From an uncultured Candidatus Saccharibacteria bacterium (GTDB taxonomy: Bacteria > Patescibacteriota > Saccharimonadia > CAILAD01 > GCA-016700035): DNA of 64,000 nucleotides. Location of the stretch: the NCBI GenBank assembly GCA_964583675.1, contig CAZOVH010000002.1, positions 71,548 through 135,547 of the forward strand, written 5' to 3'. Positions within the stretch are counted from its first letter, which is position 1, and the number at the start of each line of letters is the position of its first letter. The translations under genes and the position numbers were made by a program. The notes under the pieces are model-generated. The model worked only from the letters and a program-made list of their open reading frames with translations, ran no database searches and was not told where the DNA came from. Shown here one piece after another: positions 1 to 64,000 of the stretch.

Positions 1-35
1 AATCATTACCTTATCTTTTAGGCGAATCTTAAACA

Positions 36-404
36 TTAGAGTACCTCCGGTGCGAGTGAAACAATCTTCATGTATCCGCGATCGCGCAATTCTCGAGCAA
101 CTGGTCCGAAAATACGAGTTCCGCGAGGTTGGCCCTGCTTGTCGATAATTACTGCAGCATTTTCATCAAAACGGATAGCACTACCATCGGCGCGGGTGGT
201 AATTTTTGTGGCTCGCACTACAACCGCCTGGACAACTTCTTTTTTCTTGACAGTGCCATTAGGAGTTGCCTGTTTTACAGAAGCTACAATAATGTCACCC
301 ACCATTGCATAACGACGACGTGAGCCACCAAGTACCTTGATGCACATAATCTTTTTAGCTCCAGTGTTGTCGGCAAGCTTAAGCATAGTCTGCGGCTGAA
401 TCAT
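36..404 (-). CDS. rplN: 50S ribosomal protein L14
   Basis: 122-aa [20 protein letters not shown]... matches the L14 family; sits at the distal end of the conserved S10/spc cluster order. Confidence 0.95.
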
Positions 405-673
405 TTTCCAGACTCCTTTTTAGCGGACTTCTTCGCATCACCGTTCAGAACTTTAGCAACCGTAAAACGCTTCATGCGGCTCATTGGACGAGTTTCTTCA
501 ATTTCTACCATCGTGCCAACAGCCAACTCGTTAGTTTCATCATGTGCGTGAAAACGAGCAGTGGTTTTGTACTGCTTCCTGTAGATAGGGTGTGTCTTCA
601 AAGCTTCAACAGCCACAACTACGGTGTTCTGCATTTTGTTTGAAACTACTTTACCTGTAAGTTTTCTAGCCAT
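401..673 (-). CDS. rpsQ: 30S ribosomal protein S17
   Basis: 90 aa, [17 protein letters not shown]... S17 N-terminus; 4-nt overlap with rplN. Confidence 0.93.
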
Positions 674-878
674 TATTTTTCTCCAGTTCCGCTAGTTCGC
701 GCTCGCTTGTAATAGTAAGAGCTCGAGCCAGGTCGGTTTTTAGGTTGCGAATTGCTCGCACTTGCTTAACATCTTTGGTTTTAATTTCTACATAGCCTTC
801 AGCAATTTTCTGGCGAGTATCAGTAATAAACTTTGCCAGTTCAGCATCTGATTGCAGGCGGATTTCACGAATCTTCAT
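666..878 (-). CDS. rpmC: 50S ribosomal protein L29
   Basis: 70-aa alpha-helical protein in the conserved position between L16 and S17. Confidence 0.85.
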   Translation of the reverse strand: MKIREIRLQSDAELAKFITDTRQKIAEGYVEIKTKDVKQVRAIRNLKTDLARALTITSERELAELEKNNG

Positions 879-880
879 AA

Positions 881-1300
881 CTATTCTCCAACTCCCTCAC
901 GAACAATAAAACGAGTCTTCATTGGAAGCTTTCGTCCAGCCAAACGCATGGCCTCTTTCGCAACATCTTCACTAACTCCATCGAGTTCAAACACGATTTT
1001 GCCGGCCTGAACCTTGGCAACGTAATGATCAACGGCACCTTTACCAGATCCCATGCGAACTTCGTTTGGCTTCTTGGTAACTGGCGTATGTGGAAACACA
1101 CGAATCCAAACCTTACCACCACGCTTGATGTAGCGAGTCATGGCACGACGAGCAGCTTCGATTTGACGAGATGTCAGGCGCTCATTTTCAAGAGCACGCA
1201 AACCATAGCGCCCGAACGAAATCTCGGTGCCGCGAGTTGCCTCACCGCGATTCTTGCCCTTAAAGGTTTTACGGAATTTAGTCTTGCGCGGAAGTAACAT
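881..1300 (-). CDS. rplP: 50S ribosomal protein L16
   Basis: 139 aa; [11 protein letters not shown]...[12 protein letters not shown]16 signature. Confidence 0.95.
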
Positions 1301-1926
1301 TACTTATCCTCTCCCGTATAGATCCAGGCCTTCACGCCGATAATACCAAAAGTCGTATGGGCTTCTGCACTAGCATAACTAATGTTGGCGCGGATGGTGT
1401 GAAGCGGGATGGAGCCCAATGCAACACTTTCAGTACGAGCCATGTCGGCGCCGTTCAAACGACCACCAACCTGAACCTTGGCACCAAGTGCTCCGGCTTT
1501 CATGGAGTTTTCGGCAGCATTCTTGAGTACGCGGCGGAATGGCATGCGGCGCTCGAGGGCACTAGCAATATTATTGGCAACCAATTGAGCTTCGAGATCT
1601 GGCTGGCGAATTTCTTCTATATTTACACGCAACTTGCCTTCAACAACTTTGGTGAGTTCTTTCTTGAGAGCTTCGGCACCAGAGCCACCACGACCAATAA
1701 CAACACCAGGTTTGGCAGTATAAATGCTCACCACTACTTCACCCGTGTTGCGCTCAATTTCCACACGAGCTACGGATGCACGAAAACCGAGCATCTTACC
1801 AATAATTTCGCGAATTTTAAGGTCTTCCTTTAAGAGGGTGCGGTATTCACGACCAGCAAACCAGCGACTGCGCCAATTACGGTCAGCCTGCAATCGCATT
1901 GAAATTGGATTAATTTTTTGTCCCAT
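1300..1926 (-). CDS. rpsC: 30S ribosomal protein S3
   Basis: 208 aa; MGQKINP... KH-domain S3 pattern; conserved gene order. Confidence 0.95.
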
Positions 1927-1929
1927 AAC

Positions 1930-2343
1930 TTACGCTTCCTTCCCACTTGCAGTTAGTTGCTTCTTAGGAGTTTTTTCCACTTTTTTAGCTGAACGCTTTT
2001 TTTCAACAGCAGCCTCATCGGTAACTACAACCGTAAGATGTGACATACGGTGCAAGATTGGTGCAGCCATACCACGAGAACGTGGACGGAAACGCTTCAG
2101 AGTTGGACCCTCATCAACCTTAATTTCGGCGACACGTAGACTACTTTTGCGAGCATTGTGATTATTTTCGGCATTAGCAACAGCGCTCTTCAGCGCTTCA
2201 GCTACCATGACTGAACCTTTTTTTGGCGTAGCTGCAAGCACCTGTTCAGCTTGAGCAACCTGCAGGCCGCGCACTAAATCAGCCGACAATCGCAGCTTGC
2301 GTGATGAAATCTTGAGATATTTGATAGAAGCGTGAGTTTTCAT
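1930..2343 (-). CDS. rplV: 50S ribosomal protein L22
   Basis: 137 aa, L22-like, between S19 and S3. Confidence 0.9.
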   Translation of the reverse strand: MKTHASIKYLKISSRKLRLSADLVRGLQVAQAEQVLAATPKKGSVMVAEALKSAVANAENNHNARKSSLRVAEIKVDEGPTLKRFRPRSRGMAAPILHRMSHLTVVVTDEAAVEKKRSAKKVEKTPKKQLTASGKEA

Positions 2344-2346
2344 AGT

Positions 2347-2622
2347 TTAACCTTGCTGTTTCGCCAGCTTACCGCCGTGCCCTTTAAACTTACGAGTTGG
2401 AGAAAATTCACCAAGCTTATGTCCAACCATGTTTTCGGTCACAAATACAGGAACATGAGTTTTGCCGTTATGTACGGCAATCGTCTTACCAACCATTTCA
2501 GGAGAAATTGAGCTAGCGCGCGCCCAGGTCTTGATGACGGTTTTGTCACTTGGACCAAGTGCAAGCACTTTTTTGAGAAGTTTGGCGTCTACGTATGGGC
2601 CTTTTTTCAGTGAACGGCTCAT
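2347..2622 (-). CDS. rpsS: 30S ribosomal protein S19
   Basis: 91 aa; [12 protein letters not shown]...GHKLGEF S19 signature. Confidence 0.95.
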
Positions 2623-3450
2623 TTATTTTCCTTTCCTATGGCGGATTATGTACTTATCAGTTGCCTTGCGACGACGAGTCTTGGCGCCGAGTGCAGGCTT
2701 ACCCCATGGTGTAACAGGACGCTTCAGACCAATTGAAGTACCACCTTCACCACCACCGTGCCGGTGATCGTTCGGGTTCATAGCCTTACCACGTACGGTT
2801 GGGCGAATACCCATGCGGCGCTTACGACCAGCAGAACCAACCTTAATGAGACTGTGACTTTCATTGCCAACACCACCGATTGTTGCGTAACACTCAACAC
2901 GAACCATGCGCATTTCGCCAGATGGGAGCTTAATTGTCGCCATTTCGCCTTCTTTGGCGGCAAGCTGAGCTTTGGTGCCAGCAGAACGAACAAGCTGTCC
3001 CCCCTTACCTGGAGTAAGTTCGATATTATATACTACGCTACCCACTGGGATTTCAGACAACGGCAAGCGGTTGTGTTCGCGAATTTCACCTTCGGCTGCA
3101 GCGGTAATAGTAGCGCCTACCTGCATACCAGAACCGGCGATAATGTAAGCCTTACGGCCTTTTTCGTCGCGAATGAGAGCAATGTTTGCCGATCGACCGG
3201 GATCATATTCGATAGCAACAATAGTTGCACTCTTCATGCCAGCTTGACGGAAGTCAACAATGCGAATGGCGCGCTTAGCACCACCACCGCGGTGACGAAC
3301 AGTAATCTTACCCTGATTATTACGACCAGCCTTTTGCTTGCGCTTAAGGATAAGAGATTTTTCTGGCTTCGTCTTGGTAATTTCATCAAAACGATCAACG
3401 CTCATGCCACGACGAGCAGAAGTATTACGCTTGAGTACGCGAATTGCCAT
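2623..3450 (-). CDS. rplB: 50S ribosomal protein L2
   Basis: 275 aa; canonical L2 with a GGG-rich C-terminus. Confidence 0.95.
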   Translation of the reverse strand: MAIRVLKRNTSARRGMSVDRFDEITKTKPEKSLILKRKQKAGRNNQGKITVRHRGGGAKRAIRIVDFRQAGMKSATIVAIEYDPGRSANIALIRDEKGRKAYIIAGSGMQVGATITAAAEGEIREHNRLPLSEIPVGSVVYNIELTPGKGGQLVRSAGTKAQLAAKEGEMATIKLPSGEMRMVRVECYATIGGVGNESHSLIKVGSAGRKRRMGIRPTVRGKAMNPNDHRHGGGEGGTSIGLKRPVTPWGKPALGAKTRRRKATDKYIIRHRKGK

Positions 3451-3797
3451 TACTTCTTCTCCTCTTTCTTAGCTTTTTCAGCAGCTTTTTTAGCCTTCTT
3501 GTCTTCCTTAGCTGGCTCTTCCTGACCAAGATCAAAAGCAGCAATCTTCTGACCTGCAGCAATCTGAACATAGGCCTTCTTCACGTCTACGCGGCGACCC
3601 TTCACCTGACGGAAACGCTTCTCTTTACCTTTGGCGATCGAAATACGTACATCGATAGGGTCAACTTTAAACTGATCTTTTACGGCACGAGCAACTTCGA
3701 TTTTGTTAGTACTCATTGGAACAGTAAAGGTGTACACACCCTTAGTGGCCTGCATAAGTGTTTTTTCTGTAATTTTGGGTACAATTACAAGACTCAT
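3450..3797 (-). CDS. rplW: 50S ribosomal protein L23 with a Lys-rich C-terminal tail
   Basis: 115 aa; L23 core plus a KK/AEKAKKEEKK tail. Confidence 0.9.
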   Translation of the reverse strand: MSLVIVPKITEKTLMQATKGVYTFTVPMSTNKIEVARAVKDQFKVDPIDVRISIAKGKEKRFRQVKGRRVDVKKAYVQIAAGQKIAAFDLGQEEPAKEDKKAKKAAEKAKKEEKK

Positions 3798-4423
3798 TTC
3801 TGACCTCCTAGCCAGGTAGAAATTGCTTCGAGTCCAGGCTTATCAACGAGAATAGTATCAGCGTTCATAATATCAAAAGCTGTCAGCTGGCTCACGAGGC
3901 GGTACTGCACTTGAGTAAGATTGGCAACTGAACGAACAGTCTTTTGATCAACTACTGCAACTACCACAAGAATACTTCCAGTAAAACCAAGCTTGGCAAT
4001 TAATGCTTGCGCATCCTTTGTTTTACCACTAGCAACTTCAAACGCTTCGATAGTCGATACTTGCTTAGCTTTTGCCGAAAGAGCATGCGCAATACTGGCA
4101 CGAATAGCCTTCTTTGGCATTTCTACTGAGTAATTCTGCTCACCGGTTGGCCCAAAAATAGTACCACCACCACGCCAGAGCGGGTTGCGAATAGAGCCGG
4201 TACGGGCGCGACCAGTACCTTTTTGTCGCCATGGCTTTTTACCACCACCACGAACTTCGCCGCGCGTCTTAGTCTTAGCCGTTGCCTGACGGGCGTTAGA
4301 GAGAGTACGGAGATATGCCTGCTTCAATAGTTCAGGAGTTACTTCGCGACCAAATACGGCCTTATCAAGGGTAACTTCAGCCGAAGCTTTTGAGCCAGTT
4401 TTGGTGTATGCTGCTACCTTCAT
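3794..4423 (-). CDS. rplD: 50S ribosomal protein L4
   Basis: 209 aa, L4-like, in the conserved position. Confidence 0.9.
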
Positions 4424-5055
4424 GCTTGCGCTCCTCGAATAAGAATTAAACTCTTATTTGGGCCAGGAACGGCGCCCTTTACAGCAATAAGATTCTGCTC
4501 AACATCTACTAAAGCGACCTTGAGATTCTTCACAGTTACTTGCTCGTGACCCATGTGGCCGGCCATCTTAATACCCTTCATAACGTGCTGCGGGTAACCA
4601 GCGCCGATCGAACCAGGTGCGCGATAATTACGTGAACCGTGAGTTTTAGGTCCGCGATGGAAGTTATGGCGCTTAATGGTTCCAGCAAAGCCTTTACCCT
4701 TAGATACACCAGTTACAGCAACCATTTCTCCAGCTTCAAAAATATCAGCCTGAATTGTATCACCTACTTTTGGAGCCGTTTCTCCCTCAACGTCAGTTGT
4801 GCGAACCTCTACAAGGTGTTTAGATTTCGCGCCACTGGCCTTGAGGTGACCAGCCTTAGATTTCGCATGACCCTTAAGGATTTGCTTATCTTCACCGAAC
4901 CCAATTTGAGCTGCGGTATAGCCATCATTTTCCATGGTCTTAAGCTGAGTCACTACACAAGGACCAGCCTGAAGTACGGTTACAGGCTGCAAACGACCTT
5001 CGGCATCAAAGATCTGTGTCATTCCAACTTTTTTGGCCAAGATGGCTTTCATTAT
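4420..5055 (-). CDS. rplC: 50S ribosomal protein L3
   Basis: MKAILAKKVGMTQIFD... L3 N-terminus; start chosen at the internal ATG (5055) rather than the extended ORF start at 5094. Confidence 0.92.
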   Translation of the reverse strand: MMKAILAKKVGMTQIFDAEGRLQPVTVLQAGPCVVTQLKTMENDGYTAAQIGFGEDKQILKGHAKSKAGHLKASGAKSKHLVEVRTTDVEGETAPKVGDTIQADIFEAGEMVAVTGVSKGKGFAGTIKRHNFHRGPKTHGSRNYRAPGSIGAGYPQHVMKGIKMAGHMGHEQVTVKNLKVALVDVEQNLIAVKGAVPGPNKSLILIRGAQA

Positions 5056-5296
5056 GGTGTTAGTTCGCTTTCTTCTTAAAACAAAGGCTGGCAAGCGGAT
5101 TGGTTTCCAGGTATCTGGACCTAATCACTTCCCAGAAATATTTAGTCAACGAGAGATAGTTTATCAGGTTTACACCAGATATGTCAAGAAGAAACACTGA
5201 TTATTTCACACTCAAGCGAATAAGCATTGACAAAACCTTTTTTTTATTGCTATATTTGGAGTCGCATTTGTACCTACAACTCGAGGATTGTACACC

Positions 5297-5707
5297 ATGC
5301 CCGACGAAACTCTCCCTATCGACTTCAGGTTTGCCGTCAATATCGGCCGCGTGAACGGTTACCCAGTGCAGGTCCGCTACTTCGTTCGCAAGCCTCATGA
5401 CATCGGTGCTCTCTCCAAGACAGTGGACCTTCAGCACCAGAATCCTCGCCTACGCAGCATGGTGGAGGAGAGCATCAAGCAGCGATACGGCACAGACACC
5501 CAGCCACTTCGCGTTTCTGCGCAGAACCGACGAGGATTGGAGATGACTATCGAGCAGGACATCCCGCGTCACTTCTCCATCATCATGCTCACCGACGAGG
5601 ATGATAGCCGCATCGTTGAAGCTGTCAGGGTCTTGATGACGGCTATCACGCCCAGCCTGGATGCGGCCGAGATGCTCGAGCTCACCCAAACCATACCGCT
5701 TTCATAG
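5297..5707 (+). CDS. hypothetical acidic protein (high GC), inserted antisense between rpsJ and rplC
   Basis: ATG at 5297 sits 9 nt after a GAGGA RBS; a TTGACA-18-TATATT promoter lies at about 5228-5262; GC roughly 57% against about 48% in flanking ribosomal genes; no recognisable domain. Confidence 0.5.
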   Translation: MPDETLPIDFRFAVNIGRVNGYPVQVRYFVRKPHDIGALSKTVDLQHQNPRLRSMVEESIKQRYGTDTQPLRVSAQNRRGLEMTIEQDIPRHFSIIMLTDEDDSRIVEAVRVLMTAITPSLDAAEMLELTQTIPLS

Positions 5708-5712
5708 CGGCT

Positions 5713-5778
5713 CCCCAGACTATACACAGTCTGGGGTATTTTATTACTAAAAAATCCCCAACTGAACGGGGATTTTTT
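5713..5778. terminator. tandem bidirectional rho-independent terminators
   Basis: Hairpin CCCCAGACT-N-AGTCTGGGG followed by TATTTTATT, then ATCCCC-N-GGGGAT followed by TTTTTT; A-tracts upstream give function on both strands. Confidence 0.7.
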
Positions 5779-5799
5779 AGATAAACTGCTGGTTGCAGA

Positions 5800-6117
5800 C
5801 TACATTTTGATTTCGATATCGACGCCAGCTGGCAAAGATAGATTCATAAGCGAGTCAATAGTCTTTGGAGTTGGCTCGGTGATGTCGATAAGCCGCTTGT
5901 GCGTTCGCATCTCGAAAGCCTCGTGGCTGTCCTTAAAGATGTGAGGACTACGGATGACAGTGGTGGTGTGCCGATCGGTTGGCAACGGAACTGGACCAGC
6001 AACCTGGGCACCAGTGCGGATTGCGGTGTCGATAATTTGCTTTGTCGACTGATCAATCACCTTATTGTCATAGGCTTTGAGTCGGATGCGGATGCGTTGA
6101 GCGGTTTTTTCTACCAT
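5800..6117 (-). CDS. rpsJ: 30S ribosomal protein S10
   Basis: 105 aa; [17 protein letters not shown]... S10. Confidence 0.95.
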
Positions 6118-6126
6118 AGTGTTGCT

Positions 6127-7332
6127 TTACTTAGTAATCTTCGTTACAACACCAGCGCCAACGGTACGCCCACCTTCGCGAATCGCAAAGCGGAGACCTT
6201 CATCCATGGCAATAGGAGCGAGGAGCTTAACCGAACAGTTGATGTTATCACCTGGCATTACCATCTTAGTACCTTCTGGAAGCTTCACTTCACCAGTAAC
6301 ATCGGTGGTACGGAAGTAGAACTGTGGCTTGTAGCCGTCTACGAAAGGAGTGTGGCGTCCGCCTTCATCCTTAGTAAGTACGTATACTTCAGCTTCAAAC
6401 TCAGTGTGAGGAGTGATTGAACCTGGCTTAGAGATAACCTGACCACGCTCAATCTGGGTGCGCTCAATACCACGAAGCAAGAGACCAACGTTATCACCAG
6501 CCTGACCTTCGTTCAGCATCTTGCGGAACATTTCTACACCGGTAACAACTGTCTTTTGATTGTCTTTAATACCAACAATCTCAACTTCTTCGTTAACGTT
6601 TACCTTACCTTGCTCAATACGACCGGTGGCAACAGTACCACGACCTTTAATGGAGAATACGTCTTCGATTGGCATAAGGAATGGCTTATCAAGTTCGCGC
6701 TCTGGCTGTGGAAGGTACTCATCCATAGCCTTAACGAGCTCCATGATTGAGTCTTCGGCAGCTGCATCACCTTCGAGAGCCTTAAGCGCCGAACCCTTAA
6801 CGATTGGGCAGTCAGCGTCGAATTCGTTCTTTTCGAGAAGTTCACGAATTTCAACTTCTACGAGCTCTGCAAGCTCTGGGTCGGCCTGATCCATTTTGTT
6901 CATGTATACGAGAATCTTTGGAACACCAACCTGACGAGCCAAGAGAACGTGCTCGCGGGTCTGAGGCATTGGACCGTCAGCAGCAGAAACCACCAAGATA
7001 GCGCCGTCAACCTGGGCAGCGCCGGTGATCATGTTTTTAACATAGTCAGCGTGACCTGGCATATCGACGTGTGCGTAGTGACGGTTCTCCGATTCATACT
7101 CCTGGTGGGAGGTAGCAATGGTAATACCACGCTCTCGCTCTTCTGGGGCCTTATCGATTTCGTCGTAAGCAACTGATTTGTTTACGTCTGATGGTAGTTT
7201 CTTTGCAAGTACAGCAGTAATTGCTGCTGTAAGAGTGGTCTTACCATGGTCAACGTGACCCATGGTACCAACGTTAATGTGCGGTTTGTCGCGCTTAAAT
7301 TCTGCAGCCACGAACTTCTCCTTTGTATACAA
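6127..7332 (-). CDS. tuf: elongation factor Tu
   Basis: 401 aa; [33 protein letters not shown] GTPase motifs. Confidence 0.97.
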
Positions 7333-7468
7333 TTAGTGATTAATGATTAATTTTGTGACTAAGACAAGAAAAATTGCCTGTTTGTCACAGGACTGACTCA
7401 TTGTAAGGGTTTTTCTTGTATTTGTAAAGAGAAAACGTCTCGAGTACTCCTCGAGACGCACTATTGAT

Positions 7469-7972
7469 TCACTCACCATTTTCAAACTCATCGAAAATAG
7501 CCACTTCTTCGACTCGACCGTGACTATTAAGGATCCATGCATCCTCAATACGAGCCTGCCCGTAACTCGCCACCCAGATGCGTACTCCATAAAAAGCCAG
7601 CCAGCGTGAGATGAGAACAGCCGGACCCAAGGTAGCCAGCGCAATAACCATGAATTCGCGGTAGGTATACTCGTCGACATAGTCCAGCTGCACAATGAAC
7701 ATGCCAAGAACAACAATACTGGCCATCACACCAGCGATCGGAATCAGAATCACTTCATCGAATTCTTTCTGAAACCCGGAGAAATCTCCATCGATAAAGC
7801 GCTGCCACTTCCACTTCTCAAGGCGAGGACCAAGCGCCCGCTCACGGCGTCGTGCTGCCTTCACCTGATCGTGAAACTTTCGATCGAACTCATGCTGTTC
7901 TGCATCAGTATCCACACGACTTGGATAGATACTGAAGAGCCTCATCATCTCAAAGTTTTCCCAAGGAAACAC
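7469..7972 (-). CDS. hypothetical membrane protein inserted between fusA and tuf
   Basis: 167 aa with two predicted TM helices; GTG start 4-5 nt after AGGAGG; TTGAAA-18-TATAGT promoter overlapping the fusA terminator; own terminator hairpin CGTCTCGAG-N5-CTCGAGACG at 7437-7459. Confidence 0.45.
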   Translation of the reverse strand: MFPWENFEMMRLFSIYPSRVDTDAEQHEFDRKFHDQVKAARRRERALGPRLEKWKWQRFIDGDFSGFQKEFDEVILIPIAGVMASIVVLGMFIVQLDYVDEYTYREFMVIALATLGPAVLISRWLAFYGVRIWVASYGQARIEDAWILNSHGRVEEVAIFDEFENGE

Positions 7973-8012
7973 GGCTCCTCCTAAGGTACAAGATGGACAA
8001 GACTATACGCCA

Positions 8013-8048
8013 AAAGCGCCCCGACTTTCAAGGGCGCTTTTATTTTTT
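8013..8048. terminator. fusA terminator (bidirectional)
   Basis: GCGCCC-N-GGGCGC hairpin followed by TTTTATTTTTT. Confidence 0.65.
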
Positions 8049-8066
8049 GAGAAAACAATATATCTG

Positions 8067-10172
8067 TTACTCAGATTTTGCGGCGGCACTCTTGCCGATA
8101 AGCTCCTCCGCAATATTGTGTGGAACTTCGGCGTAGTGGTCAAATTCCATCGAGTAACTGGCTCGACCCTGAGTCATAGAACGAACAGTTGTGGCATAAC
8201 CAAACATTTCGGAAAGCGGAACAAAGCCGTCGATAATTTTTGCACCCAAACGATCTTCCATCTTTTCGATGCGACCGCGCTTAGAGTTCATATCACCCAC
8301 TACGTCACCCATGAATTCTTCAGGAGTCGTTACTTCAACTTTCATAACAGGCTCGAGAATGACTGGGTCGGCCTTCCGCACACCTTCTTGTAATGCCATC
8401 GATCCAGCGATCTTGAAAGCCATTTCTGACGAGTCAACTTCGTGGTATGAGCCGTCATACAACTTAGCTTTTACGTCAACTACCGGGTAACCAGCAAGCA
8501 CACCATTGCCCATGGCTTCTTTAATGCCTTCATCGACCGGCTTAATGTATTCACGAGGAACTACACCGCCAACAATGGCATTTTCAAACTCGTAGGTTGG
8601 CTTATCACCTTCAATGTCCTCAGCATGCACGAGCGGACTCACTTCAATCCAAACGTGTCCGTACTGACCGCGACCACCAGATTGGCGTACAAACTTTCCT
8701 TCTACCTGAACCGTCTTACGGATAGTCTCACGATATGCAACTTGCGGACGACCGACATTTGCCTCTACCTTAAATTCTCGCTTCATACGATCAACAAGCA
8801 CTTCGAGGTGAAGCTCACCCATTCCAGAGATGAGAGTCTGTCCAGCTTCGTTATCGGAGCTCACGCGGAAAGTCGGATCTTCTTCCGCCAGACGCGAGAG
8901 CGCCAATGACATCTTTTCTTGGTCGGCCTTAGTCTTTGGCTCTACAGCAATCTGAATAACTGGCTCAGGGAACGTAATTTGTTCGAGGATTACCGCATGT
9001 CCAACCTCACACAAGGTGTGACCAGTCATAGTGTTCTTAAGACCAACTGCTGCAGCAATTTCACCGGCATACACCTCCTGCACTTCTTCACGCTGATTAG
9101 CATGCATACGCAAGATACGACCGATACGCTCTTTTTCTCCCGTTGAGCTATTGAGAACATACGAACCACTCTTAAGAGTCCCAGCATAAATGCGGAAGAA
9201 GCAGAGCTTACCTACAAATGGGTCTGTCGCAATCTTGAAAGCCAAACCAACGAATGGTACATCATCGGCAACCTTGAGCACTTCCTGTTCGCCAGTCTTG
9301 ACGTTGTCAGCTAGTGGAGCGGCAATATCAAGTGGAGTTGGTAAGTAGTCTACAACAATATCCAAAAGCTTCTCGACGATTACGCCGCGGCCATCACCAC
9401 CGGATACGATGAAGAATTCACCCGAGAGTACGCTCTTACGAATGCAAGACTTAATCTCATCTTCGCTAAGCTCAGTACCTTCGAGGTATTTTTCCATAAT
9501 CGCGTCATCAGCTTCCACAGCAGCTTCAATGAGGTGTTGACGGTAGCGCTCGGCTTTTTCCTTCATATCTTCAGGAATTTCACCTTCAACCAGCTCTTTG
9601 TCCTTATATTCGGTATAGGTGTAAGCCTTCATGGCAATCAGGTCAACAATGCCATTGATAGACTGCTCTTCGCCAATTGGCAGGTGGATTGGATAGGCTC
9701 GCTTGGTTAGACGAGCATGAATTGACTCAAGGCTCTTATAAAAATCTCCACCAGTCTGATTGATCTTATTGATAAAACAAATGCGAGGCACGCCATACTT
9801 GTTAGCCTGGCGCCATACAGTTTCAGACTGTGGCTCTACACCCATTTTACCGTCAAAAACCGTTACCGCTCCGTCGAGTACACGTAAAGAACGCTCAACT
9901 TCTACAGTAAAGTCGATGTGGCCAGGTGTATCAATAATATTAATGCGCTTACCATTCCAGAAGCAGGTGGTCGCAGCCGAAGTAATAGTAATTCCACGCT
10001 CGCGTTCCTGCTCCATCCAGTCCATGGTGGCTTCACCTTCGTGCACTTCACCAATCTTGTGAGTCTTACCCGTACGGTAAAGCACACCTTCAGTAACGGT
10101 CGTTTTACCAGCATCGATGTGAGCAATAATACCAATGTTACGTGTGTTTTCGAGAGAATATTCGCGAGCCAT
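8067..10172 (-). CDS. fusA: elongation factor G
   Basis: 701 aa; [17 protein letters not shown] GTPase motifs and EF-G domain order. Confidence 0.97.
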
Positions 10173-10285
10173 AAAAATCCTTATTTATCTATATTAGTGA
10201 TGAATAGCGCAAACCAAAAAAATAGCGCGTGGCGCGTATCAGATACATACTAGCATATAACCAACGCTCCGACAACTCTATAAGT

Positions 10286-10314
10286 GTTTGACAGACATGC
10301 CTTTTCCTCGTATA
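10286..10314 (+). promoter_or_regulatory. sigma70-type promoter TTGACA-17-TATAGT
   Basis: Perfect -35 with a 17-bp spacer, upstream of the 10360 ORF. Confidence 0.6.
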
Positions 10315-10359
10315 GTTAGCCGTTGAAATCGCACCTTCATTTCTGGAGAGGAATTCCCC

Positions 10360-11061
10360 ATGACCTCAGCAGTCCGCAAGTCGACACCAACCAAGCGAGT
10401 CAACCCCAAGATCCATTTCGAGACGAGCTCACGCCCCTCATCGGGCGCGATGAACCTCCTGGGCTGGGTCGCTGACAACCCACTGATTACCCACGTCTCT
10501 GTCGAAGCTGGGAAGCGTACCGCTCGGGCCGCTGGCCCAGTCAGGCTACGCATCATTGGCGGCACAGCGGATGCAGTGAAGATCACTATCTGCTGTGATG
10601 GCCTGCAGCATACTGCCAGGATGACGTATCAACGAGGAGAAACAAGATCAGTTCTCGAATATCTTCGCAAAACGTCAGCGCTAGAGTACGATCGGACTAC
10701 TCGACAGGATTTCTGCGCCTTCTGTGACAGCCTGCTGCCCGCTAACCACGGCGGAAACCGTAACCACCCCTGGCGTATCAGCAACTGCCATCGAATCTTC
10801 ATCAAGCCCGATGAACCGATGTGCGACAGCTGTCTTGATCGAGAACAAGAGTACGCCGCTGATGAGGATGGACCCACAGCTGAGGATAATGATTTCTCGC
10901 CTGAGGCAGCCTACCCGGGGCGAGCTCAATCAGCTGCTAATGCTCCGCGCATGACTTCCGAGGAATTCCAGGAGCAACTTCGTTCTGAAGTTGTGGCCGC
11001 TGCGGATCGCGAAGCCGCAAAGAAGCGCAAGCCCTGGTGGCGCCGACTTCGTAGCAAGTAA
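10360..11061 (+). CDS. hypothetical Cys/His-rich protein (high GC) with an HNH-like NCHR motif
   Basis: 233 aa; CAFCDSLL...NHGG...NCHRIF...CDSC; GGAG RBS; GC about 58-60%; strong terminator downstream. Confidence 0.5.
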   Translation: MTSAVRKSTPTKRVNPKIHFETSSRPSSGAMNLLGWVADNPLITHVSVEAGKRTARAAGPVRLRIIGGTADAVKITICCDGLQHTARMTYQRGETRSVLEYLRKTSALEYDRTTRQDFCAFCDSLLPANHGGNRNHPWRISNCHRIFIKPDEPMCDSCLDREQEYAADEDGPTAEDNDFSPEAAYPGRAQSAANAPRMTSEEFQEQLRSEVVAAADREAAKKRKPWWRRLRSK

Positions 11062-11066
11062 TCCCC

Positions 11067-11095
11067 GCCCCGACACATTGTCGGGGTTATTTTTT
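11067..11095. terminator. bidirectional terminator shared by convergent genes
   Basis: CCCCGACA-cat-TGTCGGGG then TTATTTTTT; preceded by AAAAAA on the opposite strand (ABC-F stop). Confidence 0.75.
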
Positions 11096-12745
11096 ACCAA
11101 CAAAACGCTCTTCGCCACCAATGTTCTTAGCAAAAAAGCTATCGTGCGAGATATAGAGAATTGCCCCTTCGTAGCGTTTTAAGGCATTTTCTAGCTCCTC
11201 AATAGAGGGCAAATCTAGATGGTTGGTTGGTTCATCGAGAATAAGCACGTTCGGACGCTGTGCAAACAGTGCAATTAGCTGAATTCTGGCTTTTTGACCA
11301 CCCGACAGCTGCTCAACTGGAATAGCACCATCGTGCCTTTCAAACAGATATTCTCGCAGAGTTTTTGCTATTGCCTCATCATTAACCGCCCTACCGGCTC
11401 GCGAATAAACATCGGCCACCGCTTCGGCGAGCGTCATGGTGAGATACCGAGCATCAATTTCTTGCTCATATCTACCCAACACCAAAGACGACGAACACTC
11501 AATGACACCAGCAAACACCGTACTCTCAAGAGCACCCCCTTTGGCAGTTGCCGTAATTGCATCCACAAGTGTTGTTTTTCCAGCACCATTACGACCCACA
11601 ATATGCACCCTCTCACCTGCGCGCAACTCAAAACCCATATCTGCAAACAATGGTTCGACGTAGCCCAAAGACAGCTCATCAATGCGAACAAGGCTCGCTG
11701 CGTTGCCAGCAACCGACTCGCGCGCACCACGTAAGTTAATTGATTTAGCCTTATATTTTTCGTATTGTTCACTTTGACCACGCTTCAAGCCCTGTACCGA
11801 CTCTTGATCAATCCAGATTGTTGGCTTAGAGATACGTTCTTCCAGCTCAGCAATTTCCCGTTGCAAACGGCGCACAAGTGGAATAAAGGGGTTGGGGCTT
11901 TGTTTTGTGCGAACTTTTTTTAGTTCAGCCTGCTTGAGGGCTTCCCGTCGATTTTCTAAGGTTTTTACATCAACCTCATACTGATGCATCGCGCTCGCTG
12001 AGCTGACAGTGTTCTGCTTGAGATAGGCTTCATAATTTCCTGGATAACTCTGCAATTTTTGATCTTTTAGCTCAAGTACCCTATCCGTACAGGCAAGCAC
12101 ATCTCGGTCGTGCGAGATAACCAATACAGCCGAGCGAACCTCTTTGAGCCAGGCCGTAAAACTAGCCTTCGCGACATAATCCATGTGGTTAGTTGGCTCA
12201 TCTAGAATTAACAGATCGGCGTTTGAATATTCAATTTGCACCAGTTGCGCAAAACGCTTTTGCCCACCGGAAAGATCACCAAACTTACCAGCGATCTGCC
12301 CTGTAGTAAGCTGATAGGCTTTGAGCGATTCAACCACCTGATCTTTCACATGATAATAGCCCAACTCATCATAGCGCTCGAGCGCATTAGTATATTCTTC
12401 GATGAGCTTCATATCATCACTCATCATATCCGGATAAGTGTCAATTATCTGGGTAAGACGAGTATAGTCGCGTAAGCCAGCCAAAACGTAATCCACAACC
12501 GATAGATCGGCATCTACCGAGTGCTGTTCCTGCTCGGTAGTAAGAATAACCACACCCTTGCGCAATCGAACCGAGCCGATATAATCAGCATCTTCTCCAG
12601 TAATAATTCGTGCAAGCGTAGACTTACCTACCCCATTGCGCCCGATAAATCCCACAACTTCACCAGCCTGGATTTGTAGCTCGGTATTTTTGAGAAGCAC
12701 GTTTGCGCCAGCTTGTTTCTCATCAATCTTGACTTCTAGTAACAT
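11087..12745 (-). CDS. ABC-F family ATPase (tandem ABC domains, no TM; ribosome-associated translation factor or ARE class)
   Basis: Two Walker A sites (GRNGVGKST, GRNGAGKTT), two LSGGQK signatures, two ILDEPTNHxD; ATG at 12745 preferred over the GTG-extended ORF; TTGCGC-17-TATACT promoter upstream. Confidence 0.85.
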   Translation of the reverse strand: MLLEVKIDEKQAGANVLLKNTELQIQAGEVVGFIGRNGVGKSTLARIITGEDADYIGSVRLRKGVVILTTEQEQHSVDADLSVVDYVLAGLRDYTRLTQIIDTYPDMMSDDMKLIEEYTNALERYDELGYYHVKDQVVESLKAYQLTTGQIAGKFGDLSGGQKRFAQLVQIEYSNADLLILDEPTNHMDYVAKASFTAWLKEVRSAVLVISHDRDVLACTDRVLELKDQKLQSYPGNYEAYLKQNTVSSASAMHQYEVDVKTLENRREALKQAELKKVRTKQSPNPFIPLVRRLQREIAELEERISKPTIWIDQESVQGLKRGQSEQYEKYKAKSINLRGARESVAGNAASLVRIDELSLGYVEPLFADMGFELRAGERVHIVGRNGAGKTTLVDAITATAKGGALESTVFAGVIECSSSLVLGRYEQEIDARYLTMTLAEAVADVYSRAGRAVNDEAIAKTLREYLFERHDGAIPVEQLSGGQKARIQLIALFAQRPNVLILDEPTNHLDLPSIEELENALKRYEGAILYISHDSFFAKNIGGEERFVGKK

Positions 12746-12822
12746 AGTTTTTCTAGTATATCTGTAAAGCATTATTTGCGCAAAAGAAATACGACCAGAA
12801 TATATCCTGGTCGTAAAATGCA

Positions 12823-13116
12823 CTACGGCTTATGAGCACCTCGCTGGCCAATCCTGGGAAGACTGGTGTCAACAACACCATGCGGTTGGCCGGCTGCGTC
12901 GTAGCACCTCTCGTGAAAGTGCTCAACTCGATTCCACTTGCCACGCTTGTAGACGTTGCAGATCACCTTCTTCAGCCGAACCCTTGCCTTAAAACGCAGT
13001 GGCTGATCGCAGTATTGGCACCTGGTGGTGTCACCAGGATCGATGTAGCGCAACACAGCCCGAGTACCAAGCTTTTTTGTCACCCGACTCGCGCCACCCC
13101 CATTCGCTCTTGCCAT
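12823..13116 (-). CDS. hypothetical small Zn-ribbon-like protein (elevated GC)
   Basis: 97 aa; CQYCDQPL...C...HFHERC; GGAGGG RBS; TTGACA-17-TAAAAT promoter; perfect 8-bp hairpin after its stop. Confidence 0.45.
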   Translation of the reverse strand: MARANGGGASRVTKKLGTRAVLRYIDPGDTTRCQYCDQPLRFKARVRLKKVICNVYKRGKWNRVEHFHERCYDAAGQPHGVVDTSLPRIGQRGAHKP

Positions 13117-13180
13117 AATCCCTCCGAAGGTACAGATTGAGTGGGCACATTTTAGTATGTAAGTACTGAGATGTCAATCA

Positions 13181-13888
13181 CTAGCGATAGTAGAGTTCTG
13201 CAAAGAAGCGGCCATCTTCAGGGTCTTCAAGTAAGCGCATAAGATCCGGCATACTTCGCATGTAATTTGAGTCCGTCCAATCCGGCTGCAGGTCACTCCA
13301 AAAAACTTCACCAGCGGCATGCGCTTCATAAAACTGATCCGTTTGGGCTGTACCGCGGAACATATGGAAGAAAATTTCGCTCACAGGTGCCCCATTTTCT
13401 TCAATTGTGACGTAGCCATCACCTACATGCTTGAGTTCACTTTTTAAGCCGGTCTTCTCAAATAGCTCACGATGAGCTGCCTCGTGCACCGTTTCGCCGA
13501 GATGGAGTTTACCGTATGGTAAACCAACTTGCCCCAAGAGCGGCTGTACTTTCCGCTTCATAAGTAGCCAGCGACCAAGACGATCACGGATAGCCAGCAA
13601 AATAACGATCTTGGGCTGCAAGCGTGGTTTGAGCGATTCCAGAGAAAGCGTATCAACGTAACGCTTGCCGTCTGCCGTGAGCGTATAATGCTTATCCGCT
13701 GTCTGCTCAACATAGCCTTCTTGCATGAGTGATTTTAAGTGGTAGGCAAAAAGATTGCTCTCTACGCCAGCAGGTTTGATATCTCGATAACGTAGAGAGT
13801 CTCCACGCATTAAGTTGCGCAATATAGTTCGTTGAATGTGGTGCATCATACCTTCAAGTATACCATGCCTCAAATTGAGTTGAGTCAA
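13181..13888 (-). CDS. winged-helix DNA-binding domain fused to a NUDIX hydrolase domain
   Basis: N-terminal ArsR/MarR-like wHTH (IQRTILRNLMRGDSLRYRDI...); NUDIX box GKLHLGETVHEAAHRELFEKTGL (Gx5Ex7REUxExGU with one deviation); divergent from the 13967 operon. Confidence 0.6.
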   Translation of the reverse strand: MTQLNLRHGILEGMMHHIQRTILRNLMRGDSLRYRDIKPAGVESNLFAYHLKSLMQEGYVEQTADKHYTLTADGKRYVDTLSLESLKPRLQPKIVILLAIRDRLGRWLLMKRKVQPLLGQVGLPYGKLHLGETVHEAAHRELFEKTGLKSELKHVGDGYVTIEENGAPVSEIFFHMFRGTAQTDQFYEAHAAGEVFWSDLQPDWTDSNYMRSMPDLMRLLEDPEDGRFFAELYYR

Positions 13889-13966
13889 AAAGTCTGGCCT
13901 AGATTACACCTTCCAGCTGCGAGATAGTGAGGGTGTTCCCAGTACCTTGAGACTAAAGGAAAAACA

Positions 13967-14227
13967 ATGCCGGACGGGTACCACCTAGCTAGTTCAAAAA
14001 TCCGCAAAGGAGAGCTAGGAGAAATTTCAAAGATCCAGGAAGAACTCGATGAGCTCAGCGATGCTATGACTCAAGAATGTCGAATTATGGCACTCCTTGA
14101 GCTCTCGGACCTTGTCGGAACCATTGAGCTTTTTCTAGAGAAACATTTCTCTGATTTCACAATTGAAGATGTCCTCACAATGCAGCGCATTACCAAGCGA
14201 GCCTTTCAGAATGGAGCTAGAACATGA
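13967..14227 (+). CDS. small all-alpha protein, MazG/HisE-like NTP pyrophosphohydrolase fold (tentative)
   Basis: 86 aa with EELDELSDAM and ELSDLVGTIELFLEKH, which resemble MazG EExxE/ExxD metal-binding helices; AAAGGA RBS; ATGA overlap with the next gene. Confidence 0.35.
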   Translation: MPDGYHLASSKIRKGELGEISKIQEELDELSDAMTQECRIMALLELSDLVGTIELFLEKHFSDFTIEDVLTMQRITKRAFQNGART

Positions 14228-14847
14228 ACGAGTGGTACTTTGCACAGCCCGCAATTGACTATCGCCTACTGGCCGAAGCTATCGATTTCTACTCGCAACG
14301 TGGCTATACCTACATAGAAACGCCATGGGTTGTCGAACATCGGTACGCAAATGCCACCAAGCCGGCTGATCGGAGAGATTTCTTCTGTCTCGATGGCTAT
14401 CTCGTCGCCTCTGGCGAGCAAAGCTTTATGAGTGCTATGCATTCTGGCGAACTTCAGCCCGGAGGTAAATATCAAACCGTAACACCTTGCTTCCGCGATG
14501 AAGCTGTCGACAAGCTGCATCAAACGTGGTTCTTGAAACTCGAACTAATTTGGTACCGTCCGACTCTTCCTGTTCGTTACGGCACGGTATACGAAGTTAT
14601 GAACGACGCCAACACATTCATGAGTCGTTACATCAAGACGCAGCGCACGAGCCCGTGGGTTTTCGATGAAGACCCAACTTCCGAACATGGTGCCTACACC
14701 TATGATCTGGAATCAATTGACGGAATTGAGCTCGGTTCATATGGATATCGCCACCTGCTTAGCGAACACTGGATCTACGGGACTGGGCTAGCTCTACCTC
14801 GATTTACCATCGCGAAAAATACCCAACGCACAGGAGAAACAGCATGA
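14224..14847 (+). CDS. minimal class IIb aminoacyl-tRNA-synthetase catalytic-core paralog (EpmA/GenX/LysRS-like), 207 aa
   Basis: Motif 1 RGYTYIETPWV (compare EpmA RGVLEVETP); motif 2 TPCFRDEAVDKLHQTWFLKLELIWYRP (compare EpmA [23 protein letters not shown]); GIELGSYGY (compare GIELANGF); motif 3 GTGLALPRF; lacks the anticodon-binding domain and the about 100-aa insertion. Confidence 0.6.
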   Translation: MNEWYFAQPAIDYRLLAEAIDFYSQRGYTYIETPWVVEHRYANATKPADRRDFFCLDGYLVASGEQSFMSAMHSGELQPGGKYQTVTPCFRDEAVDKLHQTWFLKLELIWYRPTLPVRYGTVYEVMNDANTFMSRYIKTQRTSPWVFDEDPTSEHGAYTYDLESIDGIELGSYGYRHLLSEHWIYGTGLALPRFTIAKNTQRTGETA

Positions 14848-15068
14848 TGCACCACATTACCATTAAGGTTACGAGAGTCGATGGTGTTGGCTACGGTGGG
14901 TTTGGTACCCGTACCGACTACTATCTCACCTGCACGTGTGGCTTCTCGCGCTACGCAGACCCTATCGGTAAAAGAGACGCAACTGCACTCCATGCCACCC
15001 AACACCTCCTGGAGAGCATCATCGCTGAACTGGGTCTCGACTGCTCCATGAACCTCAGCTACCACTAA
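14844..15068 (+). CDS. hypothetical 74-aa Cys-containing protein, translationally coupled to the aaRS-like gene
   Basis: ATGATG overlapping the upstream stop; contains LTCTCGF and an ELGLDCS motif (ACP-like DSL with Cys); terminator follows. Confidence 0.4.
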   Translation: MMHHITIKVTRVDGVGYGGFGTRTDYYLTCTCGFSRYADPIGKRDATALHATQHLLESIIAELGLDCSMNLSYH

Positions 15069-15085
15069 CCCCTTAAACGAGTAAG

Positions 15086-15110
15086 CCCCTCGCTTGAGGG
15101 GTTTACTTTT
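15086..15110 (+). terminator. rho-independent terminator
   Basis: CCCCTC-gctt-GAGGGG then TTTACTTTT. Confidence 0.7.
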
Positions 15111-15163
15111 GGATATACATTGCGGTTAAGACCAGCTTATCTCGATGTGAAGCAAGGCAGACT

Positions 15164-15214
15164 AAAACCCATTTCGTAAGGCGTACTAGAACGTACGGTG
15201 TCGAAATGGGTTTT
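15164..15214. terminator. bidirectional terminator-like structure downstream of rpsG
   Basis: 13-bp perfect stem AAAACCCATTTCG/CGAAATGGGTTTT enclosing an inner CGTAC hairpin. Confidence 0.5.
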
Positions 15215-15255
15215 AAGTTTAACGCAGCTAAACGCGAGAGAGGCTGGTCGGATTA

Positions 15256-15732
15256 CTAGTACCGGGCAAAGTGCGCAAACGCCTTGTTAGCCTCAGCCAT
15301 CTGATGAGTATCAGCCTTCTTCTTGATGGCATCACCCTGGTTGTTGTAGGCATCCAAGAGTTCGTTTGCGAGACGCTTATCGAAGCTCTTACCTTCTTTG
15401 GCGCGAGCAGCATCCAAGATCCAAACCATTGCGTAATGAATGCGTCGATCTGGCTTCACTTCCATCGGCACCTGATAGTTTGCACCACCAACACGACGGG
15501 AACGAACCTGTACGTGTGGGCTGGCATTTTTAATAGCGCCTTCGAAGATTTCCATCGCGTCAGCTTTACCTTTTGTAGAAGCTTCTGTGAGAGCATCATA
15601 CACGAGGTTTTCGGCAAGACGCTTTTTACCGCTCTTCATCACCTTGTTAATCATGCGTGTTACAAGCACAGAGTTGTACTGCATGTCTGGAGCGAGTTCG
15701 CGCTTGAGGGATTTAGTCTTTTTTCGTGGCAT
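15256..15732 (-). CDS. rpsG: 30S ribosomal protein S7
   Basis: MPRKKTKSLKRELAPD... S7; start taken at the internal ATG next to the rpsL stop. Confidence 0.93.
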   Translation of the reverse strand: MPRKKTKSLKRELAPDMQYNSVLVTRMINKVMKSGKKRLAENLVYDALTEASTKGKADAMEIFEGAIKNASPHVQVRSRRVGGANYQVPMEVKPDRRIHYAMVWILDAARAKEGKSFDKRLANELLDAYNNQGDAIKKKADTHQMAEANKAFAHFARY

Positions 15733-15733
15733 A

Positions 15734-16156
15734 CTATTCTCCCTTCGCCTTCTCGAGCTTAGCGCCATACTTAGATCGGCCCTGCTTACGGTTGGCGACA
15801 CCGGCTGTGTCGAACGAACCACGCACTACGTGATAACGAACACCTGGAAGGTCTTTTACTCGACCACCGCGCACGAGCACTACTGAGTGCTCCTGCAGGT
15901 TGTGGCCAATTCCACCAATGTAGGCAGTTACTTCCATGCCGTTAGTGAGGCGCACACGGGCAACCTTACGGAGCGCTGAGTTTGGTTTCTTTGGAGTTTG
16001 GGTGAATACCTTGGTACACACACCGCGCTTCAAAGGTGCGTCCAATGGACGAACGCGACCTTTGAGAGCGTTGAGACTACGGCTCAAGGCTGGCGACTTA
16101 CTTTTGCGTCGAGCCTTGGCGCGTGGTTTGCGAATGAGTTGGTTAATCGTTGGCAT
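15734..16156 (-). CDS. rpsL: 30S ribosomal protein S12
   Basis: 140 aa; [10 protein letters not shown]...[11 protein letters not shown]12 signature. Confidence 0.95.
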
Positions 16157-16179
16157 AAAACCTCAGTATCTTATCAGAT

Positions 16180-19100
16180 TTACGCCTTCTGGTCAACCTG
16201 GTCATCGTCGTCTGTACGAAAACCGGTACCTACTGGGATCAATCGACCAATGATCACATTCTCTTTCAGGCCACGAAGCTTATCGACCTTACCGCGCAAA
16301 GCTGCTCCAATCAGCACCTTCATCGTCTCCTGGAAGGAAGCGGCAGAGAGCCAGCTATCAGATGAGATGGAGATCTTAGAGATTGGCATAAGCAGCTGCT
16401 CATAGGTTGCTGGTGTCTTCTTAGCTTCCTCGGCGGCACGATTAGCCTCCCACAGAGCTGTCTTGGAGATAACATCTCCAGCGATAAACTCAGTGTCATT
16501 TGGCTCTTCGATGCGTACGCGACTAAACATCTGACGAATGATCACTTCGATGTGCTTAGAAGCAATCGTCTGTCCCTGTGAAGCATAGATAGCCTGCACT
16601 TCGTCAACGATGTAGCGCTCTACAGCTTCGGCACCCAAGAGTCGGAGCATGTCCTGTAGGTTCACAGAACCTTCAGAGAGACGCTGACCAACAGTTACGA
16701 GGTCACCATTCTTCACCTTGAGGGTCACGTAATCAGGGAGTGTGTATTCCTTGATATTGCCACCTTCGTGGGTTAGCTCGATTCGACCTTTTGCAACCTT
16801 TACGGTTCCATCGGCACCCGCTTTAACGGTACGCTTACCAGTTTCGTTCTGGGCCAATACGTCACCCTTGGCTACTTCCGCGCCAGTCTTAACGGTCGGC
16901 TTCATGCCTTCCTTGAGGTCATATGGAGTGATCTTAAGATCAGCTGGGGCAATACGTAGTACTTGCTTACCTTCGGTAGCCTTAAGTGTAACCACACCAT
17001 CGATTTCAGCAAGGATCGCTTCACCACGTGGGTTACGGGCTTCAAAGATTTCCTCAACACGTGGGAGACCCTGCGTGATGTCGGCAGCCGAGGCTACACC
17101 ACCGGCGTGGAAGGTACGCATGGTGAGCTGTGTCCCTGGTTCACCGATAGACTGAGCGGCCATAATTCCCACGGCTTCACCGGTTTCTACCAAGTGACCA
17201 CGAGCAAGATCAGTACCATAACAGTGCTTACAAATTCCCCAAGCGAGGGTACATTTGAGGATCGAGCGAATGGTTACGGTTTCGATACCAGTATCGGTAA
17301 TTTCGCGAGCCATCTCATCGGTTACCAGCTCGCCGGCCTTCACGATTGTGCGGCGTCCATCTTTTACATCGGCAGCAACATAGCGACCAACAATCCATGG
17401 AGCTAAGCTATCCTGACCAGCAGCCTGAGCTTCTGAGAGGTGTACCTTATAGCCTTCCTTATCGCCACAGTCGTCGGCAGCAATCATCACGTCCTGTGCC
17501 ACATCTACGAGACGACGAGTGAGATATCCCGATTCTGCAGTCTTGAGGGCTGTGTCGGTAAGACCCTTACGAGCACCGTGTGAGGAGATGAAGTATTCGA
17601 GGATCGAAAGACCTTCTTTATAGTTGCTCTTCACCGGAAGCTCGATAGTTCCACCAGTCGAGTTGAGCACCAAGCCCTTCATGCCGGCCATCTGGTTGGC
17701 CTGTCCAACGGTCGCACGAGCACCGCTTTCAATGTCCATCGCGAGGGTTGAGCTGTTTGGATTAAGCTCGGCTGTAAGTTCAGCTTCAATCTGTTCGCCA
17801 ACCTCTTTCCAAGTCTCAACAGTGCGCTCTTTACGCTCTTCGTTAGTGATCAGACCCTGCTGATACTGCGAGGTAATCGCCAAGGTTCGCTTTTCACCGT
17901 CATCGAGCAGTTGAGCTTTCTTCTTCGGAGTTTGGAGATCATCCATACCAAGCGAGAAGCCAGATTCGGTGGCAAACTGATAGCCAATCTCTTTAATGCG
18001 GTCGGCCACCTGAGCGGTTTCTTCACCACCAAAGCCCGTGAAGACTTTTGCGAGCACACCCTTAAGCTTCGACTTGGTCATAGCATCGTTCTGGAAGGAC
18101 ATACCTTCTGGAAGCACTTCGTTAAAGAGAATACGTCCAGCTGAACTTTCCAGCACTTCGCCCTGAATCTTTACACGAATTTTAGCGCGCAAGTGTACAG
18201 CTGCCTGCTGATACGCCATTATTGCTTCTTCTACCGAGGTAAATGCCTTGCCTTCACCCTTCGCACCATCGTCAAAACTGGTCATATAGAAACAGCCGAG
18301 TACGATTTCGTGTGATGGATTTACAATCGGCTCACCTGAAGATGGCTTCAAGAGGTTGCGGCTAGCAAGCATGATTTCGCGAGCTTCTTTCTGAGCAGCA
18401 TCCGAGAGTGGAACATGCACAGCCATCTGGTCACCATCGAAGTCGGCGTTAAAGGCCGCACACACCAATGGATGGAGCTGAATAGCCTTACCTTCGATCA
18501 ATACCGGCTTGAAAGCCTGGATAGAAAGTCGGTGCAAGGTCGGTGCGCGGTTGAGGAGCACATACTTACCAGTAATCACTTCTTCCAAAGTGTCCCACAC
18601 TTCTGTGCGAGCGCGTTCAATCATTCGAGCGGCGCTCTTTACGTTGTGGGCATACTCTTTTTCGATAAGCTTAGAGATAACAAATGGCTTGAAGAGCTCC
18701 AGTGCCATCATCTTTGGCAAACCACACTCGTCGAGTTTGAGGTGTGGACCAACTACGATTACCGAACGGCCCGAGTAGTCTACGCGCTTACCCAAGAGGT
18801 TCTGACGGAAGCGACCCTGCTTACCTTTGAGGAGGTCTGTAAGGCTCTTGAGCTTCTTGCGTGAACCACCAACGGCAGTAACAGCGCGCTCACGACGAGC
18901 ATTGTTGTCGATGAGAGCGTCGACAGCTTCTTGAAGCATACGCTTTTCGTTACGGCAAATTACCTCTGGAGCAGCCAAATCGTAGAGTTTTTTCAGACGA
19001 TTGTTGCGATTAATCACACGACGGTAGAGATCATTCAGGTCGGAAGCAGCAAAACGACCACCATCCAGCTGTACCATTGGGCGCAAGTCTGGTGGAATAA

Positions 19101-19977
19101 CCGGCAATTCAGAAATTACCATCCACTCTGGCTTAAGTCCGGCCTGCTGCATACCCTCTACGGCCTTGAGACGCTTCAAAGCCTTACGCTTACGCTGACC
19201 AGCTGTAGTTGCAGCCTCTTCACGCAATTCTTCGGCGAGCTTATCAAGCTCAACTTCTGAGAGGAGCTCACGAATGGCCTCAGCACCGATACCGGCCTTA
19301 AATACGTTGCCGTACTTAATGTTGAGTTCACGATACATACCTTCTGGCAAGAGCTGGTACTTAGCGAGTGCTTCAAGCTCATTTTTTGCAGTGAGATAGT
19401 TGGTTTCGAGATCAGCTAGCTCCTTAGCAGCTTCTTCTGTGAGATTCGACTCATCGGTAACTTCATGCTTGGTGATGATTTCTTTCTTGTAGCCCTGGTA
19501 GTCAGAGTTAAGATCAGTCAAAGCCTTTTCACGAGCTTCATCATCAACTGATTGCACGATGAAGTTTGCAAAGTAAGTTACACGTTCCAAGTCACGCACG
19601 CTCATATTAAGAAGCGTACCAATCGAGCTTGGGGTACCGCGCAGGAACCAAATGTGGCTCACTGGGACTGCCAAGTGGATGTGACCCATGCGCTCGCGTC
19701 GTACGATTGAACGAGTTACGAGTACGCCACACTTATCACAAACAATACCCTTGTAGCGAATACCTTTGTATTTACCACAGTAACACTGCCAGTCCTTGGT
19801 TGGCCCAAAGATCTTTTCGCAGAACAAGCCGTCTTTTTCTGGTTTTTGTGTGCGGTAGTTAATGGTTTCTGGCTTGGTAACTTCACCATGGCTCCAGTCC
19901 AAGATGTGCTCTGGGCTAGCCAGCGCCAACTTGATGGAAGTGAAGTCGATGGTTGGTTGGTTAAAGTCCTGTTGCAT
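16180..19977 (-). CDS. rpoC: DNA-directed RNA polymerase subunit beta'
   Basis: 1265 aa; Zn-binding [30 protein letters not shown] catalytic motif. Confidence 0.97.
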
Positions 19978-19979
19978 GA

Positions 19980-22900
19980 CTATACCTCCTCCTCTTTAGT
20001 TTCTGCTGGCGCTTCCTCGGCGAGTACTTCAAAGTCGTCAACGGCACCGTCTTCAGCAAGATCAACCACGGCGGTATCAGGGGCAGTACCCATCAACAAT
20101 TCATCGTCGGCTAAATCGACAGCTTCTTCGTTCACTTCTTTGTCGATTGCTTCATCAGCGTCAATTTCTACATGATTGTGTTCAAGCTCAACCGCGAGTC
20201 CGAGTGACTGCAACTCTTTTACAAGTACGTTGAAGCTTTCCGGAACACGAGGACCCTTAATCTCTTCAGACTTAATGATGGCCTCGTAAGCCTTCGAGCG
20301 ACCAATCACATCGTCAGACTTAATGGTGAGCACTTCTTGGAGGGTGTGAGCAGCACCGTAAGCTTCGAGCGCCCATACTTCCATCTCTCCAAAACGCTGA
20401 CCACCCATCATGGCCTTACCACCGAGTGGCTGCTGTGTAACCATCGCGTACGGTCCAGTGGATCGAGCGTGGATCTTGTCATCAACCATGTGGTGAAGCT
20501 TCAGCATGTATTTCACACCAATCGTGGTCTTTTGGTCGAATGGTTCACCCGAGAAGCCGTGGTAGAGCTGAGCCTTACCATCTTCTGGCAAACCAGCACG
20601 CTTGAGTTCAGACTTGATGGTTTCGATATCAACACCATCAAGAACTGGGCTAGCCACCTTGTAGCCAAGCGCCTGAGCAGCCCAACCAAGGTGAGTTTCC
20701 AAAATCTGTCCGATGTTCATACGAGCACCAATTCCGAGAGGATTCAAAACAATATCAACCGGAGTGCCGTCTTCGAGGTATGGCATATCTTCAACCGGCA
20801 TTACCTTCGAGATAACACCCTTGTTACCGTGACGACCGGCCATCTTGTCTCCAACCGAAATCTTACGGAGCTGAGCGACAGCAACATAAATCTGCTGAGT
20901 TACGCCACTTGGGAGGTCATCGCCGTTTTCTCCTGAGAGAATCTTAACGCCAACAATCTTACCAGAGCTACCGTTTGGCATGCGCAAGCTCGAGTCTTTC
21001 ACTTCGCGAGCCTTTTCACCAAAGATAGCGCGCAAGAGTCGCTCTTCGGAGCTGAGTTCGGTTTCACCCTTCGGGCTAATCTTTCCGACCAAAATATCTC
21101 CGGCGGTTACTTCGGCACCAATACGGACGATTCCGTCTTCATTGAGATCCTTGAGTGCTTCGTCACCAACATTTGGAATGTCGCGAGTTACGAGCTCTGG
21201 TCCAAGCTTAGTGTCACGTACATCAATCTGGAAGGTTTCAATGTGGATTGAGCTATAGCGATCATCCTGCACGAGACGTTCAGAAATGATAATCGCATCT
21301 TCGAAGTTGTGTCCGTCAAAACTCATGAAAGCTACAAGCACGTTCTGACCGAGAGCTAGCTCACCATCGATGGTAGACATTCCGTCAGCTAGTACGTCGC
21401 CCTTCTTCACCTTCTCGCCAGCCGTTACAGCACAGCGCTGAGTCATAGCTTCACCTTGGTTTGAGCGGATAAATGTCATCAGCTCGTAGGTCTTCGACTT
21501 ACCGTCTTTGTATTTTACGGTAATTGTTTTAGCAGTAGCGCTAGTGACTTCACCGTCGCCTTCCGCCAAAATTACCTGACCAGAGTCTTCAGCCACACGG
21601 CGCTCAACACCAGTACCAACCACAGGAGCTTGCGGTCGCACCAAAGCGACTGCCTGCTTTTGCATGTTTGCGCCCATCAAGGCACGACGAGCATCATCGT
21701 GTTCCATGAATGGAATAAGGGCCGCAGATACGCCAACGATTTGCTGTGAAGAAATATCAACGTAGTTTACATCATCAGCAGAAAGCTCGGCAGCTTCACC
21801 GCCTATGCCACGAGCCGAGAAAACACTCTCTGCAAAGTAGCCATCTTCCTGCACCTTGGTGTTTGCCGGAGCAATTACCGCACGCTCTTCATCAAAAGCG
21901 TCGAGATATACAACTTCCTTGGTAACGCGAGCCTTCACCGGTACGGCTTCTACACCAGCCTTATCAAGTTTTTTCGCAACAGCATCGGTAATTTTTTCAC
22001 CAGCTTTTACAAGTACAGTGCCCTTGCTGTCTTTCACCTGACGACGAGCAATTTCGCCTACAGCCTTAGTCGGAGCAGCTTCGTTTACTACCTTGAGGTA
22101 TGGAGTTTCAATAAAGCCATACTCATTCACTTTGGCGTAACTAGCCATAGTAGAAACCAAACCAATATTCGGTCCTTCTGGAGTTTCAATCGGGCAAATA
22201 CGGCCGTAGTGAGTACGGTGTACGTCACGCACTTCAAAGCCAGCACGTTCACGGTTCAAGCCACCAGGACCCATCGCGTTCAAGCGGCGCTTGTGCACAA
22301 TTTCATCAAGTGGGTTGGTCTGCTGTAAGAACTGTGAGAGTTGGTGCGAAGCAAAGAATTCCTTCACGCTTGCAACCACTGGGCGCACGTTAATCATGAG
22401 CGATGGAGTTACGTTTTCTGGGTCTGCAACCGACATACGGTCTTTTACAATGCGCTCCATACGAGCAATACCTATGCGGAAACGGGCCTGCATAAGCTCA
22501 CCTACCATCTTCAGACGGCGGTTACCCAAGTGATCGATGTCTTCAGAAGGAGCTCCTTCGTTGGTCATGCGGATCACTTCCTTGAGGATTGCAACAAAGT
22601 CCTCAACACGTAGTACACGATTTTCACGGGTATTTTTCACATTTACACCAAGTCGCTTGTTCATCTTGTAACGACCAACCTTCGAGAGGTCGTAACGCTT
22701 AAAGTCGAAGAACATTGAGTCAATCAAGCTCTTAGAGTTCTCAACCGTCGCCAAATCACCAGGCCGAATTCGCTTATATACTTCCATCAACGCTTCAGCA
22801 GTCGAGCTTGATGGATCTTTTGCGATAGTTTCTGAGATAAAGCGCACTTCGCCGTTATCTACATCGCTAAACAGTTCCAGAAGATCACTATCAGAACCGT

Positions 22901-23480
22901 AACCAAAAGCACGGAGCAAAGTGGTTACTGGAAGCTTACGCTTGCGGTCAATCTTTACGCTAATTACGCCATTGGCTGCAGTCTCAACCTCGAGCCATGC
23001 ACCACGGGAAGGAATAATCTTTGCTCCAAAGTAACCAGAGTTTGAGTCATTGGTGAAAAATACACCAGCAGAGCGCACAAGCTGAGAAACAACTACGCGC
23101 TCAACCCCATTGATGATGAACGTACCGCGGGCGGTCATAATTGGGTAGTCACCCAAGAAGATTTCCTGCTTACGAACTTCACCAGTTTCTTTAATTAAGA
23201 GCTCCATCTGAGCACGGAGGCTAGCTTCGTAGGTAGCGTTCTTTTCTTTAGCTTCAGCTTCTGTCAGCTTTGGTTGCTCGTAGTGATAGTCCTTAAAAGA
23301 AAGTTCGTAGAGCTTTCCAGTAAAGTCTTCAATCGGGCTAATTTCTTCAAAAAGTTCGGCGAGACCTTCGCGAACAAACCAGTCATAACTTGTGTGCTGA
23401 ATCTCAACGAGATTAGGCAATGGCAAGATATCGGTGTGGTCCTTGAGGTACACGCGCTTTGCAGCAGCTTGTTTTGGCAT
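19980..23480 (-). CDS. rpoB: DNA-directed RNA polymerase subunit beta
   Basis: 1166 aa; conserved beta-subunit blocks; directly upstream of rpoC. Confidence 0.97.
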
Positions 23481-23736
23481 ACGTATCAGGCTCCTAAATT
23501 AAGTAAATTGTTGATGCTTATGTGGTGAGATAGGGTTAGCCCGGCTTTATGTAGGGCCGAGCTTCTATCTGAAAAATGTTTGTTTGGGGTTTAAGTTGTT
23601 GGATGAAATGGCGACGAGGGGTTTCTAAACACAAAAAACGCCTGCACACAAAAGTTGCAGCTTGATGTGATCAGCGTTTGAGTAAAAGTTTAAGCATCCT
23701 CTTACCACCCATTGTAGGGGGTATTTTCCAGGTTTG

Positions 23737-24984
23737 TCAAGCGTATTCGGCGGAGATTCCGCGAAATCGCAAAACTAGGAATGCACCAACAATAAACAGC
23801 ATAGCTCCAACTCCAGCAATCACCGCCAATGCGTTAAAGGTATCAGCCAGCAAACCGGCAGCAAAAACCGGCACTAATGCGGCAATATTTATCATCATAT
23901 TGAGTGTTCCAAACACCTGTCCACGCAAGCGATCTGTAGATGCGTACTGCAAAAGCGTCTGTGCCGAGACCAAAATCATGGCATTAAAGGCACCGAGCGT
24001 GAAGGTCATAATAATACTCATTGCCTTCAGGAAAGTGCCCTGGGAGCTGGCGCCAACAATCGGTAACGCAACCAATATAGCCGAGGCGCAGAAAAGTGAC
24101 ACAAAAATAACCTTCACCTTATTGCGATGCTGCAAGAGCTTGGCCGCGAACACCGAACCGAGCACCAACCCAATACCGGCCGGCATAACGAGCCAATAAC
24201 TTGATTGCTCTAGCCCCACCTGGAAGAATGACTCTGATAAGGCCGGCGCCAGTGCCGAAACGACACCAACGATTGTTTGCGCTAAGGCGATAAGTACCAT
24301 CGGGAACAGCAATACCTTAGAGCCAACAATCTCACCAAAGTGACCCTTAAGATCTCGAGCGATGGACCGACTAATCCCCTTGAGGTCAAACCTGCCCTCA
24401 TGCACGGCCGGGATACGTGGCAAGAGAAGCGAAAGCATCGTCGCCACCAAGAAAGCGATGGTCACAATAACATATACGGCGTGAATGCCAGACTTCGCGA
24501 TGACCGGGCCGGCCAGCGAATACCCAATAATAAAGCTGGCATTCAGCGTAAAGATAAACAGCGAGTTGGCCGCCACCAGCTCTTTTTTAGATACAAGTTT
24601 TGGCAACGCGGCACCTTCTGCGGGTACAAAAAATTGCGAGAATATCGAGATGAGAAAAACCAACATATATACCGCTAGTATTTGCGTGTCCAGGAAAATC
24701 AGCATCGGAACCAAAAGTGCCCGAAAGGCGTTCGTCCACACCAAAACTGTTTTGCGGTCACGATGATCTACGTACGCCCCAGCTGGAACAGCGAGAAAAA
24801 TCGCCGGCAAACCAATCGCTACAATCAGTAACGATACCGCGCTATTCGCAAACGAGGTCTGTGAAGCGATATCGTAAATGCGAATCAACAGCGCATAATT
24901 GAGCAGCTGAGCCGCAATCTGACTCGTAAGTTGTGCGCCCCAAAGTTTGAGAAATTGTCGGTTCTTGAGAACCTTAGAATACAT
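23737..24984 (-). CDS. MFS transporter
   Basis: 415 aa with about 12 TM segments and an MFS N-terminus. Confidence 0.8.
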   Translation of the reverse strand: MYSKVLKNRQFLKLWGAQLTSQIAAQLLNYALLIRIYDIASQTSFANSAVSLLIVAIGLPAIFLAVPAGAYVDHRDRKTVLVWTNAFRALLVPMLIFLDTQILAVYMLVFLISIFSQFFVPAEGAALPKLVSKKELVAANSLFIFTLNASFIIGYSLAGPVIAKSGIHAVYVIVTIAFLVATMLSLLLPRIPAVHEGRFDLKGISRSIARDLKGHFGEIVGSKVLLFPMVLIALAQTIVGVVSALAPALSESFFQVGLEQSSYWLVMPAGIGLVLGSVFAAKLLQHRNKVKVIFVSLFCASAILVALPIVGASSQGTFLKAMSIIMTFTLGAFNAMILVSAQTLLQYASTDRLRGQVFGTLNMMINIAALVPVFAAGLLADTFNALAVIAGVGAMLFIVGAFLVLRFRGISAEYA

Positions 24985-25035
24985 AGCGCGCTTCCATCAC
25001 CTCTATTGTATGGGAGTTTACAGAAGAAGAGAAGC

Positions 25036-25653
25036 TTACTTGTCCTGTTTCGTAGGTGTTTTGGTGATTACCTTATCAACCAGGCCGTACTTCGCAGCTT
25101 CATCGGCGCTCATCCAGTAATCGCGATCCGAGTCTGAAGCAATTTTTTCAACCGACTGCCCAGAGCGATCAGCCAACATCGCGTTGAGCTTTTCACGAAT
25201 TTTGATGATTTCCTTGGCGGTAATCTCAATATCTGCCGCCGTACCCTCAAAACCACCGCTGGGCTGATGAATCATCACTCGGCTATTCGGCAAGGCAAAA
25301 CGCTTACCCTTGGCACCCATTGCGAGGAGAAACGCGCCCATTGATGCGGCCATGCCAACACAAATAGTCGAAACATCCGGCTTGATGTGCTCCATGGTGT
25401 CAAAAATCGCCAGACCAGCTGAAACACTGCCGCCCGGGGAATTGATGTAGAGCGTGATGTCCTGGTTTGGGTCTTCGCTTTGCAGAAATAGTAACTGAGC
25501 GATGATAAGATTCGCCACGGTGTCATCTACGCCCGTACCCAAAAAGATAATGCGCTCTTTTAAGAGCCGCGAATAAATGTCGTAGGCCCGCTCACCCATC
25601 GCGGTCTTCTCAATTACCGTTGGCACCAAAAGTGAATTGTGAATCGTATCCAT
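25036..25653 (-). CDS. clpP: ATP-dependent Clp protease proteolytic subunit
   Basis: 205 aa; [11 protein letters not shown] (Ser), MIHQP (His) catalytic motifs. Confidence 0.95.
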
Positions 25654-25669
25654 ATACCCTCCTCGCTTG

Positions 25670-26956
25670 TTACTTCTTCTGCTTCGCCTGATCGCACAGC
25701 CAATCGACGGCTTTTTGCGTTACGATGCGGTTCGAAAGATCATTCTTAAACTCGTCGCGGTCTAGTTCTGCCAAAATCTTCGGATCAGAGTAGTTCATGC
25801 GCATTTTCTCAAGGCTATCGGTCACTTCGTCAACAGTGGCGGTAAACTTCTGCTTTTCAATAATGTCGCGAATAATCAGGCCAATGGCGATACGGCGGCG
25901 TGCCTCCACGTGGAGTTCTTCGTGGAATTCTTTTGGATCTTTACCCTGAACTTTCAGCCAGTCTTCTAGCTTCATGCCAGATGATTCAACCTGGTGTTCG
26001 TACTGATGCTCCAGTTCGTGCGCCTGATTGTCTTCTAGCATCTTAGAAACTGGCAATTTCGTTTCTGTAATCACCTTGTCGAGCACTTCTGTTTCGTAAG
26101 TCTTCCGGTAATCGTCATCTTTACCAGTCTGAATGTTACTCTTAACATCATTTTTCAGGTCAGCGAGTTTTTCAAACTTCATATCTAGGCTTTTAGCAAA
26201 AGCATCGTCAAGCTTTGGCAACGCAATCTCGCGTACTTCATGCACTTTGGCAGTAAAGGTTACTACTTTCCCTGCAAGATCGGCGGCGTGATACTCTTCT
26301 GGAAATGTAATATCAAAGGTCTTCTCGTCGCCCTTTTTCATGCCAACCAGCTCTTCTTCGTAGCCCGGGATAAACTTACCACTTCCAAGCTCCAAAAGAT
26401 GATTCATTCCGGCAGCGCCTTCAACTGGCTTGCCTTCACGCACACCTTCAAAGTCAAAACGTACTTCATCGCCCATTTTCGCAGCCCGGCTTACGCTCTT
26501 GCGCTCGGCGGCCTGACGCTGCAATTCTTCCAAAGCAGTCTTCACTTCATCTTCACTGGTCTGTGGCGGATCGTATTTTACGCGTACCTTGGTGTAGTCA
26601 TAGTCAATCGTTGGAACAATCGCGATTTTTGCTACGTATTCCATTTCATCAAACGGTACAAACTTTGTTACTTCTACCTTTGGCTCGGCCAGTGGCTGAA
26701 TGTCGTGCCCCTGAATTGCTTCGGTGTAGGTTGCAGCCAGAACTTTTTCTACAACTTCTAGCTGAAGTTTAGCTTGGTCAAGCTCACGCTCCACCATCTC
26801 GTCTGGCGCTTTGCCCGGACGAAACCCAGCTACTTTTACACCAGCTTTTAGCTTCTGCAATACAGCAGCTTTGGCGCTCTGCAGCTCCTCTTTAGTTACT
26901 ACTACAGTTAATTCAAGTTCAGCGGCTTCCCGCTTGGAAATGGTTGCTTTTGTCAT
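25670..26956 (-). CDS. tig: trigger factor
   Basis: 428 aa; GFRPGKAP PPIase motif; 16-bp gap to clpP. Confidence 0.92.
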
Positions 26957-26991
26957 AATAGCTAAATTTTACCAAACTGTGGATAAATAAT

Positions 26992-27018
26992 CTAGCACTC
27001 TGTGGGGATGAGTGCTAG
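26992..27018. promoter_or_regulatory. CIRCE (HrcA operator) in the tig-clpP leader
   Basis: CTAGCACTC-N9-GAGTGCTAG against consensus TTAGCACTC-N9-GAGTGCTAA; 36 bp upstream of the tig start. Confidence 0.6.
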
Positions 27019-27057
27019 TTCAAACTTAAAACACCCCTTGCGGAGTGCCTTAAGTTT

Positions 27058-27245
27058 GGTGAGATTTTACAACCTCGCTAGAACCTATTTTGAGGAAAAT
27101 TGCTAAATTGCAGCCCCGCCGCCTAGCGGGTGCTTGCACCCGCTGCGCCCCGCCAGAAAAAACCGTCCTTTGCATTTTTTGAGATTTCCCCCGCCGATAT
27201 TTTTTGGATTTGGGAAAGGTCGGTTTTTCTGTTGGGTCGCCTGCC
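27058..27245. repeat. 188-bp inverted-repeat copy A (left end of putative element)
   Basis: Exact reverse complement of 28723-28910; contains an internal palindrome AGCGGGTGC-TT-GCACCCGCT. Confidence 0.9.
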
Positions 27246-27287
27246 ATAAATGGCAGAGGCGGACGGGGCTTCGCCGAGCAGCGACAA

Positions 27288-27632
27288 CTAAGGGAGCTGA
27301 ATTAAACCGATAGGATTGCCATCTATATCTTTGACGGTGGCCATGAGTATACCGCCGCCAACGTCTTTGGCGTCTTGGTGTGTTGTTGCACCAGCAGCCA
27401 AGAAGGACTTAATAGCTTTTTGTATATCGTCAACTTTCCAGTAACTTACTGGCCCAGTCATACCATCGGTGTGGCCGTTGGGGTCAAGACCGATTTCTTG
27501 GCTGTCGCCTACTTGAAAACCAACATAAAACGGCTCGTCAAAATACGGCTCAACACCGAGTAATTTGCGATACAACCCTTTGGCTTTCGCCAAGTCTTTA
27601 ACTGGATAAATAACCGATTTGATACCCTGCAT
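27288..27632 (-). CDS. VOC family protein (glyoxalase/bleomycin-resistance/dioxygenase fold)
   Basis: MQGIKSVIYPVKDLAKAKGLY... VOC N-terminus; AAGGAG RBS; start at the internal ATG. Confidence 0.7.
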   Translation of the reverse strand: MQGIKSVIYPVKDLAKAKGLYRKLLGVEPYFDEPFYVGFQVGDSQEIGLDPNGHTDGMTGPVSYWKVDDIQKAIKSFLAAGATTHQDAKDVGGGILMATVKDIDGNPIGLIQLP

Positions 27633-27646
27633 AGTTTCTCCTTTAT

Positions 27647-27916
27647 TTAATCTTTCCAGTTCCACCATAGTAGCTTGCCCGGGTCGGGGTGTGTTGTACT
27701 AGCGTAATACACCGCACCACGAAAGACATACAAAATACAGCGGTCAATATGGCCGCCAACTTGCGCCATAAGCCGCTCGTACATCTCCTCTGGGTTTTGG
27801 TCTTTGAGGTCAGACGGCTGCTTATAGCCCAACGATATTAAATCGGCAGCTATCGACTTGCCGACACCCGGAATATTAGTAAACTTGGTTGCTTGCTGGA
27901 TGGGAACTGCCTTCAT
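27647..27916 (-). CDS. helix-hairpin-helix DNA-binding protein (Cdd1 'pathogenicity locus'-like)
   Basis: 89 aa; FTNIPGVGKSIAADLISLGY hhH motif. Confidence 0.55.
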   Translation of the reverse strand: MKAVPIQQATKFTNIPGVGKSIAADLISLGYKQPSDLKDQNPEEMYERLMAQVGGHIDRCILYVFRGAVYYASTTHPDPGKLLWWNWKD

Positions 27917-28671
27917 GCTCTGCTAGTATGCACCTTATATGGCCAATCGTATTGTAAAAATCCGTCATATTCATCGTGCAAGGCTTTTGGTGTCGTACCA
28001 GAAAGCAAACGAATATCATGGGTCATGTGTGCTTGGTCTACATAGTCGAAGTCGGCGGCCAGACTGCCAAGACGAGGCTGTTCTTGTAAAAGCAGCTCAC
28101 CTGCTACGGCCAGTTGGCGGTTGATACGGACAAATTGCTTGGGGGCGAGGCCAACATATCGGCGGAACTTCCGTTCTATGGTTCGTGGGCTGAGTAGCTG
28201 GTGAGAAACAAAGTTTGTATCGCCTGTTCGCACTAGCGCTACGAGTATGTCATCTAGCGCTTTATCTGTCGTTAAAACTTTCTGCAATACCAACGTTTTC
28301 ACAAGCACCGCAAGCTGTGGGAGTATCGGCTTTGCGATTTGTAAGGAGGCATTAGGCAGGAGTTGCGTAAGCGGAACAGACCCGTCTTGATAGCCTGCCA
28401 AATCGGACTCAAGCGCTGCAAAATAGACACCTGGCCGAAAACGAACACCGTAACTACGAACGCTGGAGTCTAGTGGCATAACAATGGCTTTCGTCATCGG
28501 TCCGACAAACTCAAACTCATAGCTATCGCCGCACACATGCACCACGAGATCCCATGAACCGTCTGGCAAAACACGCAGCTCCGCGTCGTTTGTCGTGGAT
28601 ACTTCCCAGAAGCGATGCACGAAAGGCTTGAGGTCATCGGACGGTTTGATGTGTTTAATAATTATGGGCAT
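27913..28671 (-). CDS. AraC-family transcriptional regulator
   Basis: 252 aa; C-terminal AraC HTH (..FDYVDQAHMTHDIRLLSGTTPKALH). Confidence 0.75.
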   Translation of the reverse strand: MPIIIKHIKPSDDLKPFVHRFWEVSTTNDAELRVLPDGSWDLVVHVCGDSYEFEFVGPMTKAIVMPLDSSVRSYGVRFRPGVYFAALESDLAGYQDGSVPLTQLLPNASLQIAKPILPQLAVLVKTLVLQKVLTTDKALDDILVALVRTGDTNFVSHQLLSPRTIERKFRRYVGLAPKQFVRINRQLAVAGELLLQEQPRLGSLAADFDYVDQAHMTHDIRLLSGTTPKALHDEYDGFLQYDWPYKVHTSRA

Positions 28672-28722
28672 ATGTATCTATTTTACATGAACTGAGGAAC
28701 TTTCGTTGTAAATCGGAGCTAT

Positions 28723-29040
28723 GGCGACCCAACAGAAAAACCGACCTTTCCCAAATCCAAAAAATATCGGCGGGGGAAATCTCAAAAAATGCAAAGGACG
28801 GTTTTTTCTGGCGGGGCGCAGCGGGTGCAAGCACCCGCTAGGCGGCGGGGCTGCAATTTAGCAATTTTCCTCAAAATAGGTTCTAGCGAGGTTGTAAAAT
28901 CTCACCAGAAATGGACTAAAGTCAGAATTAGCGGCGCGTTGCGCCGTTTTTTCTTTGGCTGCGCGGAGCGCAGACCAAATGTTTTCAGGGGGGAGAAAAG
29001 AACTTTGGGCAGCCCTTGGCTGCGCCTTTTTGGTTTTTAG
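28723..29040. repeat. ~318-bp internal repeat X, the inverted copy of the element's two ends joined
   Basis: 28723-28910 is the reverse complement of 27058-27245; 28907-29040 is the reverse complement of 30590-30720 (88 bp identical, then about 80%); the two halves abut at a CC dinucleotide (28905-28906). Confidence 0.9.
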
Positions 29041-29187
29041 CCGCCATAGGCGGTTTCTGGTAAAATAGTAAGTGGACACAAACTAATTTCGGCAAATCTT
29101 TTTCGATGGCTTTAATAGCCGTCCCGTACAAATTGGGTTTGCCTAGTTTGTGTCCAGCGGGGCGGCTATTTAAGTTGAGGGGGTGTC

Positions 29188-30849
29188 ATGCAAAACAATA
29201 AATATTATCTGTACGCCAGAAAGTCTACTGACGTAGAGGACAAACAGGTTTTGTCCATTGAGGCGCAACTGGTAGAGTTGCGAGAGTATGCCAAAAGAGA
29301 AAACTTATATATTGCAGCCGAGTTCATAGAGAAAAAGTCAGCCAAAACGACAGGCAGACCAGTATTTGGCAAACTGTTGGCTGAAATCGAAAAAGATGGC
29401 GGCAATATTTTGGCGTGGCACCCTGACAGACTTGCTAGAAATAGCGTAGACGGTGGGCAGATTGTCTATTTGCTAGACAGCGGACAACTCGGCACGCTCA
29501 AGTTTCCCTCTTTTTGGTTTGAGAACACGTCACAGGGCAAGTTTATGCTCTCAATAGCTTTTGGACAGTCCAAATATTATGTAGACAATCTGTCCGAGAA
29601 CACTAAAAGAGGTTTGCGCCAAAAAGTGCGGCGGGGCGAACGTCCTGGGCTTGCGCCTGTGGGCTACATAAATGATGTTAGGACAAAAACGGTTGTCGTA
29701 GACAAACGGCGTTCGCCGATTGTCATTGAGGCTTTTTCGTTGTACGTCAAAGGCGATCAACGGCTTGAGGATATCGCCACTTTTCTAGCAAGTAAAGGAA
29801 TACTAACGAAGTCTGGCAAACAGTTTCCGAAAGATAAAATTAAGCGCATACTCACCAATCCGTTTTACTATGGGCATTTCCGTTATTTTGGCGAGATACA
29901 CGAGGGCAAACATACAGCCATAATTTCCAAGAAACTTTTTGACGAGGTGCAAGCTACGCTTGCAAAGCGTGGGCGACCGCAAAAAGGCGCAACTGCGCCG
30001 CAAATATTTTGCGGTTTGCTCAAATGTGCAACGTGTAAACTGTCCGTTACTGCCGAGAAAAAGATAAAGCACCAAAAGAACGGCAATATTCACGAGTATG
30101 TGTATTATCGTTGCACAAGAAAGCACAAAACAATCCGTTGCACCGAGCCAGCCGTAACTGAGCATGATTTAGTAGCGCAGTTGGCGGACATTTTGTATAG
30201 CTACGCTATGCCACAAGCGTGGGCGATTACGCTGGGCAAAATGCTGGACGAGGACGAAAAGAAAACCAACCAAACATCTGGCTTGTTTGTGGCGGGCGCA
30301 CAAACACGACTTGCGAGCTTGCAGGGCAAGCTCCAGCGACTTTTAGACAGTTATTTAGACCAAGATATCGACCAGAACTCTTATCGCAGTAAACAGGGCG
30401 AGCTAATGTCCGAGAAAAAGTCGCTGGAGGAGCAAGTCAGCAAGCTAACGCTTGCCGCCGGAAGTTGGGTTGAACCTATGCACCAGTGGCTCAAACAATC
30501 CGTTTCTCTCTGTGAAGTTGCTAAAAATGGAAGTTATGCAGACATTAAGCAGGCATTTCTTGAAATGGACGGATTGAACCTGTTTCTAAAATCCAAAAAA
30601 GCGCAGCCAACGGCTGCCCCAAACGCAGCTCTCCCCCCTGAAAACATTTGGTCTGCGCTCCGCGCAGCCAAAGAAAAAACGGCGCAACGCGCCGCTAATT
30701 CTGACTTTAGTCCATTTCTGGTGCGGATGAAAGGACTCGAACCTTCACGTCTTGCGACACTAGCTCCTAAGGCTAGCGTGTCTACCAGTTCCACCACATC
30801 CGCTCGTCGCAAGCGAATTCACTTTGTCTTGCTCAGTGGCGATAATTAA
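29188..30849 (+). CDS. large serine recombinase/integrase
   Basis: N-terminal resolvase catalytic domain YARKSTDVEDKQVLSIEAQ; recombinase domain; Zn-ribbon CGLLKCATCK...YYRCT; coiled-coil; ORF reads through the repeat and tRNA-Leu with no stop until 30849, so the C-terminus is uncertain. Confidence 0.85.
   Translation: MQNNKYYLYARKSTDVEDKQVLSIEAQLVELREYAKRENLYIAAEFIEKKSAKTTGRPVFGKLLAEIEKDGGNILAWHPDRLARNSVDGGQIVYLLDSGQLGTLKFPSFWFENTSQGKFMLSIAFGQSKYYVDNLSENTKRGLRQKVRRGERPGLAPVGYINDVRTKTVVVDKRRSPIVIEAFSLYVKGDQRLEDIATFLASKGILTKSGKQFPKDKIKRILTNPFYYGHFRYFGEIHEGKHTAIISKKLFDEVQATLAKRGRPQKGATAPQIFCGLLKCATCKLSVTAEKKIKHQKNGNIHEYVYYRCTRKHKTIRCTEPAVTEHDLVAQLADILYSYAMPQAWAITLGKMLDEDEKKTNQTSGLFVAGAQTRLASLQGKLQRLLDSYLDQDIDQNSYRSKQGELMSEKKSLEEQVSKLTLAAGSWVEPMHQWLKQSVSLCEVAKNGSYADIKQAFLEMDGLNLFLKSKKAQPTAAPNAALPPENIWSALRAAKEKTAQRAANSDFSPFLVRMKGLEPSRLATLAPKASVSTSSTTSARRKRIHFVLLSGDN
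30590..30720. repeat. inverted-repeat copy B' (right end of putative element, inside the recombinase 3' coding region)
   Basis: Reverse complement of 28907-29040; ends exactly at the tRNA-Leu CCA. Confidence 0.85.
30719..30803 (-). tRNA. tRNA-Leu (anticodon UAG), type II with a long variable arm
   Basis: Minus-strand sequence GCGGATGTGGTGGAACTGGTAGACACGCTAGCCTTAGGAGCTAGTGTCGCAAGACGTGAAGGTTCGAGTCCTTTCATCCGCACCA; 7-bp acceptor stem, anticodon loop CTTAGGA, T-loop GGTTCGAGTCC, encoded CCA; close to E. coli tRNA-Leu. Confidence 0.8.
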
Positions 30850-30925
30850 TCTTAACACCACTGAGCAAGACACGTTCCATGCGACGCTCCTCTCAAATTC
30901 AAATTACCAATTTGAATTTAGGGGC

Positions 30926-31468
30926 TCAAGCTTTGTAATACGCGATTTGCGTTTCGCCATACTCGCGAGTTTTCACAAGTTTAGCAGGCCCTAGTATATC
31001 AGCTAATTTCTCTCGAGACGAGCATGATATCACCAGCACCCCACCCTCCGCCAGCTTACCGGCAGCGAGCTCCGCAATACTGGCGTCAAAACTCGCATAT
31101 GGTGGGTCAAAAAAGATGATGTCGTAACTATCTTCGGTATGCCCCAAGAAAGCCTTAACATCTTCCTGTGCAATCTTGTATTCCGACTGCACGCCCAGCT
31201 CTGCGGCATTTGTTTGCAGGCACTTAGCGGCCGCATGTGCCTTTTCTACCGCCACCACGCTTTCGGCCTCACGACTGAGCGCTTCAAACCCCAAGGCACC
31301 ACTTCCCGCATACAAATCCAACACCGCGAGGCCCGAGAGCTCTTCGCCCAACACGCTCATAATTGCCTGCCGCACTTTTTGCGAGATCGGCCGAGTGCCT
31401 TCGCCAGGCTGGCGGATCATCCTATAGCGAAGCGTGCCGGCCGTAATGCGCGTGGAATAATCTGGCAT
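30926..31468 (-). CDS. rsmD: 16S rRNA (guanine966-N2)-methyltransferase
   Basis: VLDLYAGSGALGFEALSR SAM-binding motif; DIIFFDPPYA. Confidence 0.8.
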   Translation of the reverse strand: MPDYSTRITAGTLRYRMIRQPGEGTRPISQKVRQAIMSVLGEELSGLAVLDLYAGSGALGFEALSREAESVVAVEKAHAAAKCLQTNAAELGVQSEYKIAQEDVKAFLGHTEDSYDIIFFDPPYASFDASIAELAAGKLAEGGVLVISCSSREKLADILGPAKLVKTREYGETQIAYYKA

Positions 31469-31473
31469 AACTT

Positions 31474-32244
31474 CTACCTCGTGCCAGCTAGTTGTCGGGC
31501 CGGCTTGTTTGCCCAAGCTTCTTCATAGGCGGCGAGCCAGGCGGCAGCAATCATCTGCGGGATTTTTGGTACCACTGTTGCACGAACAGATTTAGCAAGC
31601 TTGGTGGTCCAGCCATGAGCAATAAAATCTTCGTACAAACCAAGCTTGGCAATCTTGAGCGATTCTTCCTTAATAGCAGCTTCAATGCCCTTTTCTTTAA
31701 TGAGATCCACGAGCGCCATATCGAACTTTACGCGCAGTGGCGAAAACATCGTAGCGGTAGAAATGCCAGACTCAAATGCGATGTGCGAACTCTTCCAACC
31801 CTTCGTGCCCCACGTCTTCCAGCGTCGTGTCATTTTAGAGGCTTCAGCATATTCTTCGGCAATCAGCTTATAGCTAATGTGGTGCGCGGGCGTGAGTGAA
31901 TCGGTAATGTAGTGCGCCATCCAGCCAGCGTGGAAGCCGGCTTCGATGTAATCTTCGCGCTTTAGGCAGTCTACCAAGTTATTAAAGTGGATTTGAATCC
32001 AGTTTGGCAGGTGGCCAATTTCGTTGACCGGGTCCCAAAGGTGGTCGGAGTTATAGTTGCCTTTTACCTTGAGCCCATCTGGCCCACCATAGCCTTCAAA
32101 GTTTAAAATGTCGCGACGGAGCGGGAAACGATCACGTCGAATCATCCGAGAAACAAGACGATATGCTTCGCGGTCGAGTTTTTGATGTGTGCCAGCCCAG
32201 GTGATTTTTCCTTTACTGGCGAATGATGTAAATCCTGAATTCAT
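31474..32244 (-). CDS. hypothetical protein; possible Zn-dependent phospholipase C / S1-P1-like metal-binding motifs
   Basis: 256 aa; HAGWMAHYITDSLTPAHH resembles Zn_dep_PLPC metal ligands; weak. Confidence 0.3.
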   Translation of the reverse strand: MNSGFTSFASKGKITWAGTHQKLDREAYRLVSRMIRRDRFPLRRDILNFEGYGGPDGLKVKGNYNSDHLWDPVNEIGHLPNWIQIHFNNLVDCLKREDYIEAGFHAGWMAHYITDSLTPAHHISYKLIAEEYAEASKMTRRWKTWGTKGWKSSHIAFESGISTATMFSPLRVKFDMALVDLIKEKGIEAAIKEESLKIAKLGLYEDFIAHGWTTKLAKSVRATVVPKIPQMIAAAWLAAYEEAWANKPARQLAGTR

Positions 32245-32249
32245 AGGTT

Positions 32250-34286
32250 TTAATCGAGCGACGTGACAGCCTTTAAGCTATTCACAACCGCTATGACTTG
32301 AGGATATTTTACAATTTTTTCTTGTTTTAGGAAAGAGTCTACGGCTGTTCTTGCCCGTTCCACCTCTTTTGAGTCGTGCAATGTAGCAAACCTAAAGTCG
32401 GCAGCACCAGATTGCCGTACTCCAAACCGCTGGCCAGCACCACGATTTGCTAGATCTATTTCGGCCAGTCTAAACCCGTCATTCGTACGAGCTAATGCGG
32501 CGATTCTCTGACGTGAAGCGCTATCTTGAGTGGTAAATAAATAACATTCGGAGGCAATATCACTACGCCCAACCCGTCCACGCAGCTGATGGAGAGTAGC
32601 GAGGCCAAACCGGTCGGCTGACTCCACCAGCATAACCGTGGCACGATCCACATGCACGCCAACCTCAATTACTGTGGTGGCCACCAAAATATCTAACTCC
32701 CCGGCTGCAAACTGCGTCATAACCGCATCTTTTTCCTCAGACTTAAGCTTGCCGTGTAAAAGGCCAATCCGCCGATGTCGAAACACCGTGCGCGACAGGC
32801 GTTGCTTTTCTTGCTTTACAGCCCGCGAGCCGCTTGGGTCGGCCGCATCAATTGAAGGACACACAATATAAGCTTGTTCACCCTTAGTGATGCGAGCATC
32901 TATCTCAGCATACACCCGCACCCTATCATCTTCGGAGCAGACATGGGTTTTAATCGGTACGCGACCCGGCGGCATATCCGTGAGAAGTGAAATATCCAGA
33001 TCGCCAAACGCCACCAGGCCAAGCGTGCGCGGGATTGGTGTAGCAGTCATGGTGAGAACGTGCGGCAAGCGACCGGCCTTGTCTTTTAAGCTTAGCCGCT
33101 GGTTCACGCCAAATCGGTGTTGTTCGTCTACCACAACCAAGCCCAGATTTGGAAACTGGATGTTTTTCGTAATCAACGCCTGAGTACCAATCACCACATC
33201 AACTTCGCCAGCCTGCACCGCAGTCACCAATTCCGCCCGATCTTTTGCTTTAAGATGACTTGCCAAAAGCTCAACGCGAATCCCCCACGACTTCAGCAAC
33301 TCCCGAAAACTTTTTACATGCTGCGTGCCTAGCACCACCGTTGGCACCATCACCGCCACCTGAAAGCCCGCGCGGATAGCCATCAAGGCTGCAAATGCCG
33401 CCACTAAAGTTTTTCCAGAACCGACATCTCCTTCTAAAAGTCGACTCATCGGTGCACCGCGTTGCATATCTTCAAAGATTTGCCAGCTCACTTTGCGCTG
33501 AGAGTTTGTGAGCGCAAATGGTAATGAGCCTACAAATTCTTTGGCTAAATCTTCCTTAAAGGGCACCTCAATACCCGGTTCTGTCTCAAGCTCTTCACGC
33601 AATACCCGACTGGTGAGCATATGGAAGAATAACTCACCAAAAGCCATACGCTTTTGGGCCTCTTGAAGCTGTTTAGCGTCGGTCGGCTCGTGCAATTCTC
33701 TTACTGCAGCCGGCAGCGTAATAAGTTTTTGCGCCCTCAAAACCGACTCCGGCAGCGGATCAGCTAATTCGTCGGCCACATCAATGCACTGACGCACAAG
33801 ATTGCGCAAAACCTTTGAGGTAACTTTTGCGGTCTCAGGATAGATTGCTACAATCCGTCCAGCTCGATCTATGCTCGAAGGCCGCTCAAACTGCGGCTGC
33901 ACCACACTAAATACACCGGCCTTAAACTTCAGCTCGCCAGTAAAAAAATACTCATCACCAAGGTTAAGTTGATCAGCCACATACGGCGCGTGAAACCAGG
34001 TCAGTTTTAAGGAGCCGGTATCATCAACCACCACCGCTTCGGTGATTACCATGCGTCGATTACGAGCTGCGCGCCGAACCGCAACATCTTCCACCTTCGC
34101 GCGCACCGTAACGAGGCCCGGACGAAGCTGGGCGATTGGCTTAAGTTGAGAAAAATCATCATACCGACGTGGGAAATAATCCAGCAGATCCCGAACCGTC
34201 TCCAGGCCCATGCGCGCGAGCTCCCGCTCCATCACCTCGCCAACACCCTTTAAGATGGCGAGGCGCGTATCTAGCCGCGCGCTCAT
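32250..34286 (-). CDS. recG: ATP-dependent DNA helicase
   Basis: 678 aa; wedge domain plus DEQHRFG, GDVGSGKT helicase motifs. Confidence 0.92.
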   Translation of the reverse strand: MSARLDTRLAILKGVGEVMERELARMGLETVRDLLDYFPRRYDDFSQLKPIAQLRPGLVTVRAKVEDVAVRRAARNRRMVITEAVVVDDTGSLKLTWFHAPYVADQLNLGDEYFFTGELKFKAGVFSVVQPQFERPSSIDRAGRIVAIYPETAKVTSKVLRNLVRQCIDVADELADPLPESVLRAQKLITLPAAVRELHEPTDAKQLQEAQKRMAFGELFFHMLTSRVLREELETEPGIEVPFKEDLAKEFVGSLPFALTNSQRKVSWQIFEDMQRGAPMSRLLEGDVGSGKTLVAAFAALMAIRAGFQVAVMVPTVVLGTQHVKSFRELLKSWGIRVELLASHLKAKDRAELVTAVQAGEVDVVIGTQALITKNIQFPNLGLVVVDEQHRFGVNQRLSLKDKAGRLPHVLTMTATPIPRTLGLVAFGDLDISLLTDMPPGRVPIKTHVCSEDDRVRVYAEIDARITKGEQAYIVCPSIDAADPSGSRAVKQEKQRLSRTVFRHRRIGLLHGKLKSEEKDAVMTQFAAGELDILVATTVIEVGVHVDRATVMLVESADRFGLATLHQLRGRVGRSDIASECYLFTTQDSASRQRIAALARTNDGFRLAEIDLANRGAGQRFGVRQSGAADFRFATLHDSKEVERARTAVDSFLKQEKIVKYPQVIAVVNSLKAVTSLD

Positions 34287-35470
34287 ACGTGAATGCGGAC
34301 GAAGCGGCGCTTGCCGACCTGCACAATCATGCCAGCCCGCAACACAACATCTTCAGCAGACTCGACTACAGCTCCGTCTACCCGCACACCCCCTTGAGAA
34401 ATCAAACGTCGTACTTCAGACTTTGTGAGTCCAAAAGCATTCGCCATCAATCCGACAGCATCTGCTAGCTCCTTATCATCGGCTCGATAATCCGGAATAT
34501 CGGTTGGTGTTTCGCCGGCTCTAAACTGCTTGTTCCAAGCTTCTTCGGCCGCTTCAGCAGCCTTTGCGCCATGATATCGACCAACAATCTCGCGCGCCAA
34601 ACTCGCCTTGGTGTCACGAGGATTGGCTCCAGCCGCCATATCTTGCTCCACGGCCTGCACAACGTCCAAATCAACATCAGTCGCTAACTTGAAGTAATGT
34701 GGAATCAACTCATCATTGAGCGCCATCACCTTGCCGTACATGTCTTTTGGCTCATCGGTAATAAAAATACAGTTCGGCTGAGTTTTGCTCATCTTCTTAC
34801 CATCTGGTCCAATCAAAAGTTCCGTCACCATTACGGCTTGAGCTGGCTGCCCGGCACGCTTTTGGAGTGTGCGCCCAGCCATCATATTAAAGAGCTGATC
34901 GTTGCCACCAAGCTCGACATCTGCATGTAAAGCTACGGAGTCATAGCCCTGCATAACCGGATACAAGAATTCTTGCAGGCCAATCGGCTTACCATTTTCG
35001 TAGCGATTGCGGAAGTTGTCACGCTCTAACATCTGCGCCACCTTAAACTCACTTGCTAAGAGCAAGATATCAGCAAACTCAAGCTGCTTGAGCCACTCGG
35101 AGTTATAGCGAATTTCAGCCTTAGAAAGATCCACAATCTGACCAATTTGCTTGAGGTAGTTCTTCATATTATGACGAACATCTTCGCGTGTCAGCTGCTG
35201 TCGCTCCGACTGCTTATCGGAAGTATCGCCAATCATGGCGGTATAGTCGCCAATTAAGATGATGACGTGGTGTCCAAGCTCCTGAAATTCGCGCAACTTC
35301 CAATACACCACCGCATGACCAAGGTGAATTCGATCACCGGTAGGATCTATACCGAATTTGATACGCAGCGGTTTTCTACCATCGAGACGCTTGGCTAAAT
35401 CATCTCGTACAATAACATCTTCAATGCCGCGGGTGAGAAGTTGCTCTTTTTTATCGGCTTGGGTCTTCAT
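34283..35470 (-). CDS. tyrS: tyrosine--tRNA ligase
   Basis: HLGH (HIGH) and KMSKT (KMSKS) motifs; C-terminal S4 domain. Confidence 0.95.
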   Translation of the reverse strand: MKTQADKKEQLLTRGIEDVIVRDDLAKRLDGRKPLRIKFGIDPTGDRIHLGHAVVYWKLREFQELGHHVIILIGDYTAMIGDTSDKQSERQQLTREDVRHNMKNYLKQIGQIVDLSKAEIRYNSEWLKQLEFADILLLASEFKVAQMLERDNFRNRYENGKPIGLQEFLYPVMQGYDSVALHADVELGGNDQLFNMMAGRTLQKRAGQPAQAVMVTELLIGPDGKKMSKTQPNCIFITDEPKDMYGKVMALNDELIPHYFKLATDVDLDVVQAVEQDMAAGANPRDTKASLAREIVGRYHGAKAAEAAEEAWNKQFRAGETPTDIPDYRADDKELADAVGLMANAFGLTKSEVRRLISQGGVRVDGAVVESAEDVVLRAGMIVQVGKRRFVRIHV

Positions 35471-35559
35471 ACACTGATTGTATCAGATGTAATGATGGTT
35501 CAACAAAAGTCGGTTTTCAAAGCTAATTTTCAGTAAAAATGCTATAATTATACGTACTC

Positions 35560-38259
35560 ATGGCGAAACGTCGCACAGTTAGATCTCCCCGTCGCGTAGT
35601 GCATCGCACACCGTCGAATCACCCGGAGGCCAGAAAGCTTCAATCCCCTGCAAACGCCAAGGGATGGGCTCGCTTACACCCAAAAAATATTTGGGCCGCA
35701 ATCAGCTCCAAAAAAGGTCGCCGTATTATTGCCGCAACATTTGCCGGCCTGTTCTTAGTGGTTCTCGCACTCTTTCTCTGGATCGCTAAAGATCTTCCGA
35801 GTCCAAATAAAATTAACTCCAAAATCTCTGCCCAAACCACCAAACTTTATGACCGCACAGGACAGAATGTCTTAGTAGAAATTTATGGAGACAAAAACCG
35901 CTCAGTTGTAGAGTTAGATCAAATCCCGGTTGATTGCCGCAACGCTACCATTGCCCTAGAAGATAAAAACTTCTATAAACAAGGCGCATTTTCTGTTGCT
36001 GGTATTGGTCGTGCGCTCACCGGCGTGGTCTTTAAGGACCCATCAAAGGGTGGTGGCTCTACAATTACACAGCAATACGTGAAAAATGCTTTCCTTACGA
36101 GTGAACGCACTCCCGCTCGCAAACTAAAAGAAATCATCCTGGCCGTTCAAATTGAACTTCTCTATAAAAAAGATGACATCTTAAAGCTCTATCTCAATGA
36201 AATCCCTTACGGCTCAACCGCCTATGGCATACAGGCCGCTGCTAAAACTTACTACAGTAAGGACGCAAAAGACCTTACTCTCGGCGAATGCTCAACTCTA
36301 GCCTCACTGCCTCAAGCGCCGAGCTATTACAACCGTAACAAAAACGCTTTAGCTGGCCGTCAAGAAACCGCGTTGACATACATGACAGAACAAGGCTACA
36401 TCACCAAAGAACAAGCTGATGCCGCATTGGCAGAAGGCGCCATCGCCAAGATGAAAATTAATAACTTTGCCGCCAACATCACGGCCCCTCACTTCGTGCA
36501 GTATGTACGCGATCAGCTGGAAGAAAAATATGGTGTCAAGCGCGTCAACGAAGGTGGGCTTAAAGTTATCACCTCGCTTGATATCGAAAAGCAAAAACTC
36601 GCCGAAGATTCGGTAAAAAATGGCATCACCAACGTCCGTAAATTTGGCGGTAGCAACGCCGCTCTCGTATCGGCCGACGCTGATTCTGGCGAAGTTCTGG
36701 CAATGGTTGGAAGCTATGACTACAACGACCCAGAAGTTGGTAACTTTAATGTAGCCGCCGCCAACCGTCAGCCGGGTTCATCTATTAAGCCAATTATTTA
36801 TGCCTCCATGTTTAAAGGCAACTGGGGCCCTGGCTCTACTATGTACGATGTGCAAACCGACTTTGGCGGTGGCTATAAGCCAAAGAACTATACTGGCCGG
36901 TTTTATGGTGTGCAATCGGTACGCACATCGCTAGCAAGCTCGCTTAATATCCCGGCCGTAAAAGCACTCTACCTCGCCGGCATTCCGCAAACCATTCAGA
37001 CCGCCAACGACATGGGCATTACCACCTATAGTAAAGAAGATGCCAACCGATTAGGTCTCTCCATGGCTCTAGGGTCTGGCGAAGTAAAACTCACCGAAAT
37101 GGTAAATGCGTTCACGGCTTTCCCAGCAGAAGGTGCTGTCCGTGACCAAGTGACTGTCCTCGAGGTGAGCGACTCATCCGGTAAAATTATTGAGAAGAAT
37201 ACTGTGGAGTCTAATAAACAGCGACAGGCCCTGGATCCACAGATTGCTTACGAAATTAACTCCATCCTTTCAGATAACCAAGCCCGCTGCTCAATCGGTG
37301 TTTTCTCATGCAATAACCCACTCATAATTCGCGGAAAAACTGTTGCGGCAAAGACCGGAACTACCAACGACTATAAAGATGCGTGGACTATGGGATACAC
37401 CCGAAAGACCGTTACAGGAGTCTGGGCAGGCAATAACGATAATGTACCAATGACCCAAGCTGCATCGATTGTTTCGGCCCCAATTTGGCAAGACTATATG
37501 ACAAAAGCGACCGCAGCGGAGGGAGACATACCCTTCGAGCAGCCAGCCACGTTAAAGAAAGTGGAGCTTGATGCTGACACCGGCAAGCTACCAAACGACG
37601 GTACAAAACGTAAGCGTGCAGATATATTTGCTAGCTGGTATAAGCCTGTTGCCGCACCAGCTAGTTCGGCCGCAAAAATTAATAAACTCGATGGTAAGCT
37701 AGCAACTGAATGTACGCCAATTGATGCACAACAAGATGTGACTGCTAACTCAATTTCAGCTGAAATTCCACCAAACGATATTAGCTTCCCTCGCTGGAAT
37801 CCACCCGTTGCAGCTCTAGCAGCAGGGCTCGGCCTAAGCTCCGGAACTGGCATCCCGACCGAGAAAAGTACTATGCACTCCTGCACAGACGCCAAACCGA
37901 CAGTATCCATAGATGTAAACCCATCGTCTGGCTCGGCATTCATTATCTCAGCATCAGTCACAAGCGGAACATTCCCTGTAAACCAGCTAGTAATCCTTAT
38001 AAATGACCAGCCATACACTACCCAGACGGTAAATGGCAGTGGCACCTACCCGATAGGCATCACTCCCGGGACCATCGGCCCTCTTAAAATTCAAGTAAAA
38101 GCAATCGACACTGGCCTCTATAGCACAACATCAAACGCCGAAAACGTTATCGGCACCTCAGGTCCAAGTGCCCAAAAAACCGATGCGAATACCGCGAACC
38201 TTGCGCGTTGGTTTGACGCTGCTCTTTACGACACCCGGCGCAGAATTAGCTCGTTATAA
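35560..38259 (+). CDS. class A penicillin-binding protein (transglycosylase/transpeptidase) with a ~220-aa C-terminal extension
   Basis: N-terminal TM; GT51 motifs (EDKNFYKQ, GGSTITQQ); transpeptidase SxxK-like; extended TGn -10 promoter at about 35526-35540. Confidence 0.9.
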   Translation: MAKRRTVRSPRRVVHRTPSNHPEARKLQSPANAKGWARLHPKNIWAAISSKKGRRIIAATFAGLFLVVLALFLWIAKDLPSPNKINSKISAQTTKLYDRTGQNVLVEIYGDKNRSVVELDQIPVDCRNATIALEDKNFYKQGAFSVAGIGRALTGVVFKDPSKGGGSTITQQYVKNAFLTSERTPARKLKEIILAVQIELLYKKDDILKLYLNEIPYGSTAYGIQAAAKTYYSKDAKDLTLGECSTLASLPQAPSYYNRNKNALAGRQETALTYMTEQGYITKEQADAALAEGAIAKMKINNFAANITAPHFVQYVRDQLEEKYGVKRVNEGGLKVITSLDIEKQKLAEDSVKNGITNVRKFGGSNAALVSADADSGEVLAMVGSYDYNDPEVGNFNVAAANRQPGSSIKPIIYASMFKGNWGPGSTMYDVQTDFGGGYKPKNYTGRFYGVQSVRTSLASSLNIPAVKALYLAGIPQTIQTANDMGITTYSKEDANRLGLSMALGSGEVKLTEMVNAFTAFPAEGAVRDQVTVLEVSDSSGKIIEKNTVESNKQRQALDPQIAYEINSILSDNQARCSIGVFSCNNPLIIRGKTVAAKTGTTNDYKDAWTMGYTRKTVTGVWAGNNDNVPMTQAASIVSAPIWQDYMTKATAAEGDIPFEQPATLKKVELDADTGKLPNDGTKRKRADIFASWYKPVAAPASSAAKINKLDGKLATECTPIDAQQDVTANSISAEIPPNDISFPRWNPPVAALAAGLGLSSGTGIPTEKSTMHSCTDAKPTVSIDVNPSSGSAFIISASVTSGTFPVNQLVILINDQPYTTQTVNGSGTYPIGITPGTIGPLKIQVKAIDTGLYSTTSNAENVIGTSGPSAQKTDANTANLARWFDAALYDTRRRISSL

Positions 38260-38311
38260 TTGACCACTAAAGGCCAGGCTCATTTGTTATATCTAAAACG
38301 GACGTGGCTAA

Positions 38312-39298
38312 CTATTTTTTAGGCCGCATGGCTGTCTTTGAGGGTTTTCTGGTCGCCTTAGTTGGCTTCGCGCCCTTGCGTGGTGTGGCAAAAATCATCT
38401 TACCAGCTACTGTCTGGAAGATGCGTGTAACTTCAGTTTCTACTTCTTGGCCTATAATTTTATCGCCACCCTCGACTACAATCATCGTGCCATCTTCCAA
38501 GTAGCCAACTCCTTGTCCTTTTTCTTTGCCGGCTTGCACAACTCGCACAACTAAGACTTCTCCAGGCAGTACTACAGCACGTAAAGCTTGCGAGAGCTCG
38601 TTCATGTTTAAGACACGCACCGATTCGATAGTGGCAACACGATTGAGATTATAATCAGTGGTTAAAATATCAGTTTTAAACTTCTTAGCCAAGTACACCA
38701 GCTTGTGATCTACCTCTTTTACTTTTGCTGGATTATCTTCAACAATATCAATTTCAACCGATTCATTTTCACGCAATTTGTTGAGGAGCTCGAGCCCCCG
38801 TCGGCCTTTCGCCCTACGAAGTGGGTCGTCAGAGTCAGCAATATTCTGCAATTCTGCTAGAACAAATCGTGGCACGAGAAGCTTACCCGGGACAAAACCA
38901 GTAGCAGCGATGTCGGCGATACGCCCATCAATAATGGCTGACGTATCAACTAAAATACGGCTCTTATGAGTTTCCTTTGTTGTGCTAGCCGTTTTCTTCG
39001 TGTTATTCACTTCTGCAAGCTTGGGAAACAAAACCCCAATTGCCTTGTGTTGGTGATAGAAGACTTCTGCCATAGCAATTGCCGACATAAGAGTAATAGT
39101 GATTGGCAGAATCGTGCTATATGGCTGCGGCAAATTATCGATTGGGATCGAAATCAGCAGCCCAGCTAAGGCACCAAAAATAAATCCAACTGTTATTAAA
39201 ATAAGCTTCTGCAAGCTTAAGCGCATTAGGCGCACGGCAATATAACAAACAACGAGTACGGCGATTGCCACCACCGGAATAATCAGAGAGTACGGCAT
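38312..39298 (-). CDS. yacL: PIN/TRAM domain membrane protein (YacL-like)
   Basis: N-terminal TM segments, PIN-like core, C-terminal TRAM; sits downstream of radA as in Bacillus. Confidence 0.6.
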   Translation of the reverse strand: MPYSLIIPVVAIAVLVVCYIAVRLMRLSLQKLILITVGFIFGALAGLLISIPIDNLPQPYSTILPITITLMSAIAMAEVFYHQHKAIGVLFPKLAEVNNTKKTASTTKETHKSRILVDTSAIIDGRIADIAATGFVPGKLLVPRFVLAELQNIADSDDPLRRAKGRRGLELLNKLRENESVEIDIVEDNPAKVKEVDHKLVYLAKKFKTDILTTDYNLNRVATIESVRVLNMNELSQALRAVVLPGEVLVVRVVQAGKEKGQGVGYLEDGTMIVVEGGDKIIGQEVETEVTRIFQTVAGKMIFATPRKGAKPTKATRKPSKTAMRPKK

Positions 39299-39310
39299 AT
39301 AAGTTCCTAG

Positions 39311-40657
39311 TTATTTTTTCTTGGATGAGGCCTTAATACGGGAGAGCGCAGCTGCAATATCAGCAAGCCCAACGACACCGCTACCTTTCAGGGCAGCTGG
39401 CGCCAAGATATGGTTAAAACCAAGCCGAGAGGCTTCTTTGGCTCTCGCCTGCATGAGATTTACTGAACGAATTTCTCCTGCCAGACCAACTTCGCCAAAA
39501 CTCGCAAGCGAGCTTGGAATGACGGTGCCATAATATGCGCTAGCTATGGCAAGAATAAGTGCAAGGTCTATGGCGGGCTCAGTAATCTTTAGCCCTCCTA
39601 TGATGCTAGCATAGATATCCTGGTCGGACAACGGAATGCCGGCACGCTTTGTTAGAACGGCAGCCAAAAGCCCAAGGCGGTTTTGATCGATCCCGACAGC
39701 TGCACGCTTTGGGTAGCTCAGAACCGATGGGGAGACCAAAGCCTGAACCTCAACCATCAACGGACGCGTACCTTCAAGAGCTACAAAAACAGCACTACCC
39801 GGCAGATCCCTGCGCTCGGCGAGTAGAATCTCCGAGGGATTTGCCACTTCCTTAAATCCACTCTCCCCCATCTCCAAGAGCGCCACATCACTCGTAGCGC
39901 CAAAGCGATTTTTACTCGCCTTCACTACACGCAATGTCCCGTACTGATCACCCTCCATACTTAATACCACATCTACTAAATGCTCTAATAGTTTTGGACC
40001 TGCAAGCGTACCTTCTTTTGTAACATGCCCAATTATTACGCAGGCCGTATGCGTAGTTTTAGCAGACTGCATAATCATATTCGCAACTAGTGTAATTTGA
40101 CTCGGTGCCCCGGCTGCGGCACTGGAGTCGGCCGCCACTAACGTTTGAATTGAGTCTATAATGACCAGTTGATAGTCACCTGTATCGATAAGTGCAGCGG
40201 CATCATCAGCCGAAGTAGTCGCCAAGAGCTCAAGATCAACCGTACCGACACCAAGTCTATCGGCACGCATTTTAATCTGTCGCGCAGACTCCTCGCCGGA
40301 CACATACAGTACCTTGCCTTTTGCAGCAATTACACTTGCAACCTGCAAGACCAAGGTTGACTTACCAACCCCTGGATCGCCAGAAAGCAACATAAGTGCA
40401 CCGGGCACCACTCCACCGCCGAGCACCAGGTCAAGTTCTTTTACGCCGCTACTAAATCGTGCCACGCGGAGATCTTCTACGTCCGCAAGCTTAGTTGGCT
40501 TCGCACCGCTGCTTGAGTTCTTCCTGCCAGTAGCACTTGCCGGCAGTACTTCCTCTACGATGCTTTCCCACGTGCCACACTGCAAACAGCGACCGGCCCA
40601 TTTGGAACTTTTCGCGCCACATTCTTGGCATACAAATACTGATGTCGCTTTAGCCAT
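39311..40657 (-). CDS. radA: DNA repair protein RadA/Sms
   Basis: N-terminal CxxC-x-CxxC Zn-finger, RecA-like Walker A GDPGVGKST, Lon-like C-terminus. Confidence 0.93.
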   Translation of the reverse strand: MAKATSVFVCQECGAKSSKWAGRCLQCGTWESIVEEVLPASATGRKNSSSGAKPTKLADVEDLRVARFSSGVKELDLVLGGGVVPGALMLLSGDPGVGKSTLVLQVASVIAAKGKVLYVSGEESARQIKMRADRLGVGTVDLELLATTSADDAAALIDTGDYQLVIIDSIQTLVAADSSAAAGAPSQITLVANMIMQSAKTTHTACVIIGHVTKEGTLAGPKLLEHLVDVVLSMEGDQYGTLRVVKASKNRFGATSDVALLEMGESGFKEVANPSEILLAERRDLPGSAVFVALEGTRPLMVEVQALVSPSVLSYPKRAAVGIDQNRLGLLAAVLTKRAGIPLSDQDIYASIIGGLKITEPAIDLALILAIASAYYGTVIPSSLASFGEVGLAGEIRSVNLMQARAKEASRLGFNHILAPAALKGSGVVGLADIAAALSRIKASSKKK

Positions 40658-40709
40658 GCATCTATTGTACTAGACTACGTGCAATATTTGTACGGTTTTT
40701 TGTTCGTAG

Positions 40710-43193
40710 TTATCCTACCTTTTGCGCGAGACGATTGGCGATATCGAGTTTCACCTCGCCTTTCACCGCTTTTACCAGTACGGTATCACCCTCGACAATC
40801 TGCTCGTTTAAGATTGCTTCAGCGAGCGGATCCTCGACTAACGATTGCACTGCGCGACGCATAGGGCGAGCACCATTATTTACGTCATAACCTTTTTCGA
40901 TTAGCAGATCCTTAAGTGAAGCGTGGAACTTCAAAGCCACATCTTTTTCGCGCAAACGACGTGCCAAATCTTGCAGCTGCAGATCAACAATCGAGCGCAC
41001 ATCAACCCGCGAAAGCGCCTTAAAGATAACAATATGGTCTACGCGATTTAAGAATTCAGGACGGAATGTACGCTTCAATTCCTGCTTAATTGTTCCCTGC
41101 ATCGTTTCGTGAAGTTTTTCTAACTTCTTCTGTTCATCGGCAGTATCGGTCGTAAACCCAATTTTGGCCTCCTGATACAACGCTTTTGCTCCAACATTAC
41201 TCGTCATGATGATAATGGTGTTACGAAAATCTACCGCCCGGCCTTTTGCATCCGTCAGCTGACCGTCTTCTAGTATCTGCAAAAGCATATTGAAGATATC
41301 TGGATGTGCCTTTTCAATTTCGTCAAAGAGGATGAGACTGTACGGCTTACGGCGAACTTGCTCGGTGAGCTGCCCTGCGTCTTCGTAGCCAACATAGCCA
41401 GCTGGTGCCCCAACCAAGCGCGATACATTGTGTCGCTCCATAAATTCCGACATATCAACTTTAATCATCGCATCTTTATCCTGAAAAATTTCTTGTGCCA
41501 AAGCCCGAGCCAGCTCGGTTTTGCCAACCCCAGTTGGACCAAGGAATATAAACGAGCCAATCGGCCTATCGGCGTGCGCAATACCAGTACGGCTGCGGCG
41601 AATCGCCTTAGCAATTACCTCAACTGCTTCGTCTTGCCCTATAATATGTTTCTTGAGTGTCTCGTCTATTTTTTTGAGTTGTTCAGTCTCAATTTTTACC
41701 AAGCGCGTCAATGGAATGCCTGTAGTATGCGAGATAACTCTCGCGATTTCTTCTTCGCCAATATTGATAATCTTCTTAGCCGTATCCCGCTTTTCTTGCG
41801 CTTCAATCCTTTCTTCAATCACACTCGCTTCGGCCTTCAGGCGCGCTGCATACTCGAAATCTTGGCTATACACCGCGTCTTCAATTTGATCGTTCACTTC
41901 TGCTAAACGAGCCTGCAAATTCTTCATCCGCTTTGATGTGCCGCCCTTTTCAATACGCGCCAATGAAGAGGCCTCGTCGATAAGATCAATAGCCTTATCG
42001 GGCAAGAAGCGATCAGAGATATAGCGCTTTGCGAGTTTAGCAGCAGCCTCGATTGCCTCCTCAGTAATAATTACGCCGTGATGCTCTTCATATTTTGGCT
42101 TTAGGCCTTCTAAAACTTTAACCGTTTCTTCAACTGTAGCCTCAGGCACAATCACCGGCTGGAAACGGCGTTCTAGTGCCGCATCTTTTTCGATATGCTT
42201 ACGATATTCATCAAGGGTGGTGGCGCCAATTACCTGCACCATTCCGCGCGACAAAGCAGGCTTGAGGATATTAGCAGCATCAATCGCGCCTTCTGCCGAG
42301 CCAGCCCCAACCACCGTATGCAGCTCGTCTATAAAGAGAATAATATCCTTATTCTCGGTCACTTCTTCAATGAGTTTTTTAAGTCTCTCTTCAAATTCAC
42401 CACGGTACTTCGTACCGGCAATCACGGTGGCCATATCGAGCATAACAATCCTCTTACCGGCAAGAACATCCGGCACTTCATCTTCCACAATCCGCGTTGC
42501 CAGGCCCTCAACAATAGCCGTCTTGCCAACTCCCGGTTCACCAATAAGGACGGGATTGTTTTTTTGGCGTCGGTTTAAAATTGAGATCATGCGATCGAGC
42601 TGAGACTTGCGCCCAACCATTGGGTCAAGCTCACCAGCGCGAGCTTTCTCGGTGAGGTCGATTCCGAAGTGATCAAGTGCGGGCGTATCACTCTCCTGGC
42701 CACGGCGCTTACCTCGCTTTTCGCCATCGCCGCCATACAGTGGAGTCTGGGCATTCAAATATTGCTCCAGCTCTAGGCGTATCGTATTTGGATTAATCGA
42801 GATCTCTTTCAAAAGTACGTTTGCACGTGCATTCTTTTGAGTAAGAATGGCATACAGCAGATGTTCTGTGCCTGCGTAGGGCTGCCCAAATTCCTGAGCT
42901 ATCCGCATAGAAAGTGCGATGGTCTTCTTGGCCGTCTGTGAGAGTGACTGCAGCGTATGCGTGGACACAACGCCATTTGGCGAAAGTGTAAGCTCTAACT
43001 TATCAAGTGTCACACCAGATTGTGCGAGTATTTTTGAGCCAATCGAGCCCTGTGTTTTAAGAACTCCCAACAGCAGATGTTCTGTACCCACATAAACCGA
43101 ACCAATTCCGGCAGCAATCATGCTGGCATGCTCAAGCGCTCGCTTGGCGTTCTCCGTAAAGCGATCAAATTGCGGTGGTAAATTTTGTTCCAT
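40710..43193 (-). CDS. clpC: Clp ATPase ClpC
   Basis: 827 aa; N-domain repeats, two AAA+ modules ([16 protein letters not shown]). Confidence 0.92.
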
Positions 43194-43250
43194 ATCAAGC
43201 CTCCTTTCCTAATATGGTGCAGCAGCTAAGGTGCAGGTCGAAGTTGAAGA

Positions 43251-44459
43251 CTATTCCTCTTCGCTTACTTCAACATTTTCGTCAGTATCGGCGGCAGGGG
43301 TAGCATCTTCCTCCGCAACAGGCTCAGCATTGGCTTCGGCAGCAGCAATAAGTTCATCTTCTAATCCTACTGCTCGCTTCTTCTCGGAGCTCTCAGCTAC
43401 TTCCGCGGTTTCTTCAATACCAGCATCATCAGCTCCGTCGATGTCGATATTCCAGTCAGTCAACTTAGCAGCCAGACGTACGTTTTGACCGGAACGCCCA
43501 ATGGCGAGAGACAGCTGATCTTCGGGAACACGCACAACTGCGCGCTTTTCAACCTCATCAGTTTCAACGGCAATGATATTTTTTGCAGGAGAAAGCGCAT
43601 TGGTAATGTAGTGCTTAATATCTTCATCAAATGGGATGATATCAATCTTCTCTTCGCCAATATTAGCCATAACAGCCTGCACTCGAGTCCCACGGCCGCC
43701 AACAAAAGTACCAACTGGATCAACGCCATCTACATTGCTCTTAACAGCAATCTTCGTGCGGGCACCAGCTTCGCGAGCAATGTTTACAATTTCTACATTG
43801 CCAGCTGCAATTTCTGGCACTTCCATTTCAAAGAGACGACGAATAAGATTCGGGTGTGAGCGGCTCACAACAATTTGTGGCCCTTTGAGGGTGTTCTCAA
43901 CGCGCACAACATATACCTTGAGGCGCTGTCCCGGGTAATAACGCTCACCATGAATTTGCTCGGAGGCAAACATAATACCAGTCGTTCGACCAAGGTCTAC
44001 GAAGACATTTCCGTGCTCCACGCGCTGTACCGAACCGTTCATAATGGTATCTTCTTTGTCCTGGTATTCGTTGTACACAACTTCGCGTTCAGCTTCACGA
44101 ATGCGCTGAATAATCACCTGCTTAGCAGTCTGAGCTGCAACGCGACCAAACTCTTTATTAACGTCTTCAATCTCCACAGTCTCACCAACTTTTGCAGAGC
44201 TCTTTATTATTTGTGCGTCCCCAACAGAAATCTCGAGGTGTGGGTTATCAACTTCGTCTACCACTTCCTTGGTAACAAAAATACGTGGATCACCAGTTGA
44301 TGGGTCTACCTCCACCCGAACTTCCTGATCCTTATCGCCAAAGTCCTTTTTGTAAGCAGCAATAAGCGCCATTTCAATCGTCTCCATGACGACATCCTTT
44401 GAAATGCCTTTTTCTTCACATATTTGTTCGATGGCTGAAATAAATTGATTTTGCTGCAT
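43251..44459 (-). CDS. nusA: transcription termination/antitermination factor NusA
   Basis: 402 aa; S1 and KH domains; acidic C-terminal tail. Confidence 0.93.
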   Translation of the reverse strand: MQQNQFISAIEQICEEKGISKDVVMETIEMALIAAYKKDFGDKDQEVRVEVDPSTGDPRIFVTKEVVDEVDNPHLEISVGDAQIIKSSAKVGETVEIEDVNKEFGRVAAQTAKQVIIQRIREAEREVVYNEYQDKEDTIMNGSVQRVEHGNVFVDLGRTTGIMFASEQIHGERYYPGQRLKVYVVRVENTLKGPQIVVSRSHPNLIRRLFEMEVPEIAAGNVEIVNIAREAGARTKIAVKSNVDGVDPVGTFVGGRGTRVQAVMANIGEEKIDIIPFDEDIKHYITNALSPAKNIIAVETDEVEKRAVVRVPEDQLSLAIGRSGQNVRLAAKLTDWNIDIDGADDAGIEETAEVAESSEKKRAVGLEDELIAAAEANAEPVAEEDATPAADTDENVEVSEEE

Positions 44460-44625
44460 AAAAGTTTTCCCTTGTCTTTATTCTACTAAGTCGTACTCGT
44501 GCTGTATGTAGTTTTACGGATTTTTCTCATATTTTGGTCTAAAAAAGCCGCTCGCTGTATTTGGTTTTCTACCAGCGACCGACTCTGACAACAGCATCGA
44601 TGTATGATTACCAGTATACGCAACC

Positions 44626-44660
44626 AGAATTAGCACTGTCAAGTGCCAAGTGCTAATTCT
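44626..44660. promoter_or_regulatory. CIRCE-like 12-bp perfect inverted repeat upstream of nusA-clpC
   Basis: AGAATTAGCACT-N11-AGTGCTAATTCT; core TTAGCACT-N11-AGTGCTAA gives CIRCE arm and spacing geometry; no U-tract, so not a terminator. Confidence 0.35.
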
Positions 44661-45018
44661 ATCCATCCTCCACTGCGTTCGGATAGTAGCTGCAGGTAAA
44701 CTTTTCCCCAGTTACAACCACTACATCTATCCGAATATTTTGATGAGCATCATCATAACCCTGCTGCGCTAGCCACTGCATAATACCCTGCGAGAGCCGC
44801 CACTTTTTCTTAGGTGAGATTGCCGCCTCACCACCACCAAAATCTGCATTACGGCGATACTTTACTTCTACCGCTACAATATCTGAACCATCTAGCATCA
44901 CTAAATCAAGTTCATAAAATCGAGTGCGTGCATTTTGATCCAGACATTTCATACTCTGTTGCTCAAGATAATTTCGTGCCACTAGCTCTGCTTCTGCACC
45001 AATCGCCGTAGTATTCAT
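44659..45018 (-). CDS. yraN: YraN-family (UPF0102) endonuclease
   Basis: 119 aa; GAEAELVARNYL...LDLVMLDGSDIVAVEVKYR. Confidence 0.75.
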   Translation of the reverse strand: MNTTAIGAEAELVARNYLEQQSMKCLDQNARTRFYELDLVMLDGSDIVAVEVKYRRNADFGGGEAAISPKKKWRLSQGIMQWLAQQGYDDAHQNIRIDVVVVTGEKFTCSYYPNAVEDG

Positions 45019-45626
45019 GACAAGATATTCCCAAGAAAGCTACTACGATGAATTGGCGTGACGCCATACTTTTTAAGTGCCGCAATATGGCGCGGCGTTC
45101 CGTAGCCCACATGTGTTTCAAAGCCATACTCAGGATACTGCAAGGCATATTCTCGCATCAGCTCATCACGCTCTTCTTTAGCGAGGATAGACGCTGCCGC
45201 AATAGATGCGCATATCATATCCCCCTTCACAATCGTGCGAGCCGACATAATATCACGCAAAAAATTGTGCTTTCCATCAAGCAACACTAAATCTGGACGA
45301 ATATCAACTTTTGTAAGTATACGTCTCGCGGCTTCCTGCAGACTTGCTGTGACGCCATGCTTATCAATAAAATCTGGCTCTACATGCTCCACACAGAACC
45401 ACTCAGCTGCGGCCCGAATAGCGATTGCCTTTTCAGCACGCTGTTTAGCCGAGAGGAGCTTAGAATCTACCACCGGCTCTGCAAAGCCCTCCGGTAAAAT
45501 TACCAAGCCTACACTAATCGGCCCAGCCAGGGGCCCTCGCCCCACTTCATCCATACCGGCAACAACTGCGAACCCCTCGAGGCGTGCTGCCTCCTCCATT
45601 TCATGCGTTGCCCACGTCCTTGCCAT
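45015..45626 (-). CDS. rnhB: ribonuclease HII
   Basis: GMDEVGRGPLAGPI active-site motif. Confidence 0.92.
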   Translation of the reverse strand: MARTWATHEMEEAARLEGFAVVAGMDEVGRGPLAGPISVGLVILPEGFAEPVVDSKLLSAKQRAEKAIAIRAAAEWFCVEHVEPDFIDKHGVTASLQEAARRILTKVDIRPDLVLLDGKHNFLRDIMSARTIVKGDMICASIAAASILAKEERDELMREYALQYPEYGFETHVGYGTPRHIAALKKYGVTPIHRSSFLGNILS

Positions 45627-45674
45627 ATATCCATGATACTACGAACAAAATACGAATGTCTAGATTTTTACGTA

Positions 45675-45705
45675 CAAAAAATCCCGCCTTCATTACGAAG
45701 ACGGG
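45675..45705 (-). terminator. terminator of the pyrD-like gene
   Basis: CCCGTCTTC-N5-GAAGGCGGG (one mismatch) followed by a U-tract on the minus strand. Confidence 0.55.
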
Positions 45706-45712
45706 CAATGAA

Positions 45713-46651
45713 TTACGAAAGAGCAACCCACTCGGCAACAATGCGCTCGATGGTGGATGGCGATCGATGCCAGTAATCGGCTGCGACCTGCACGGCCGTA
45801 GCGCCACAGGTGAGAAAGTCCGCCGCGTCCTGCCCAGATGAAATGCCGCCAACACCGACCACGGGAATTGGTGAATCGAACGACTTGAGAGCCTCCACCC
45901 ACTGGTAGACCTGCCCGAGCGCAATCGGCAGATAAGCTGGTCCCGAGAAGCCGCCGAGGACTGTCGAGAGATACGGCTTGCCGTCCCGCATCACGAGAGC
46001 ATTCGGAAAGGTGTTGCTCGTGACGATGTAGATCCGATCACGAAGTCCCAACTTCTCATTCCATGAATAGTCGGCAATCATCTTTGCAGCTGCTTTGAGC
46101 TCCTCCGGATTCGAGTAGGGCGACACCTTCAGGCCAACCCGACCCTTCCAAAGACTCACGACAAGGGCAATCTGCCGTTCCATCCCTTTGATATCAAAAC
46201 TGGTGATCGACTTCTGCTCGCCAGACCCCCACACATTCGGACAACCCAGGTTGAGCTCAACAGCATGGACATTCCAAACTGCAGCAAGATGGAGCAGATG
46301 CCGCAAGCTCTCTTCGAAGTCCCCCAAAGGAGCAATCGAGAGAATGATCTTCTTGCCACGTGCGCGGGCCAGTTCAAGGAGCTGCAGGGACTCAGACTCG
46401 TGCTCCCAGTAATACTCCAGCCCTGGCTCCGGTAGACCCATGGCGTTCACCATGTAGCCACGGTCGGGGTCGTAGAGTGAACGCGGTTCAGGATTTCCCA
46501 ACCGCTCATCGAGTGAGCCGGTGAGAGAACCGATCACGATGGCGCTGGCGGATGAGTTCACGGCCGCTTCAAGCTCTGCGAGCGTCTTCACCATCCCCGG
46601 AGCGATTGTCACTGGATGTTCGAGCTGCATACCGCACAAATCGATGGTCAT
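45713..46651 (-). CDS. dihydroorotate dehydrogenase-like flavoprotein, class 1 (Cys catalytic base), high GC
   Basis: 312 aa; NLGCPNV motif; GVGGISSGQDAADFLTCGATAVQVA FMN-binding; GC about 59%. Confidence 0.75.
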   Translation of the reverse strand: MTIDLCGMQLEHPVTIAPGMVKTLAELEAAVNSSASAIVIGSLTGSLDERLGNPEPRSLYDPDRGYMVNAMGLPEPGLEYYWEHESESLQLLELARARGKKIILSIAPLGDFEESLRHLLHLAAVWNVHAVELNLGCPNVWGSGEQKSITSFDIKGMERQIALVVSLWKGRVGLKVSPYSNPEELKAAAKMIADYSWNEKLGLRDRIYIVTSNTFPNALVMRDGKPYLSTVLGGFSGPAYLPIALGQVYQWVEALKSFDSPIPVVGVGGISSGQDAADFLTCGATAVQVAADYWHRSPSTIERIVAEWVALS

Positions 46652-46720
46652 GTTTCTCTTCTTTCATTCGAGGTACTTTTGAACCGCTTAATTATTCCAT
46701 CAGGAACATAAACACACAAG

Positions 46721-46756
46721 CATAAAAAGAACCGGTTTGGGATATTCCCAAACCGG
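46721..46756 (-). terminator. terminator of pyrC
   Basis: Perfect 10-bp stem CCGGTTTGGG-atat-CCCAAACCGG with a U-tract on the minus strand. Confidence 0.7.
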
Positions 46757-46769
46757 CTTTGAAGAGACG

Positions 46770-47885
46770 TCAGTCTTCGTAGACCTCGCCAAACCACTCC
46801 ATGCCTTCGACACGCCAATCAAGCACCTCGCCAGCCTTCCACGGGACGAGCACCTGCTCCGGATCGCTGACATTGGTACGATCATGTCGACCAATCGGCC
46901 ATACCTCTGGCACCTGCCAACGCTCACGGACGAGCGTCATCTGCGGCCGCGGCCTGTCCGACTCGATGCCGTAAAACGCGGCACCGTTGGTACACATGAA
47001 GGCTACGAAGGCTTCCCACTTGTCCCGATCACCATTGCGATCGAAGTGATCCCACAACACCGGGATTGCCACCGGACTAGTCCAGGCACCGAATGCTGGT
47101 GCCCCACCAAGCTTCTTGACTTGAGCGTGTGGCGCAGAATCCGACCCAAAGAAAATCTTTCCCGGCCACAAGTGTGCTCCCAAGATGATGTGAGCCAATG
47201 CTGCTCGATCGGACGCTGTCTTGGCAACCGGCATACACAGGCAATGTGGGTCTCGCACTGCCATCTCGTGCGTAAGAAATGGGTGATGGGCTGTAATGGT
47301 GGCCGCAACATTTGTCGGCATATCCAAGACTGCCTGCAGCATACGATGATCCGACACATGCTCCACCACAATCTTGAGATCTGGATAGTTCATCACCAAC
47401 CATTCAAGATGTGGAATGAAGCCAAACTCACGCCTGAGATCATCCGGTTCGACGTCTGGTGTCAGCTCCGCATGCACACAAAGTACAATTCCCAGTGCCT
47501 CCATCATCCGCAAGACATTGTAGTCAAGATCCTGTGGACTTGAGAGGCCACTGCCGGAATTGGTTGTGCCTCCATGCGGATAATACTTGGCTGCACGAAT
47601 GTAGGCCGCCACTTCCTCCACTACCCTCGGTGTAGTACGACTCGTAAGGTACAGCGTGGGGTGAATGCGGCCTGCAAGCACCGACTGACCGTAACCAGAT
47701 CCAGCAATCTGCTCCCTGTATAGGGATACATCTACAACATCTGTCAGGGGCGGTGTCAGATTCGGCATCGGCAGGAAGTTGCGAAACTGACATTCGGTAA
47801 ATGGGCGCACAGCTTCAAGCAAGTCGCCATCACGCAGATGCACATGCCAGTCGTCGGGCTTCGGGAAAGTAACTTCGATAGACAT
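46770..47885 (-). CDS. pyrC: dihydroorotase, class II (E. coli PyrC-like), high GC
   Basis: 371 aa; DWHVHLRDG metal-binding start and overall colinearity with E. coli PyrC (..FGSDSAPHA..). Confidence 0.85.
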   Translation of the reverse strand: MSIEVTFPKPDDWHVHLRDGDLLEAVRPFTECQFRNFLPMPNLTPPLTDVVDVSLYREQIAGSGYGQSVLAGRIHPTLYLTSRTTPRVVEEVAAYIRAAKYYPHGGTTNSGSGLSSPQDLDYNVLRMMEALGIVLCVHAELTPDVEPDDLRREFGFIPHLEWLVMNYPDLKIVVEHVSDHRMLQAVLDMPTNVAATITAHHPFLTHEMAVRDPHCLCMPVAKTASDRAALAHIILGAHLWPGKIFFGSDSAPHAQVKKLGGAPAFGAWTSPVAIPVLWDHFDRNGDRDKWEAFVAFMCTNGAAFYGIESDRPRPQMTLVRERWQVPEVWPIGRHDRTNVSDPEQVLVPWKAGEVLDWRVEGMEWFGEVYED

Positions 47886-47959
47886 GAGTGTTTCTTTCTG
47901 TTGTAGGTACTTCGAACTTGCCTATTTTGCTAGATTTTGACTCAATTTTCAAGCATAAC

Positions 47960-47982
47960 AAAAAACGCCCCCAGTCGGGCGC
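47960..47982 (-). terminator. rplS terminator
   Basis: CGCCC-N6-GGGCG with TTTTTT on the minus strand. Confidence 0.55.
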
Positions 47983-48003
47983 TTTGTGTAAGTGCTAGTA
48001 TTT

Positions 48004-48621
48004 TTAGGCTTCTTTCGCCTGCTGCTTGTCGTCTTCGGCCTCTGCCTTATCAATACCTTCTTGTGTTTCGGCGGCGGCGAGCTCCTGCTCATCATCTCCG
48101 TCGGTCTTAGCATCGTCCTCTGCAGCCTGCTTGTTTTCTTCCTTTGCAATGTCTTCAGTAGATTCCACAACTGCATCTTCAGAAGTGTTTGCTTCGGCTT
48201 CTGCAGCCTTTGCCTCGGCCTCCGCTTCAGCTAGCTCGGCAGCAGTACGATGATCTACGTCATTTGCAGCGGTCTTATCAAATTCCTGTTCCATGAGTCG
48301 AGCCTTTTTACCACGAAGTCCACGCATGTAAGAAAGGAAGGCGCGTCGTACTTTGGCGCGGCGGATAACTTCGATCTTCTCTACGTTTGGCGAGTGAACA
48401 AACCAACTTTTCTCTACGCCTACACCTGAAGCAATCTTACGAACAGTAAGGTAAGCATTGCCATCGTTTGGCTTGCGATAACGAATAACCAGCCCCTCAA
48501 AAATCTGAGTACGGGTTTTATTTCCTTCACGAATAATCTGGTGAACTCGTACGGTGTCACCTGGTTGAATCTGCGCAATCTTTGCTTTAAGCTGCGGCTT
48601 TTGGAGTACGTTTGCTTGCAT
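48004..48621 (-). CDS. rplS: 50S ribosomal protein L19 with a ~90-aa acidic/Ala-rich C-terminal extension
   Basis: L19 core (about 115 aa) then AEAEAKAAEAE...DDKQQAKEA low-complexity tail. Confidence 0.9.
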   Translation of the reverse strand: MQANVLQKPQLKAKIAQIQPGDTVRVHQIIREGNKTRTQIFEGLVIRYRKPNDGNAYLTVRKIASGVGVEKSWFVHSPNVEKIEVIRRAKVRRAFLSYMRGLRGKKARLMEQEFDKTAANDVDHRTAAELAEAEAEAKAAEAEANTSEDAVVESTEDIAKEENKQAAEDDAKTDGDDEQELAAAETQEGIDKAEAEDDKQQAKEA

Positions 48622-48753
48622 AACTTGAGTATTCTATCAGGTTTTCTCGAGGAAAGCAAGCGTGACGGTGGCATGTTTTTATTTGACTATTGTATATTTC
48701 TGTTGCAGAATATATGTGAACCTGTACCTACCGATCAACCAACGAGGGAAGTC

Positions 48754-49029
48754 ATGAGTATGTTCGCATTCGAAGCTGAATCCGAATTCTTCGGCCACAT
48801 CGTCACACACGCGACCGAGGAACAGCCAGGCAGGCTACCTCGTGTCGTCCACACGGCACACTGCAACGAGTGTGGAGAGGCTCCTCTTCACGGCGACACA
48901 CACGACGAGATCGAACGAGCCTTCAAGGATGCCCTCTACGCGCACCATATCCAGGTGCTGGCAAAGCACCTGGAGAGCACCGAACGGACTGCTCGCCACC
49001 CCGAAGGTAGCGAACTTCTCGGAGGCTAA
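48754..49029 (+). CDS. hypothetical His/Cys-containing small protein (high GC)
   Basis: 91 aa; GAGGGAA RBS; HCNECGE motif; terminator CCGCCACCA-N-TGGTGGCGG then TTTTT at 49060-49088. Confidence 0.4.
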   Translation: MSMFAFEAESEFFGHIVTHATEEQPGRLPRVVHTAHCNECGEAPLHGDTHDEIERAFKDALYAHHIQVLAKHLESTERTARHPEGSELLGG

Positions 49030-49126
49030 GGCTGCAGATCACTCTGGCAACCAACCGCCCCGCCACCAACTCTTTGGTGGCGGTTTTTAATAAAAAACCC
49101 CACCACAGTTACGTGATGGGAAGACG

Positions 49127-49819
49127 CTATACGACGAGCATACTCAGGTTGCCGCGCACAACACCAATCAGTTCTTCGGCCGCGACATCGAGATCATCGT
49201 TGACGATGATATGGGGGTTCGGCCAAGTGCCCAGAATCTCCGGGATCTCCCACTGGGCACGGGCCAGCTTCTGCGTCATCACCTCCTCGGAATCACCCCG
49301 CGCCTCAAGACGCATCTGCAGATTGCCAAGCATGTCGCCAACCACAATTGACGAGCGAGCAATCGAAGACCAATACCTCCCTGGCTCTGCAAGTCGAGAT
49401 CCTTCCACCGCCTGCTTGCTCCACTTCGCAGTGAATGGCGGAACGATGCCAATCAACGTGACGCCAGGAAAATCCGGAATCAGCCGCGACTTGGCGTAGA
49501 GCTGCAATGCTCCGTTCACATCGAGCTCACGAATCTCGAAGCCAGGGCTACCAGGCTCAACAAAAGATCCATAATGGCCACCCGTGGCATTTACAGAGTG
49601 CTCGACGATACTCCCGGCAGCTCTATAAAGCATGAAGTCCTCAAACGACAAGTAGACGTACTTTGAGTTGCCCTCCTCGTCGTAATCATCGTCTCGCGGA
49701 TCCCTCGTTGTCGCTTTGCGACCCACGGTCAGCTGCGAGAACGCCTGAAGAATCCGCGCCAACAAGGTGTCCTTACCGACGCCTTCGGGCCCAGAGATAC
49801 AGAAGATATGCGAAGCCAT
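49127..49819 (-). CDS. gmk: guanylate kinase (high GC)
   Basis: P-loop ISGPEGVGKDTL; ATTRDPR; RGDSEEVMTQKLARAQWEI and IVNDDLDVAAEEL colinear with E. coli Gmk; AAGGAG RBS. Confidence 0.8.
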   Translation of the reverse strand: MASHIFCISGPEGVGKDTLLARILQAFSQLTVGRKATTRDPRDDDYDEEGNSKYVYLSFEDFMLYRAAGSIVEHSVNATGGHYGSFVEPGSPGFEIRELDVNGALQLYAKSRLIPDFPGVTLIGIVPPFTAKWSKQAVEGSRLAEPGRYWSSIARSSIVVGDMLGNLQMRLEARGDSEEVMTQKLARAQWEIPEILGTWPNPHIIVNDDLDVAAEELIGVVRGNLSMLVV

Positions 49820-49887
49820 GAGCTTCTCCTTATAGCTAGGTGCGAATATAAGTATGGATTTTACGGAGTTAGCACGCGTAAAGCAAC

Positions 49888-52800
49888 TTATTCTACAGCA
49901 ATGGCGTCTTCCGACAGAATATCGGAGAGGGTTTTTTTCAGTTTTTCGGACACCGCTACTTTGAAAGGAAGACGGATTTTTTGACCAGTTGAGGAAAGCA
50001 TAAGTATAGCTTCAGTCTCGCCAGGCACGGACTGTAATGTGGATTTAAGTCGTAAGAGAGCTGTTTGATCTTTTAAATCTTTCATTGTAATCGTTACACG
50101 CTCAGCAGACTGAGTAGCGGCTGGATCAACATCCGGAACAGTTTTTTCTCCAGTGGCGATGTAATGCTTTAAGACACTCGCGTCCAAGAGCTTGGCCTTA
50201 TCTGCCATAACTTTTACGTCTTCGGTGGTCTTGCCGTCTCGATCCTTGGCATTTACCTTACCTTGAATAATCACTAGCGTATCCTCAACCCATAGCTCTG
50301 GCGTGGCCTCGTAAGCGCGCGGAAATACAATCACCTCGGTATCGCCGGCAATTGTTTCCAGCCCCACAAAAGCCATGGCATCACCTTTTTTAGTAACAAT
50401 TTTTCGTACGGTAGTAACAACACCACCAACAACAACCTTCTCGCCATCCATCTCGGGCTTCAGGCCAGACGCCGGAGTTGTTTTCTCTGACAGCCAAGCA
50501 TCAACTTCGCGCAACGGATGACTAGAAATGTAGAGCCCCAAAAGCTCCTTTTCCCACAACAGGAACTCTCTCTCGCCGATAATTTCGCTGGGCGCATCAA
50601 GCGGCAGAGATGGCACTTCTTCTGTCACTCCAAGACTTCCAAAAATATCAATCTGTCCGGACAGCGCATTTTTTTGGACCTTCGACATATAAATAACAAT
50701 TTTATCGAGGTTTGAAAACAGTGTGGCGCGATCACCAATAGAATCGAAGGCTCCAACTTTCATAAGCGCCTCAATAGCCTTTTTATTTATTTCGCGAGCA
50801 TCAACGCGGCGCACAAAATCTTCAATCGAGTTAAACGGACCACCTTCATCGCGAGCTGCCAAAATAGCATTCACCGGGCCAATCCCAACATTTTTAATCG
50901 CCGCAAGTCCAAAACGAATGACGTCTTCGCCCTTCTCACCGCCGCCCTTCACTACCGCAAACTCTGAGAAACTTTCATTAATATCTGGCGGCAGTACCGG
51001 CAATCCCATCTTGCGGCACTCAGCAACTTCGATAGCAACGCGATCGAGATTACCGTGATCGGAAGTTAATAGTGCTGCCATAAATGCTGCTGGATAGTGG
51101 GCCTTGAGATATGCGGTTTGCACAGCAATGAGTGCGTAACAAGCGGCGTGGCTTTTATTGAAACAATAGGCAGCAAAATCTTCGATTCCCGCCCAAAGCT
51201 TTTCGACAAAATCACGATCCGCATTAGAATACTTAATAGCCCCTTCAACAAAGTCCTGTTTCATCTTGGCAATTACTTCGGGAATTTTCTTACCGATACC
51301 CTTGCGCAAAGTATCGGCCTGACCACCAGTAAAACCACACAAGTCTTTAGAGATTTGCATGACCTGCTCTTGGTACACGATAATGCCGTAAGTTTCCTTA
51401 AGTGCGGCTTCCATTTTTTCGTGATCATACACCACGCGCTCGGGGTGATGCTTGCGTCCGATAAAATCATCAATCCACTGCATCGGCCCCGGTCGATACA
51501 GGGCAACCATGGCAATAATATCTTCAAAGCGGTCCGGCTTAAGCTCGCGAATATAGCGCTTCATACCGGCAGATTCTAGCTGGAAAACACCCGTGGTATC
51601 GCCACGTGCAAGGAGCTCGTATGTAGCCTTGTCGTCAATCGGAATCTCGGTTACGTCAATCGCCTTACCATACACACGCTTAATAATACGCAGGGCATTT
51701 TTAATAATCGTGAGGTTGGAGAGACCTAGAAAGTCGAACTTTAAGAGGCCCAAATCCTCCATAGTGGTACCAATGTACTGAGTCGAAACCCCGCCCTTTG
51801 AGGCTCGTGTGAGTGGCACATATTCCACCAGCGGCTCTGGTGCAATCACCACACCGGCCGCGTGAGTACCGGCGTTACGAATGGTACCTTCAAGTTGCAT
51901 GGCGATATCAATCAGACGCTTGGTGCGCGGATTACCTTCGTATTCTTTTTTAAGATCCGGATCATCAACAATCGATTTCTTTAAGGGGATATGGCGCCCC
52001 TGAATTGGCGCGGGAATAAGTTTAGCAACCGTATCTACCTCGGCGTATGACATTGCGAGCACACGGCCAGTGTCACGCACGGCGTTTCGGGCCGCCATCA
52101 CACCAAACGTAATGATCTGGGCCACTTTTTCCTGACCATATTTTTCTGTCGCATACGCAATCACCTCTTCGCGACGGTCGTCAGCGAAGTCCATATCAAT
52201 ATCAGGCATCGAAATTCTGTCTGGGTTCAAAAACCGCTCAAAGAGCAGATCGTATTTAATTGGATCCAGATCAGTAATGTTAGTTACATACGCCACGATT
52301 GAGCCAGCTGCAGAACCACGCCCAGGTCCACAGACAATTCCGTTATTTTTCGACCAGTTTAAAAGATCGGCCACAATTAAAAAGTAGCCATCGTAGCCCA
52401 TGCGCGCAATCACTTCGAGCTCGTACTCAATGCGTTCCACAACTTTTTTTGGTAGCTTTTCTTTGGCATTTTTTTCGCCATAATGCGAGAGATCTTCCTT
52501 CGGAATCTCCCCATAGCGCCACATTGCTCCCCGGTAGACCAGTTCGCGCAAATATTCACGCTCGGTCCGACCTTCAGGAACTTCAAATTTTGGAATTAAT
52601 ATTTTCCCGAGTTCTATTTCTAAATTACAACGCTCAGCAATCTTAACAGTATTTTCAAGAGCCTCTAGATCGTCTGGAAATCGCTCAGCAATCGAAGCTC
52701 CAGAGTGAATTGAGAGATCTTGATCGAGCTTAAAGCGGTTAGGATCTTCAATAGTAGAGCCAGTTTGCACACATAGCAAAATATCGTGCGCATAATGCTG

Positions 52801-53508
52801 CTCTTCTTTGGAATAGTGCGCATCACCGGTAATCACCAGGCCCAAACCAAGCTCTTTGGAAAGCTTGCGTAGACCAGCATTTACCTTATCTTGCGGCTCC
52901 CAGCCAATGTGTGGTTGCATTTCTAAATAATAGTTATCTTTGCCAAAAGTTTTTGAATACCACTCGGCCGTCTTTTTTGCTTCCTCGTAATTATCCGCCA
53001 AAAGATGCGTACCAACTTCGCCTCCAATGCAGCCGGTTAAAGCAATAATACCCTCATGATACTTCTCAATCAGATCACGATCTATGCGCGGCTTGTAATA
53101 AAACCCTTCAAGGTTGGCAATAGTAGAAAGCTTTACGAGATTTTTATACCCAATCTCATTCGTAGCCAATAGCGTTAAGTGATATGGTGTGCGATCTTCT
53201 CGCGTTGATTTATCAGTATGTTTGCGCGGCGAAACATATGCTTCCATACCAATAATCGGCTTAATGTCGCGCTTTTTGCATTCTTTATAAAAATCGATTG
53301 CCCCGGAAAGTGTGCCATGATCAGTAATTGCTACTGCTGTTTGCCCTAGTTCCTGCACCCAATCAAGCATGTCCGGAACTTTCTGTAAGCCGTCTAAGAG
53401 CGAGTAATGTGTGTGGTTATGCAAATGAACAAACGGAACATGTTTGTCCGCCACTGCTGTTGCCTGCCCCTGTTTCTCACCCACTGTGGTTGCCATATTG
53501 CTTCTCAT
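49888..53508 (-). CDS. dnaE: DNA polymerase III alpha subunit
   Basis: 1206 aa; N-terminal PHP (HLHNHTHYSLLDG), polymerase core, OB-fold. Confidence 0.95.
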   Translation of the reverse strand: MRSNMATTVGEKQGQATAVADKHVPFVHLHNHTHYSLLDGLQKVPDMLDWVQELGQTAVAITDHGTLSGAIDFYKECKKRDIKPIIGMEAYVSPRKHTDKSTREDRTPYHLTLLATNEIGYKNLVKLSTIANLEGFYYKPRIDRDLIEKYHEGIIALTGCIGGEVGTHLLADNYEEAKKTAEWYSKTFGKDNYYLEMQPHIGWEPQDKVNAGLRKLSKELGLGLVITGDAHYSKEEQHYAHDILLCVQTGSTIEDPNRFKLDQDLSIHSGASIAERFPDDLEALENTVKIAERCNLEIELGKILIPKFEVPEGRTEREYLRELVYRGAMWRYGEIPKEDLSHYGEKNAKEKLPKKVVERIEYELEVIARMGYDGYFLIVADLLNWSKNNGIVCGPGRGSAAGSIVAYVTNITDLDPIKYDLLFERFLNPDRISMPDIDMDFADDRREEVIAYATEKYGQEKVAQIITFGVMAARNAVRDTGRVLAMSYAEVDTVAKLIPAPIQGRHIPLKKSIVDDPDLKKEYEGNPRTKRLIDIAMQLEGTIRNAGTHAAGVVIAPEPLVEYVPLTRASKGGVSTQYIGTTMEDLGLLKFDFLGLSNLTIIKNALRIIKRVYGKAIDVTEIPIDDKATYELLARGDTTGVFQLESAGMKRYIRELKPDRFEDIIAMVALYRPGPMQWIDDFIGRKHHPERVVYDHEKMEAALKETYGIIVYQEQVMQISKDLCGFTGGQADTLRKGIGKKIPEVIAKMKQDFVEGAIKYSNADRDFVEKLWAGIEDFAAYCFNKSHAACYALIAVQTAYLKAHYPAAFMAALLTSDHGNLDRVAIEVAECRKMGLPVLPPDINESFSEFAVVKGGGEKGEDVIRFGLAAIKNVGIGPVNAILAARDEGGPFNSIEDFVRRVDAREINKKAIEALMKVGAFDSIGDRATLFSNLDKIVIYMSKVQKNALSGQIDIFGSLGVTEEVPSLPLDAPSEIIGEREFLLWEKELLGLYISSHPLREVDAWLSEKTTPASGLKPEMDGEKVVVGGVVTTVRKIVTKKGDAMAFVGLETIAGDTEVIVFPRAYEATPELWVEDTLVIIQGKVNAKDRDGKTTEDVKVMADKAKLLDASVLKHYIATGEKTVPDVDPAATQSAERVTITMKDLKDQTALLRLKSTLQSVPGETEAILMLSSTGQKIRLPFKVAVSEKLKKTLSDILSEDAIAVE

Positions 53509-53599
53509 TATAGGCCATGTTGCGAGTTAGGTTAAGCTTGTAAAATACCCAAAAAAGTTGTAATATAGCATTCTTGTACCTCTCACACTGGAGTTAGTA

Positions 53600-54226
53600 A
53601 TGTCCACCGATACAACCCTCACCGCTGCCGCAGCGGAGACCGCCTACCACACGCTCGAGCACTGGCTCAAGCGGCGTGGACTCGACGACTGGATGGACGA
53701 CCTCTCGGTTGTCTTCCTGGATGCGAACAGCATCCAGCTCTACTGCCGGCGCAACCCTGCCGGATCTCGTCACGGCATCGCCGACGCCGATGAACAAGCC
53801 CGCGTCGCCGTGCACGCACCGTGTGCATATGGCGCCGCCCTGAAGGACAACAAGGAGCGCCCGATGGGTTCGGTTGGCATCAATACTCGCCGCGACCCGG
53901 CTGAAGCGCTGGTGATGTGTGCGCATCTCGCCATCTTCACGCTCGACCCCGGCCTTGAAGACGACTCTCTCAGGCTCGTCATGGAGGAATTCTTCATCGC
54001 AGCAAGAATCAATCCGCCCACCATTCCGAGCCCACGCATGATGGCGTTGGGCATCTCTTCTCAGGCTGGCCTGGCATCAGTCATGCGAGGCGCCGCCCTC
54101 CAAGACGCACTGCCAGGAGGCATGTACGGCGTCCCGCCACTGGGTGAACCCTCTCTACCGCGACCAGCCCCTGGCACCGATCTCATCACGGGCGTGCCGG
54201 GATACGGTGGCGGCCTGCACGGCTAA
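53600..54226 (+). CDS. hypothetical protein (high GC)
   Basis: 208 aa; TTGTAA-17-TAATAT promoter; GGAG RBS; terminator GGATACC-ttcacg-GGTATCC then TTTTTT. Confidence 0.45.
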   Translation: MSTDTTLTAAAAETAYHTLEHWLKRRGLDDWMDDLSVVFLDANSIQLYCRRNPAGSRHGIADADEQARVAVHAPCAYGAALKDNKERPMGSVGINTRRDPAEALVMCAHLAIFTLDPGLEDDSLRLVMEEFFIAARINPPTIPSPRMMALGISSQAGLASVMRGAALQDALPGGMYGVPPLGEPSLPRPAPGTDLITGVPGYGGGLHG

Positions 54227-54232
54227 CCGCTT

Positions 54233-54262
54233 ATGGATACCTTCACGGGTATCCATTTTTTA
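54233..54262 (+). terminator. rho-independent terminator
   Basis: Perfect 7-9-bp stem followed by a T6 tract. Confidence 0.7.
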
Positions 54263-54270
54263 GTTAAAAT

Positions 54271-54579
54271 TTACTTCTGTTGTGGGGGTGCCGACTGCGT
54301 CGTGGCGCTCTGTTGAACTTCGCGTACAAAATCACCAATATACGGAATTCCACCCAACGCAGAGACTAGCCAACCCAGCAAAACTACTACTAAAGCAACA
54401 CCCAAAGTTAAGCCAATACCGCGATAAATGCCGGCCCTAAAGTTTAACCAGGCAAAGCGCCAGCGATCGTTTAAAAGATTTACAAACTCTTCGGCGCCAA
54501 CCAGGTTAGCTGCTCGCTCAGCCGCATCAAGCTCCTGCGCCTTGGTGGCGACTACCTTTTTACTTTGCTGACTTGGCAC
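54271..54579 (-). CDS. hypothetical small membrane protein
   Basis: 102 aa with one TM helix. Confidence 0.4.
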   Translation of the reverse strand: MPSQQSKKVVATKAQELDAAERAANLVGAEEFVNLLNDRWRFAWLNFRAGIYRGIGLTLGVALVVVLLGWLVSALGGIPYIGDFVREVQQSATTQSAPPQQK

Positions 54580-55102
54580 GGCCTGAGGTTGCCTTCTTTG
54601 CTGTAGTTTTCTTCGGAGCAGCCTTCTTTGTTGCAGGCTTCTTTACCGAACTCGCAACTTTATCTGCCGACTTCTTTACATCTTTAGAAAGCTTCGTGGC
54701 CTCTCGCTTTGTAGAGGTTCCAATTTTTTTACCAAGCGCCTCTAGTTCTTCCGCAACAGCCTTGGCTTCCACCATCAGTTTCTTAGCTTCATCAAGCAAG
54801 TCATCCTTAATATCTCCAGTAGCGCTCGAGAGCTTAAGAGCAATTGTGTTCATTTGCTCCTTAAGCTTTTCTGCGCGGCGCATGAGCTCTTTGGTTTCCT
54901 TCACTGAGTCATCCTTAACCCGCACACTGGCTTCCTTTACTTTGTCTAACCCAACAGTAAGCTGATCCTTAGCCTCATGAAAACCTTTGCCGATATCTTC
55001 GCGAGTTTCTTTACCGCTCTTTGGTGCAAATAACAAAGCGCCAATACCAGCTACAGCTGCACCAATTCCTAAACCTTTAAGAAATCCACCTTTTTTCGAC
55101 AT
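54560..55102 (-). CDS. YtxH-domain protein
   Basis: MSKKGGFLKGLGIGAAVAGIGALLFAPKSGKETRED YtxH N-terminus; coiled-coil Lys-rich C-terminus. Confidence 0.65.
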   Translation of the reverse strand: MSKKGGFLKGLGIGAAVAGIGALLFAPKSGKETREDIGKGFHEAKDQLTVGLDKVKEASVRVKDDSVKETKELMRRAEKLKEQMNTIALKLSSATGDIKDDLLDEAKKLMVEAKAVAEELEALGKKIGTSTKREATKLSKDVKKSADKVASSVKKPATKKAAPKKTTAKKATSGRAKSAK

Positions 55103-55104
55103 GA

Positions 55105-55368
55105 TTATCTCCTTCTTCGCTTTTTACCTGATGTTGCCTGCAAAATTTGCGCAAATATTGCGCTCATGGTCATCGGATTGATAATTTTTTCTTTTACTTC
55201 ATGTACAATATCGGCTGCAGTTTTTGTGCCATCTTGAGCAATCTCGGCGATCCGCTGAATTGTCTTCATGAGTTTTCTGGCCGCAAAAAATACTGCAATC
55301 ATAATCGCTAAGAGTATCAATACAGCGACCGACAATACAATAATAAGAATGAACAGTGTTGTTTCCAT
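55105..55368 (-). CDS. DUF948-like small membrane protein
   Basis: 87 aa; N-terminal TM then a helical domain; adjacent to the YtxH gene, as in ytxG-ytxH loci. Confidence 0.5.
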   Translation of the reverse strand: METTLFILIIVLSVAVLILLAIMIAVFFAARKLMKTIQRIAEIAQDGTKTAADIVHEVKEKIINPMTMSAIFAQILQATSGKKRRRR

Positions 55369-55372
55369 TAGG

Positions 55373-56029
55373 CTAAGCCCCTTTCTTCGCCCTTATTGTA
55401 CCAGCTTTAACAACATTCAAGCGAGACTTCACGATTCGTTGTTTCGAAGCATTCATTCTAGAGGCTCGCTCCAAGAGTGTAAACGAATTGCGATCAATGA
55501 CACTATTGGGCACCACAAAAATCTGACCTGAGTCGTCTTTTAGGCGCGACTTACGGGTATCCATATCAATAATGACACCCTCTATTTTTTGATCAAGCGG
55601 GCCAACCCGAACACGATCACCAATTCTAAAATGCTTGTCGCGAGCGAGATTTAATCCCGAAATCGTATCGCCAACGGTGGCCGAAAAACCCTGCGAGAAT
55701 GCTAGCGCCAAAACCGCAAAAGCACCTGACATCGCGAGCGCTACGTTAGACAGACCGGCAAGCTGCAAGAGAGCGATGGAGAGCAATATCCATAAAACAA
55801 GATCCAGCAGCTTCACGCTAACTTTGATCATCCCCTTTGGGAGCTTAGCTAACCCGAGGGCATGCGTAAGTACGCGCGACAACACTTTGATAGCGATAAA
55901 ACCAATAATGAATAATAAAATTGCTTTTGGTATGCTTGGAGCCGTGCCTCCCAGCCACTGTGTGACCGGCTCTAAGAGCGCATTAGCTGAAGCAGCGATA
56001 TCCTGTTGTGTGGCGGCGAGATATGTCAT
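55373..56029 (-). CDS. small-conductance mechanosensitive channel (MscS family, compact)
   Basis: 218 aa; TM3-beta domain pattern (..FRIGDRVRVGPLDQKIEGVIIDMDTRKSRL). Confidence 0.8.
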   Translation of the reverse strand: MTYLAATQQDIAASANALLEPVTQWLGGTAPSIPKAILLFIIGFIAIKVLSRVLTHALGLAKLPKGMIKVSVKLLDLVLWILLSIALLQLAGLSNVALAMSGAFAVLALAFSQGFSATVGDTISGLNLARDKHFRIGDRVRVGPLDQKIEGVIIDMDTRKSRLKDDSGQIFVVPNSVIDRNSFTLLERASRMNASKQRIVKSRLNVVKAGTIRAKKGA

Positions 56030-56088
56030 ACCACTACTATACCGGTTATGCTCCTAGACGAAAAGCAATGGGATTATTCTTGCTATGT

Positions 56089-56117
56089 TTTACACACTTA
56101 AAGGCATGAGATATAAT
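56089..56117 (+). promoter_or_regulatory. near-consensus sigma70 promoter TTTACA-17-TATAAT
   Basis: Perfect -10 with a 17-bp spacer; no plus-strand CDS downstream. Confidence 0.6.
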
Positions 56118-56124
56118 TCGCTGC

Positions 56125-56451
56125 AACGTACCTTTCGCGCCCTTTACGGGCCACTTGGTTCTTCCTGGGTCACGACGGCTTACATCGGAAACGGTTTAGT
56201 CCGATCCAATACCGTTAATAAACCTTGGGTTTGGGAGAGCAAAAAGGCCGCATGCCTGAGCTCGCTAGCACCATGGGATTACTCGTAGCGCCTGCAGCGC
56301 AACGCGTGATACTCGTCGACTGATGCGCACAGTCACGCCCAAAATGCCCAGGAGGACCACCTCGCGCAGCCCACGCTGCCAACTTCAGCTGCCAGCTGAC
56401 ACCGCCCCGCCTCGGAAACCCACAGACCGAGGCGGGGCACCGTTTTTTTTT
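56125..56451 (+). ncRNA. candidate ~330-nt GC-rich small RNA of unknown class
   Basis: Bounded by the promoter above and an intrinsic terminator CCCCGCCTCGG-N-CCGAGGCGGGG then TTTTTTTTT (56405-56451); the only plus-strand ORF (56085-56288) starts upstream of the -35. Confidence 0.3.
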
Positions 56452-57910
56452 AACTCAATTTTGCCTGAATCAGTTTATTTACTATCTGTGGATTAGCCTG
56501 GCCCTTAGTCTCTTTCATCACTTGACCAACAAAGAATCCCAGCGCTTTCGCTTGCCCAGCTTTAAAGTCTGCCACCGCCTGTGGATTGGCAGTAACTATC
56601 TTTTCAATAATTTCTGCTAGTGCACTCTCATCAGAAATCTGCTCGATACCAAGCCGTTGCATAATTTCTGCCGGACTATCACTACTCGTACAAATCTCGG
56701 CAAAAATCTGTTTTGCCTGACTGGAAGAAATATCACCAGCTAGTTCAAGTGCAATAAGATCTGCGAGTTGTTGAGGAGTAAATGGCGCGATAATTGTAGT
56801 GGCCGCAAACGAATCCGCATCGTCAGCATGAGTCTGCTGTTTTATCCAGGCCTGATATTCGCCAACCAACCAGTTCACTAGCTTACGCTCACCTTTTTCA
56901 CCAACTAGTGTGCGAGTCTCTGCAAAAAACTGTGAGGTATTTTTTTGCTTAATTAATACATCTTGCTCATCTACACTCAGCCCGAGCTCAACCAACTCAC
57001 GTCGGATCGAAATTGGCAGTGGAATCGTTTTTATATGCGATTCTTTCTCAAGCATGGCTTCGGTCACAACGATTGGCGGAATATCTGGCTCAGGGAAATA
57101 GCGATAATCATGTGCTTCTTCTTTGGAGCGTTGAGAGAACGTCTTGCCCTTAGCATCATCAAAACCACGGGTTTCCTGCTCAATAACCCCACCCTTTTCT
57201 AATATTTCAATTTGCCGACCAATTTCGTACGTCAAGGCGCGTTCGGCATTTCTAAAACTATTTAAGTTTTTAAGCTCGGTGCGCGTACCCAGCGAATCAT
57301 CTTTTGACACCGAAACATTCAAATCAAACTTCATGTTACCGTGCTGCATATCTCCATGTGTTACACCCAAAGTTGTGGCAATAGCATAGACTTCTTCTAG
57401 ATACCGGCGAGCCTCATACGGCGAATGCATATCTGGATGCGATACGATTTCCAAAAGTGGCGTACCGGCTCGATTAAGATCCACCAACGAGTAATCTTTC
57501 CCCGCCGGGTGTGTGAGCTTACCGGCATCCTCTTCTAGATGCGCTCGCTCCACTCGGACTTTACGGAATTCACCGTCAACAAGAATTTCTACATAACCCT
57601 CTTCTACAATCGGCTGATCAAACTGCGTAATCTGATAACCTTTGGGATTGTCTGGATAAAAATAATTCTTACGATCAAACTTAGTGGTTTCACGGACCTG
57701 GGCATTCAGACCGTGACCCAAGCGAATAGCCAATTGCACTGCCTGAGCGTTTGGTAAAGGCAAAGTTCCCGGATACGCGAGACAAATTGGGCAAATATTA
57801 GTGTTAGGCGCAGCGGAAACCGAGTTATTATCACAGCCACAAAACATTTTAGATTTTGTCGCTAGCTGAACATGGATTTCAATACCAATTGTTGGCTTAT
57901 ATTCGCTCAT
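56450..57910 (-). CDS. gatB: Asp/Glu-tRNA amidotransferase subunit B
   Basis: 486 aa; MSEYKPTIGIEIHVQL GatB N-terminus. Confidence 0.95.
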   Translation of the reverse strand: MSEYKPTIGIEIHVQLATKSKMFCGCDNNSVSAAPNTNICPICLAYPGTLPLPNAQAVQLAIRLGHGLNAQVRETTKFDRKNYFYPDNPKGYQITQFDQPIVEEGYVEILVDGEFRKVRVERAHLEEDAGKLTHPAGKDYSLVDLNRAGTPLLEIVSHPDMHSPYEARRYLEEVYAIATTLGVTHGDMQHGNMKFDLNVSVSKDDSLGTRTELKNLNSFRNAERALTYEIGRQIEILEKGGVIEQETRGFDDAKGKTFSQRSKEEAHDYRYFPEPDIPPIVVTEAMLEKESHIKTIPLPISIRRELVELGLSVDEQDVLIKQKNTSQFFAETRTLVGEKGERKLVNWLVGEYQAWIKQQTHADDADSFAATTIIAPFTPQQLADLIALELAGDISSSQAKQIFAEICTSSDSPAEIMQRLGIEQISDESALAEIIEKIVTANPQAVADFKAGQAKALGFFVGQVMKETKGQANPQIVNKLIQAKLS

Positions 57911-58362
57911 ACGAGTTTCACTCCCAAATCTGAAATACCTCGCCCCAATGCCGCAATCGCATTGGTAACTTGCGGCTTAACAATATCTACATGAATGTCA
58001 TGCGCGACTTGGTTACGCAATTTATGTGCCGCCCACACGCCATTGAGATCGGAAAACTTGTCACCGTGTCGCTTGAGTCGCTCACCCATGTTGTCGCCAG
58101 TAAAACCTTGCGCTTGCATAACGTAATCTAAAAGCTTATCCGCTTCCATCAAAGCATTTTTTAAGCCCATGCCGCCCTGGCTTTGCATGTGCGCAATCTC
58201 GGTCCAGCGCTGTCGAACTAGTTCAACATCCAGAGTTGGTCGAATCGGGTTATTGCCGTCCGAAAAATTCTGGCCGGAAGCCTTTTCACTATCGCCTTTG
58301 CGCATATACATTAAAAGTCCACCAATAACTAAAATCGCCAAAACCACTGAGATAAATGTCAT
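57907..58362 (-). CDS. hypothetical membrane-anchored protein embedded in gatCAB; C-terminal Rx4H (HEPN-like) motif
   Basis: 151 aa; N-terminal TM; helical domain ending in WAAHKLRNQVAHD; ATGA overlaps with gatA and gatB on both sides. Confidence 0.45.
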   Translation of the reverse strand: MTFISVVLAILVIGGLLMYMRKGDSEKASGQNFSDGNNPIRPTLDVELVRQRWTEIAHMQSQGGMGLKNALMEADKLLDYVMQAQGFTGDNMGERLKRHGDKFSDLNGVWAAHKLRNQVAHDIHVDIVKPQVTNAIAALGRGISDLGVKLV

Positions 58363-59786
58363 AGCGCCACCTCTGACAGCTTTACGTCCAACACCTTCTC
58401 TGCATCTCGCGCTGCTGCAAACATGGTCGCTTCAGCTTTTTGTGGCGCCATAATCTGCAGGCCAAGCGGCATATCATCCACGCCTTTGATTGGCAAAGAA
58501 ATTGCCGGTATCCCTGCTAGATTTGCTGCCACAGTCATAATATCCGCCAAGTACATTTGAGTTGGGTCTTCAGAGTGCTCGCCAAACTTAAACGCTTCCG
58601 ACGGCGTGGTCGGACCAATCAAAACATCATAGTTGCCAAAAGCGTTCTCAAAATCCTGACACACCAAAGTCCTGAGCTGCATGGCCTTTTTGTAATAAGC
58701 ATCATAGTACCCAGCCGAAAGCGCATAAGTTCCCGTAAGAATGCGGCGCTTTACTTCCGGACCAAAAAACTTGCCGCGCGTCGCTGAATACATTGCTTCT
58801 AAATCACCCGTAGACTCTGCGGATGAGCCATAACGAATGCCGTCATAGCGCTCAAGATTTGAGGAAATTTCCGAGGGTGTCAAAACGTAATAACACGGCA
58901 GCGCAAATTCTAGGTTAGGCAACGACACCTCCTCGAGCTCCCAACCAGCATCGGCAAGACGAGCAAAAGTTTCGTCATAGCGAGCTCGCACATCGATATC
59001 TAACGACTGAATATATTCGCGCACAATGCCCACCCGTTTTGGGGAGCCTACTTCGCCGTCTATATTGTCGGAACTAATCGTAGTCGCGTCCATCACATCT
59101 TGACCAGCCATCACATTAGTAAGCAAAGCAGCATCTTCTGCGGTATGCGCAAATGGACCGATTACATCTAGAGAACTCGCCATCGCAACGACGCCATAGC
59201 GACTAATCAGCCCGTAGGTTGGTTTTACTCCAACTACACCACAATATGCAGCCGGCTGACGGATGCTGCCACCAGTGTCTGTACCAACTGAAAAAGTACC
59301 AATACCCGCCGCCAAAGCCGCTGCCGAACCACCCGAACTTCCACCCGGTACACGCGACAAATCACGCGGGTTTTTGCTCGACCCATAGGCCGAATATTCC
59401 GTAGAGCCACCATGTGCGTATTCATCCTGATTAACCTTTGCGATCAAAATCGCGCCTTCGGCCTCGAGCTTAGCGATTGCCGTCGCGGTATAAGGAGCAA
59501 TAAACTCATCGAGCATTTTTGAAGCTGCAGTGGTGCGGACACCATCAACTAAAAACATATCCTTAGCAGTAAACGGTATACCTTCCAGACGACCGAGTTT
59601 TTCTCCAGCTACGCGACGTGCATCACTGGCTTCAGCAGCCGCAAGTGCTCGCTCATCTAGGCGCGTCAGAACCGTTGCAACTTTTTCGTCTACCTCATCA
59701 ATACGTGCAAGCGCCTGTCGAGTAAGCTCGACAGCTGTAACTTCGCCACTTTCAAGACGTGCTAAAACTTCTGCAATCGTCATCAT
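58359..59786 (-). CDS. gatA: Asp/Glu-tRNA amidotransferase subunit A
   Basis: Amidase signature GGSSGGSAAALAAG...GTDTGGSIRQPA. Confidence 0.95.
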   Translation of the reverse strand: MMTIAEVLARLESGEVTAVELTRQALARIDEVDEKVATVLTRLDERALAAAEASDARRVAGEKLGRLEGIPFTAKDMFLVDGVRTTAASKMLDEFIAPYTATAIAKLEAEGAILIAKVNQDEYAHGGSTEYSAYGSSKNPRDLSRVPGGSSGGSAAALAAGIGTFSVGTDTGGSIRQPAAYCGVVGVKPTYGLISRYGVVAMASSLDVIGPFAHTAEDAALLTNVMAGQDVMDATTISSDNIDGEVGSPKRVGIVREYIQSLDIDVRARYDETFARLADAGWELEEVSLPNLEFALPCYYVLTPSEISSNLERYDGIRYGSSAESTGDLEAMYSATRGKFFGPEVKRRILTGTYALSAGYYDAYYKKAMQLRTLVCQDFENAFGNYDVLIGPTTPSEAFKFGEHSEDPTQMYLADIMTVAANLAGIPAISLPIKGVDDMPLGLQIMAPQKAEATMFAAARDAEKVLDVKLSEVAL

Positions 59787-60076
59787 CCCAAAACTCGCTT
59801 TACTACTATGTAACCGTTTTCGTGACGTGGCGCACGCTCCAAAAGTTTTTCCGGGCTAACTTCAGACTTCTTCACCACATCCTCCCGCAACACATCCTGC
59901 AAACCAGTAACCTGGCTGGTAGGTGCAACTCCGGCTGTATCCGCAGCCTGCAAGGCATCAACTAAATGCAGCACGCGCCCAACCCCTTGCGTGGTTTCTT
60001 GCGCATCGGCTTCAGAAAAAGCAATCCGCGCCAGACGCGCGACGCGGGCAACAATCTCTTCGTTAACTTCGCTCAT
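59783..60076 (-). CDS. gatC: Asp/Glu-tRNA amidotransferase subunit C
   Basis: 97 aa; GatC-like; overlaps the gatA start. Confidence 0.9.
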   Translation of the reverse strand: MSEVNEEIVARVARLARIAFSEADAQETTQGVGRVLHLVDALQAADTAGVAPTSQVTGLQDVLREDVVKKSEVSPEKLLERAPRHENGYIVVKRVLG

Positions 60077-60120
60077 ATTAGCCTATATTATACCAGTAAA
60101 ATACCAATCTGTAAGGTGTA

Positions 60121-61206
60121 CTACTGGTAGCGCTGTGAGTTTACCGCCCACTGCTTGGTCTTAACGTCTTGGCTCACCAAAAACGCATACGTCTGCGTGT
60201 AAGTTGTGTCTGCCGAGTAATCAGACTTTGAAACAAACGTGATAGTTTCGATTACTTCGTACTGATCGCCTTTTTTATCGGTATTCACCCGCCGATACGT
60301 AGTTGGATAATTAAACTGTCGACTTGTAGAGGTAACTTGAGAAAAATCGTATTCGGCCGCGAACGCCGCCGTCATATACTGACGCATCTCGGTAGTATTG
60401 CCGGCAATATAGGCTTGGGTCCAGAGTGAAACTGCTTCTTCAGCGTTAGCCTTATCCTGTTTGGCCTGATCCTCGGCAGATTTTTGCTCATCTTGCTTAG
60501 CTTTTTCTTCGTCCTGGGCCGTTTGATACGCCTCAATTACCGTGGCATAGCGCTCATTGAGCTTAAAGAAATTATCGGGATAAAAACCTTCTAGGTAACT
60601 TATTTGCTTCTTCACATCTTCCAGAGCAAGTTTTGTAGCTGTCGCGACGGAGCTTAGTTCATCAAGCTGCGCATCATCAACTTCTTTCAAATTCGCAGCC
60701 TGGCTTTTCGCTAGACTCACATACTTATCAAGCTGCTCTAAGCCTTTAAGATATTCTGTTTTTGCCGCTTTATCCCCCAGAAGCTCAGGCATTTTTTGCG
60801 TAGCAGCCTGACTGTCATCAACTTTGTTCTGCATATCGAGTAGGCTTTTCTCAACATCGCCAAAGCTCGTGTAGGTGGCCTGCTCGGCATCTGTTGTCAC
60901 AAGCTCAGAGGCAGAGACAAGTTCGCGCCAGTTTTTCGAATAAAATTCCTGGGCAGCCGTACGATTACGCCACCAAATAAATGCCGTCGCGGCAGCCGCT
61001 AGAAGCCCAGCAATAAGCAATGCAATCAACCATGTTTTTGGACGCTTGTACCAAGGTCGTAAATCTACCTGCTTCTTTTCCATACCATCAGTAAGCTCAG
61101 CTGCGGTATTGGACTGCGCTGACTCACCCGATTCATCTTGCGACTTTTCGTCGAGCCCCAGCTGATCTTCTAAGATCGGTTCTGATTGATCCTTGTCTTT
61201 TTCCAT
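60121..61206 (-). CDS. hypothetical membrane-anchored coiled-coil protein
   Basis: Start taken at MEKDKDQ; one TM segment, Gln/Lys-rich coiled-coil, C-terminal globular domain. Confidence 0.5.
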   Translation of the reverse strand: MEKDKDQSEPILEDQLGLDEKSQDESGESAQSNTAAELTDGMEKKQVDLRPWYKRPKTWLIALLIAGLLAAAATAFIWWRNRTAAQEFYSKNWRELVSASELVTTDAEQATYTSFGDVEKSLLDMQNKVDDSQAATQKMPELLGDKAAKTEYLKGLEQLDKYVSLAKSQAANLKEVDDAQLDELSSVATATKLALEDVKKQISYLEGFYPDNFFKLNERYATVIEAYQTAQDEEKAKQDEQKSAEDQAKQDKANAEEAVSLWTQAYIAGNTTEMRQYMTAAFAAEYDFSQVTSTSRQFNYPTTYRRVNTDKKGDQYEVIETITFVSKSDYSADTTYTQTYAFLVSQDVKTKQWAVNSQRYQ

Positions 61207-61314
61207 TACCCTTATGGTACGCCAACAGGGCGCCTGCAACAAGTTCCCATTGACAAAGTTGCAAAACAGTAACAAAATACGTTTTTAGCACCTTTCGAGA
61301 ACCAAGGAGCAGCT

Positions 61315-61653
61315 ATGCGCATCGTCTACGAGCTCTACAGTCCAGCATTTACACGCGTGGACGCAAAGGGTAAACGCGCCCACGTTCCCGGCTACACCTA
61401 CTTCAAGCGCAGCTTCCGCACCGGACAGCGTGGAGCGATTCGTAAGGCTAAGCGCATCTACATGCGTCTACGCCCAGAACCTGGTCGTCGCATTTTTCTG
61501 CGCAAGCTGGTCCTCGACAAGTCCTACGCCAGTTTGGAAGTCGTAGATACATGCGATACCTCCCCGATCATGCTGCCAAAGCACACCCGCGTGAACGACT
61601 CTCGTGGTCTCAGGCACGAATGGGACGAGTTCCGACTAGTGCCACACTGGTAA
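61315..61653 (+). CDS. hypothetical basic protein (high GC)
   Basis: 112 aa, Arg/Lys-rich; TTGACA-17-CAAAAT promoter; AAGGAG RBS; convergent terminator shared with ligA. Confidence 0.4.
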   Translation: MRIVYELYSPAFTRVDAKGKRAHVPGYTYFKRSFRTGQRGAIRKAKRIYMRLRPEPGRRIFLRKLVLDKSYASLEVVDTCDTSPIMLPKHTRVNDSRGLRHEWDEFRLVPHW

Positions 61654-61689
61654 CCACTTTCCTCAGGATAATTTTTTCCTGGGGATTTT

Positions 61690-63964
<2,275 letters not shown>

Positions 63965-64000
63965 CAGAGCAAACAGCGCAAAACTCGCCGCAAGGGCGAC

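Follow-up and report, generated by a model that had tools for sequence, protein, structure and literature searches.

The 5083 bp that separate rpsG from fusA in this Saccharibacteria (TM7) genome are best explained as an old gene order passed down vertically within one clade, in which the str operon is split into units around a conserved core and slots with exchangeable contents; we put the probability of this reading at roughly 75%. Because close relatives share the layout, we regard it as an inherited, lineage-specific order and not a fresh insertion. In the window (the whole stretch of 64,000 nucleotides that was analysed), rpsL, rpsG, fusA, and tuf follow rpoB-rpoC on the minus strand and precede rpsJ-rplC, and seven open reading frames (ORFs) in both orientations occupy the gap (Table 1). 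The fusA/tuf and rpsJ/rplC junctions are likewise interrupted. The best database matches of EF-G are Saccharibacteria, with identity up to 92%.

The canonical str operon of E. coli and most bacteria is rpsL-rpsG-fusA-tufA. The window has all four genes in canonical order on one strand, but here rpsG and fusA are separated, with a predicted terminator following rpsG and a separate predicted promoter preceding fusA. Outside the Saccharibacteria, rpsG and fusA typically lie 55 bp apart (median of 71 loci); the widest spacing is 583 bp, and 68 of the loci fall below 200 bp. The split is far beyond this normal spacing, and the original prediction was right that the two genes are usually adjacent. 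The gene order it gave was also confirmed, with rpsG ending at 15256 and fusA starting at 10172; it counted six intervening genes, although its own list sums to seven, the number found here. All seven are real genes under purifying selection (dN/dS of 0.03 to 0.21 against sibling genomes), and an assembly artefact was ruled out because at least five independent assemblies share the identical order. The rpsG start is likely the ATG at 15729, inside a longer GTG ORF; the product is 157 to 158 aa in all relatives.

Table 1. Genes and predicted signals around the rpsG-fusA gap, in window coordinates
Feature	Position	Strand	Basis or detail
rpoB	19980-23480	-	ORF list
rpoC	16180-19977	-	ORF list
rpsL (ribosomal protein S12), upstream str member	15734-16156	-	ORF; 92-96% identical to relatives, same position
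rpsG (ribosomal protein S7)	15256-15729	-	Pfam Ribosomal_S7, 2e-57
Terminator-type hairpin 3' of rpsG, symmetrical on both strands	15163-15215		14-bp perfect inverted repeat TAAAACCCATTTCG / CGAAATGGGTTTTA
Terminator-like hairpin GCCCCTC-GCTT-GAGGGGT then TTACTTTT, after orf74	15085-15110	+	Sequence read
orf74, third gene of plus-strand operon	14844-15068	+	dN/dS 0.08
Minimal class II aaRS-like core, 207 aa, no tRNA-binding domain	14224-14847	+	phrog_4806, 9e-40
orf86, small all-alpha protein, aaRS-like partner	13967-14227	+	phrog_6408, 4e-33
Operator-like palindrome ACTCAA-N6-TTGAG, wHTH-Nudix/orf86 divergent region	13868-13885		Motif search
wHTH + degenerate Nudix protein	13181-13846	-	Pfam NUDIX 4.8e-10; N-terminal DUF7347, HTH_27 matches
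Promoter-like TTGACA-17-TAAAAT (11/12), 5' of Zn protein gene	13149-13177	-	Consensus match only
CCHC zinc protein, 97 aa, uncharacterised family	12823-13116	-	dN/dS 0.07
Intrinsic-terminator hairpin, 11-bp stem, UAUA loop, UUUCUUUU tail	12782-12815	-	From 7 nt past Zn protein stop
ABC-F promoter candidate TTGCGC-17-TATACT	12755-12783	-	-10 box ends 9 nt before ATG
ABC-F ATPase, 552 aa	11087-12745	-	Pfam ABC_tran x2, ABC_tran_Xtn
Hairpin GCCCCGACA-CAT-TGTCGGGGT between convergent Cys/His gene and ABC-F	11067-11087	+	T-tract on + strand only
Cys/His-rich ORFan, 233 aa, slot B	10360-11061	+	dN/dS 0.14-0.21
Promoter-like TTGACA-17-TATAGT (11/12), 5' of Cys/His gene	10288-10316	+	Consensus match only
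Candidate fusA promoter: -35 TTGTCG, 17-nt spacer, TGc-extended -10 TAGTAT	10247-10275	-	Sequence read
fusA leader element: GCGC-n3-GCGC, U-run, then CGTTTGCGC	10201-10235	-	Conserved in alignment
fusA (EF-G)	8067-10172	-	TIGR00484, 1096 bits
tuf	6127-7332	-	ORF list

Relatives were sampled opportunistically (about 20 loci, with no species tree). The siblings L140, L143, L144, and L145 have the same seven gap genes in the same order, and L140 is collinear with the window from 9553 to 15354 at 85.6% DNA identity. Sibling identity is 94 to 100% for core genes and 82 to 88% for accessory genes; dS across the shared order reaches 0.35 to 1.6, which points to long co-inheritance of the seven genes. 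Between the window and L143, the cassette dS (0.8 to 1.6) lies above that of fusA (0.45), which could reflect allele replacement. A co-directional core, running from the winged-helix (wHTH)-degenerate Nudix gene through the CCHC zinc protein gene to the ABC-F gene, is kept where EF-G is at least 86% identical, and it occupies the rpsG/fusA gap of L081/L083, L085/L086/L095, L087, L089, L090, L091, and L142. In the window, slot A (rpsG to wHTH-Nudix) contains orf86 and the aaRS-like gene as a pair, plus orf74, and slot B (ABC-F to fusA) contains the Cys/His ORFan; in L081 the flanking cargo is instead a 167-aa ORF with Bac_transf and a 120-aa ORF with a Clp-like protein. The L084 gap (EF-G 90%) holds only the Zn protein and a Clp-like protein, with neither Nudix nor ABC-F, unlike L085 (EF-G 86%), which has both; either losses from an ancestral core or repeated gains could explain such a distribution. 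The L137 gap has an aaRS pair, AAA_28, and Nudix and lacks ABC-F; L138 has a thymidine kinase there, and L007 a 472-aa ORF that reads by eye like a putative GH13 glycosidase. In L139, rpsG and fusA are contiguous (25 bp).

The slot A pair belongs to families that are found in phages. The aaRS-like family is present in 276 phage records and 169 IMG/VR contigs, and the orf86 family in 264 phage records, with identity up to 61%; in phages VEcB and CcrColossus, as in 22 of 80 IMG/VR loci, an orf86 homologue immediately precedes the aaRS-like gene, and one homologue sits in a jumbo-phage-like context. In large lytic and jumbo phages, PHROG 6408 and PHROG 4806 are adjacent in the same order with a few-base overlap, annotated as "hypothetical protein" and "histidyl tRNA synthetase." The window pair differs in residing in a cellular genome, in a fixed chromosomal slot and under purifying selection, and its identity is 61 to 85% among Saccharibacteria and no higher than 48% to any other version. 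The third gene differs as well, being a "tRNA amidotransferase"-annotated ORF in VEcB and an unrelated 74-aa ORF here; orf74 has no Pfam, NCBIfam, PHROG, or PADLOC match and is restricted to the closest relatives (88% identical in L140/L141). The aaRS-like copies of the window and L142 are monophyletic and in the same slot, whereas the L137 copy groups apart from that of the window and may have entered that slot independently.

The AlphaFold2 (AF2) model of the aaRS-like protein (pLDDT 90.4) matches the PheRS-alpha, SerRS, and PylRS cores in Foldseek (TM 0.6 to 0.7, 15 to 21% identity), and motif 2 (FRDE, R91) and motif 3 (GTG..PR, R193) are invariant across 73 sequences. Like EpmA/PoxA, AsnA, HisZ, and amino acid:carrier-protein ligases, it is a stand-alone class II core that keeps the ATP-binding motifs 2 and 3 intact, but it is smaller than these; it shows specific affinity to no named class II paralogue (EpmA model, E = 0.006). 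In orf86 the acidic residues of an EExxExxD...ExxD signature are conserved in alignment, which suggests a MazG or all-alpha NTP-pyrophosphatase-like protein. A carrier protein was considered for orf86 and rejected because the invariant Ser is absent.

The start of the wHTH-Nudix protein was set at the conserved MHHIQR; orthologues at the same position are 62 to 63% identical. Its Nudix box reads RELFEKTGL, with the EE pair carrying Lys in place of its second Glu family-wide, and its PDB matches include AraR (5bs6) and ADP-ribose pyrophosphatases. It is a probable ligand-sensing transcription factor. Like NrtR/AraR-type regulators, the protein joins a degenerate Nudix-fold domain to a winged-helix DNA-binding domain and has a palindrome upstream of its own gene, but the domain order is reversed (wHTH N-terminal, Nudix C-terminal), and, unlike in those regulators, no NAD-metabolism genes were identified beside it in the window. 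The palindrome is the sole site with at most one mismatch in the 64-kb window; ACTCAA-N6-TTGAGT occurs upstream of the gene in most loci, and a GACTCAA core lies within 110 nt 5' of the start in 10/10 loci, a 40-fold enrichment over the rest of those loci. The Zn protein family comprises 273 50%-identity clusters at an E value of ≤1e-3, with C33, C36, H68, and C71 conserved; no PDB fold match was found (AF2 pLDDT 76), and among the compared loci it occurs only in Saccharibacterial str gaps. The Cys/His ORFan matched no family in four libraries and falls into just 4 clusters among 5.8 billion proteins, 78 to 99% identical and all at the same position.

Promoters and terminators in the window are predicted from pattern and conservation; in a generic promoter-consensus scan of the region, sites were no more numerous than expected by chance. 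All split loci examined have an A-tract/hairpin/U-tract 3' of rpsG, which the contiguous L139 lacks, and the sequence of the orf74 terminator has a 45-nt match (93%) directly after rpsG in L087. L140, L087, L089, L090, and L085 all have a hairpin and U-tract past the Zn gene, at the matching position but with differing sequences. A -10 box (TATACT, TAGACT, or TACACT) lies 9 to 11 nt before the ABC-F ATG in 8/8 relatives compared, and a transcript from the candidate promoter would be near-leaderless. The pattern TTGnnn, 17 to 18 nt, TG-n-TAnnnT precedes fusA in 9/9 split lineages even though the upstream genes differ; for the conserved leader element, RNAalifold yields no consensus fold. Together with the rpsG terminator, this conservation argues for the earlier claim that fusA needs its own promoter, and the description of gap genes in both orientations with their own promoter-like and terminator-like signals also holds.

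The ABC-F protein has two ABC domains, an interdomain linker of about 115 aa, and no C-terminal extension, and its orthologues in the same gap are 66 to 76% identical. ABC-F proteins are ribosome-binding factors. The window protein shares two ABC domains and a helical linker with EttA, YheS, YbiT, and Uup and with the ARE-type proteins VmlR/ExpZ, Msr, Vga, and Lsa, and, like known ABC-F translation factors, lacks a membrane domain; it differs in sitting between rpsG and fusA in the clade and in being preceded by a CCHC zinc-protein gene in several relatives.

The original prediction took the gap for an inserted island, which would make it a foreign 5-kb segment recently acquired horizontally and integrated between rpsG and fusA. 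We consider this very improbable, even though the mixed gene orientations, the plus-strand operon in phage protein families, the ORFan status of the Cys/His gene, and junction content that varies by lineage would all fit it; for the island as a whole it is already contradicted. The synteny alignment proposed along with that prediction found the order shared by four sibling assemblies at the dS values given above, an outcome that the prediction itself had named as evidence against an insertion, the core is kept across the wider clade, and the best phage copies of the aaRS-like protein are just 33 to 48% identical. Profile library searches revealed no integrase-type family among the seven gap proteins, and neither a flanking tRNA nor long flanking repeats were found around the gap. 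The two high-GC genes are indeed high (56.8% and 56.1%; window, 48.8%), but GC is not diagnostic of foreign origin here, since much of the excess is at codon position 2 (amino-acid composition), the Zn gene is clade-conserved at its str-gap position, and rpsL (54.4%) and orf139 (56.4%) are similarly high.

Two other readings were weighed. The wHTH-Nudix, Zn protein, and ABC-F genes might be co-transcribed with rpsL-rpsG and fusA by read-through, as a dosage-coupled translation module. The three genes share the orientation of rpsG and fusA and remain between the two clade-wide, Nudix begins about 180 bp after rpsG in L089 and L090, ABC-F proteins bind ribosomes, and the hairpin 3' of ABC-F carries no U-tract on the strand of that gene, which could allow some read-through into fusA. 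We nevertheless judge this unlikely, given the canonical terminator 3' of rpsG in all split loci, the terminator and -10 box 5' of ABC-F, the conserved fusA promoter, the opposite-strand genes flanking the core on both sides in the window, and the absence of ABC-F from the gap of L084, L137, L138, and L139. Support is weak for the suggestion that the ABC-F/EF-G neighbourhood has functional meaning: the adjacency is clade-conserved, but ABC-F has its own predicted terminator and promoter and is missing from those four gaps. Still more doubtful is an antibiotic-resistance (ARE-type) ABC-F that protects ribosomes and is under attenuation, in which a ribosome stalled near the end of the Zn ORF would cover the terminator that lies 7 nt further on and so switch on ABC-F. 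The top NCBIfam model is "ribosomal protection-like ABC-F" (NF000355), the nearest solved structure is ExpZ, the linker is longer than that of EttA (about 80 aa), a conserved terminator lies directly 5' of the gene, and cultivated Saccharibacteria live on Actinobacteria. However, the score of 334.5 bits is under the 380 cut-off, no NCBIfam ABC-F subfamily reaches its cut-off, the specific ARE models fall far below theirs, and the housekeeping YheS, YbiT, Uup, and EttA score nearly equal to ExpZ among the nearest structures. The conserved -10 box between terminator and ATG is more simply read as the end of an upstream unit followed by the gene's own promoter, and in L081, L088, and L142, where the Zn gene is missing, only weak hairpins precede ABC-F.

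Elongation-factor genes have undergone lineage-specific rearrangement elsewhere; in Rickettsia, tuf is reportedly detached from rpsL-rpsG-fusA. Both cases concern a host-associated lineage with a reduced genome that inherits an interrupted form of a conserved translation-gene cluster; here, in contrast, the break falls at rpsG/fusA, the genes stay put, and a conserved three-gene block with exchangeable cargo fills the gap. We view the gap as an ordinary yet undescribed lineage-specific operon rearrangement. In the inherited order that we favor, the str cluster would be cut into separate transcription units, with rpsL-rpsG stopping at a terminator and fusA restarting from its own sigma-70-type promoter. 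Between them, the clade-conserved, str-codirectional block encodes three proteins. The winged-helix protein with a catalytically degenerate Nudix domain is most likely a ligand-sensing autoregulator that binds ACTCAA-N6-TTGAGT in the promoter region of its own gene; the CCHC zinc protein of 97 aa comes next, followed by an ABC-F ATPase that probably binds ribosomes as a translation factor and has a predicted terminator and promoter to itself. The contents of slots A and B are exchanged between lineages, the slot A cargo here being a putative MazG-like all-alpha protein, a minimal class II aaRS-like protein that may be an adenylate-forming enzyme, and the 74-aa ORF.

The genes rpsL, rpsG, fusA and tuf lie in this order on a single strand, as expected of a str operon, but rpsG and fusA, which in that operon are adjacent (tens of bp apart) and co-transcribed, are separated here by 5083 bp. 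The original prediction had split the cluster between these two genes at the same gene ends, and this is correct. In 71 non-Saccharibacterial loci fetched using EF-G, rpsG and fusA lie a median of 55 bp apart; the distance is below 200 bp in 68 and reaches at most 583 bp. The prediction also counted six genes in the gap; several genes are indeed present, but the number is seven. These are a 233-aa Cys/His protein (plus strand), a 552-aa ABC-F protein, a 97-aa zinc (Zn) protein and a wHTH-Nudix protein (all minus strand), and a plus-strand trio, hereafter the cassette, of orf86, a 207-aa aminoacyl-tRNA synthetase (aaRS)-like protein and orf74. Lineage-specific rearrangements that break the str operon are already known, and the split is therefore ordinary in itself: the arrangement is a variant, particular to this lineage, of a familiar operon and of modest general interest. 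Our literature search returned nothing on Saccharibacteria in connection with ABC-F or the str operon, nor on ABCF in the candidate phyla radiation, and as far as the literature searched shows this variant is previously undescribed.

Positions of the features discussed, on the coordinates of the window
Feature	Position	Strand	Remark
139-aa ORF	5288-5707	+	between rpsJ and rplC
rpsJ	5800-6117	-	rplC beyond, after the 139-aa ORF
tuf	6127-7332	-	
167-aa ORF	7469-7972	-	between fusA and tuf
fusA (EF-G)	8067-10172	-	TIGR00484, 1096 bits
fusA leader element	10201-10235	-	
fusA predicted promoter	10275-10247	-	
ABC-F upstream hairpin and U-tract	12815-12782	-	
wHTH-Nudix	13181-13846	-	
15-nt perfect inverted repeat	13835-13849 and 14844-14858		
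Palindrome match	13868-13885		
orf86/aaRS-like/orf74 cassette	13967-15068	+	
A-tract/GC hairpin/U-tract	15163-15215		directly 3' of rpsG
rpsG	15256-15729	-	Pfam Ribosomal_S7, 2e-57
rpsL	15734-16156	-	
rpoC	16180-19977	-	
rpoB	19980-23480	-	
553-aa ORF	29188-30849	+	
tRNA-Leu	30719-30803	-	

The gap had been read as an island inserted into the cluster, to be checked by aligning synteny against close relatives. An EF-G scan of genome contigs was saturated by universal peptides and returned only relatives at most 71% identical, and close relatives were gathered via protein search and contig look-ups. The top EF-G matches are from Candidatus Saccharibacteria, at no more than 92% identity. One sibling, L140, is collinear with window positions 9553-15354 at 85.6% DNA identity, and in the other three (L143, L144 and L145) the entire order from rplC to rpoC is the same, down to the Cys/His gene and plus-strand trio in the gap and the ORFs at fusA|tuf and rpsJ|rplC. 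Identity between the window and its siblings is 94 to 100% for core genes and 82 to 88% for accessory genes, and all seven gap genes have dN/dS of 0.03 to 0.21 at dS of 0.35 to 1.6; the seven ORFs are therefore real genes that have been co-inherited over a long time. A gene order shared by relatives was the very outcome named as contrary to an insertion, and all four siblings have it.

The features that would mark a mobile or genomic island (an integrase, a tRNA target, repeats, an empty site) were likewise not found. None of the seven gap proteins matched an integrase, recombinase or transposase family in Pfam, NCBIfam, PHROGs or PADLOC, and the PADLOC defence-system models gave only generic ATPase and Nudix similarities. 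There is no tRNA or tmRNA target at the gap: an Rfam scan found only tRNA, and the sole tRNA in the window lies 15 kb away. Flanking direct repeats were short and at chance level, and no empty site was found among close relatives, the four closest having an identical island and the flanking slots differing only at greater distance. Two of the seven genes are high in GC (56.8% and 56.1%), part of the excess being at codon position 2, and one of the two, the Zn gene, is clade-conserved. The identical siblings and the missing integrase, tRNA target, repeats and empty site leave the insertion reading without support. Two side observations concern other features of the window. The distant tRNA-Leu sits within the 3' part of a 553-aa ORF on the opposite strand, the 3' end of which is probably over-extended. 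The wHTH-Nudix gene and orf74 share the start ATGATGCACCACATT (MMHHI), which is the 15-nt perfect inverted repeat; by a rough estimate, ∼0.03 such repeats are expected by chance in 5.6 kb.

In the wider clade (EF-G 86 to 93%; loci L081/L083, L085/L086/L095, L087, L088, L089, L090, L091/L092 and L142), the gap is occupied by a core block co-directional with rpsG and fusA and consisting of wHTH-Nudix, the variably present Zn protein and ABC-F. What lies on either side of this block varies from one relative to the next.

Content of the two flanking slots of the core block
Locus	rpsG to wHTH-Nudix	ABC-F to fusA
L089, L090	nothing	
L085	reverse 169-aa ORF	nothing
L081	reverse 167-aa ORF and Bac_transf	120-aa ORF and ClpB-like ATPase
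Siblings of the window	aaRS-like cassette	Cys/His gene
L142	aaRS-like cassette	120-aa ORF and ClpB-like ATPase

At L084 (EF-G 90%), only the Zn protein is left of the core, beside a Clp-like pair. Among loci at 81 to 82% EF-G identity, L137 has the Nudix gene without ABC-F together with a reverse AAA_28/orf86-like/aaRS-like set, L138 has a thymidine kinase in the gap, and L139 has rpsG and fusA 25 bp apart. The gap of a more distant Saccharibacterium (L007) holds a 472-aa ORF that is GH13-glycosidase-like by eye only, and rpsG and fusA are contiguous in two other Patescibacteria (L001 and L004). With the core kept while its flanks differ among relatives, the gap is a mosaic of a clade-conserved core and two exchangeable slots. 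In several relatives, the slot next to fusA is filled by a two-gene module, a ∼120-aa ORF and, after it, an overlapping one for a ∼810-aa ClpB-like AAA+ ATPase (L081 7086-9874, L084 6550-9365, L142 4157-6936), where the window has the Cys/His gene instead. The Cys/His protein is an ORFan with only four clusters, 78 to 99% identical and all in this slot.

Two other junctions of the str/S10 supercluster vary in a similar manner. The 167-aa ORF at fusA|tuf matched no family; it has a dN/dS of 0.09 against L143, and its positional counterpart in L081, a 154-aa ORF, is 21% identical to it (E 6e-8). At fusA|tuf, L085 has four genes instead, including Ferric_reduct and DUF1775 proteins. At rpsJ|rplC, the 139-aa ORF is antisense with a GC3 of 0.72, and L081, L085, L143 and L145 have ORFs of 136 to 140 aa placed and oriented alike, that of L081 having no detectable sequence similarity to the one in the window. 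This junction in L139 (13880-20665) spans 6.8 kb and ∼10 genes, including a reverse transcriptase (RVT_1), His_Phos_1 and a RarA/MgsA-like ATPase. On these comparisons, rpsG|fusA, fusA|tuf and rpsJ|rplC are places where Saccharibacteria have repeatedly gained and lost genes.

Within the core block, the wHTH-Nudix protein has an N-terminal wHTH (residues ∼18 to 80) and a C-terminal Nudix domain (∼95 to 186). Among solved structures, it is nearest to ADP-ribose pyrophosphatases, and AraR, a regulator of the Nudix type, is also matched. Active Nudix hydrolases carry the box GX5EX7REUXEEXGU; here the box reads G-X5-E-X7-RELFEKTGL and is not intact. Lys replaces the second Glu of the EE pair in almost all of the 48 family members compared, and distant members are more eroded. 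By established Nudix enzymology, this replacement of a catalytic Glu argues for a noncatalytic, ligand-binding domain. The palindrome ACTCAA-N6-TTGAGT lies upstream of the wHTH-Nudix gene in most of ten loci, its GACTCAA core is found within 110 nt upstream of the gene in all ten and is 40-fold enriched there, and the window contains a single good match to the palindrome. In regulators of the NrtR type, the Nudix domain is N-terminal and the winged helix C-terminal, whereas the order is reversed here; these regulators also have palindromic operators in the promoters that they regulate, and the candidate palindrome here lies upstream of the wHTH-Nudix gene itself. The wHTH-Nudix protein is most likely a ligand-sensing autoregulator. 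The candidate operator falls in the 120-bp divergent region common to wHTH-Nudix and the orf86 operon, so it may control the latter as well.

The family of the Zn protein comprises 273 clusters at 50% identity, and C33, C36, H68 and C71 are conserved; the protein matched no Pfam family, and a PDB fold search gave nothing better than E 0.3. Its gene is kept at the gap position across the clade, and no Zn-protein gene was found adjoining distant wHTH-Nudix homologues, which sit in other contexts. In L085 (7707-8138; also in L086 and L095), there is a weak match to the Zn family (E 1e-4) between the Nudix gene and ABC-F where no gene is called, possibly a decaying copy.

The ABC-F protein has two Walker A motifs, two LSGG signatures, two H-loops, a ∼115-aa linker and no transmembrane domain or C-terminal extension, and solved ABC-F proteins are its top PDB matches. 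It is about equidistant from housekeeping types (YheS, YbiT, Uup and EttA) and ARE types (ExpZ/VmlR). It scores 334.5 against NF000355 (cut-off 380) and 115 to 222 bits against specific ARE models (Vga, Msr, Lsa, Sal, OptrA, etc.; cut-offs 680 to 1450), and it lies below every NCBIfam ABC-F subfamily cut-off, ARE subfamilies included. Given this equidistance and these scores, we call it, on present matches, an ABC-F protein without an assigned subfamily. ABC-F and EF-G, whose proximity had been suggested to be meaningful, may be functionally coupled, the sole basis for this being their adjacency at the level of the clade.

Sites from a generic signal scan were no more numerous than expected by chance, and we gave weight to those conserved across relatives. 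An A-tract, GC hairpin and U-tract directly 3' of rpsG occur in all split loci and are absent from the contiguous L139. Upstream of fusA, TTGTCG is followed by a 17-nt spacer and (TGc)TAGTAT, an architecture common to 9/9 split lineages despite differing upstream genes; the earlier argument that fusA must have its own promoter is supported by this conservation, as a sequence-based prediction. Beginning ∼12 nt past the -10 box, the fusA 5' leader contains a GCGC-n3-GCGC element followed by a run of 5 to 7 U and then CGTTTGCGC, found at the same place in L140, L142, L143, L145, L081, L084, L085 and L089. RNAalifold returned no consensus structure for it; its three GCGC blocks can pair in several alternative ways, and the element could act in attenuation or bind a protein. 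A strong hairpin and U-tract precede ABC-F, with equivalents differing in sequence in L140, L087, L089, L090 and L085, and a conserved -10 box (TATACT) stands 9 to 11 nt before the ABC-F ATG. We considered this hairpin as an attenuator of ABC-F as well, and downgraded the idea because the -10 box between hairpin and ATG is kept in all relatives. A terminator followed by ABC-F's own promoter is the simpler reading, and this order of signals suggests a separate, nearly leaderless ABC-F transcript.

The first two genes of the cassette have counterparts in phages. The PHROG matches are phrog_6408 for orf86 (4e-33) and phrog_4806 for the 207-aa protein (9e-40), each family being present in ∼270 sequenced phages, among them Stephanstirmvirinae and other large coliphages, Acinetobacter, Caulobacter phiCbK-like and Brevundimonas jumbo phages, and huge phages. 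In the phage records examined, the genes for these proteins lie next to each other, as they do in at least 22 of 80 IMG/VR loci, and one homologue is located in a jumbo-phage-like gene array. To our knowledge, the pair has no known function, and a literature search on phage aaRS-like/MazG pairs found nothing. In coliphage VEcB, gp164 (L135 4828-5262), annotated as a "tRNA amidotransferase," is directly 3' of the pair, and the pair lies between a helicase gene and ribonucleotide reductase genes; these neighbors hint at tRNA or nucleotides as targets of the phage pair.

The AF2 model of the 207-aa protein (pLDDT 90.4) amounts to a class II aaRS catalytic core alone, with Foldseek matches to class II cores at E 4e-10 and TM scores of 0.6 to 0.7 to PheRS-alpha, SerRS and PylRS, and with invariant R91 (motif 2) and R193 (motif 3). 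It is all catalytic core, without a tRNA- or anticodon-binding domain, and belongs to no canonical aaRS family: it scores 24.7 for tRNA-synt_2 (cut-off 25) and far below the cut-offs for serS and genX. The protein is probably active as an adenylate-forming enzyme that lacks a domain for tRNA binding. A PDB sequence search gave no match for this protein and only noise for orf86, which also has no Pfam or NCBIfam match. Residues E25, E26, E29, D32, E45 and D48 of orf86 are invariant in six sequences, and this EExxExxD...ExxD pattern, typical of all-alpha NTP pyrophosphatases (MazG), makes orf86 a candidate member of that group. orf86 was also considered as an acyl or peptidyl carrier protein for the aaRS-like ligase, and this was rejected, as Ser47, the candidate site for phosphopantetheine attachment, is replaced by Ala in the homologue from phage CcrColossus and it is the acidic pattern that is invariant instead.

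Copies of the pair in the window group and L142 are monophyletic and in the same slot, and the L137 copy groups apart. Phage copies are at most ∼48% identical to the pair; for the aaRS-like protein, 44% is reached both by the top match among 169 IMG/VR contigs and by the top cultured or huge phage. Hence the cassette was not recently acquired from a phage and has been in this Saccharibacterial lineage for a long time. Between the window and L143 (11607-12708), the cassette has a dS of 0.80 to 1.58, compared with 0.45 for fusA, 0.38 for the Zn gene and 0.35 for the Cys/His gene; the elevated value may stem from a weaker constraint on codon usage or from exchange for a diverged allele.

A more speculative reading would join these parts. 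The core block, with its long-linker ABC-F, would be a ligand-controlled translation-control or ribosome-protection module hard-wired into the translation-factor cluster of one episymbiotic clade; rpsG|fusA would be a recurrent landing pad for cargo; and the MazG-like/aaRS-like system, which hundreds of large and jumbo phages also have, would make or destroy a nucleotide signal sensed by the pseudo-Nudix domain. We consider this improbable, at roughly one chance in seven. The variable junctions can help in annotation and in checking bins by synteny, and they bear on gene uptake by reduced episymbiont genomes. The core trio offers a translation-factor gene together with a candidate regulator and candidate operator in a group for which we know of almost no characterized regulation, and the conserved fusA promoter and leader are a candidate cis-regulatory element for EF-G expression. 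The PHROG 6408/4806 pair is under selection and fixed in this bacterial chromosome, which gives another setting in which to study it. Our literature search turned up no description of any of these features. The pseudo-Nudix regulator with its operator, the phage-type MazG-like/aaRS-like pair and the fusA leader are the leads that this locus provides.

Follow-up and report, generated by a model that had tools for sequence, protein, structure and literature searches.

The locus considered here raises the question of why a mobile element should carry, within its own body, an inverted copy of the sequence that would be created by joining its two ends. The window, which is the whole 64-kb stretch of DNA that was analysed, contains a segment (Table 1) that is probably an integrative element of the large-serine-recombinase type, in which the sequence of the joined ends (attP) recurs internally in inverted orientation. 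That the segment is such an element, and that it enters at a tRNA gene in the manner set out below, can be stated with high confidence. The internal attP may in addition be an active substrate of the recombinase rather than a passive duplicate, a proposal to which we assign slightly less than an even chance.

Table 1. Features of the element and its borders, with positions in the window
Feature	Position	Strand	Remarks
Probable integrated mobile element	27057-30723		left flank, A-cargo-A', B'-recombinase-B, tRNA in order
Left flank f, apparent orphaned tRNA-Leu trailer and terminator	27019..27056	(-)	putative left half of original attB
Core TGGTG, left junction (attL)	27057..27061	(+)	same 5 nt at all three junctions
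Arm A, putative attP right half-site mimicking tRNA T-arm, with distal repeat	27057..27241	(+)	
Cargo gene, VOC/glyoxalase-family protein	27288..27668	(-)	Pfam PF00903, E 9.5e-07
Cargo gene, Cdd1 helix-hairpin-helix protein	27647..27916	(-)	Pfam PF11731, E 5.6e-28
Cargo gene, DUF6597 and AraC-type HTH regulator (HTH_18)	27913..28671	(-)	Pfam PF20240, PF12833
Arm A', inverted copy of arm A	28723..28907	(-)	one half of internal attP
Core CACCA of internal inverted attP	28903..28907	(-)	common to A' and B'
Arm B', inverted copy of arm B	28903..29040	(-)	two terminator-like hairpins facing recombinase gene
Terminator-like hairpins of B'	28930-28948, 29009-29023		
Hairpin with T-run, then extended -10-like TGGTAAAAT	29040..29066	(+)	-10-like box at 29058-29066; read from sequence
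Structured RNA leader of recombinase gene	29070..29187	(+)	covariation
Large serine recombinase gene	29188..30849	(+)	Pfam Resolvase, Recombinase, Zn_ribbon_recom
Arm B, putative attP left half-site	30586..30723	(+)	two terminator-like hairpins, tRNA strand, just downstream of tRNA
Terminator-like hairpins of arm B	30696-30678, 30617-30603		tRNA strand
Core TGGTG, right junction (attR)	30719..30723	(+)	last acceptor-stem base of tRNA, discriminator, CCA
tRNA-Leu(UAG), intact	30719..30803	(-)	ARAGORN; Rfam tRNA, 58.9 bits

A repeat search of the window identified two inverted pairs. Arms A and A' are identical over 185 nt, while arms B' and B match at 93% of 138 nt, with the core-proximal 96 nt identical and the mismatches confined to the distal ~40 nt. 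The internal arms A' and B' overlap by 5 nt, and this overlap, read as TGGTG, begins arm A and closes arm B. Within the window there are exactly two copies of each arm sequence (expected 0 from 100 shuffles), and the inner ends of the arms run into unique sequence. The first-pass annotation had described the inverted repeats and the internal copy of the joined ends, both of which are real, although the coordinates it gave (27058-27245 and ~30590-30720) were off by a few bases. Its description of hybrid junctions of the attL/attR type that share a short core, of an intact tRNA and of an insertion without target duplication holds as well. It had further placed the crossover at a GG/CC dinucleotide shared by the three sites; the three junctions do have a common core, but because the shared core is 5 bp (4-6 bp in the family described below) the crossover is not assignable to that dinucleotide.

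The recombinase is a 553-aa protein of the three-domain large serine type, with an N-terminal catalytic domain (Pfam PF00239, E 8.7e-22, residues 7-151) followed by PF07508 (E 9.3e-18) and a zinc ribbon (PF13408, E 2.3e-07, which passes the gathering threshold). In the PDB, catalytic domains of the resolvase family match it weakly. In large serine recombinases a coiled-coil motif embedded in the zinc ribbon controls directionality; by eye only, residues ~340-470 look helical. Among 7998 homologues the closest are from Saccharibacteria. The last ~45 codons before the core fall in arm B, and beyond the core the open reading frame runs on antisense to the tRNA. That the gene runs into the 3' end of tRNA-Leu(UAG), the sole tRNA of the window, had been read from the sequence previously and is borne out by the Pfam domains, ARAGORN and Rfam, as Pfam bears out the proposed identities of the three cargo genes.

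The acceptor stem and T-arm of tRNA-Leu(UAG) form the right half-site of attB. Arm A carries the motif CTCG[CTAG]AACC where the tRNA has CTCGAACC, with an offset of +4 bp. Across related elements the GAAC motif is likewise farther from the core in arm A than in the tRNA, by +4 bp at 70 and by +5 bp at 7 of 81 scorable loci. An offset of 4-5 bp between attP and attB is of the type described for the LI integrase and other large serine integrases, in which the element-side motif lies farther from the centre than the host-side motif, and the arm A offset matches it. In 89 locus entries, which cover ~20 tRNA types, arm B reaches 4-6 nt into the 3' end of a tRNA gene in convergent orientation, and the junctions of the window and its relatives share a common core of 4-6 bp with no target duplication. 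From these junction sequences the target is the 3' end, discriminator and CCA, of nearly any tRNA gene, and the earlier view of tRNA-Leu as the specific target gives way to this broader one.

The left flanks of the family look like orphaned tRNA trailers: read in the tRNA sense, an A-rich stretch is followed by a hairpin and then by a T-run. The empty tRNA-Leu site that the first-pass annotation had predicted was found in relatives with an identical ClpP (L173 and L175), where the 3' end of tRNA-Leu is joined directly to a homologous trailer terminator; left flank f is ~70% homologous to that trailer. Further indications of mobility are that the whole unit of cargo and recombinase is found at different tRNAs, with the cargo of the window and a related recombinase at tRNA-Met in L014, that several genomes carry two elements at different tRNAs, and that two contigs (L085 and L091) end at the core.

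The element is a member of a large, apparently undescribed family in Patescibacteria (CPR). The family set comprises ~159 relatives of the recombinase, with 41-90% identity, from many CPR phyla. Inverted repeats flank the recombinase (the B'/B pair) in 138 of the ~159, and where contigs permit, a second inverted pair around variable cargo abuts the first. In loci with both pairs detected the two adjoin one another, mostly with an overlap of 4-12 nt; L019, L028 and L058 depart from this. An A-type half-site precedes B' in every element whose contig extends far enough upstream to show it, and in none of the elements seen does B' adjoin a chromosomal left flank. The repeats are absent from a few loci with truncated recombinases (L101, L160). 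The internal attP, which had been called atypical, is therefore the rule among the recombinase relatives. Literature searches found no description of a second inverted attP in large-serine-recombinase elements.

Each element is made up of a single gene and 0.5-6 kb of cargo. The recombinase is the sole conserved gene, as the 111 cargo ORFs represent 80 Pfam families and include neither a second conserved gene nor a conserved recombination directionality factor, though small or novel factors could be among them. No replication gene family is among the 25 cargo families listed as most frequent. The cargo ORFs are oriented nearly at random (57% versus 43%).

Many contigs end at the arms, as might be expected if the locus were no mobile element but a misassembly, a dispersed repeat family or an invertible switch that had become domesticated. 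Such an origin is exceedingly improbable, and it is contradicted by the occurrence of the architecture in ~138 independent assemblies, with ~20 tRNA types and unrelated cargo and including a closed genome (L004, CP064994.1), as well as by the empty site, the unique sequence at the inner ends of the arms, the restriction of the arm sequences to just two copies in the window and the presence of the attL junction in independent Logan contigs.

In the mechanism we favor, which is drawn entirely from sequence comparison, the recombinase would join attP (arm B, then arm A) to attB (the tRNA trailer and tRNA end) in the usual way, cutting both strands and rotating the ends through 180 degrees. Once excised, the element would be a circle bearing two inverted attP sites, either of which could be used for insertion. 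No circular contig was found, but the junction of such a circle has the same sequence as the internal site, so assemblies are unable to reveal circles. A circle with two usable attP sites would explain the rare mirror-image insertions, and since attP is inverted inside the element, both the cargo half and the recombinase half are invertible. In the chromosome the internal attP would invert only the cargo or the recombinase segment and would never delete it. Flipped forms do occur in the family, and with them the suspicion that the element switches between inverted states proves sound at that level. The cargo of L012 is flipped relative to that of L015 and L016, with the flip beginning at the arm boundary; in L027, L029, L100 and L102 the tRNA, on the plus strand, lies immediately ahead of B' and the recombinase; and L095, which carries the same cargo as the window, and L172 have the order recombinase-B, A-cargo-A', trailer. 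Tandem arrays show alternating core orientation, and in one unclosed contig (L118) the recombinase is flanked on either side by a 448-nt inverted repeat that includes the complete attP.

Free self-inversion predicts a ratio of ~50:50, and the bias in recombinase orientation (~87 loci standard versus 9 flipped) would have to be explained by selection or by a recombinase that is hardly active. To our knowledge, the canonical large serine integrases of phiC31, Bxb1 and A118 recombine only attP with attB, which makes inversion between attP and attL or attR unorthodox. RecA acting on repeats of 120-180 nt could yield every arrangement observed. It is conceivable, if on balance unlikely, that the recombinase never uses the internal copy, which would then go back to an ancestor in which the attP region was duplicated in inverted orientation, the arms being kept as terminators or insulators on both sides of cargo and recombinase, with RecA-dependent gene conversion holding the copies identical and rare RecA crossovers producing the flipped forms. 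The biased recombinase and near-random cargo orientations fit rare RecA flips that are neutral or slightly deleterious. Terminator-like hairpins on the tRNA strand are enriched in the B arms (41 of 89 versus 3 of 89 shuffled), and arm B often supplies the tRNA with replacement hairpins of this kind. The spread in arm length (44-330 nt, with medians of 119 and 160 nt) and the dissimilarity of the distal arm parts between related elements are expected of repeat expansion and conversion. Insulation, however, needs neither preservation nor seamless fusion of the core and the ~25-bp half-sites, yet A' and B' usually abut in a shared core in the loci with both pairs detected; the double-repeat architecture persists with recombinases that are only 41-45% identical to the query; and mirror-image insertions of the L095 type retain the circular order expected for entry through a second attP.

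In the mechanism with an active internal attP, gene conversion between the inverted repeats would keep the arm copies identical. Of 114 B pairs, 77 agree to at least 97% between the two copies of one element, as do 44 of the 54 untruncated A pairs measured; the A arms of related elements are 77-98% alike. The same arms may double as transcription insulators that shield a tightly controlled recombinase gene, both from cargo in either orientation and from the strongly transcribed tRNA.

The lack of a conserved candidate directionality factor in the cargo bears on two further proposals. In the first, which we consider improbable, the internal attP would bind a recombinase dimer without strand exchange and help attL and attR to form a three-site complex that replaces the missing factor and allows excision. 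The internal attP is always present and always between attL and attR, as such a role would have it; the proposal is nevertheless pure inference, we are aware of no comparable case in the large serine recombinases, long identical arms would not be required and the flipped forms are left unexplained. In the second, which we regard as a long shot, A would pair with A' and B' with B in single-stranded DNA, supplied for instance by natural transformation, so that the internal site aligns both element ends; flap trimming and ligation would then give a single-stranded circle without the recombinase or a directionality factor, and second-strand synthesis would precede insertion of the circle at a tRNA. 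The hosts of these elements rely on DNA uptake, intrastrand pairing needs the inverted orientation, and the internal site reproduces the joined ends exactly in reverse complement, with arms that usually abut in the common core in loci with both pairs detected, are nearly perfectly complementary and far exceed the ~25-bp half-sites of serine integrases. Against this, serine-recombinase elements offer no known precedent, some arms are short (44-46 nt) or merely 85-93% alike, and gene conversion alone can account for arm identity. Integron attC and the attP of CTX phage, where intrastrand pairing of inverted repeats builds or aligns the site, are relevant to this second proposal only, and they differ in employing tyrosine recombinases that exchange one strand pair.

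The element shares its three-domain recombinase, hybrid attL and attR, short core and lack of target duplication with phiC31, Bxb1, A118 (LI integrase) and SPbeta (SprA). It differs from them in that it is tiny, has no conserved directionality factor, encodes an enzyme only ~25% identical to those of the phages, has a generic target, the 3' ends of many tRNA genes, in place of a single gene, and always has a second, inverted attP. Tn4451 (TnpX), Tn5397 (TndX) and SCCmec (CcrAB) are likewise small cargo elements with large serine recombinases; they pass through a circular intermediate, and their recombinases excise and insert without a separate directionality factor. These elements have a single joint site with no internal inverted copy and targets other than tRNA ends, and only the general recombinase family ties them to the element described here.

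Segments bracketed by inverted sites are also found in the Hin, Gin, Cin and Min systems, and the hin gene lies inside the invertible segment. The enzymes of these systems belong to the small serine recombinases, depend on an enhancer and act on ~26-bp inverted sites. Despite the inverted sites and flipped forms of the family, the 553-aa large enzyme of the present element sets it apart from the Hin/Gin switches, whose enzymes have ~190 aa with a C-terminal HTH. The yeast 2-micron circle, with two long identical inverted repeats that contain the recombinase site and two unique regions, has the geometry predicted for the element circle, but Flp is a tyrosine recombinase and 2-micron a replicating plasmid, and no replication gene is present in the element. 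Neither the Hin-type systems nor 2-micron is a tRNA-targeting integrative element. The tycheposons of Prochlorococcus are small, tRNA-inserted cargo elements of streamlined genomes with tandem arrays and very diverse cargo; according to their description, tyrosine recombinases serve 910 of the 937 tycheposons and cryptic elements, replication genes are carried by many, and 'inverted repeat' occurs in that text only as a reference-list entry (bioRxiv 10.1101/2020.12.28.424599). The tRNA target and cargo modularity are common to both groups, whereas the serine recombinase and the absence of replication families from the 25 listed cargo families place the present element outside the tycheposons.

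The hairpin and the -10-like box ahead of the leader of the recombinase gene are also seen in relatives and appear promoter-like on inspection, although a consensus promoter scan did not list the box. The gene itself is preceded by what alignment indicates is a covarying, pseudoknotted RNA leader, which has no Rfam match. Its helix P1 pairs 29074-29085 with 29144-29155, helix P4 pairs 29110-29126 with 29158-29174, and a Shine-Dalgarno sequence lies at 29177-29183. Among 25 leader sequences, 96.8% of the cells at paired positions are paired and 18 of 29 pairs show compensatory changes, a level reached in 0 of 500 shuffles.

The repeat search of the window recovered two adjoining inverted-repeat pairs, one enclosing the cargo and the other the recombinase gene, as had been described to within a few bases by the first-pass annotation, which proposed a serine-recombinase element at tRNA-Leu with an internal, inverted attP-like copy of its joined ends. 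From the left, the layout is trigger-factor gene, left flank, arm A, cargo, arm A', arm B', recombinase gene, arm B and tRNA (see the table). The internal arms A' and B' overlap by 5 nt, CACCA, and its complement TGGTG forms both the start of the left arm and the end of the right arm. The core-proximal 96 nt of the B'/B pair are identical, and every difference between these arms lies in the distal 40 nt. Each arm is present exactly twice in the 64-kb window, where none would be expected by chance. The left junction is also seen in two other sequencing runs, in independent Logan contigs that bear the trigger-factor gene of the window, extend for 30 nt into arm A and then end. The observation of the earlier reading is confirmed, and its interpretation of the element is supported and can be extended to a whole family.

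Features of the element in the window and of selected sites in related loci
Feature	Locus	Position	Strand	Remarks
Arm A	window	27057-27241		pairs with A', 185 nt, 100% identity
Arm A'	window	28723-28907		pairs with A
Internal overlap of A' and B'	window	28903-28907		CACCA
Arm B'	window	28903-29040		pairs with B, 138 nt, 93% identity
Leader RNA, about 110 nt	window	29070-29187	plus	ends at Shine-Dalgarno sequence
Large serine recombinase ORF	window	29188-30849		three domains of large serine recombinase
Recombinase ORF beyond the core	window	30724-30849		antisense of the tRNA
Arm B	window	30586-30723		pairs with B'
tRNA-Leu(UAG)	window	30719-30803	minus	CCA end is the right-hand core
Inverted repeat	window	30825-30872		21 nt, 90% complementary, 6-nt loop
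Cargo ORFs (n=3)	window			VOC/glyoxalase protein; Cdd1 helix-hairpin-helix protein; DUF6597/AraC regulator
Perfect inverted repeat, 448 nt	L118	926-1373 and 2819-3266		whole attP (A + B) on either side of recombinase
Imperfect palindrome, about 80 nt	L113	8446-8560		between A' arm and next A-type arm
Orphan tRNA 3'-end copy, 22 nt	L016	4957-4985		
Orphan tRNA 3'-end copy, 17 nt	L173	about 170-190 nt from contig start	reverse	tRNA-Leu

An assembly artefact or a chance repeat was ruled out because the arms are restricted to two copies, their inner ends join unique sequence, and the same architecture recurs in approximately 138 independent assemblies; a dispersed repeat family was rejected on the same grounds. 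The occupied tRNA-Leu is the single tRNA gene found in the 64-kb window (1-64000). The short inverted repeat between this tRNA and the RsmD-like gene could be either a terminator or a small palindromic element that has inserted here, and the spacer that holds it is much shorter in sister strains (L085-L090).

Homologues of the recombinase number in the thousands, the closest of them from Saccharibacteria. The loci compared here, 79 from reference genomes and 80 from metagenomes, encode enzymes with 41-90% identity to that of the window and cover Saccharibacteria together with many other lineages of Patescibacteria. Self-comparison revealed an inverted pair flanking the recombinase gene at 138 loci, and on contigs that are long enough this pair is adjoined by a second one that flanks variable cargo, usually with 4-12 nt in common. 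The B arm has a median length of 119 nt (range 44-160) and is at least 97% identical in 77 of the 114 pairs that contig ends leave whole, while the A arm has a median of 160 nt (46-330) and reaches at least 97% identity in 44 of 54 pairs. At every locus with visible sequence upstream of B', an A-type arm lies there, so the internal site of joined ends is nearly universal, and no element was observed in which B' directly adjoins a chromosomal flank. Numerous contigs of the family begin or end inside the arms, as expected for repeats that exceed the assembly k-mer. A scan of IMG/VR returned no relatives, phage large serine recombinases are only about 25% identical to the window enzyme, and a PDB sequence search gave weak matches to the catalytic domain only. 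Exact look-up of the window recombinase (P0001) and of the longest RsmD ORF returned no record, and full-text literature searches yielded no description of this architecture or of serine recombinases in elements of CPR bacteria. Ten contigs (L009, L010, L022, L040, L062, L065, L070, L075, L077 and L079) carry the Patescibacteria-type element in CPR-like tRNA contexts under record titles of Gammaproteobacteria, Acinetobacter, Spartobacteria, Clostridia or Pseudomonadales genomes; these labels are probably binning errors in public genome bins.

In 89 locus entries, the end of arm B overlaps the 3' end of a convergent tRNA gene by 4-6 nt. The identity of that tRNA varies even among close relatives of the recombinase and includes five Leu isoacceptors as well as Ile, Met, Arg, Ser, Val, Tyr, Gly, Gln, Thr, Glu, Lys, Asp, Trp, Cys, Asn and Pro. 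Adjacent to the core, the sequence of the tRNA is TGGTG CGGATGAAAGGACTCGAACC and that of arm A is TGGTG AGATTTTACAACCTCG[CTAG]AACC. Measured from the core in 81 scorable loci, the distance to the GAAC motif in arm A exceeds that to the T-loop motif in the tRNA, by 4 bp in 70 loci and by 5 bp in 7. In the integrase of a Listeria phage, the zinc-ribbon motif of the attP half-site is placed about 5 bp farther from the centre than in attB. This offset and spacing suggest that the acceptor and T-arm of the tRNA serve as a B-type half-site of which arm A is a P-type mimic, and such mimicry would explain the near-universal choice of tRNA targets. The recombinase would then recognise what all tRNA genes share, a T-arm adjacent to the CCA end, and its own site, with the T-arm mimicked at a shifted spacing, would illustrate the attP/attB spacing rule clearly in a natural system. 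Enzymes of this kind might be of use in engineering as compact integrases with a predictable, near-universal landing site. To judge from the aligned junctions, crossover must occur within the common 4-6 bp; these bases are all that delimits it, and the CC/GG crossover proposed earlier cannot be assigned to GG.

The left flanks are conserved only as A-richness, then a hairpin and a T-run, the pattern present downstream of any ordinary tRNA gene. Arm B has a similar A-rich start, and its GGAAT motif lies roughly as far out as GAAC does in arm A. Two terminator-like hairpins lie on the tRNA strand of arm B in the window, and at least one is present in 41 of 89 relatives versus 3 of 89 shuffled sequences, which suggests that the element replaces the terminator that it displaces. 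Comparison among loci gives good support to what the element is and to its targeting rule.

Related loci indicate where such elements have been placed. One of them (L014) has the same cargo (78-82% identity) and a 78%-identical recombinase and is located at tRNA-Met. Several genomes carry a pair of elements, each at a different tRNA (L005 with L014, L006 with L038, and L029 with L032), and one locus record (L016) contains both of its elements, again at different tRNAs. Strains with an identical ClpP protein (L173/L175/L176, L174) diverge directly to the right of the trigger-factor promoter, from about position 27021 of the window onward. Between their trigger-factor gene and the tRNA, L173 and L175 carry a 129-aa gene together with a 17-nt remnant of a tRNA end; their tRNA-Leu 3' end directly abuts a trailer terminator, and this trailer aligns with the left flank of the window. 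This junction matches the site rebuilt by deleting 27062-30723 from the window, in agreement with the empty site that the first-pass annotation predicted. A contig of the same sample that arrives from the other side ends exactly at CACCA, as expected of a branch point at the core, and another strain has a DpnII-type restriction-modification system at the position of the element. Contigs approaching from the RsmD side did not display the junction; most end inside the tRNA owing to strain variation. A search for an orthologous empty site between L016 and L018 met flanks that are non-comparable. Orphan copies of tRNA ends (17-22 nt), of which the 22-nt one in L016 came to light in this search, lie approximately 100-150 nt outside the present junction in L016 and L173; they could be scars left by previous insertions or by an element of another type.

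Neighbouring cores have opposite orientations and the two outer cores are direct repeats, so a conservative recombinase would excise only the unit as a whole and could only invert either half. All of the expected rearrangement products were found among the loci. The cargo of L012 is inverted relative to that of L015 and L016 from the arm boundary onward (630 nt, 88-89%). A plus-strand tRNA directly precedes B' and the recombinase gene in L027, L029, L100 and L102, and the complementary end is seen in L095 and L172, where the recombinase gene is followed by B joined to A, cargo, and A' joined through CACCA to the trailer. L095 carries cargo of the window's own type, in the order and orientation expected had the same circle entered through the second attP. 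Cores strictly alternate in tandem arrays (L021, L122, L127, L167, L073 and L144), from which it follows that an occupied junction between B and the tRNA can be used again. In all, about 87 arrangements are standard, 6 are tandem-internal and 9 are flipped. Cargo ORFs are divided between the two orientations 57% versus 43% by length. Cargo and recombinase as separately excisable circles with a palindromic site were rejected because neighbouring cores are opposite and their 2-nt overhangs could not be religated, and the absence of any element with chromosomal flank beside B' also counts against such modules.

A circle junction is identical in sequence to the internal site and hence indistinguishable from it by sequence. 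The candidate contig L113 is not circular. The long repeat of L118 has no branch at the core, and the contig is not closed; it would be consistent with a concatemer or a free circle in the sample, which is suggestive only. The palindrome in L113 looks like a B'/B pair minus the recombinase gene, that is, a decayed module in an array. Beyond the core the recombinase ORF of the window continues for 42 extra codons, and if the element were circular or flipped the frame would instead stop after 14 codons of arm A sequence, so that the tail of the protein differs between states of the element; the lengths of homologues vary in keeping with this (515-553 aa and beyond).

Serine integrases have not been described with an obligatory second attP in inverted orientation, and this design raises the question of how an element that has no obvious directionality factor exits and re-enters chromosomes. 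The inverted orientation of the internal site is easy to rationalise, as with a direct copy the recombinase could remove its own gene from the cargo and an inverted one only permits flipping. Arm copies are nearly identical within a single element, and the A arms of elements with 85-95%-identical recombinase genes are only 77-98% alike, often over the first 50 nt or so only, which together indicate that the copies evolve in concert. Gene conversion between inverted repeats that lie so close together suffices to account for this; when conversion from the core outward was tested for by the positions of mismatches, these were commoner distally, with a moderate excess only. The internal copy might be a passive insulator duplicate homogenised by RecA, a rather unlikely explanation; that the core and half-sites are seamlessly kept across very distant relatives counts against a purely passive copy. 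The preferred explanation, rated at somewhat less than an even chance within an overall account that is judged fairly probable, is that the second site is active: the excised circle would bear two inverted attP sites and enter in either orientation, and the arms would double as insulators. The strong bias to one orientation of the recombinase counts against free flipping driven by the enzyme. It is improbable that the internal attP is an accessory site standing in for a directionality factor. Natural transformation is an important route of DNA uptake in these bacteria, and a slightly less probable proposal again is that the internal attP acts as a splint in single-stranded DNA, for example DNA imported in this way, where A would pair with A' and B' with B to bring the ends together. 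Host flap nucleases and ligase could then circularise the element precisely without an excision enzyme, and the recombinase would insert the circle at any tRNA gene; were this true, the mobile element would be one adapted to spread by transformation. Among known systems, serine-integrase elements have the same kind of enzyme and the same junction logic. Tycheposons come closest in ecology, although they are tyrosine-based and lack this geometry. The geometry is that of Hin-type switches and of the 2-micron plasmid with its two FRT repeats, which differ in enzyme class and lifestyle.

Comparison of 52 distinct cargo cassettes (0.5-6.3 kb) gave 111 ORFs of at least 90 aa that match 80 Pfam families. 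No gene is common to all cassettes, which leaves the recombinase as the only conserved protein and provides no obvious directionality factor. The varied accessory genes include those for methyltransferases, NUDIX hydrolases, restriction-modification and detoxification. CPR bacteria have tiny genomes and few recognised mobile elements, and the presence of this family in many CPR phyla with very varied accessory genes suggests that it may be a main route of gene exchange among them.

The region ahead of the recombinase gene contains, in this order, the two B' hairpins, a third hairpin with a T-run, a TGGTAAAAT box and the leader RNA. The leader also precedes the recombinase gene in L004-L045 and in L112, L115, L121, L127 and L138, and it has no match in Rfam. 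It contains two crossing helices, either a pseudoknot or alternative folds, with many G-U pairs. Covariation is strong, in that 96.8% of cells are paired and 18 of 29 pairs have compensatory changes, compared with 26-42% paired in slid controls and with none of 500 shuffles reaching as high a value. The leader is a candidate for a new cis-regulatory RNA that keeps expression of the recombinase tightly controlled.

Follow-up and report, generated by a model that had tools for sequence, protein, structure and literature searches.

Organization of the gatB-mscS junction

We analysed a 64-kb stretch of DNA (the window) from a Candidatus Saccharibacteria bacterium, in which an otherwise tightly packed run of genes, gatC-gatA-orf-gatB-mscS, contains a cassette placed in the antisense orientation. 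The genes on either side of this cassette, gatB (56450-57910; Pfam GatB_N and GatB_Yqey) and the MscS-type channel gene mscS (55373-56029; Pfam PF00924), both lie on the minus strand, as judged from their open reading frames and Pfam domains. A first-pass annotation of this DNA had assigned both genes to that strand and had described, on the opposite one, a near-consensus promoter, a GC-rich region of about 58% G+C with no credible ORF, and a strong terminator overlapping the gatB stop codon, which it took together as the likely gene of a structured sRNA of ~330 nt. The base composition it gave was accurate, since positions 56118-56452 have a G+C content of 58.2%, compared with 48.8% for the 64-kb window. 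The gatB ORF overlaps the plus-strand RNA unit by only 2-3 nt.

Alignment with the sister lineages L092-L095, which have no insert and in which the gatB-mscS junction is 16 nt long, delimited the whole insert to ~405 nt of the plus strand (~56059-56463), its boundaries being the points where homology resumes, at CTAG (56055-58) and CCTGA (56464-68). The same alignment showed that ~6 nt of the ancestral gatB tail (GCTACC) were replaced by the insert. Local alignment to the gatB tails of L092 and L093 located what remains of the ancestral 3' end of gatB, including the former stop codon, on the far side of the insert (CTAGGAGCATAA, 56047-56058, minus strand), where this stranded remnant now adjoins mscS; gatB itself now finishes with insert-derived terminal codons (..A K L S stop; 56450-56463, minus strand), as seen from the ORF and its alignment with the ancestral tails. 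The ~420-nt gatB-mscS spacer is also missing in two further lineages, L011 and L012. By these alignments, the promoter-RNA-terminator cassette is a lineage-specific insertion into the 3' end of gatB that splits the operon.

Promoter and terminator

The promoter TTTACA-17-TATAAT (56089-56117, plus strand) was present as annotated and matched the consensus at 11 of 12 positions, and both its hexamers and their spacing were conserved. The -35 hexamer TTTACA (56089-56094) was kept at 6/6 positions in L101, L091, L096 and L098, with a variant, TTTACG, in L097, and the -10 hexamer TATAAT (56112-56117; GATATAAT) was invariant. The 17-nt spacer between them (56095-56111) was of constant length and aligned without gaps but was variable in sequence, 8-12 of its 17 positions (47-71%) being identical between lineages. 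Six sites in the 64 kb had at least 11/12 promoter matches, compared with 0.73 +/- 0.87 in Markov shuffles; each of the other five preceded, by 32-231 nt, an ORF of 80 aa or more on its own strand, and the promoter at 56089-56117 was the sole orphan among the six, having no downstream ORF. The region immediately upstream (56057-56088, plus strand) aligned with an invariant block, AGACGAAAAG, and an A/T-rich stretch by the -35 hexamer, and 21-24 of its 28-29 positions were identical between lineages. It may be a promoter upstream element or part of the mscS 5' region. The promoter scan gave no convincing candidate for a separate mscS promoter.

At the other end of the unit lies a predicted intrinsic terminator (56404-56451, plus strand), in which GCCCCGCCTCGG (56404-56415) pairs with CCGAGGCGGGGC (56427-56438) across an 11-nt loop, followed by ACCG and the T9 run (56443-56451). 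Its position and T9 run were as annotated, although the G+C stem is of 12 bp rather than 11, and the T-run and the gatB stop codon (56450-52) do share 2 nt. The predicted free energy is -28.6 kcal/mol (z = -6.4). This was one of two sites in the window with a perfect-stem hairpin and T-run, and a simple terminator scanner missed it because the loop limit of that program was 8 nt. The terminator stem was invariant across lineages, and the loop varied in both sequence and length. As the minus strand has no U-run after the stem, the terminator should act in the plus direction only, and a transcript reading through from gatB to mscS, if there is any, would therefore be fully complementary to the plus-strand RNA. 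Constancy of both hexamers, of their 17-nt spacing and of the terminator stem, alongside variation in the promoter spacer and the terminator loop, is the signature expected of a functional plus-strand transcription unit.

Predicted fold of the RNA

From the spacing to the -10 hexamer we infer a 5' end near 56123-56125, and with a 3' end within the T-run the predicted transcript would be ~325 nt long (56124-56451, plus strand). It had a minimum free energy of -128.7 kcal/mol (z = -4.3), and a covariance model that we built for it (R1) matched 56118-56451 at 403.6 bits. The consensus fold calculated with RNAalifold contained 92 pairs, with 98% of cells paired. The transcript begins with a segment that is mostly unpaired in this fold, CAACGYACCUUUCG (56124-56137), a candidate interaction site that was invariant save for the one Y position and a G-to-C strain variant in L100. 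Helix H1, of 4 bp, pairs AACG of this segment with CGUU and would join the 5' end to the terminator tail; we regard it as unsupported because it showed zero covariation and was broken in one variant. The 5' segment is followed by hairpin H2 (GCCC / GGGC; 56139-56151), with an invariant stem and a variable loop.

The core of the fold is multi-branched and is closed by the long-range helix H3, in which the 5' strand UGGUUCUUCCUGGGU (56156-56170) pairs with the 3' strand GCCCAGGAGGACCA (56346-56359) over 14 bp, with 99% of cells paired. Compensatory changes affected three of its pairs: in L098 one G-C pair had become A-U and one U-A pair C-G, and in L091 a G-C pair had become A-U. The helix recurred when L098 was folded alone. 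Within the core, hairpin H5 (AUCGGA / UCCGAU; 56184-56205) reads AUCCGG / CCGGAU in L098, which amounts to two compensatory pairs. The adjoining central junction (56206-56236) holds the invariant blocks GAUCCAAUACCG and GUUUGGGAGA, and its pairing is ambiguous: helices H4, H6 and H7 of the RNAalifold consensus compete there with two alternatives, GACGG (56174-78) with CCGUU (56212-16) and UUUGGG (56230-35) with CCCAAA (56338-43). Both alternatives are plausible helices returned by a pseudoknot search, on which five lineages are too few to decide, and a pseudoknot in the central junction is possible.

The hairpin H8/H9 (GAGC..AGGC / GCCU..GCUC; 56237-56263) was variable in length; one of its pairs passed stepwise from C-G to U-G to U-A across lineages and another changed from G-C to U-A in L098, in which the hairpin was shorter by 7 nt with its stem kept. 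The long hairpin H10 (56273-56316) contained three compensatory pairs and five pairs with one-sided changes of the G-U type, and its apical loop CUGCA (56292-56296), part of the self-complementary CUGCAG, was invariant in 10/10 variants. Support for hairpin H11 (GACUG / CAGUC; 56318-56334) was weak, and in L098 a different hairpin, GUGGUG / CACCAC, could be drawn at this place by eye, which appeared neither in the MAFFT alignment nor in the minimum free energy fold of L098. The two small 3' hairpins H12 (GCAGC / GCUGC) and H13 (UCAGC / GCUGA), located together at 56366-56399, had invariant stems and variable loops. All of these elements are on the plus strand.

Conservation and covariation

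The RNA body was far more conserved than the neighbouring synonymous positions. Its identity to the window was 95% in L101, 93% in L091, 93% in L096 and 72% in L098, compared with 53%, 47%, 45% and 37%, respectively, at the four-fold sites of mscS; between the window and L091, 93% identity of the RNA stood against 56-72% at third codon positions of the flanking genes. That an RNA stays at 93-95% identity while neighbouring synonymous sites are near saturation indicates an RNA-based function that pays for its upkeep even where the genome is being strongly reduced.

Compensatory double changes were found in ten pairs, eight of them from L098 and one each from L091 and L101, so that they arose in three independent lineages, in a comparison that comprises about five independent lineages and owes most of its double changes to L098. 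Shuffled controls gave 1.9-2.5 such pairs (0/500 reached ten), and slid controls at most 4. Folded alone, L098 formed the same main helices (z = -6.0), and in the alignment paired columns were more conserved than unpaired ones. With this conservation and covariation, and with the lack of a conserved peptide described below, none of the comparative observations that the annotation had named as refuting it was made, and its proposal of a structured sRNA of ~330 nt is supported at the level of sequence comparison.

We compared the two strands in the same alignment. The structure conservation index was 0.907 on the plus strand vs 0.843 on the minus strand, and covariation was 2.11 vs 0.62. In the plus-strand fold, ~12 pairs tolerated changes of the G-U type that would give A-C mismatches if read from the minus strand; the reverse case occurred in 2. 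The tolerated G-U pairs, like the structure conservation index, speak for the plus strand.

Coding potential

The first-pass annotation saw no credible plus-strand ORF in this region and held that a small conserved peptide would count against an RNA gene. Plus-strand ORFs of 67, 32 and 57 aa do occur, as does a minus-strand ORF of 55 aa, but none is conserved: no ORF of at least 12 aa was intact in all five lineages. Gene callers placed ORFs of 90, 85 and 41 aa at the locus in some assemblies, and these differed in strand and frame between lineages. Indels of 1, 2 and 7 nt between lineages break the frame, and the substitutions in the RNA body had no codon periodicity, being spread evenly over codon positions. 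The sole AGGAGG is buried in the 3' strand of H3 and has no downstream start codon. We rejected a small-protein or type I toxin gene, since no conserved ORF supplied with a ribosome-binding site and a start codon was present.

Distribution and database searches

In the data searched, the insert was limited to a single subclade within a Candidatus Saccharibacteria group and to one locus. Lineages without the insert were interleaved with lineages that bear it, which makes the RNA dispensable for close relatives. Covariance model R1 detected no second copy in the 64-kb window or in the other Saccharibacteria loci that were fetched. A GatB-based scan of GTDB species genomes returned only three close Saccharibacteria, and two protein-database searches with spurious translations of the RNA gene yielded same-locus copies only. 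Searches by blastn against phage and plasmid collections returned nothing, and motif scans of viral contigs gave one chance match, to a gene of collagen-like repeats, that was rejected by the covariance model. A motif scan of metagenomes found the same species only and did not return the known copies L103 and L104, which come from other JGI samples; because the collection thus lacked known copies, its silence counts for little as evidence of absence elsewhere. Across the phage, plasmid, viral, metagenome and protein searches, which were shallow, we found no partner protein, target or homologue in another context, and the complement of the 5' segment was not enriched in the 64-kb window. The literature on Saccharibacteria or CPR ncRNAs that we searched held no description of this RNA.

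At gathering thresholds, Rfam 15 matched only a tRNA-Leu in the whole window. With the threshold relaxed to E values up to 10, none of its 4227 families matched the RNA body of three divergent copies, and the noise at this level (mir-m22-1, F6, ctRNA_pGA1 and a CRISPR direct repeat) fell on the terminator hairpin only. ARAGORN found no tmRNA in the window, and a search that tolerated up to 2 substitutions came upon none of the motifs typical of RNase P RNA, tmRNA and SRP RNA. Together with the Rfam result, this agrees with the annotation's statement that hallmarks of these RNAs and of 6S RNA are lacking.

Discussion

The locus probably holds, on its plus strand, a genuine gene for a structured ncRNA that belongs to a new family. 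In our model, a sigma-70-type promoter at 56089-56117 would start the RNA near 56124 and a one-directional terminator would end it at 56443-56451, so that it would be transcribed independently of its neighbours. The RNA would consist of four parts, namely a conserved and mostly single-stranded 5' segment, a multi-branched core that is closed by H3 and comprises five or six hairpins with invariant junction sequences, two small 3' hairpins, and the terminator. Since transcription of the cassette would converge on that of the operon, and since the RNA has 330 nt of complementarity to gatB read-through, a likely side effect is that mscS and the genes downstream of it would be uncoupled from gatCAB.

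It is possible to turn this side effect into the main function, with the strong convergent promoter and the antisense RNA blocking gatB read-through, or causing its cleavage, and so regulating mscS and the downstream membrane-protein genes, the fold serving for stability only. The cassette does lie antisense in a junction that in relatives is only 16 nt long, its terminator works in the plus direction only and leaves minus-strand read-through fully complementary, and our scan saw no convincing mscS promoter. However, regulation of this kind has no need for thirteen helices kept by compensatory changes, nor for invariant junction and loop sequences in an RNA that keeps 93-95% identity although neutral sites are near saturation, and the G-U pattern indicates selection on the plus-strand RNA fold itself. 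We therefore think purely cis-acting antisense regulation or transcription interference unlikely.

A second alternative concerns origin: a mobile element of larger size, be it a prophage, an integrative element or a plasmid, may have integrated at the gatB 3' end and later been deleted, leaving behind an immunity, antitoxin or defence RNA that is kept for a selfish or defensive role. The insertion exactly at the 3' end of a gene, where it supplies a new C-terminal tail and stop and strands the old stop on the opposite side, would fit such a history, as would the patchy occurrence in close relatives, a G+C content above that of the genome and the lack of a visible ancestor in relatives. We found no integrase, repeats, target-site duplication or inverted ends at the insert boundaries, the phage, plasmid and viral collections gave no match, the RNA is single-copy in the 64-kb window, and no toxin or partner ORF is conserved next to it, all of which make a relic of this sort quite unlikely. 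A MITE or IS-derived element was rejected on related grounds, in that terminal inverted repeats and a target duplication are missing and the RNA occurs once in the window and in the fetched loci. As an account of origin, the mobile-element relic is compatible with a new structured ncRNA.

Could the RNA be a diverged housekeeping RNA (RNase P RNA, 6S RNA, tmRNA or SRP RNA) that the Rfam models missed? Its size would suit RNase P RNA or tmRNA, and the succession CACGAC..GGCUUA..UCGG briefly resembles the 3' region of E. coli M1 RNA, which is probably a chance likeness; GGCUUA lies in the 5' third of our RNA, the wrong order for helix P4. CPR RNase P RNAs that fall under the Rfam thresholds have been documented (PMC8172020). 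In the present case even the relaxed Rfam search of three divergent copies and ARAGORN were negative, and CR-I, CR-II, CR-IV, CR-V, a tRNA-like 3' end and the SRP motif were absent with 2 substitutions allowed. The fold is multi-branched and not the rod of 6S RNA, and the gene is a recent insertion that is missing in sister lineages with the same gene order. Such a hidden housekeeping RNA is very unlikely. Taken individually, RNase P RNA (RF00010/RF00011) was rejected for want of a match at E values up to 10 and of the CR motifs within 2 substitutions, and because the RNA gene is absent from the locus in L092-L095, L011 and L012, an essential gene being expected in all related genomes; tmRNA because ARAGORN was negative in the window, no Rfam model matched and no T-arm-like motif was seen; and SRP RNA because the domain IV motif was absent and no covariance model matched.

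The same structure might instead be read from the other strand, as a structured leader or riboswitch of mscS or as a gatB 3' UTR within the operon transcript, since transcription of the minus-strand operon would pass through the region, and since the fold on that strand is stable as well (-137 kcal/mol, z = -2.4). That strand scores lower in both structure conservation index and covariation, ~12 conserved G-U-type pairs become A-C mismatches there, the conserved promoter and terminator point the opposite way, and no Rfam family matches either strand, so that we judge a minus-strand element highly improbable. A small-protein gene, or a dual-function RNA with a peptide, deserves hardly any credence despite the ORFs present (67, 32 and 57 aa on the plus strand, 55 aa on the minus strand, and 90, 85 and 41 aa from gene callers), as the called ORFs shift strand and frame by lineage, none of at least 12 aa is intact in five lineages, substitutions fall evenly over codon positions and AGGAGG is buried in H3.

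Returning to a new plus-strand structured RNA, we propose, tentatively and on condition that the RNA is real, that its likeliest mode of action would be in trans through its folded shape, either as part of an RNA-protein complex or as an RNA that has tertiary structure or associates with itself. Contacts would then be made by the invariant junction blocks and by the invariant, self-complementary apical loop CUGCAG, a mode of action deduced from the architecture only. As a second option, which we hold to be rather unlikely, the RNA could regulate by base pairing through the conserved 5' segment ACCUUUCG. A bolder and still less likely proposal is that the RNA is the first of a new class of large functional RNAs, being either a ribozyme or an RNA that self-associates or scaffolds proteins through the CUGCAG loop and junction blocks, and that it was imported as a full cassette from an unsampled Saccharibacteria mobile element and domesticated in the genome of an ultra-small episymbiont, where it also splits the gatCAB-mscS operon.

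Genomes of Saccharibacteria and other CPR bacteria are smaller than 1 Mb and have few recognisable regulators, and we know of almost no ncRNAs described from them beyond the universal ones. The locus offers a natural example of a complete RNA gene cassette within an operon, with empty-site relatives at hand for comparison, and covariance model R1 makes the RNA family searchable in read archives and metatranscriptomes.

Comparison with known systems

Documented CPR RNase P RNAs below the Rfam thresholds were found by using RF00010 at reduced thresholds and had kept the P4 core (PMC8172020). These RNAs resemble ours in coming from the same superphylum, in being of similar length and in escaping default Rfam annotation, but ours is a lineage-specific insertion and has none of the conserved-region motifs.

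Like the RNA proposed here, the 6S and Ms1 RNAs are non-coding and trans-acting, 200-300 nt long, transcribed from an abundant-type sigma-70 promoter and followed by an intrinsic terminator, with their ends joined by a long helix. They form a rod with a central bubble like an open promoter, whereas the Saccharibacteria RNA is predicted to have a multi-branched core that a 14-bp helix closes; it is missing in sister lineages and matched neither the 6S nor the Ms1 models of Rfam. We rejected 6S RNA because both the consensus and the single-sequence folds were multi-branched and there was no Rfam match.

Horizontally acquired sRNA genes borne by islands and prophages are similar in being compact, patchily distributed cassettes of atypical G+C at the 3' end of a conserved gene whose frame is repaired. 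They differ in that no island remains, integrase or repeats were seen here, and typical base-pairing island sRNAs are smaller and structurally simpler than this RNA.

The raiA motif RNA, OLE, ROOL and GOLLD, large structured RNAs discovered through comparative genomics, are likewise stand-alone, ORF-less, multi-helix RNAs with conserved junction and loop nucleotides beyond the needs of pairing, a G+C content above background and a function that cannot be read from their neighbours. Membership in the OLE, ROOL, GOLLD, raiA or HEARO families was rejected, as no Rfam 15 model matched at E values up to 10. OLE, ROOL and GOLLD are much larger than the Saccharibacteria RNA, which differs from all four in having no association with phages or tRNA clusters and in being found at one locus in one subclade. 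For the self-assembling members of this group, recent cryo-EM work has reportedly revealed RNA-RNA contacts, of which the invariant CUGCAG loop is reminiscent. Few RNAs as large and structurally complex as this one lack a known function, and such RNAs have time and again proved to be ribozymes, ribonucleoprotein cores or RNA assemblies.

The gatB-mscS interval carries an orphan promoter and an intrinsic terminator

Between gatB and mscS, both on the minus strand, a plus-strand promoter (TTTACA-17-TATAAT, 56089-56117, 11 of 12 consensus matches) was found as the first-pass annotation had described it, and the G+C content of the region behind it, given there as about 58%, measured 58.2% (56118-56452) versus 48.8% for the window. 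The annotated strong terminator hairpin, its T9 and its overlap with the gatB stop codon (2 nt, shared with the T-run) also held, but the stem (GCCCCGCCUCGG / CCGAGGCGGGGC, plus strand, 56404-56415 with 56427-56438) has 12 bp and not 11, encloses an 11-nt loop, and is separated by a 4-nt spacer, ACCG, from U9 (56443-56451; -28.6 kcal/mol, z = -6.4). Sites matching TTGACA-17/18-TATAAT at 11 or more of 12 positions numbered six in the 64-kb window, versus 0.73 +/- 0.87 expected, an excess from which canonical sigma-70-type promoters appear to be in use in this Saccharibacterium. The other five (5227(+), 10288(+), 13177(-), 23740(-) and 44642(-)) sit 32-231 nt 5' of a same-strand ORF, which leaves 56089-56117 as the sole orphan. 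Perfect-stem hairpins followed by a T-run occurred twice in the window, as this terminator and at 8012-8041 (+; 9-10 bp, AAAAGCGCCC...), and strong intrinsic terminators seem rare in it. The promoter-terminator observation holds, at a level well beyond chance expectation.

The nearest GatB matches among GTDB species genomes were Saccharibacteria MAGs (98% and 61% identity, all others at most 47%), and the genome source of the window is Candidatus Saccharibacteria (TM7). The minus-strand run comprises gatC, gatA, a 151-aa ORF, gatB, the MscS-type channel gene, an 87-aa ORF, a YtxH-like ORF, DUF5665 and dnaE. The 151-aa ORF (57907-58362, -), which has an N-terminal hydrophobic segment, no Pfam match and a 4-nt overlap with each of gatA and gatB, was found in all relatives, the distant L011 and L012 included, and is therefore a conserved uncharacterised gatCAB operon member of this group. 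Before dnaE, on the opposite strand, lies a 208-aa ORF (53600-54226, +) that likewise had no Pfam match and contains the window's G+C maximum (60-65%); its syntenic counterparts have 207-222 aa in most relatives and are absent from L095, and its identity to the L091 locus at codon positions 1/2/3 (0.91/0.92/0.72) suggests a real gene under weak constraint.

The unit is an insertion maintained by selection

In four related loci (L092-L095), whose MscS proteins are 91, 87, 87 and 79% identical to that of the window, the gatB end and the mscS start codon are 16 nt apart, and two more distant Saccharibacteria (L011, L012) are likewise without a long spacer. A spacer of about 415 nt is present in the window's own species (L001-L010 and L100, at least 98% nucleotide identity) and in four further lineages (L091, L096/L097, L098 and L101-L109); on this comparison, the promoter-RNA-terminator unit is evidently an insertion relative to sister lineages. 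Alignment with the empty sites placed the insert at about 56059-56463 (+), where it took the place of some 6 nt at the ancestral gatB 3' end; the last gatB codons and stop now come from the insert, and the old stop codon is stranded beside mscS. Neither terminal inverted repeats nor a target-site duplication were found at the insert, nor a second copy within the 64-kb window. In protein trees the insert-less L092 and L093 interleaved with insert-bearing lineages, which implies either one or more losses of the cassette or its transfer between relatives through homologous recombination. Searches for the RNA elsewhere gave negatives of limited reach: no relatives were found in phage or plasmid collections or in viral-contig motif scans, a metagenome motif scan of a collection demonstrably without some known copies returned the same species only, and translations of the RNA gene, used as a probe for spurious ORFs, matched, in sets of 5.8 billion and 1.84 billion proteins, same-locus copies only.

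Between the window and L091 the interval 56118-56452 is 93% identical, whereas the genes on either side are 56-72% identical at their third codon positions. The likely ~330-nt structured sRNA of the first-pass annotation is conserved in relatives, with RNA identity to the window and mscS four-fold site identity of 95 and 53% in L101, 93 and 47% in L091, 93 and 45% in L096, and 72 and 37% in L098. Within the insert itself, the 17-nt promoter spacer (just 8-12 of 17 positions identical between lineages) and the terminator loop (variable in sequence and length) provide a neutral control; since these unconstrained sites diverged, the cassette has been resident long enough for such divergence. Across the four lineages examined, no change was seen in the promoter hexamers (6/6), their spacing or either strand of the terminator stem (12/12); L097 has one variant with TTTACG as its -35 hexamer. 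Purifying selection acts on the promoter, the terminator and the RNA body. The L098 copy (JGI 3300071643, 1430-nt contig, positions 94-424) has an RNA 72% identical to all others and an MscS protein 90% identical. RNA evolution is accelerated in this lineage; there are many compensatory changes, one hairpin is 7 nt shorter, and hairpin H11 of the consensus fold (56318-56334, GACUG/CAGUC) has possibly been replaced.

Compensatory changes support a plus-strand fold

The window RNA folded at -128.7 kcal/mol (z = -4.3), and the most diverged copy, from L098, when folded by itself adopted the main helices found for the window (z = -6.0). The RNAalifold consensus of 8-10 distinct variants comprised 13-14 helices and 90-92 pairs, and 98% of the cells were paired. 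Compensatory changes, the proposed check on a structured RNA, were present: 10 pairs had changed on both sides. Column shuffles gave 1.9-2.5 such pairs, with none of 500 reaching 10, and a slid-partner control gave at most 4. The best-supported helices, all on the plus strand, are a long-range helix (56156-70 with 56346-59; three compensatory pairs, one G-C to A-U private to L091), a hairpin at 56184-89 with 56200-05 (AUCGGA/UCCGAU to AUCCGG/CCGGAU), a hairpin at 56237-63 (a stepwise C-G, U-G, U-A series across lineages) and a long hairpin at 56273-316. The plus strand is favoured as that of the fold by the structure conservation index (0.907 versus 0.843), by covariation (2.11 versus 0.62) and by tolerance of G-U-type substitutions, A-C mismatches on the minus strand, at about 12 pairs versus 2 in the reverse case. 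Conservation was higher in paired than in unpaired columns; invariant unpaired blocks nonetheless occur (CAACGYACCUUUCG, GAUCCAAUACCG, GUUUGGGAGA, the loop CUGCA, CAAAAU and CCUCGCGC). The central junction may pair in more than one way: the alternative helices GACGG/CCGUU and UUUGGG/CCCAAA had as much support as the RNAalifold choices, and one of the two would form a pseudoknot.

Proposed mode of action

Sequence comparison establishes a conserved sigma-70-type promoter, a one-directional terminator and a multi-helix plus-strand fold for this predicted non-coding RNA, and the predicted primary transcript, about 325 nt long, would act through its structure. A closing helix, multi-branched core, invariant junction nucleotides and one invariant, self-complementary apical loop are together typical of RNAs that bind proteins or make tertiary or intermolecular contacts; simple base-pairing sRNAs differ from such architecture. 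By this analogy, we tentatively suggest that the RNA acts through protein binding or tertiary or intermolecular RNA contacts. A base-pairing mode that uses the conserved 5' segment is less likely, and sites complementary to that segment were not enriched within the window.

Whatever the trans function, the near-consensus promoter would fire against the operon, and this opposing promoter, together with complementarity over 330 nt to read-through RNA, would uncouple mscS and downstream genes from gatCAB. Such uncoupling of mscS in cis is likely. A purely cis role of the cassette does not explain the compensatory evolution. A TATAGT 7 nt 5' of the mscS ATG (56030-56046, -; L092-L095 counterpart at 3985-4000) is kept in insert-bearing lineages and most insert-less ones, and is a possible -10 box for a leaderless mscS transcript; if so, it would account for mscS expression once the operon was split.

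Relation to known RNAs

The covariance-model scan proposed in the first-pass annotation gave no match to the RNA at Rfam 15 gathering thresholds, and with E up to 10 (window, RNA body alone, L096 and L098) yielded terminator-hairpin noise only. The annotated absence of RNase P, tmRNA and SRP hallmarks was borne out by Rfam, by ARAGORN (no tmRNA) and by a search for RNase P RNA, tmRNA and SRP RNA motifs with two substitutions allowed. Rfam and ARAGORN detected a tRNA-Leu (30719-30803, -) as the sole known RNA gene in the 64-kb window. We kept a diverged CPR-type RNase P RNA as a rival because some RNase P RNAs of CPR bacteria fall outside Rfam cut-offs (PMC8172020); those RNAs, however, are universal and still detected at lowered thresholds, whereas the RNA described here is a lineage-specific insert of different architecture. 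A protein-coding reading was rejected, as none of the ORFs of 12 aa or longer, and hence no conserved peptide, is intact across all five lineages, substitutions are evenly distributed over codon phases, indels of 1, 2 and 7 nt are present, and gene-caller ORFs at the locus differ in strand between assemblies.

Weighing against the importance of the RNA are its narrow distribution, the close relatives that manage without it, and the prediction of the gene from sequence. It matters as a member of a rare class: to our knowledge, large, strongly constrained RNAs without an assigned function are rare, and essentially none have been described in Saccharibacteria. We file it as a candidate new family of a known kind, the stand-alone bacterial structured ncRNA gene. 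Its likeness to 6S/Ms1 and to CPR RNase P RNAs is superficial, in size, and every membership test run for those families came out negative; it behaves like raiA, OLE, ROOL and GOLLD, orphan structured ncRNAs from comparative genomics.
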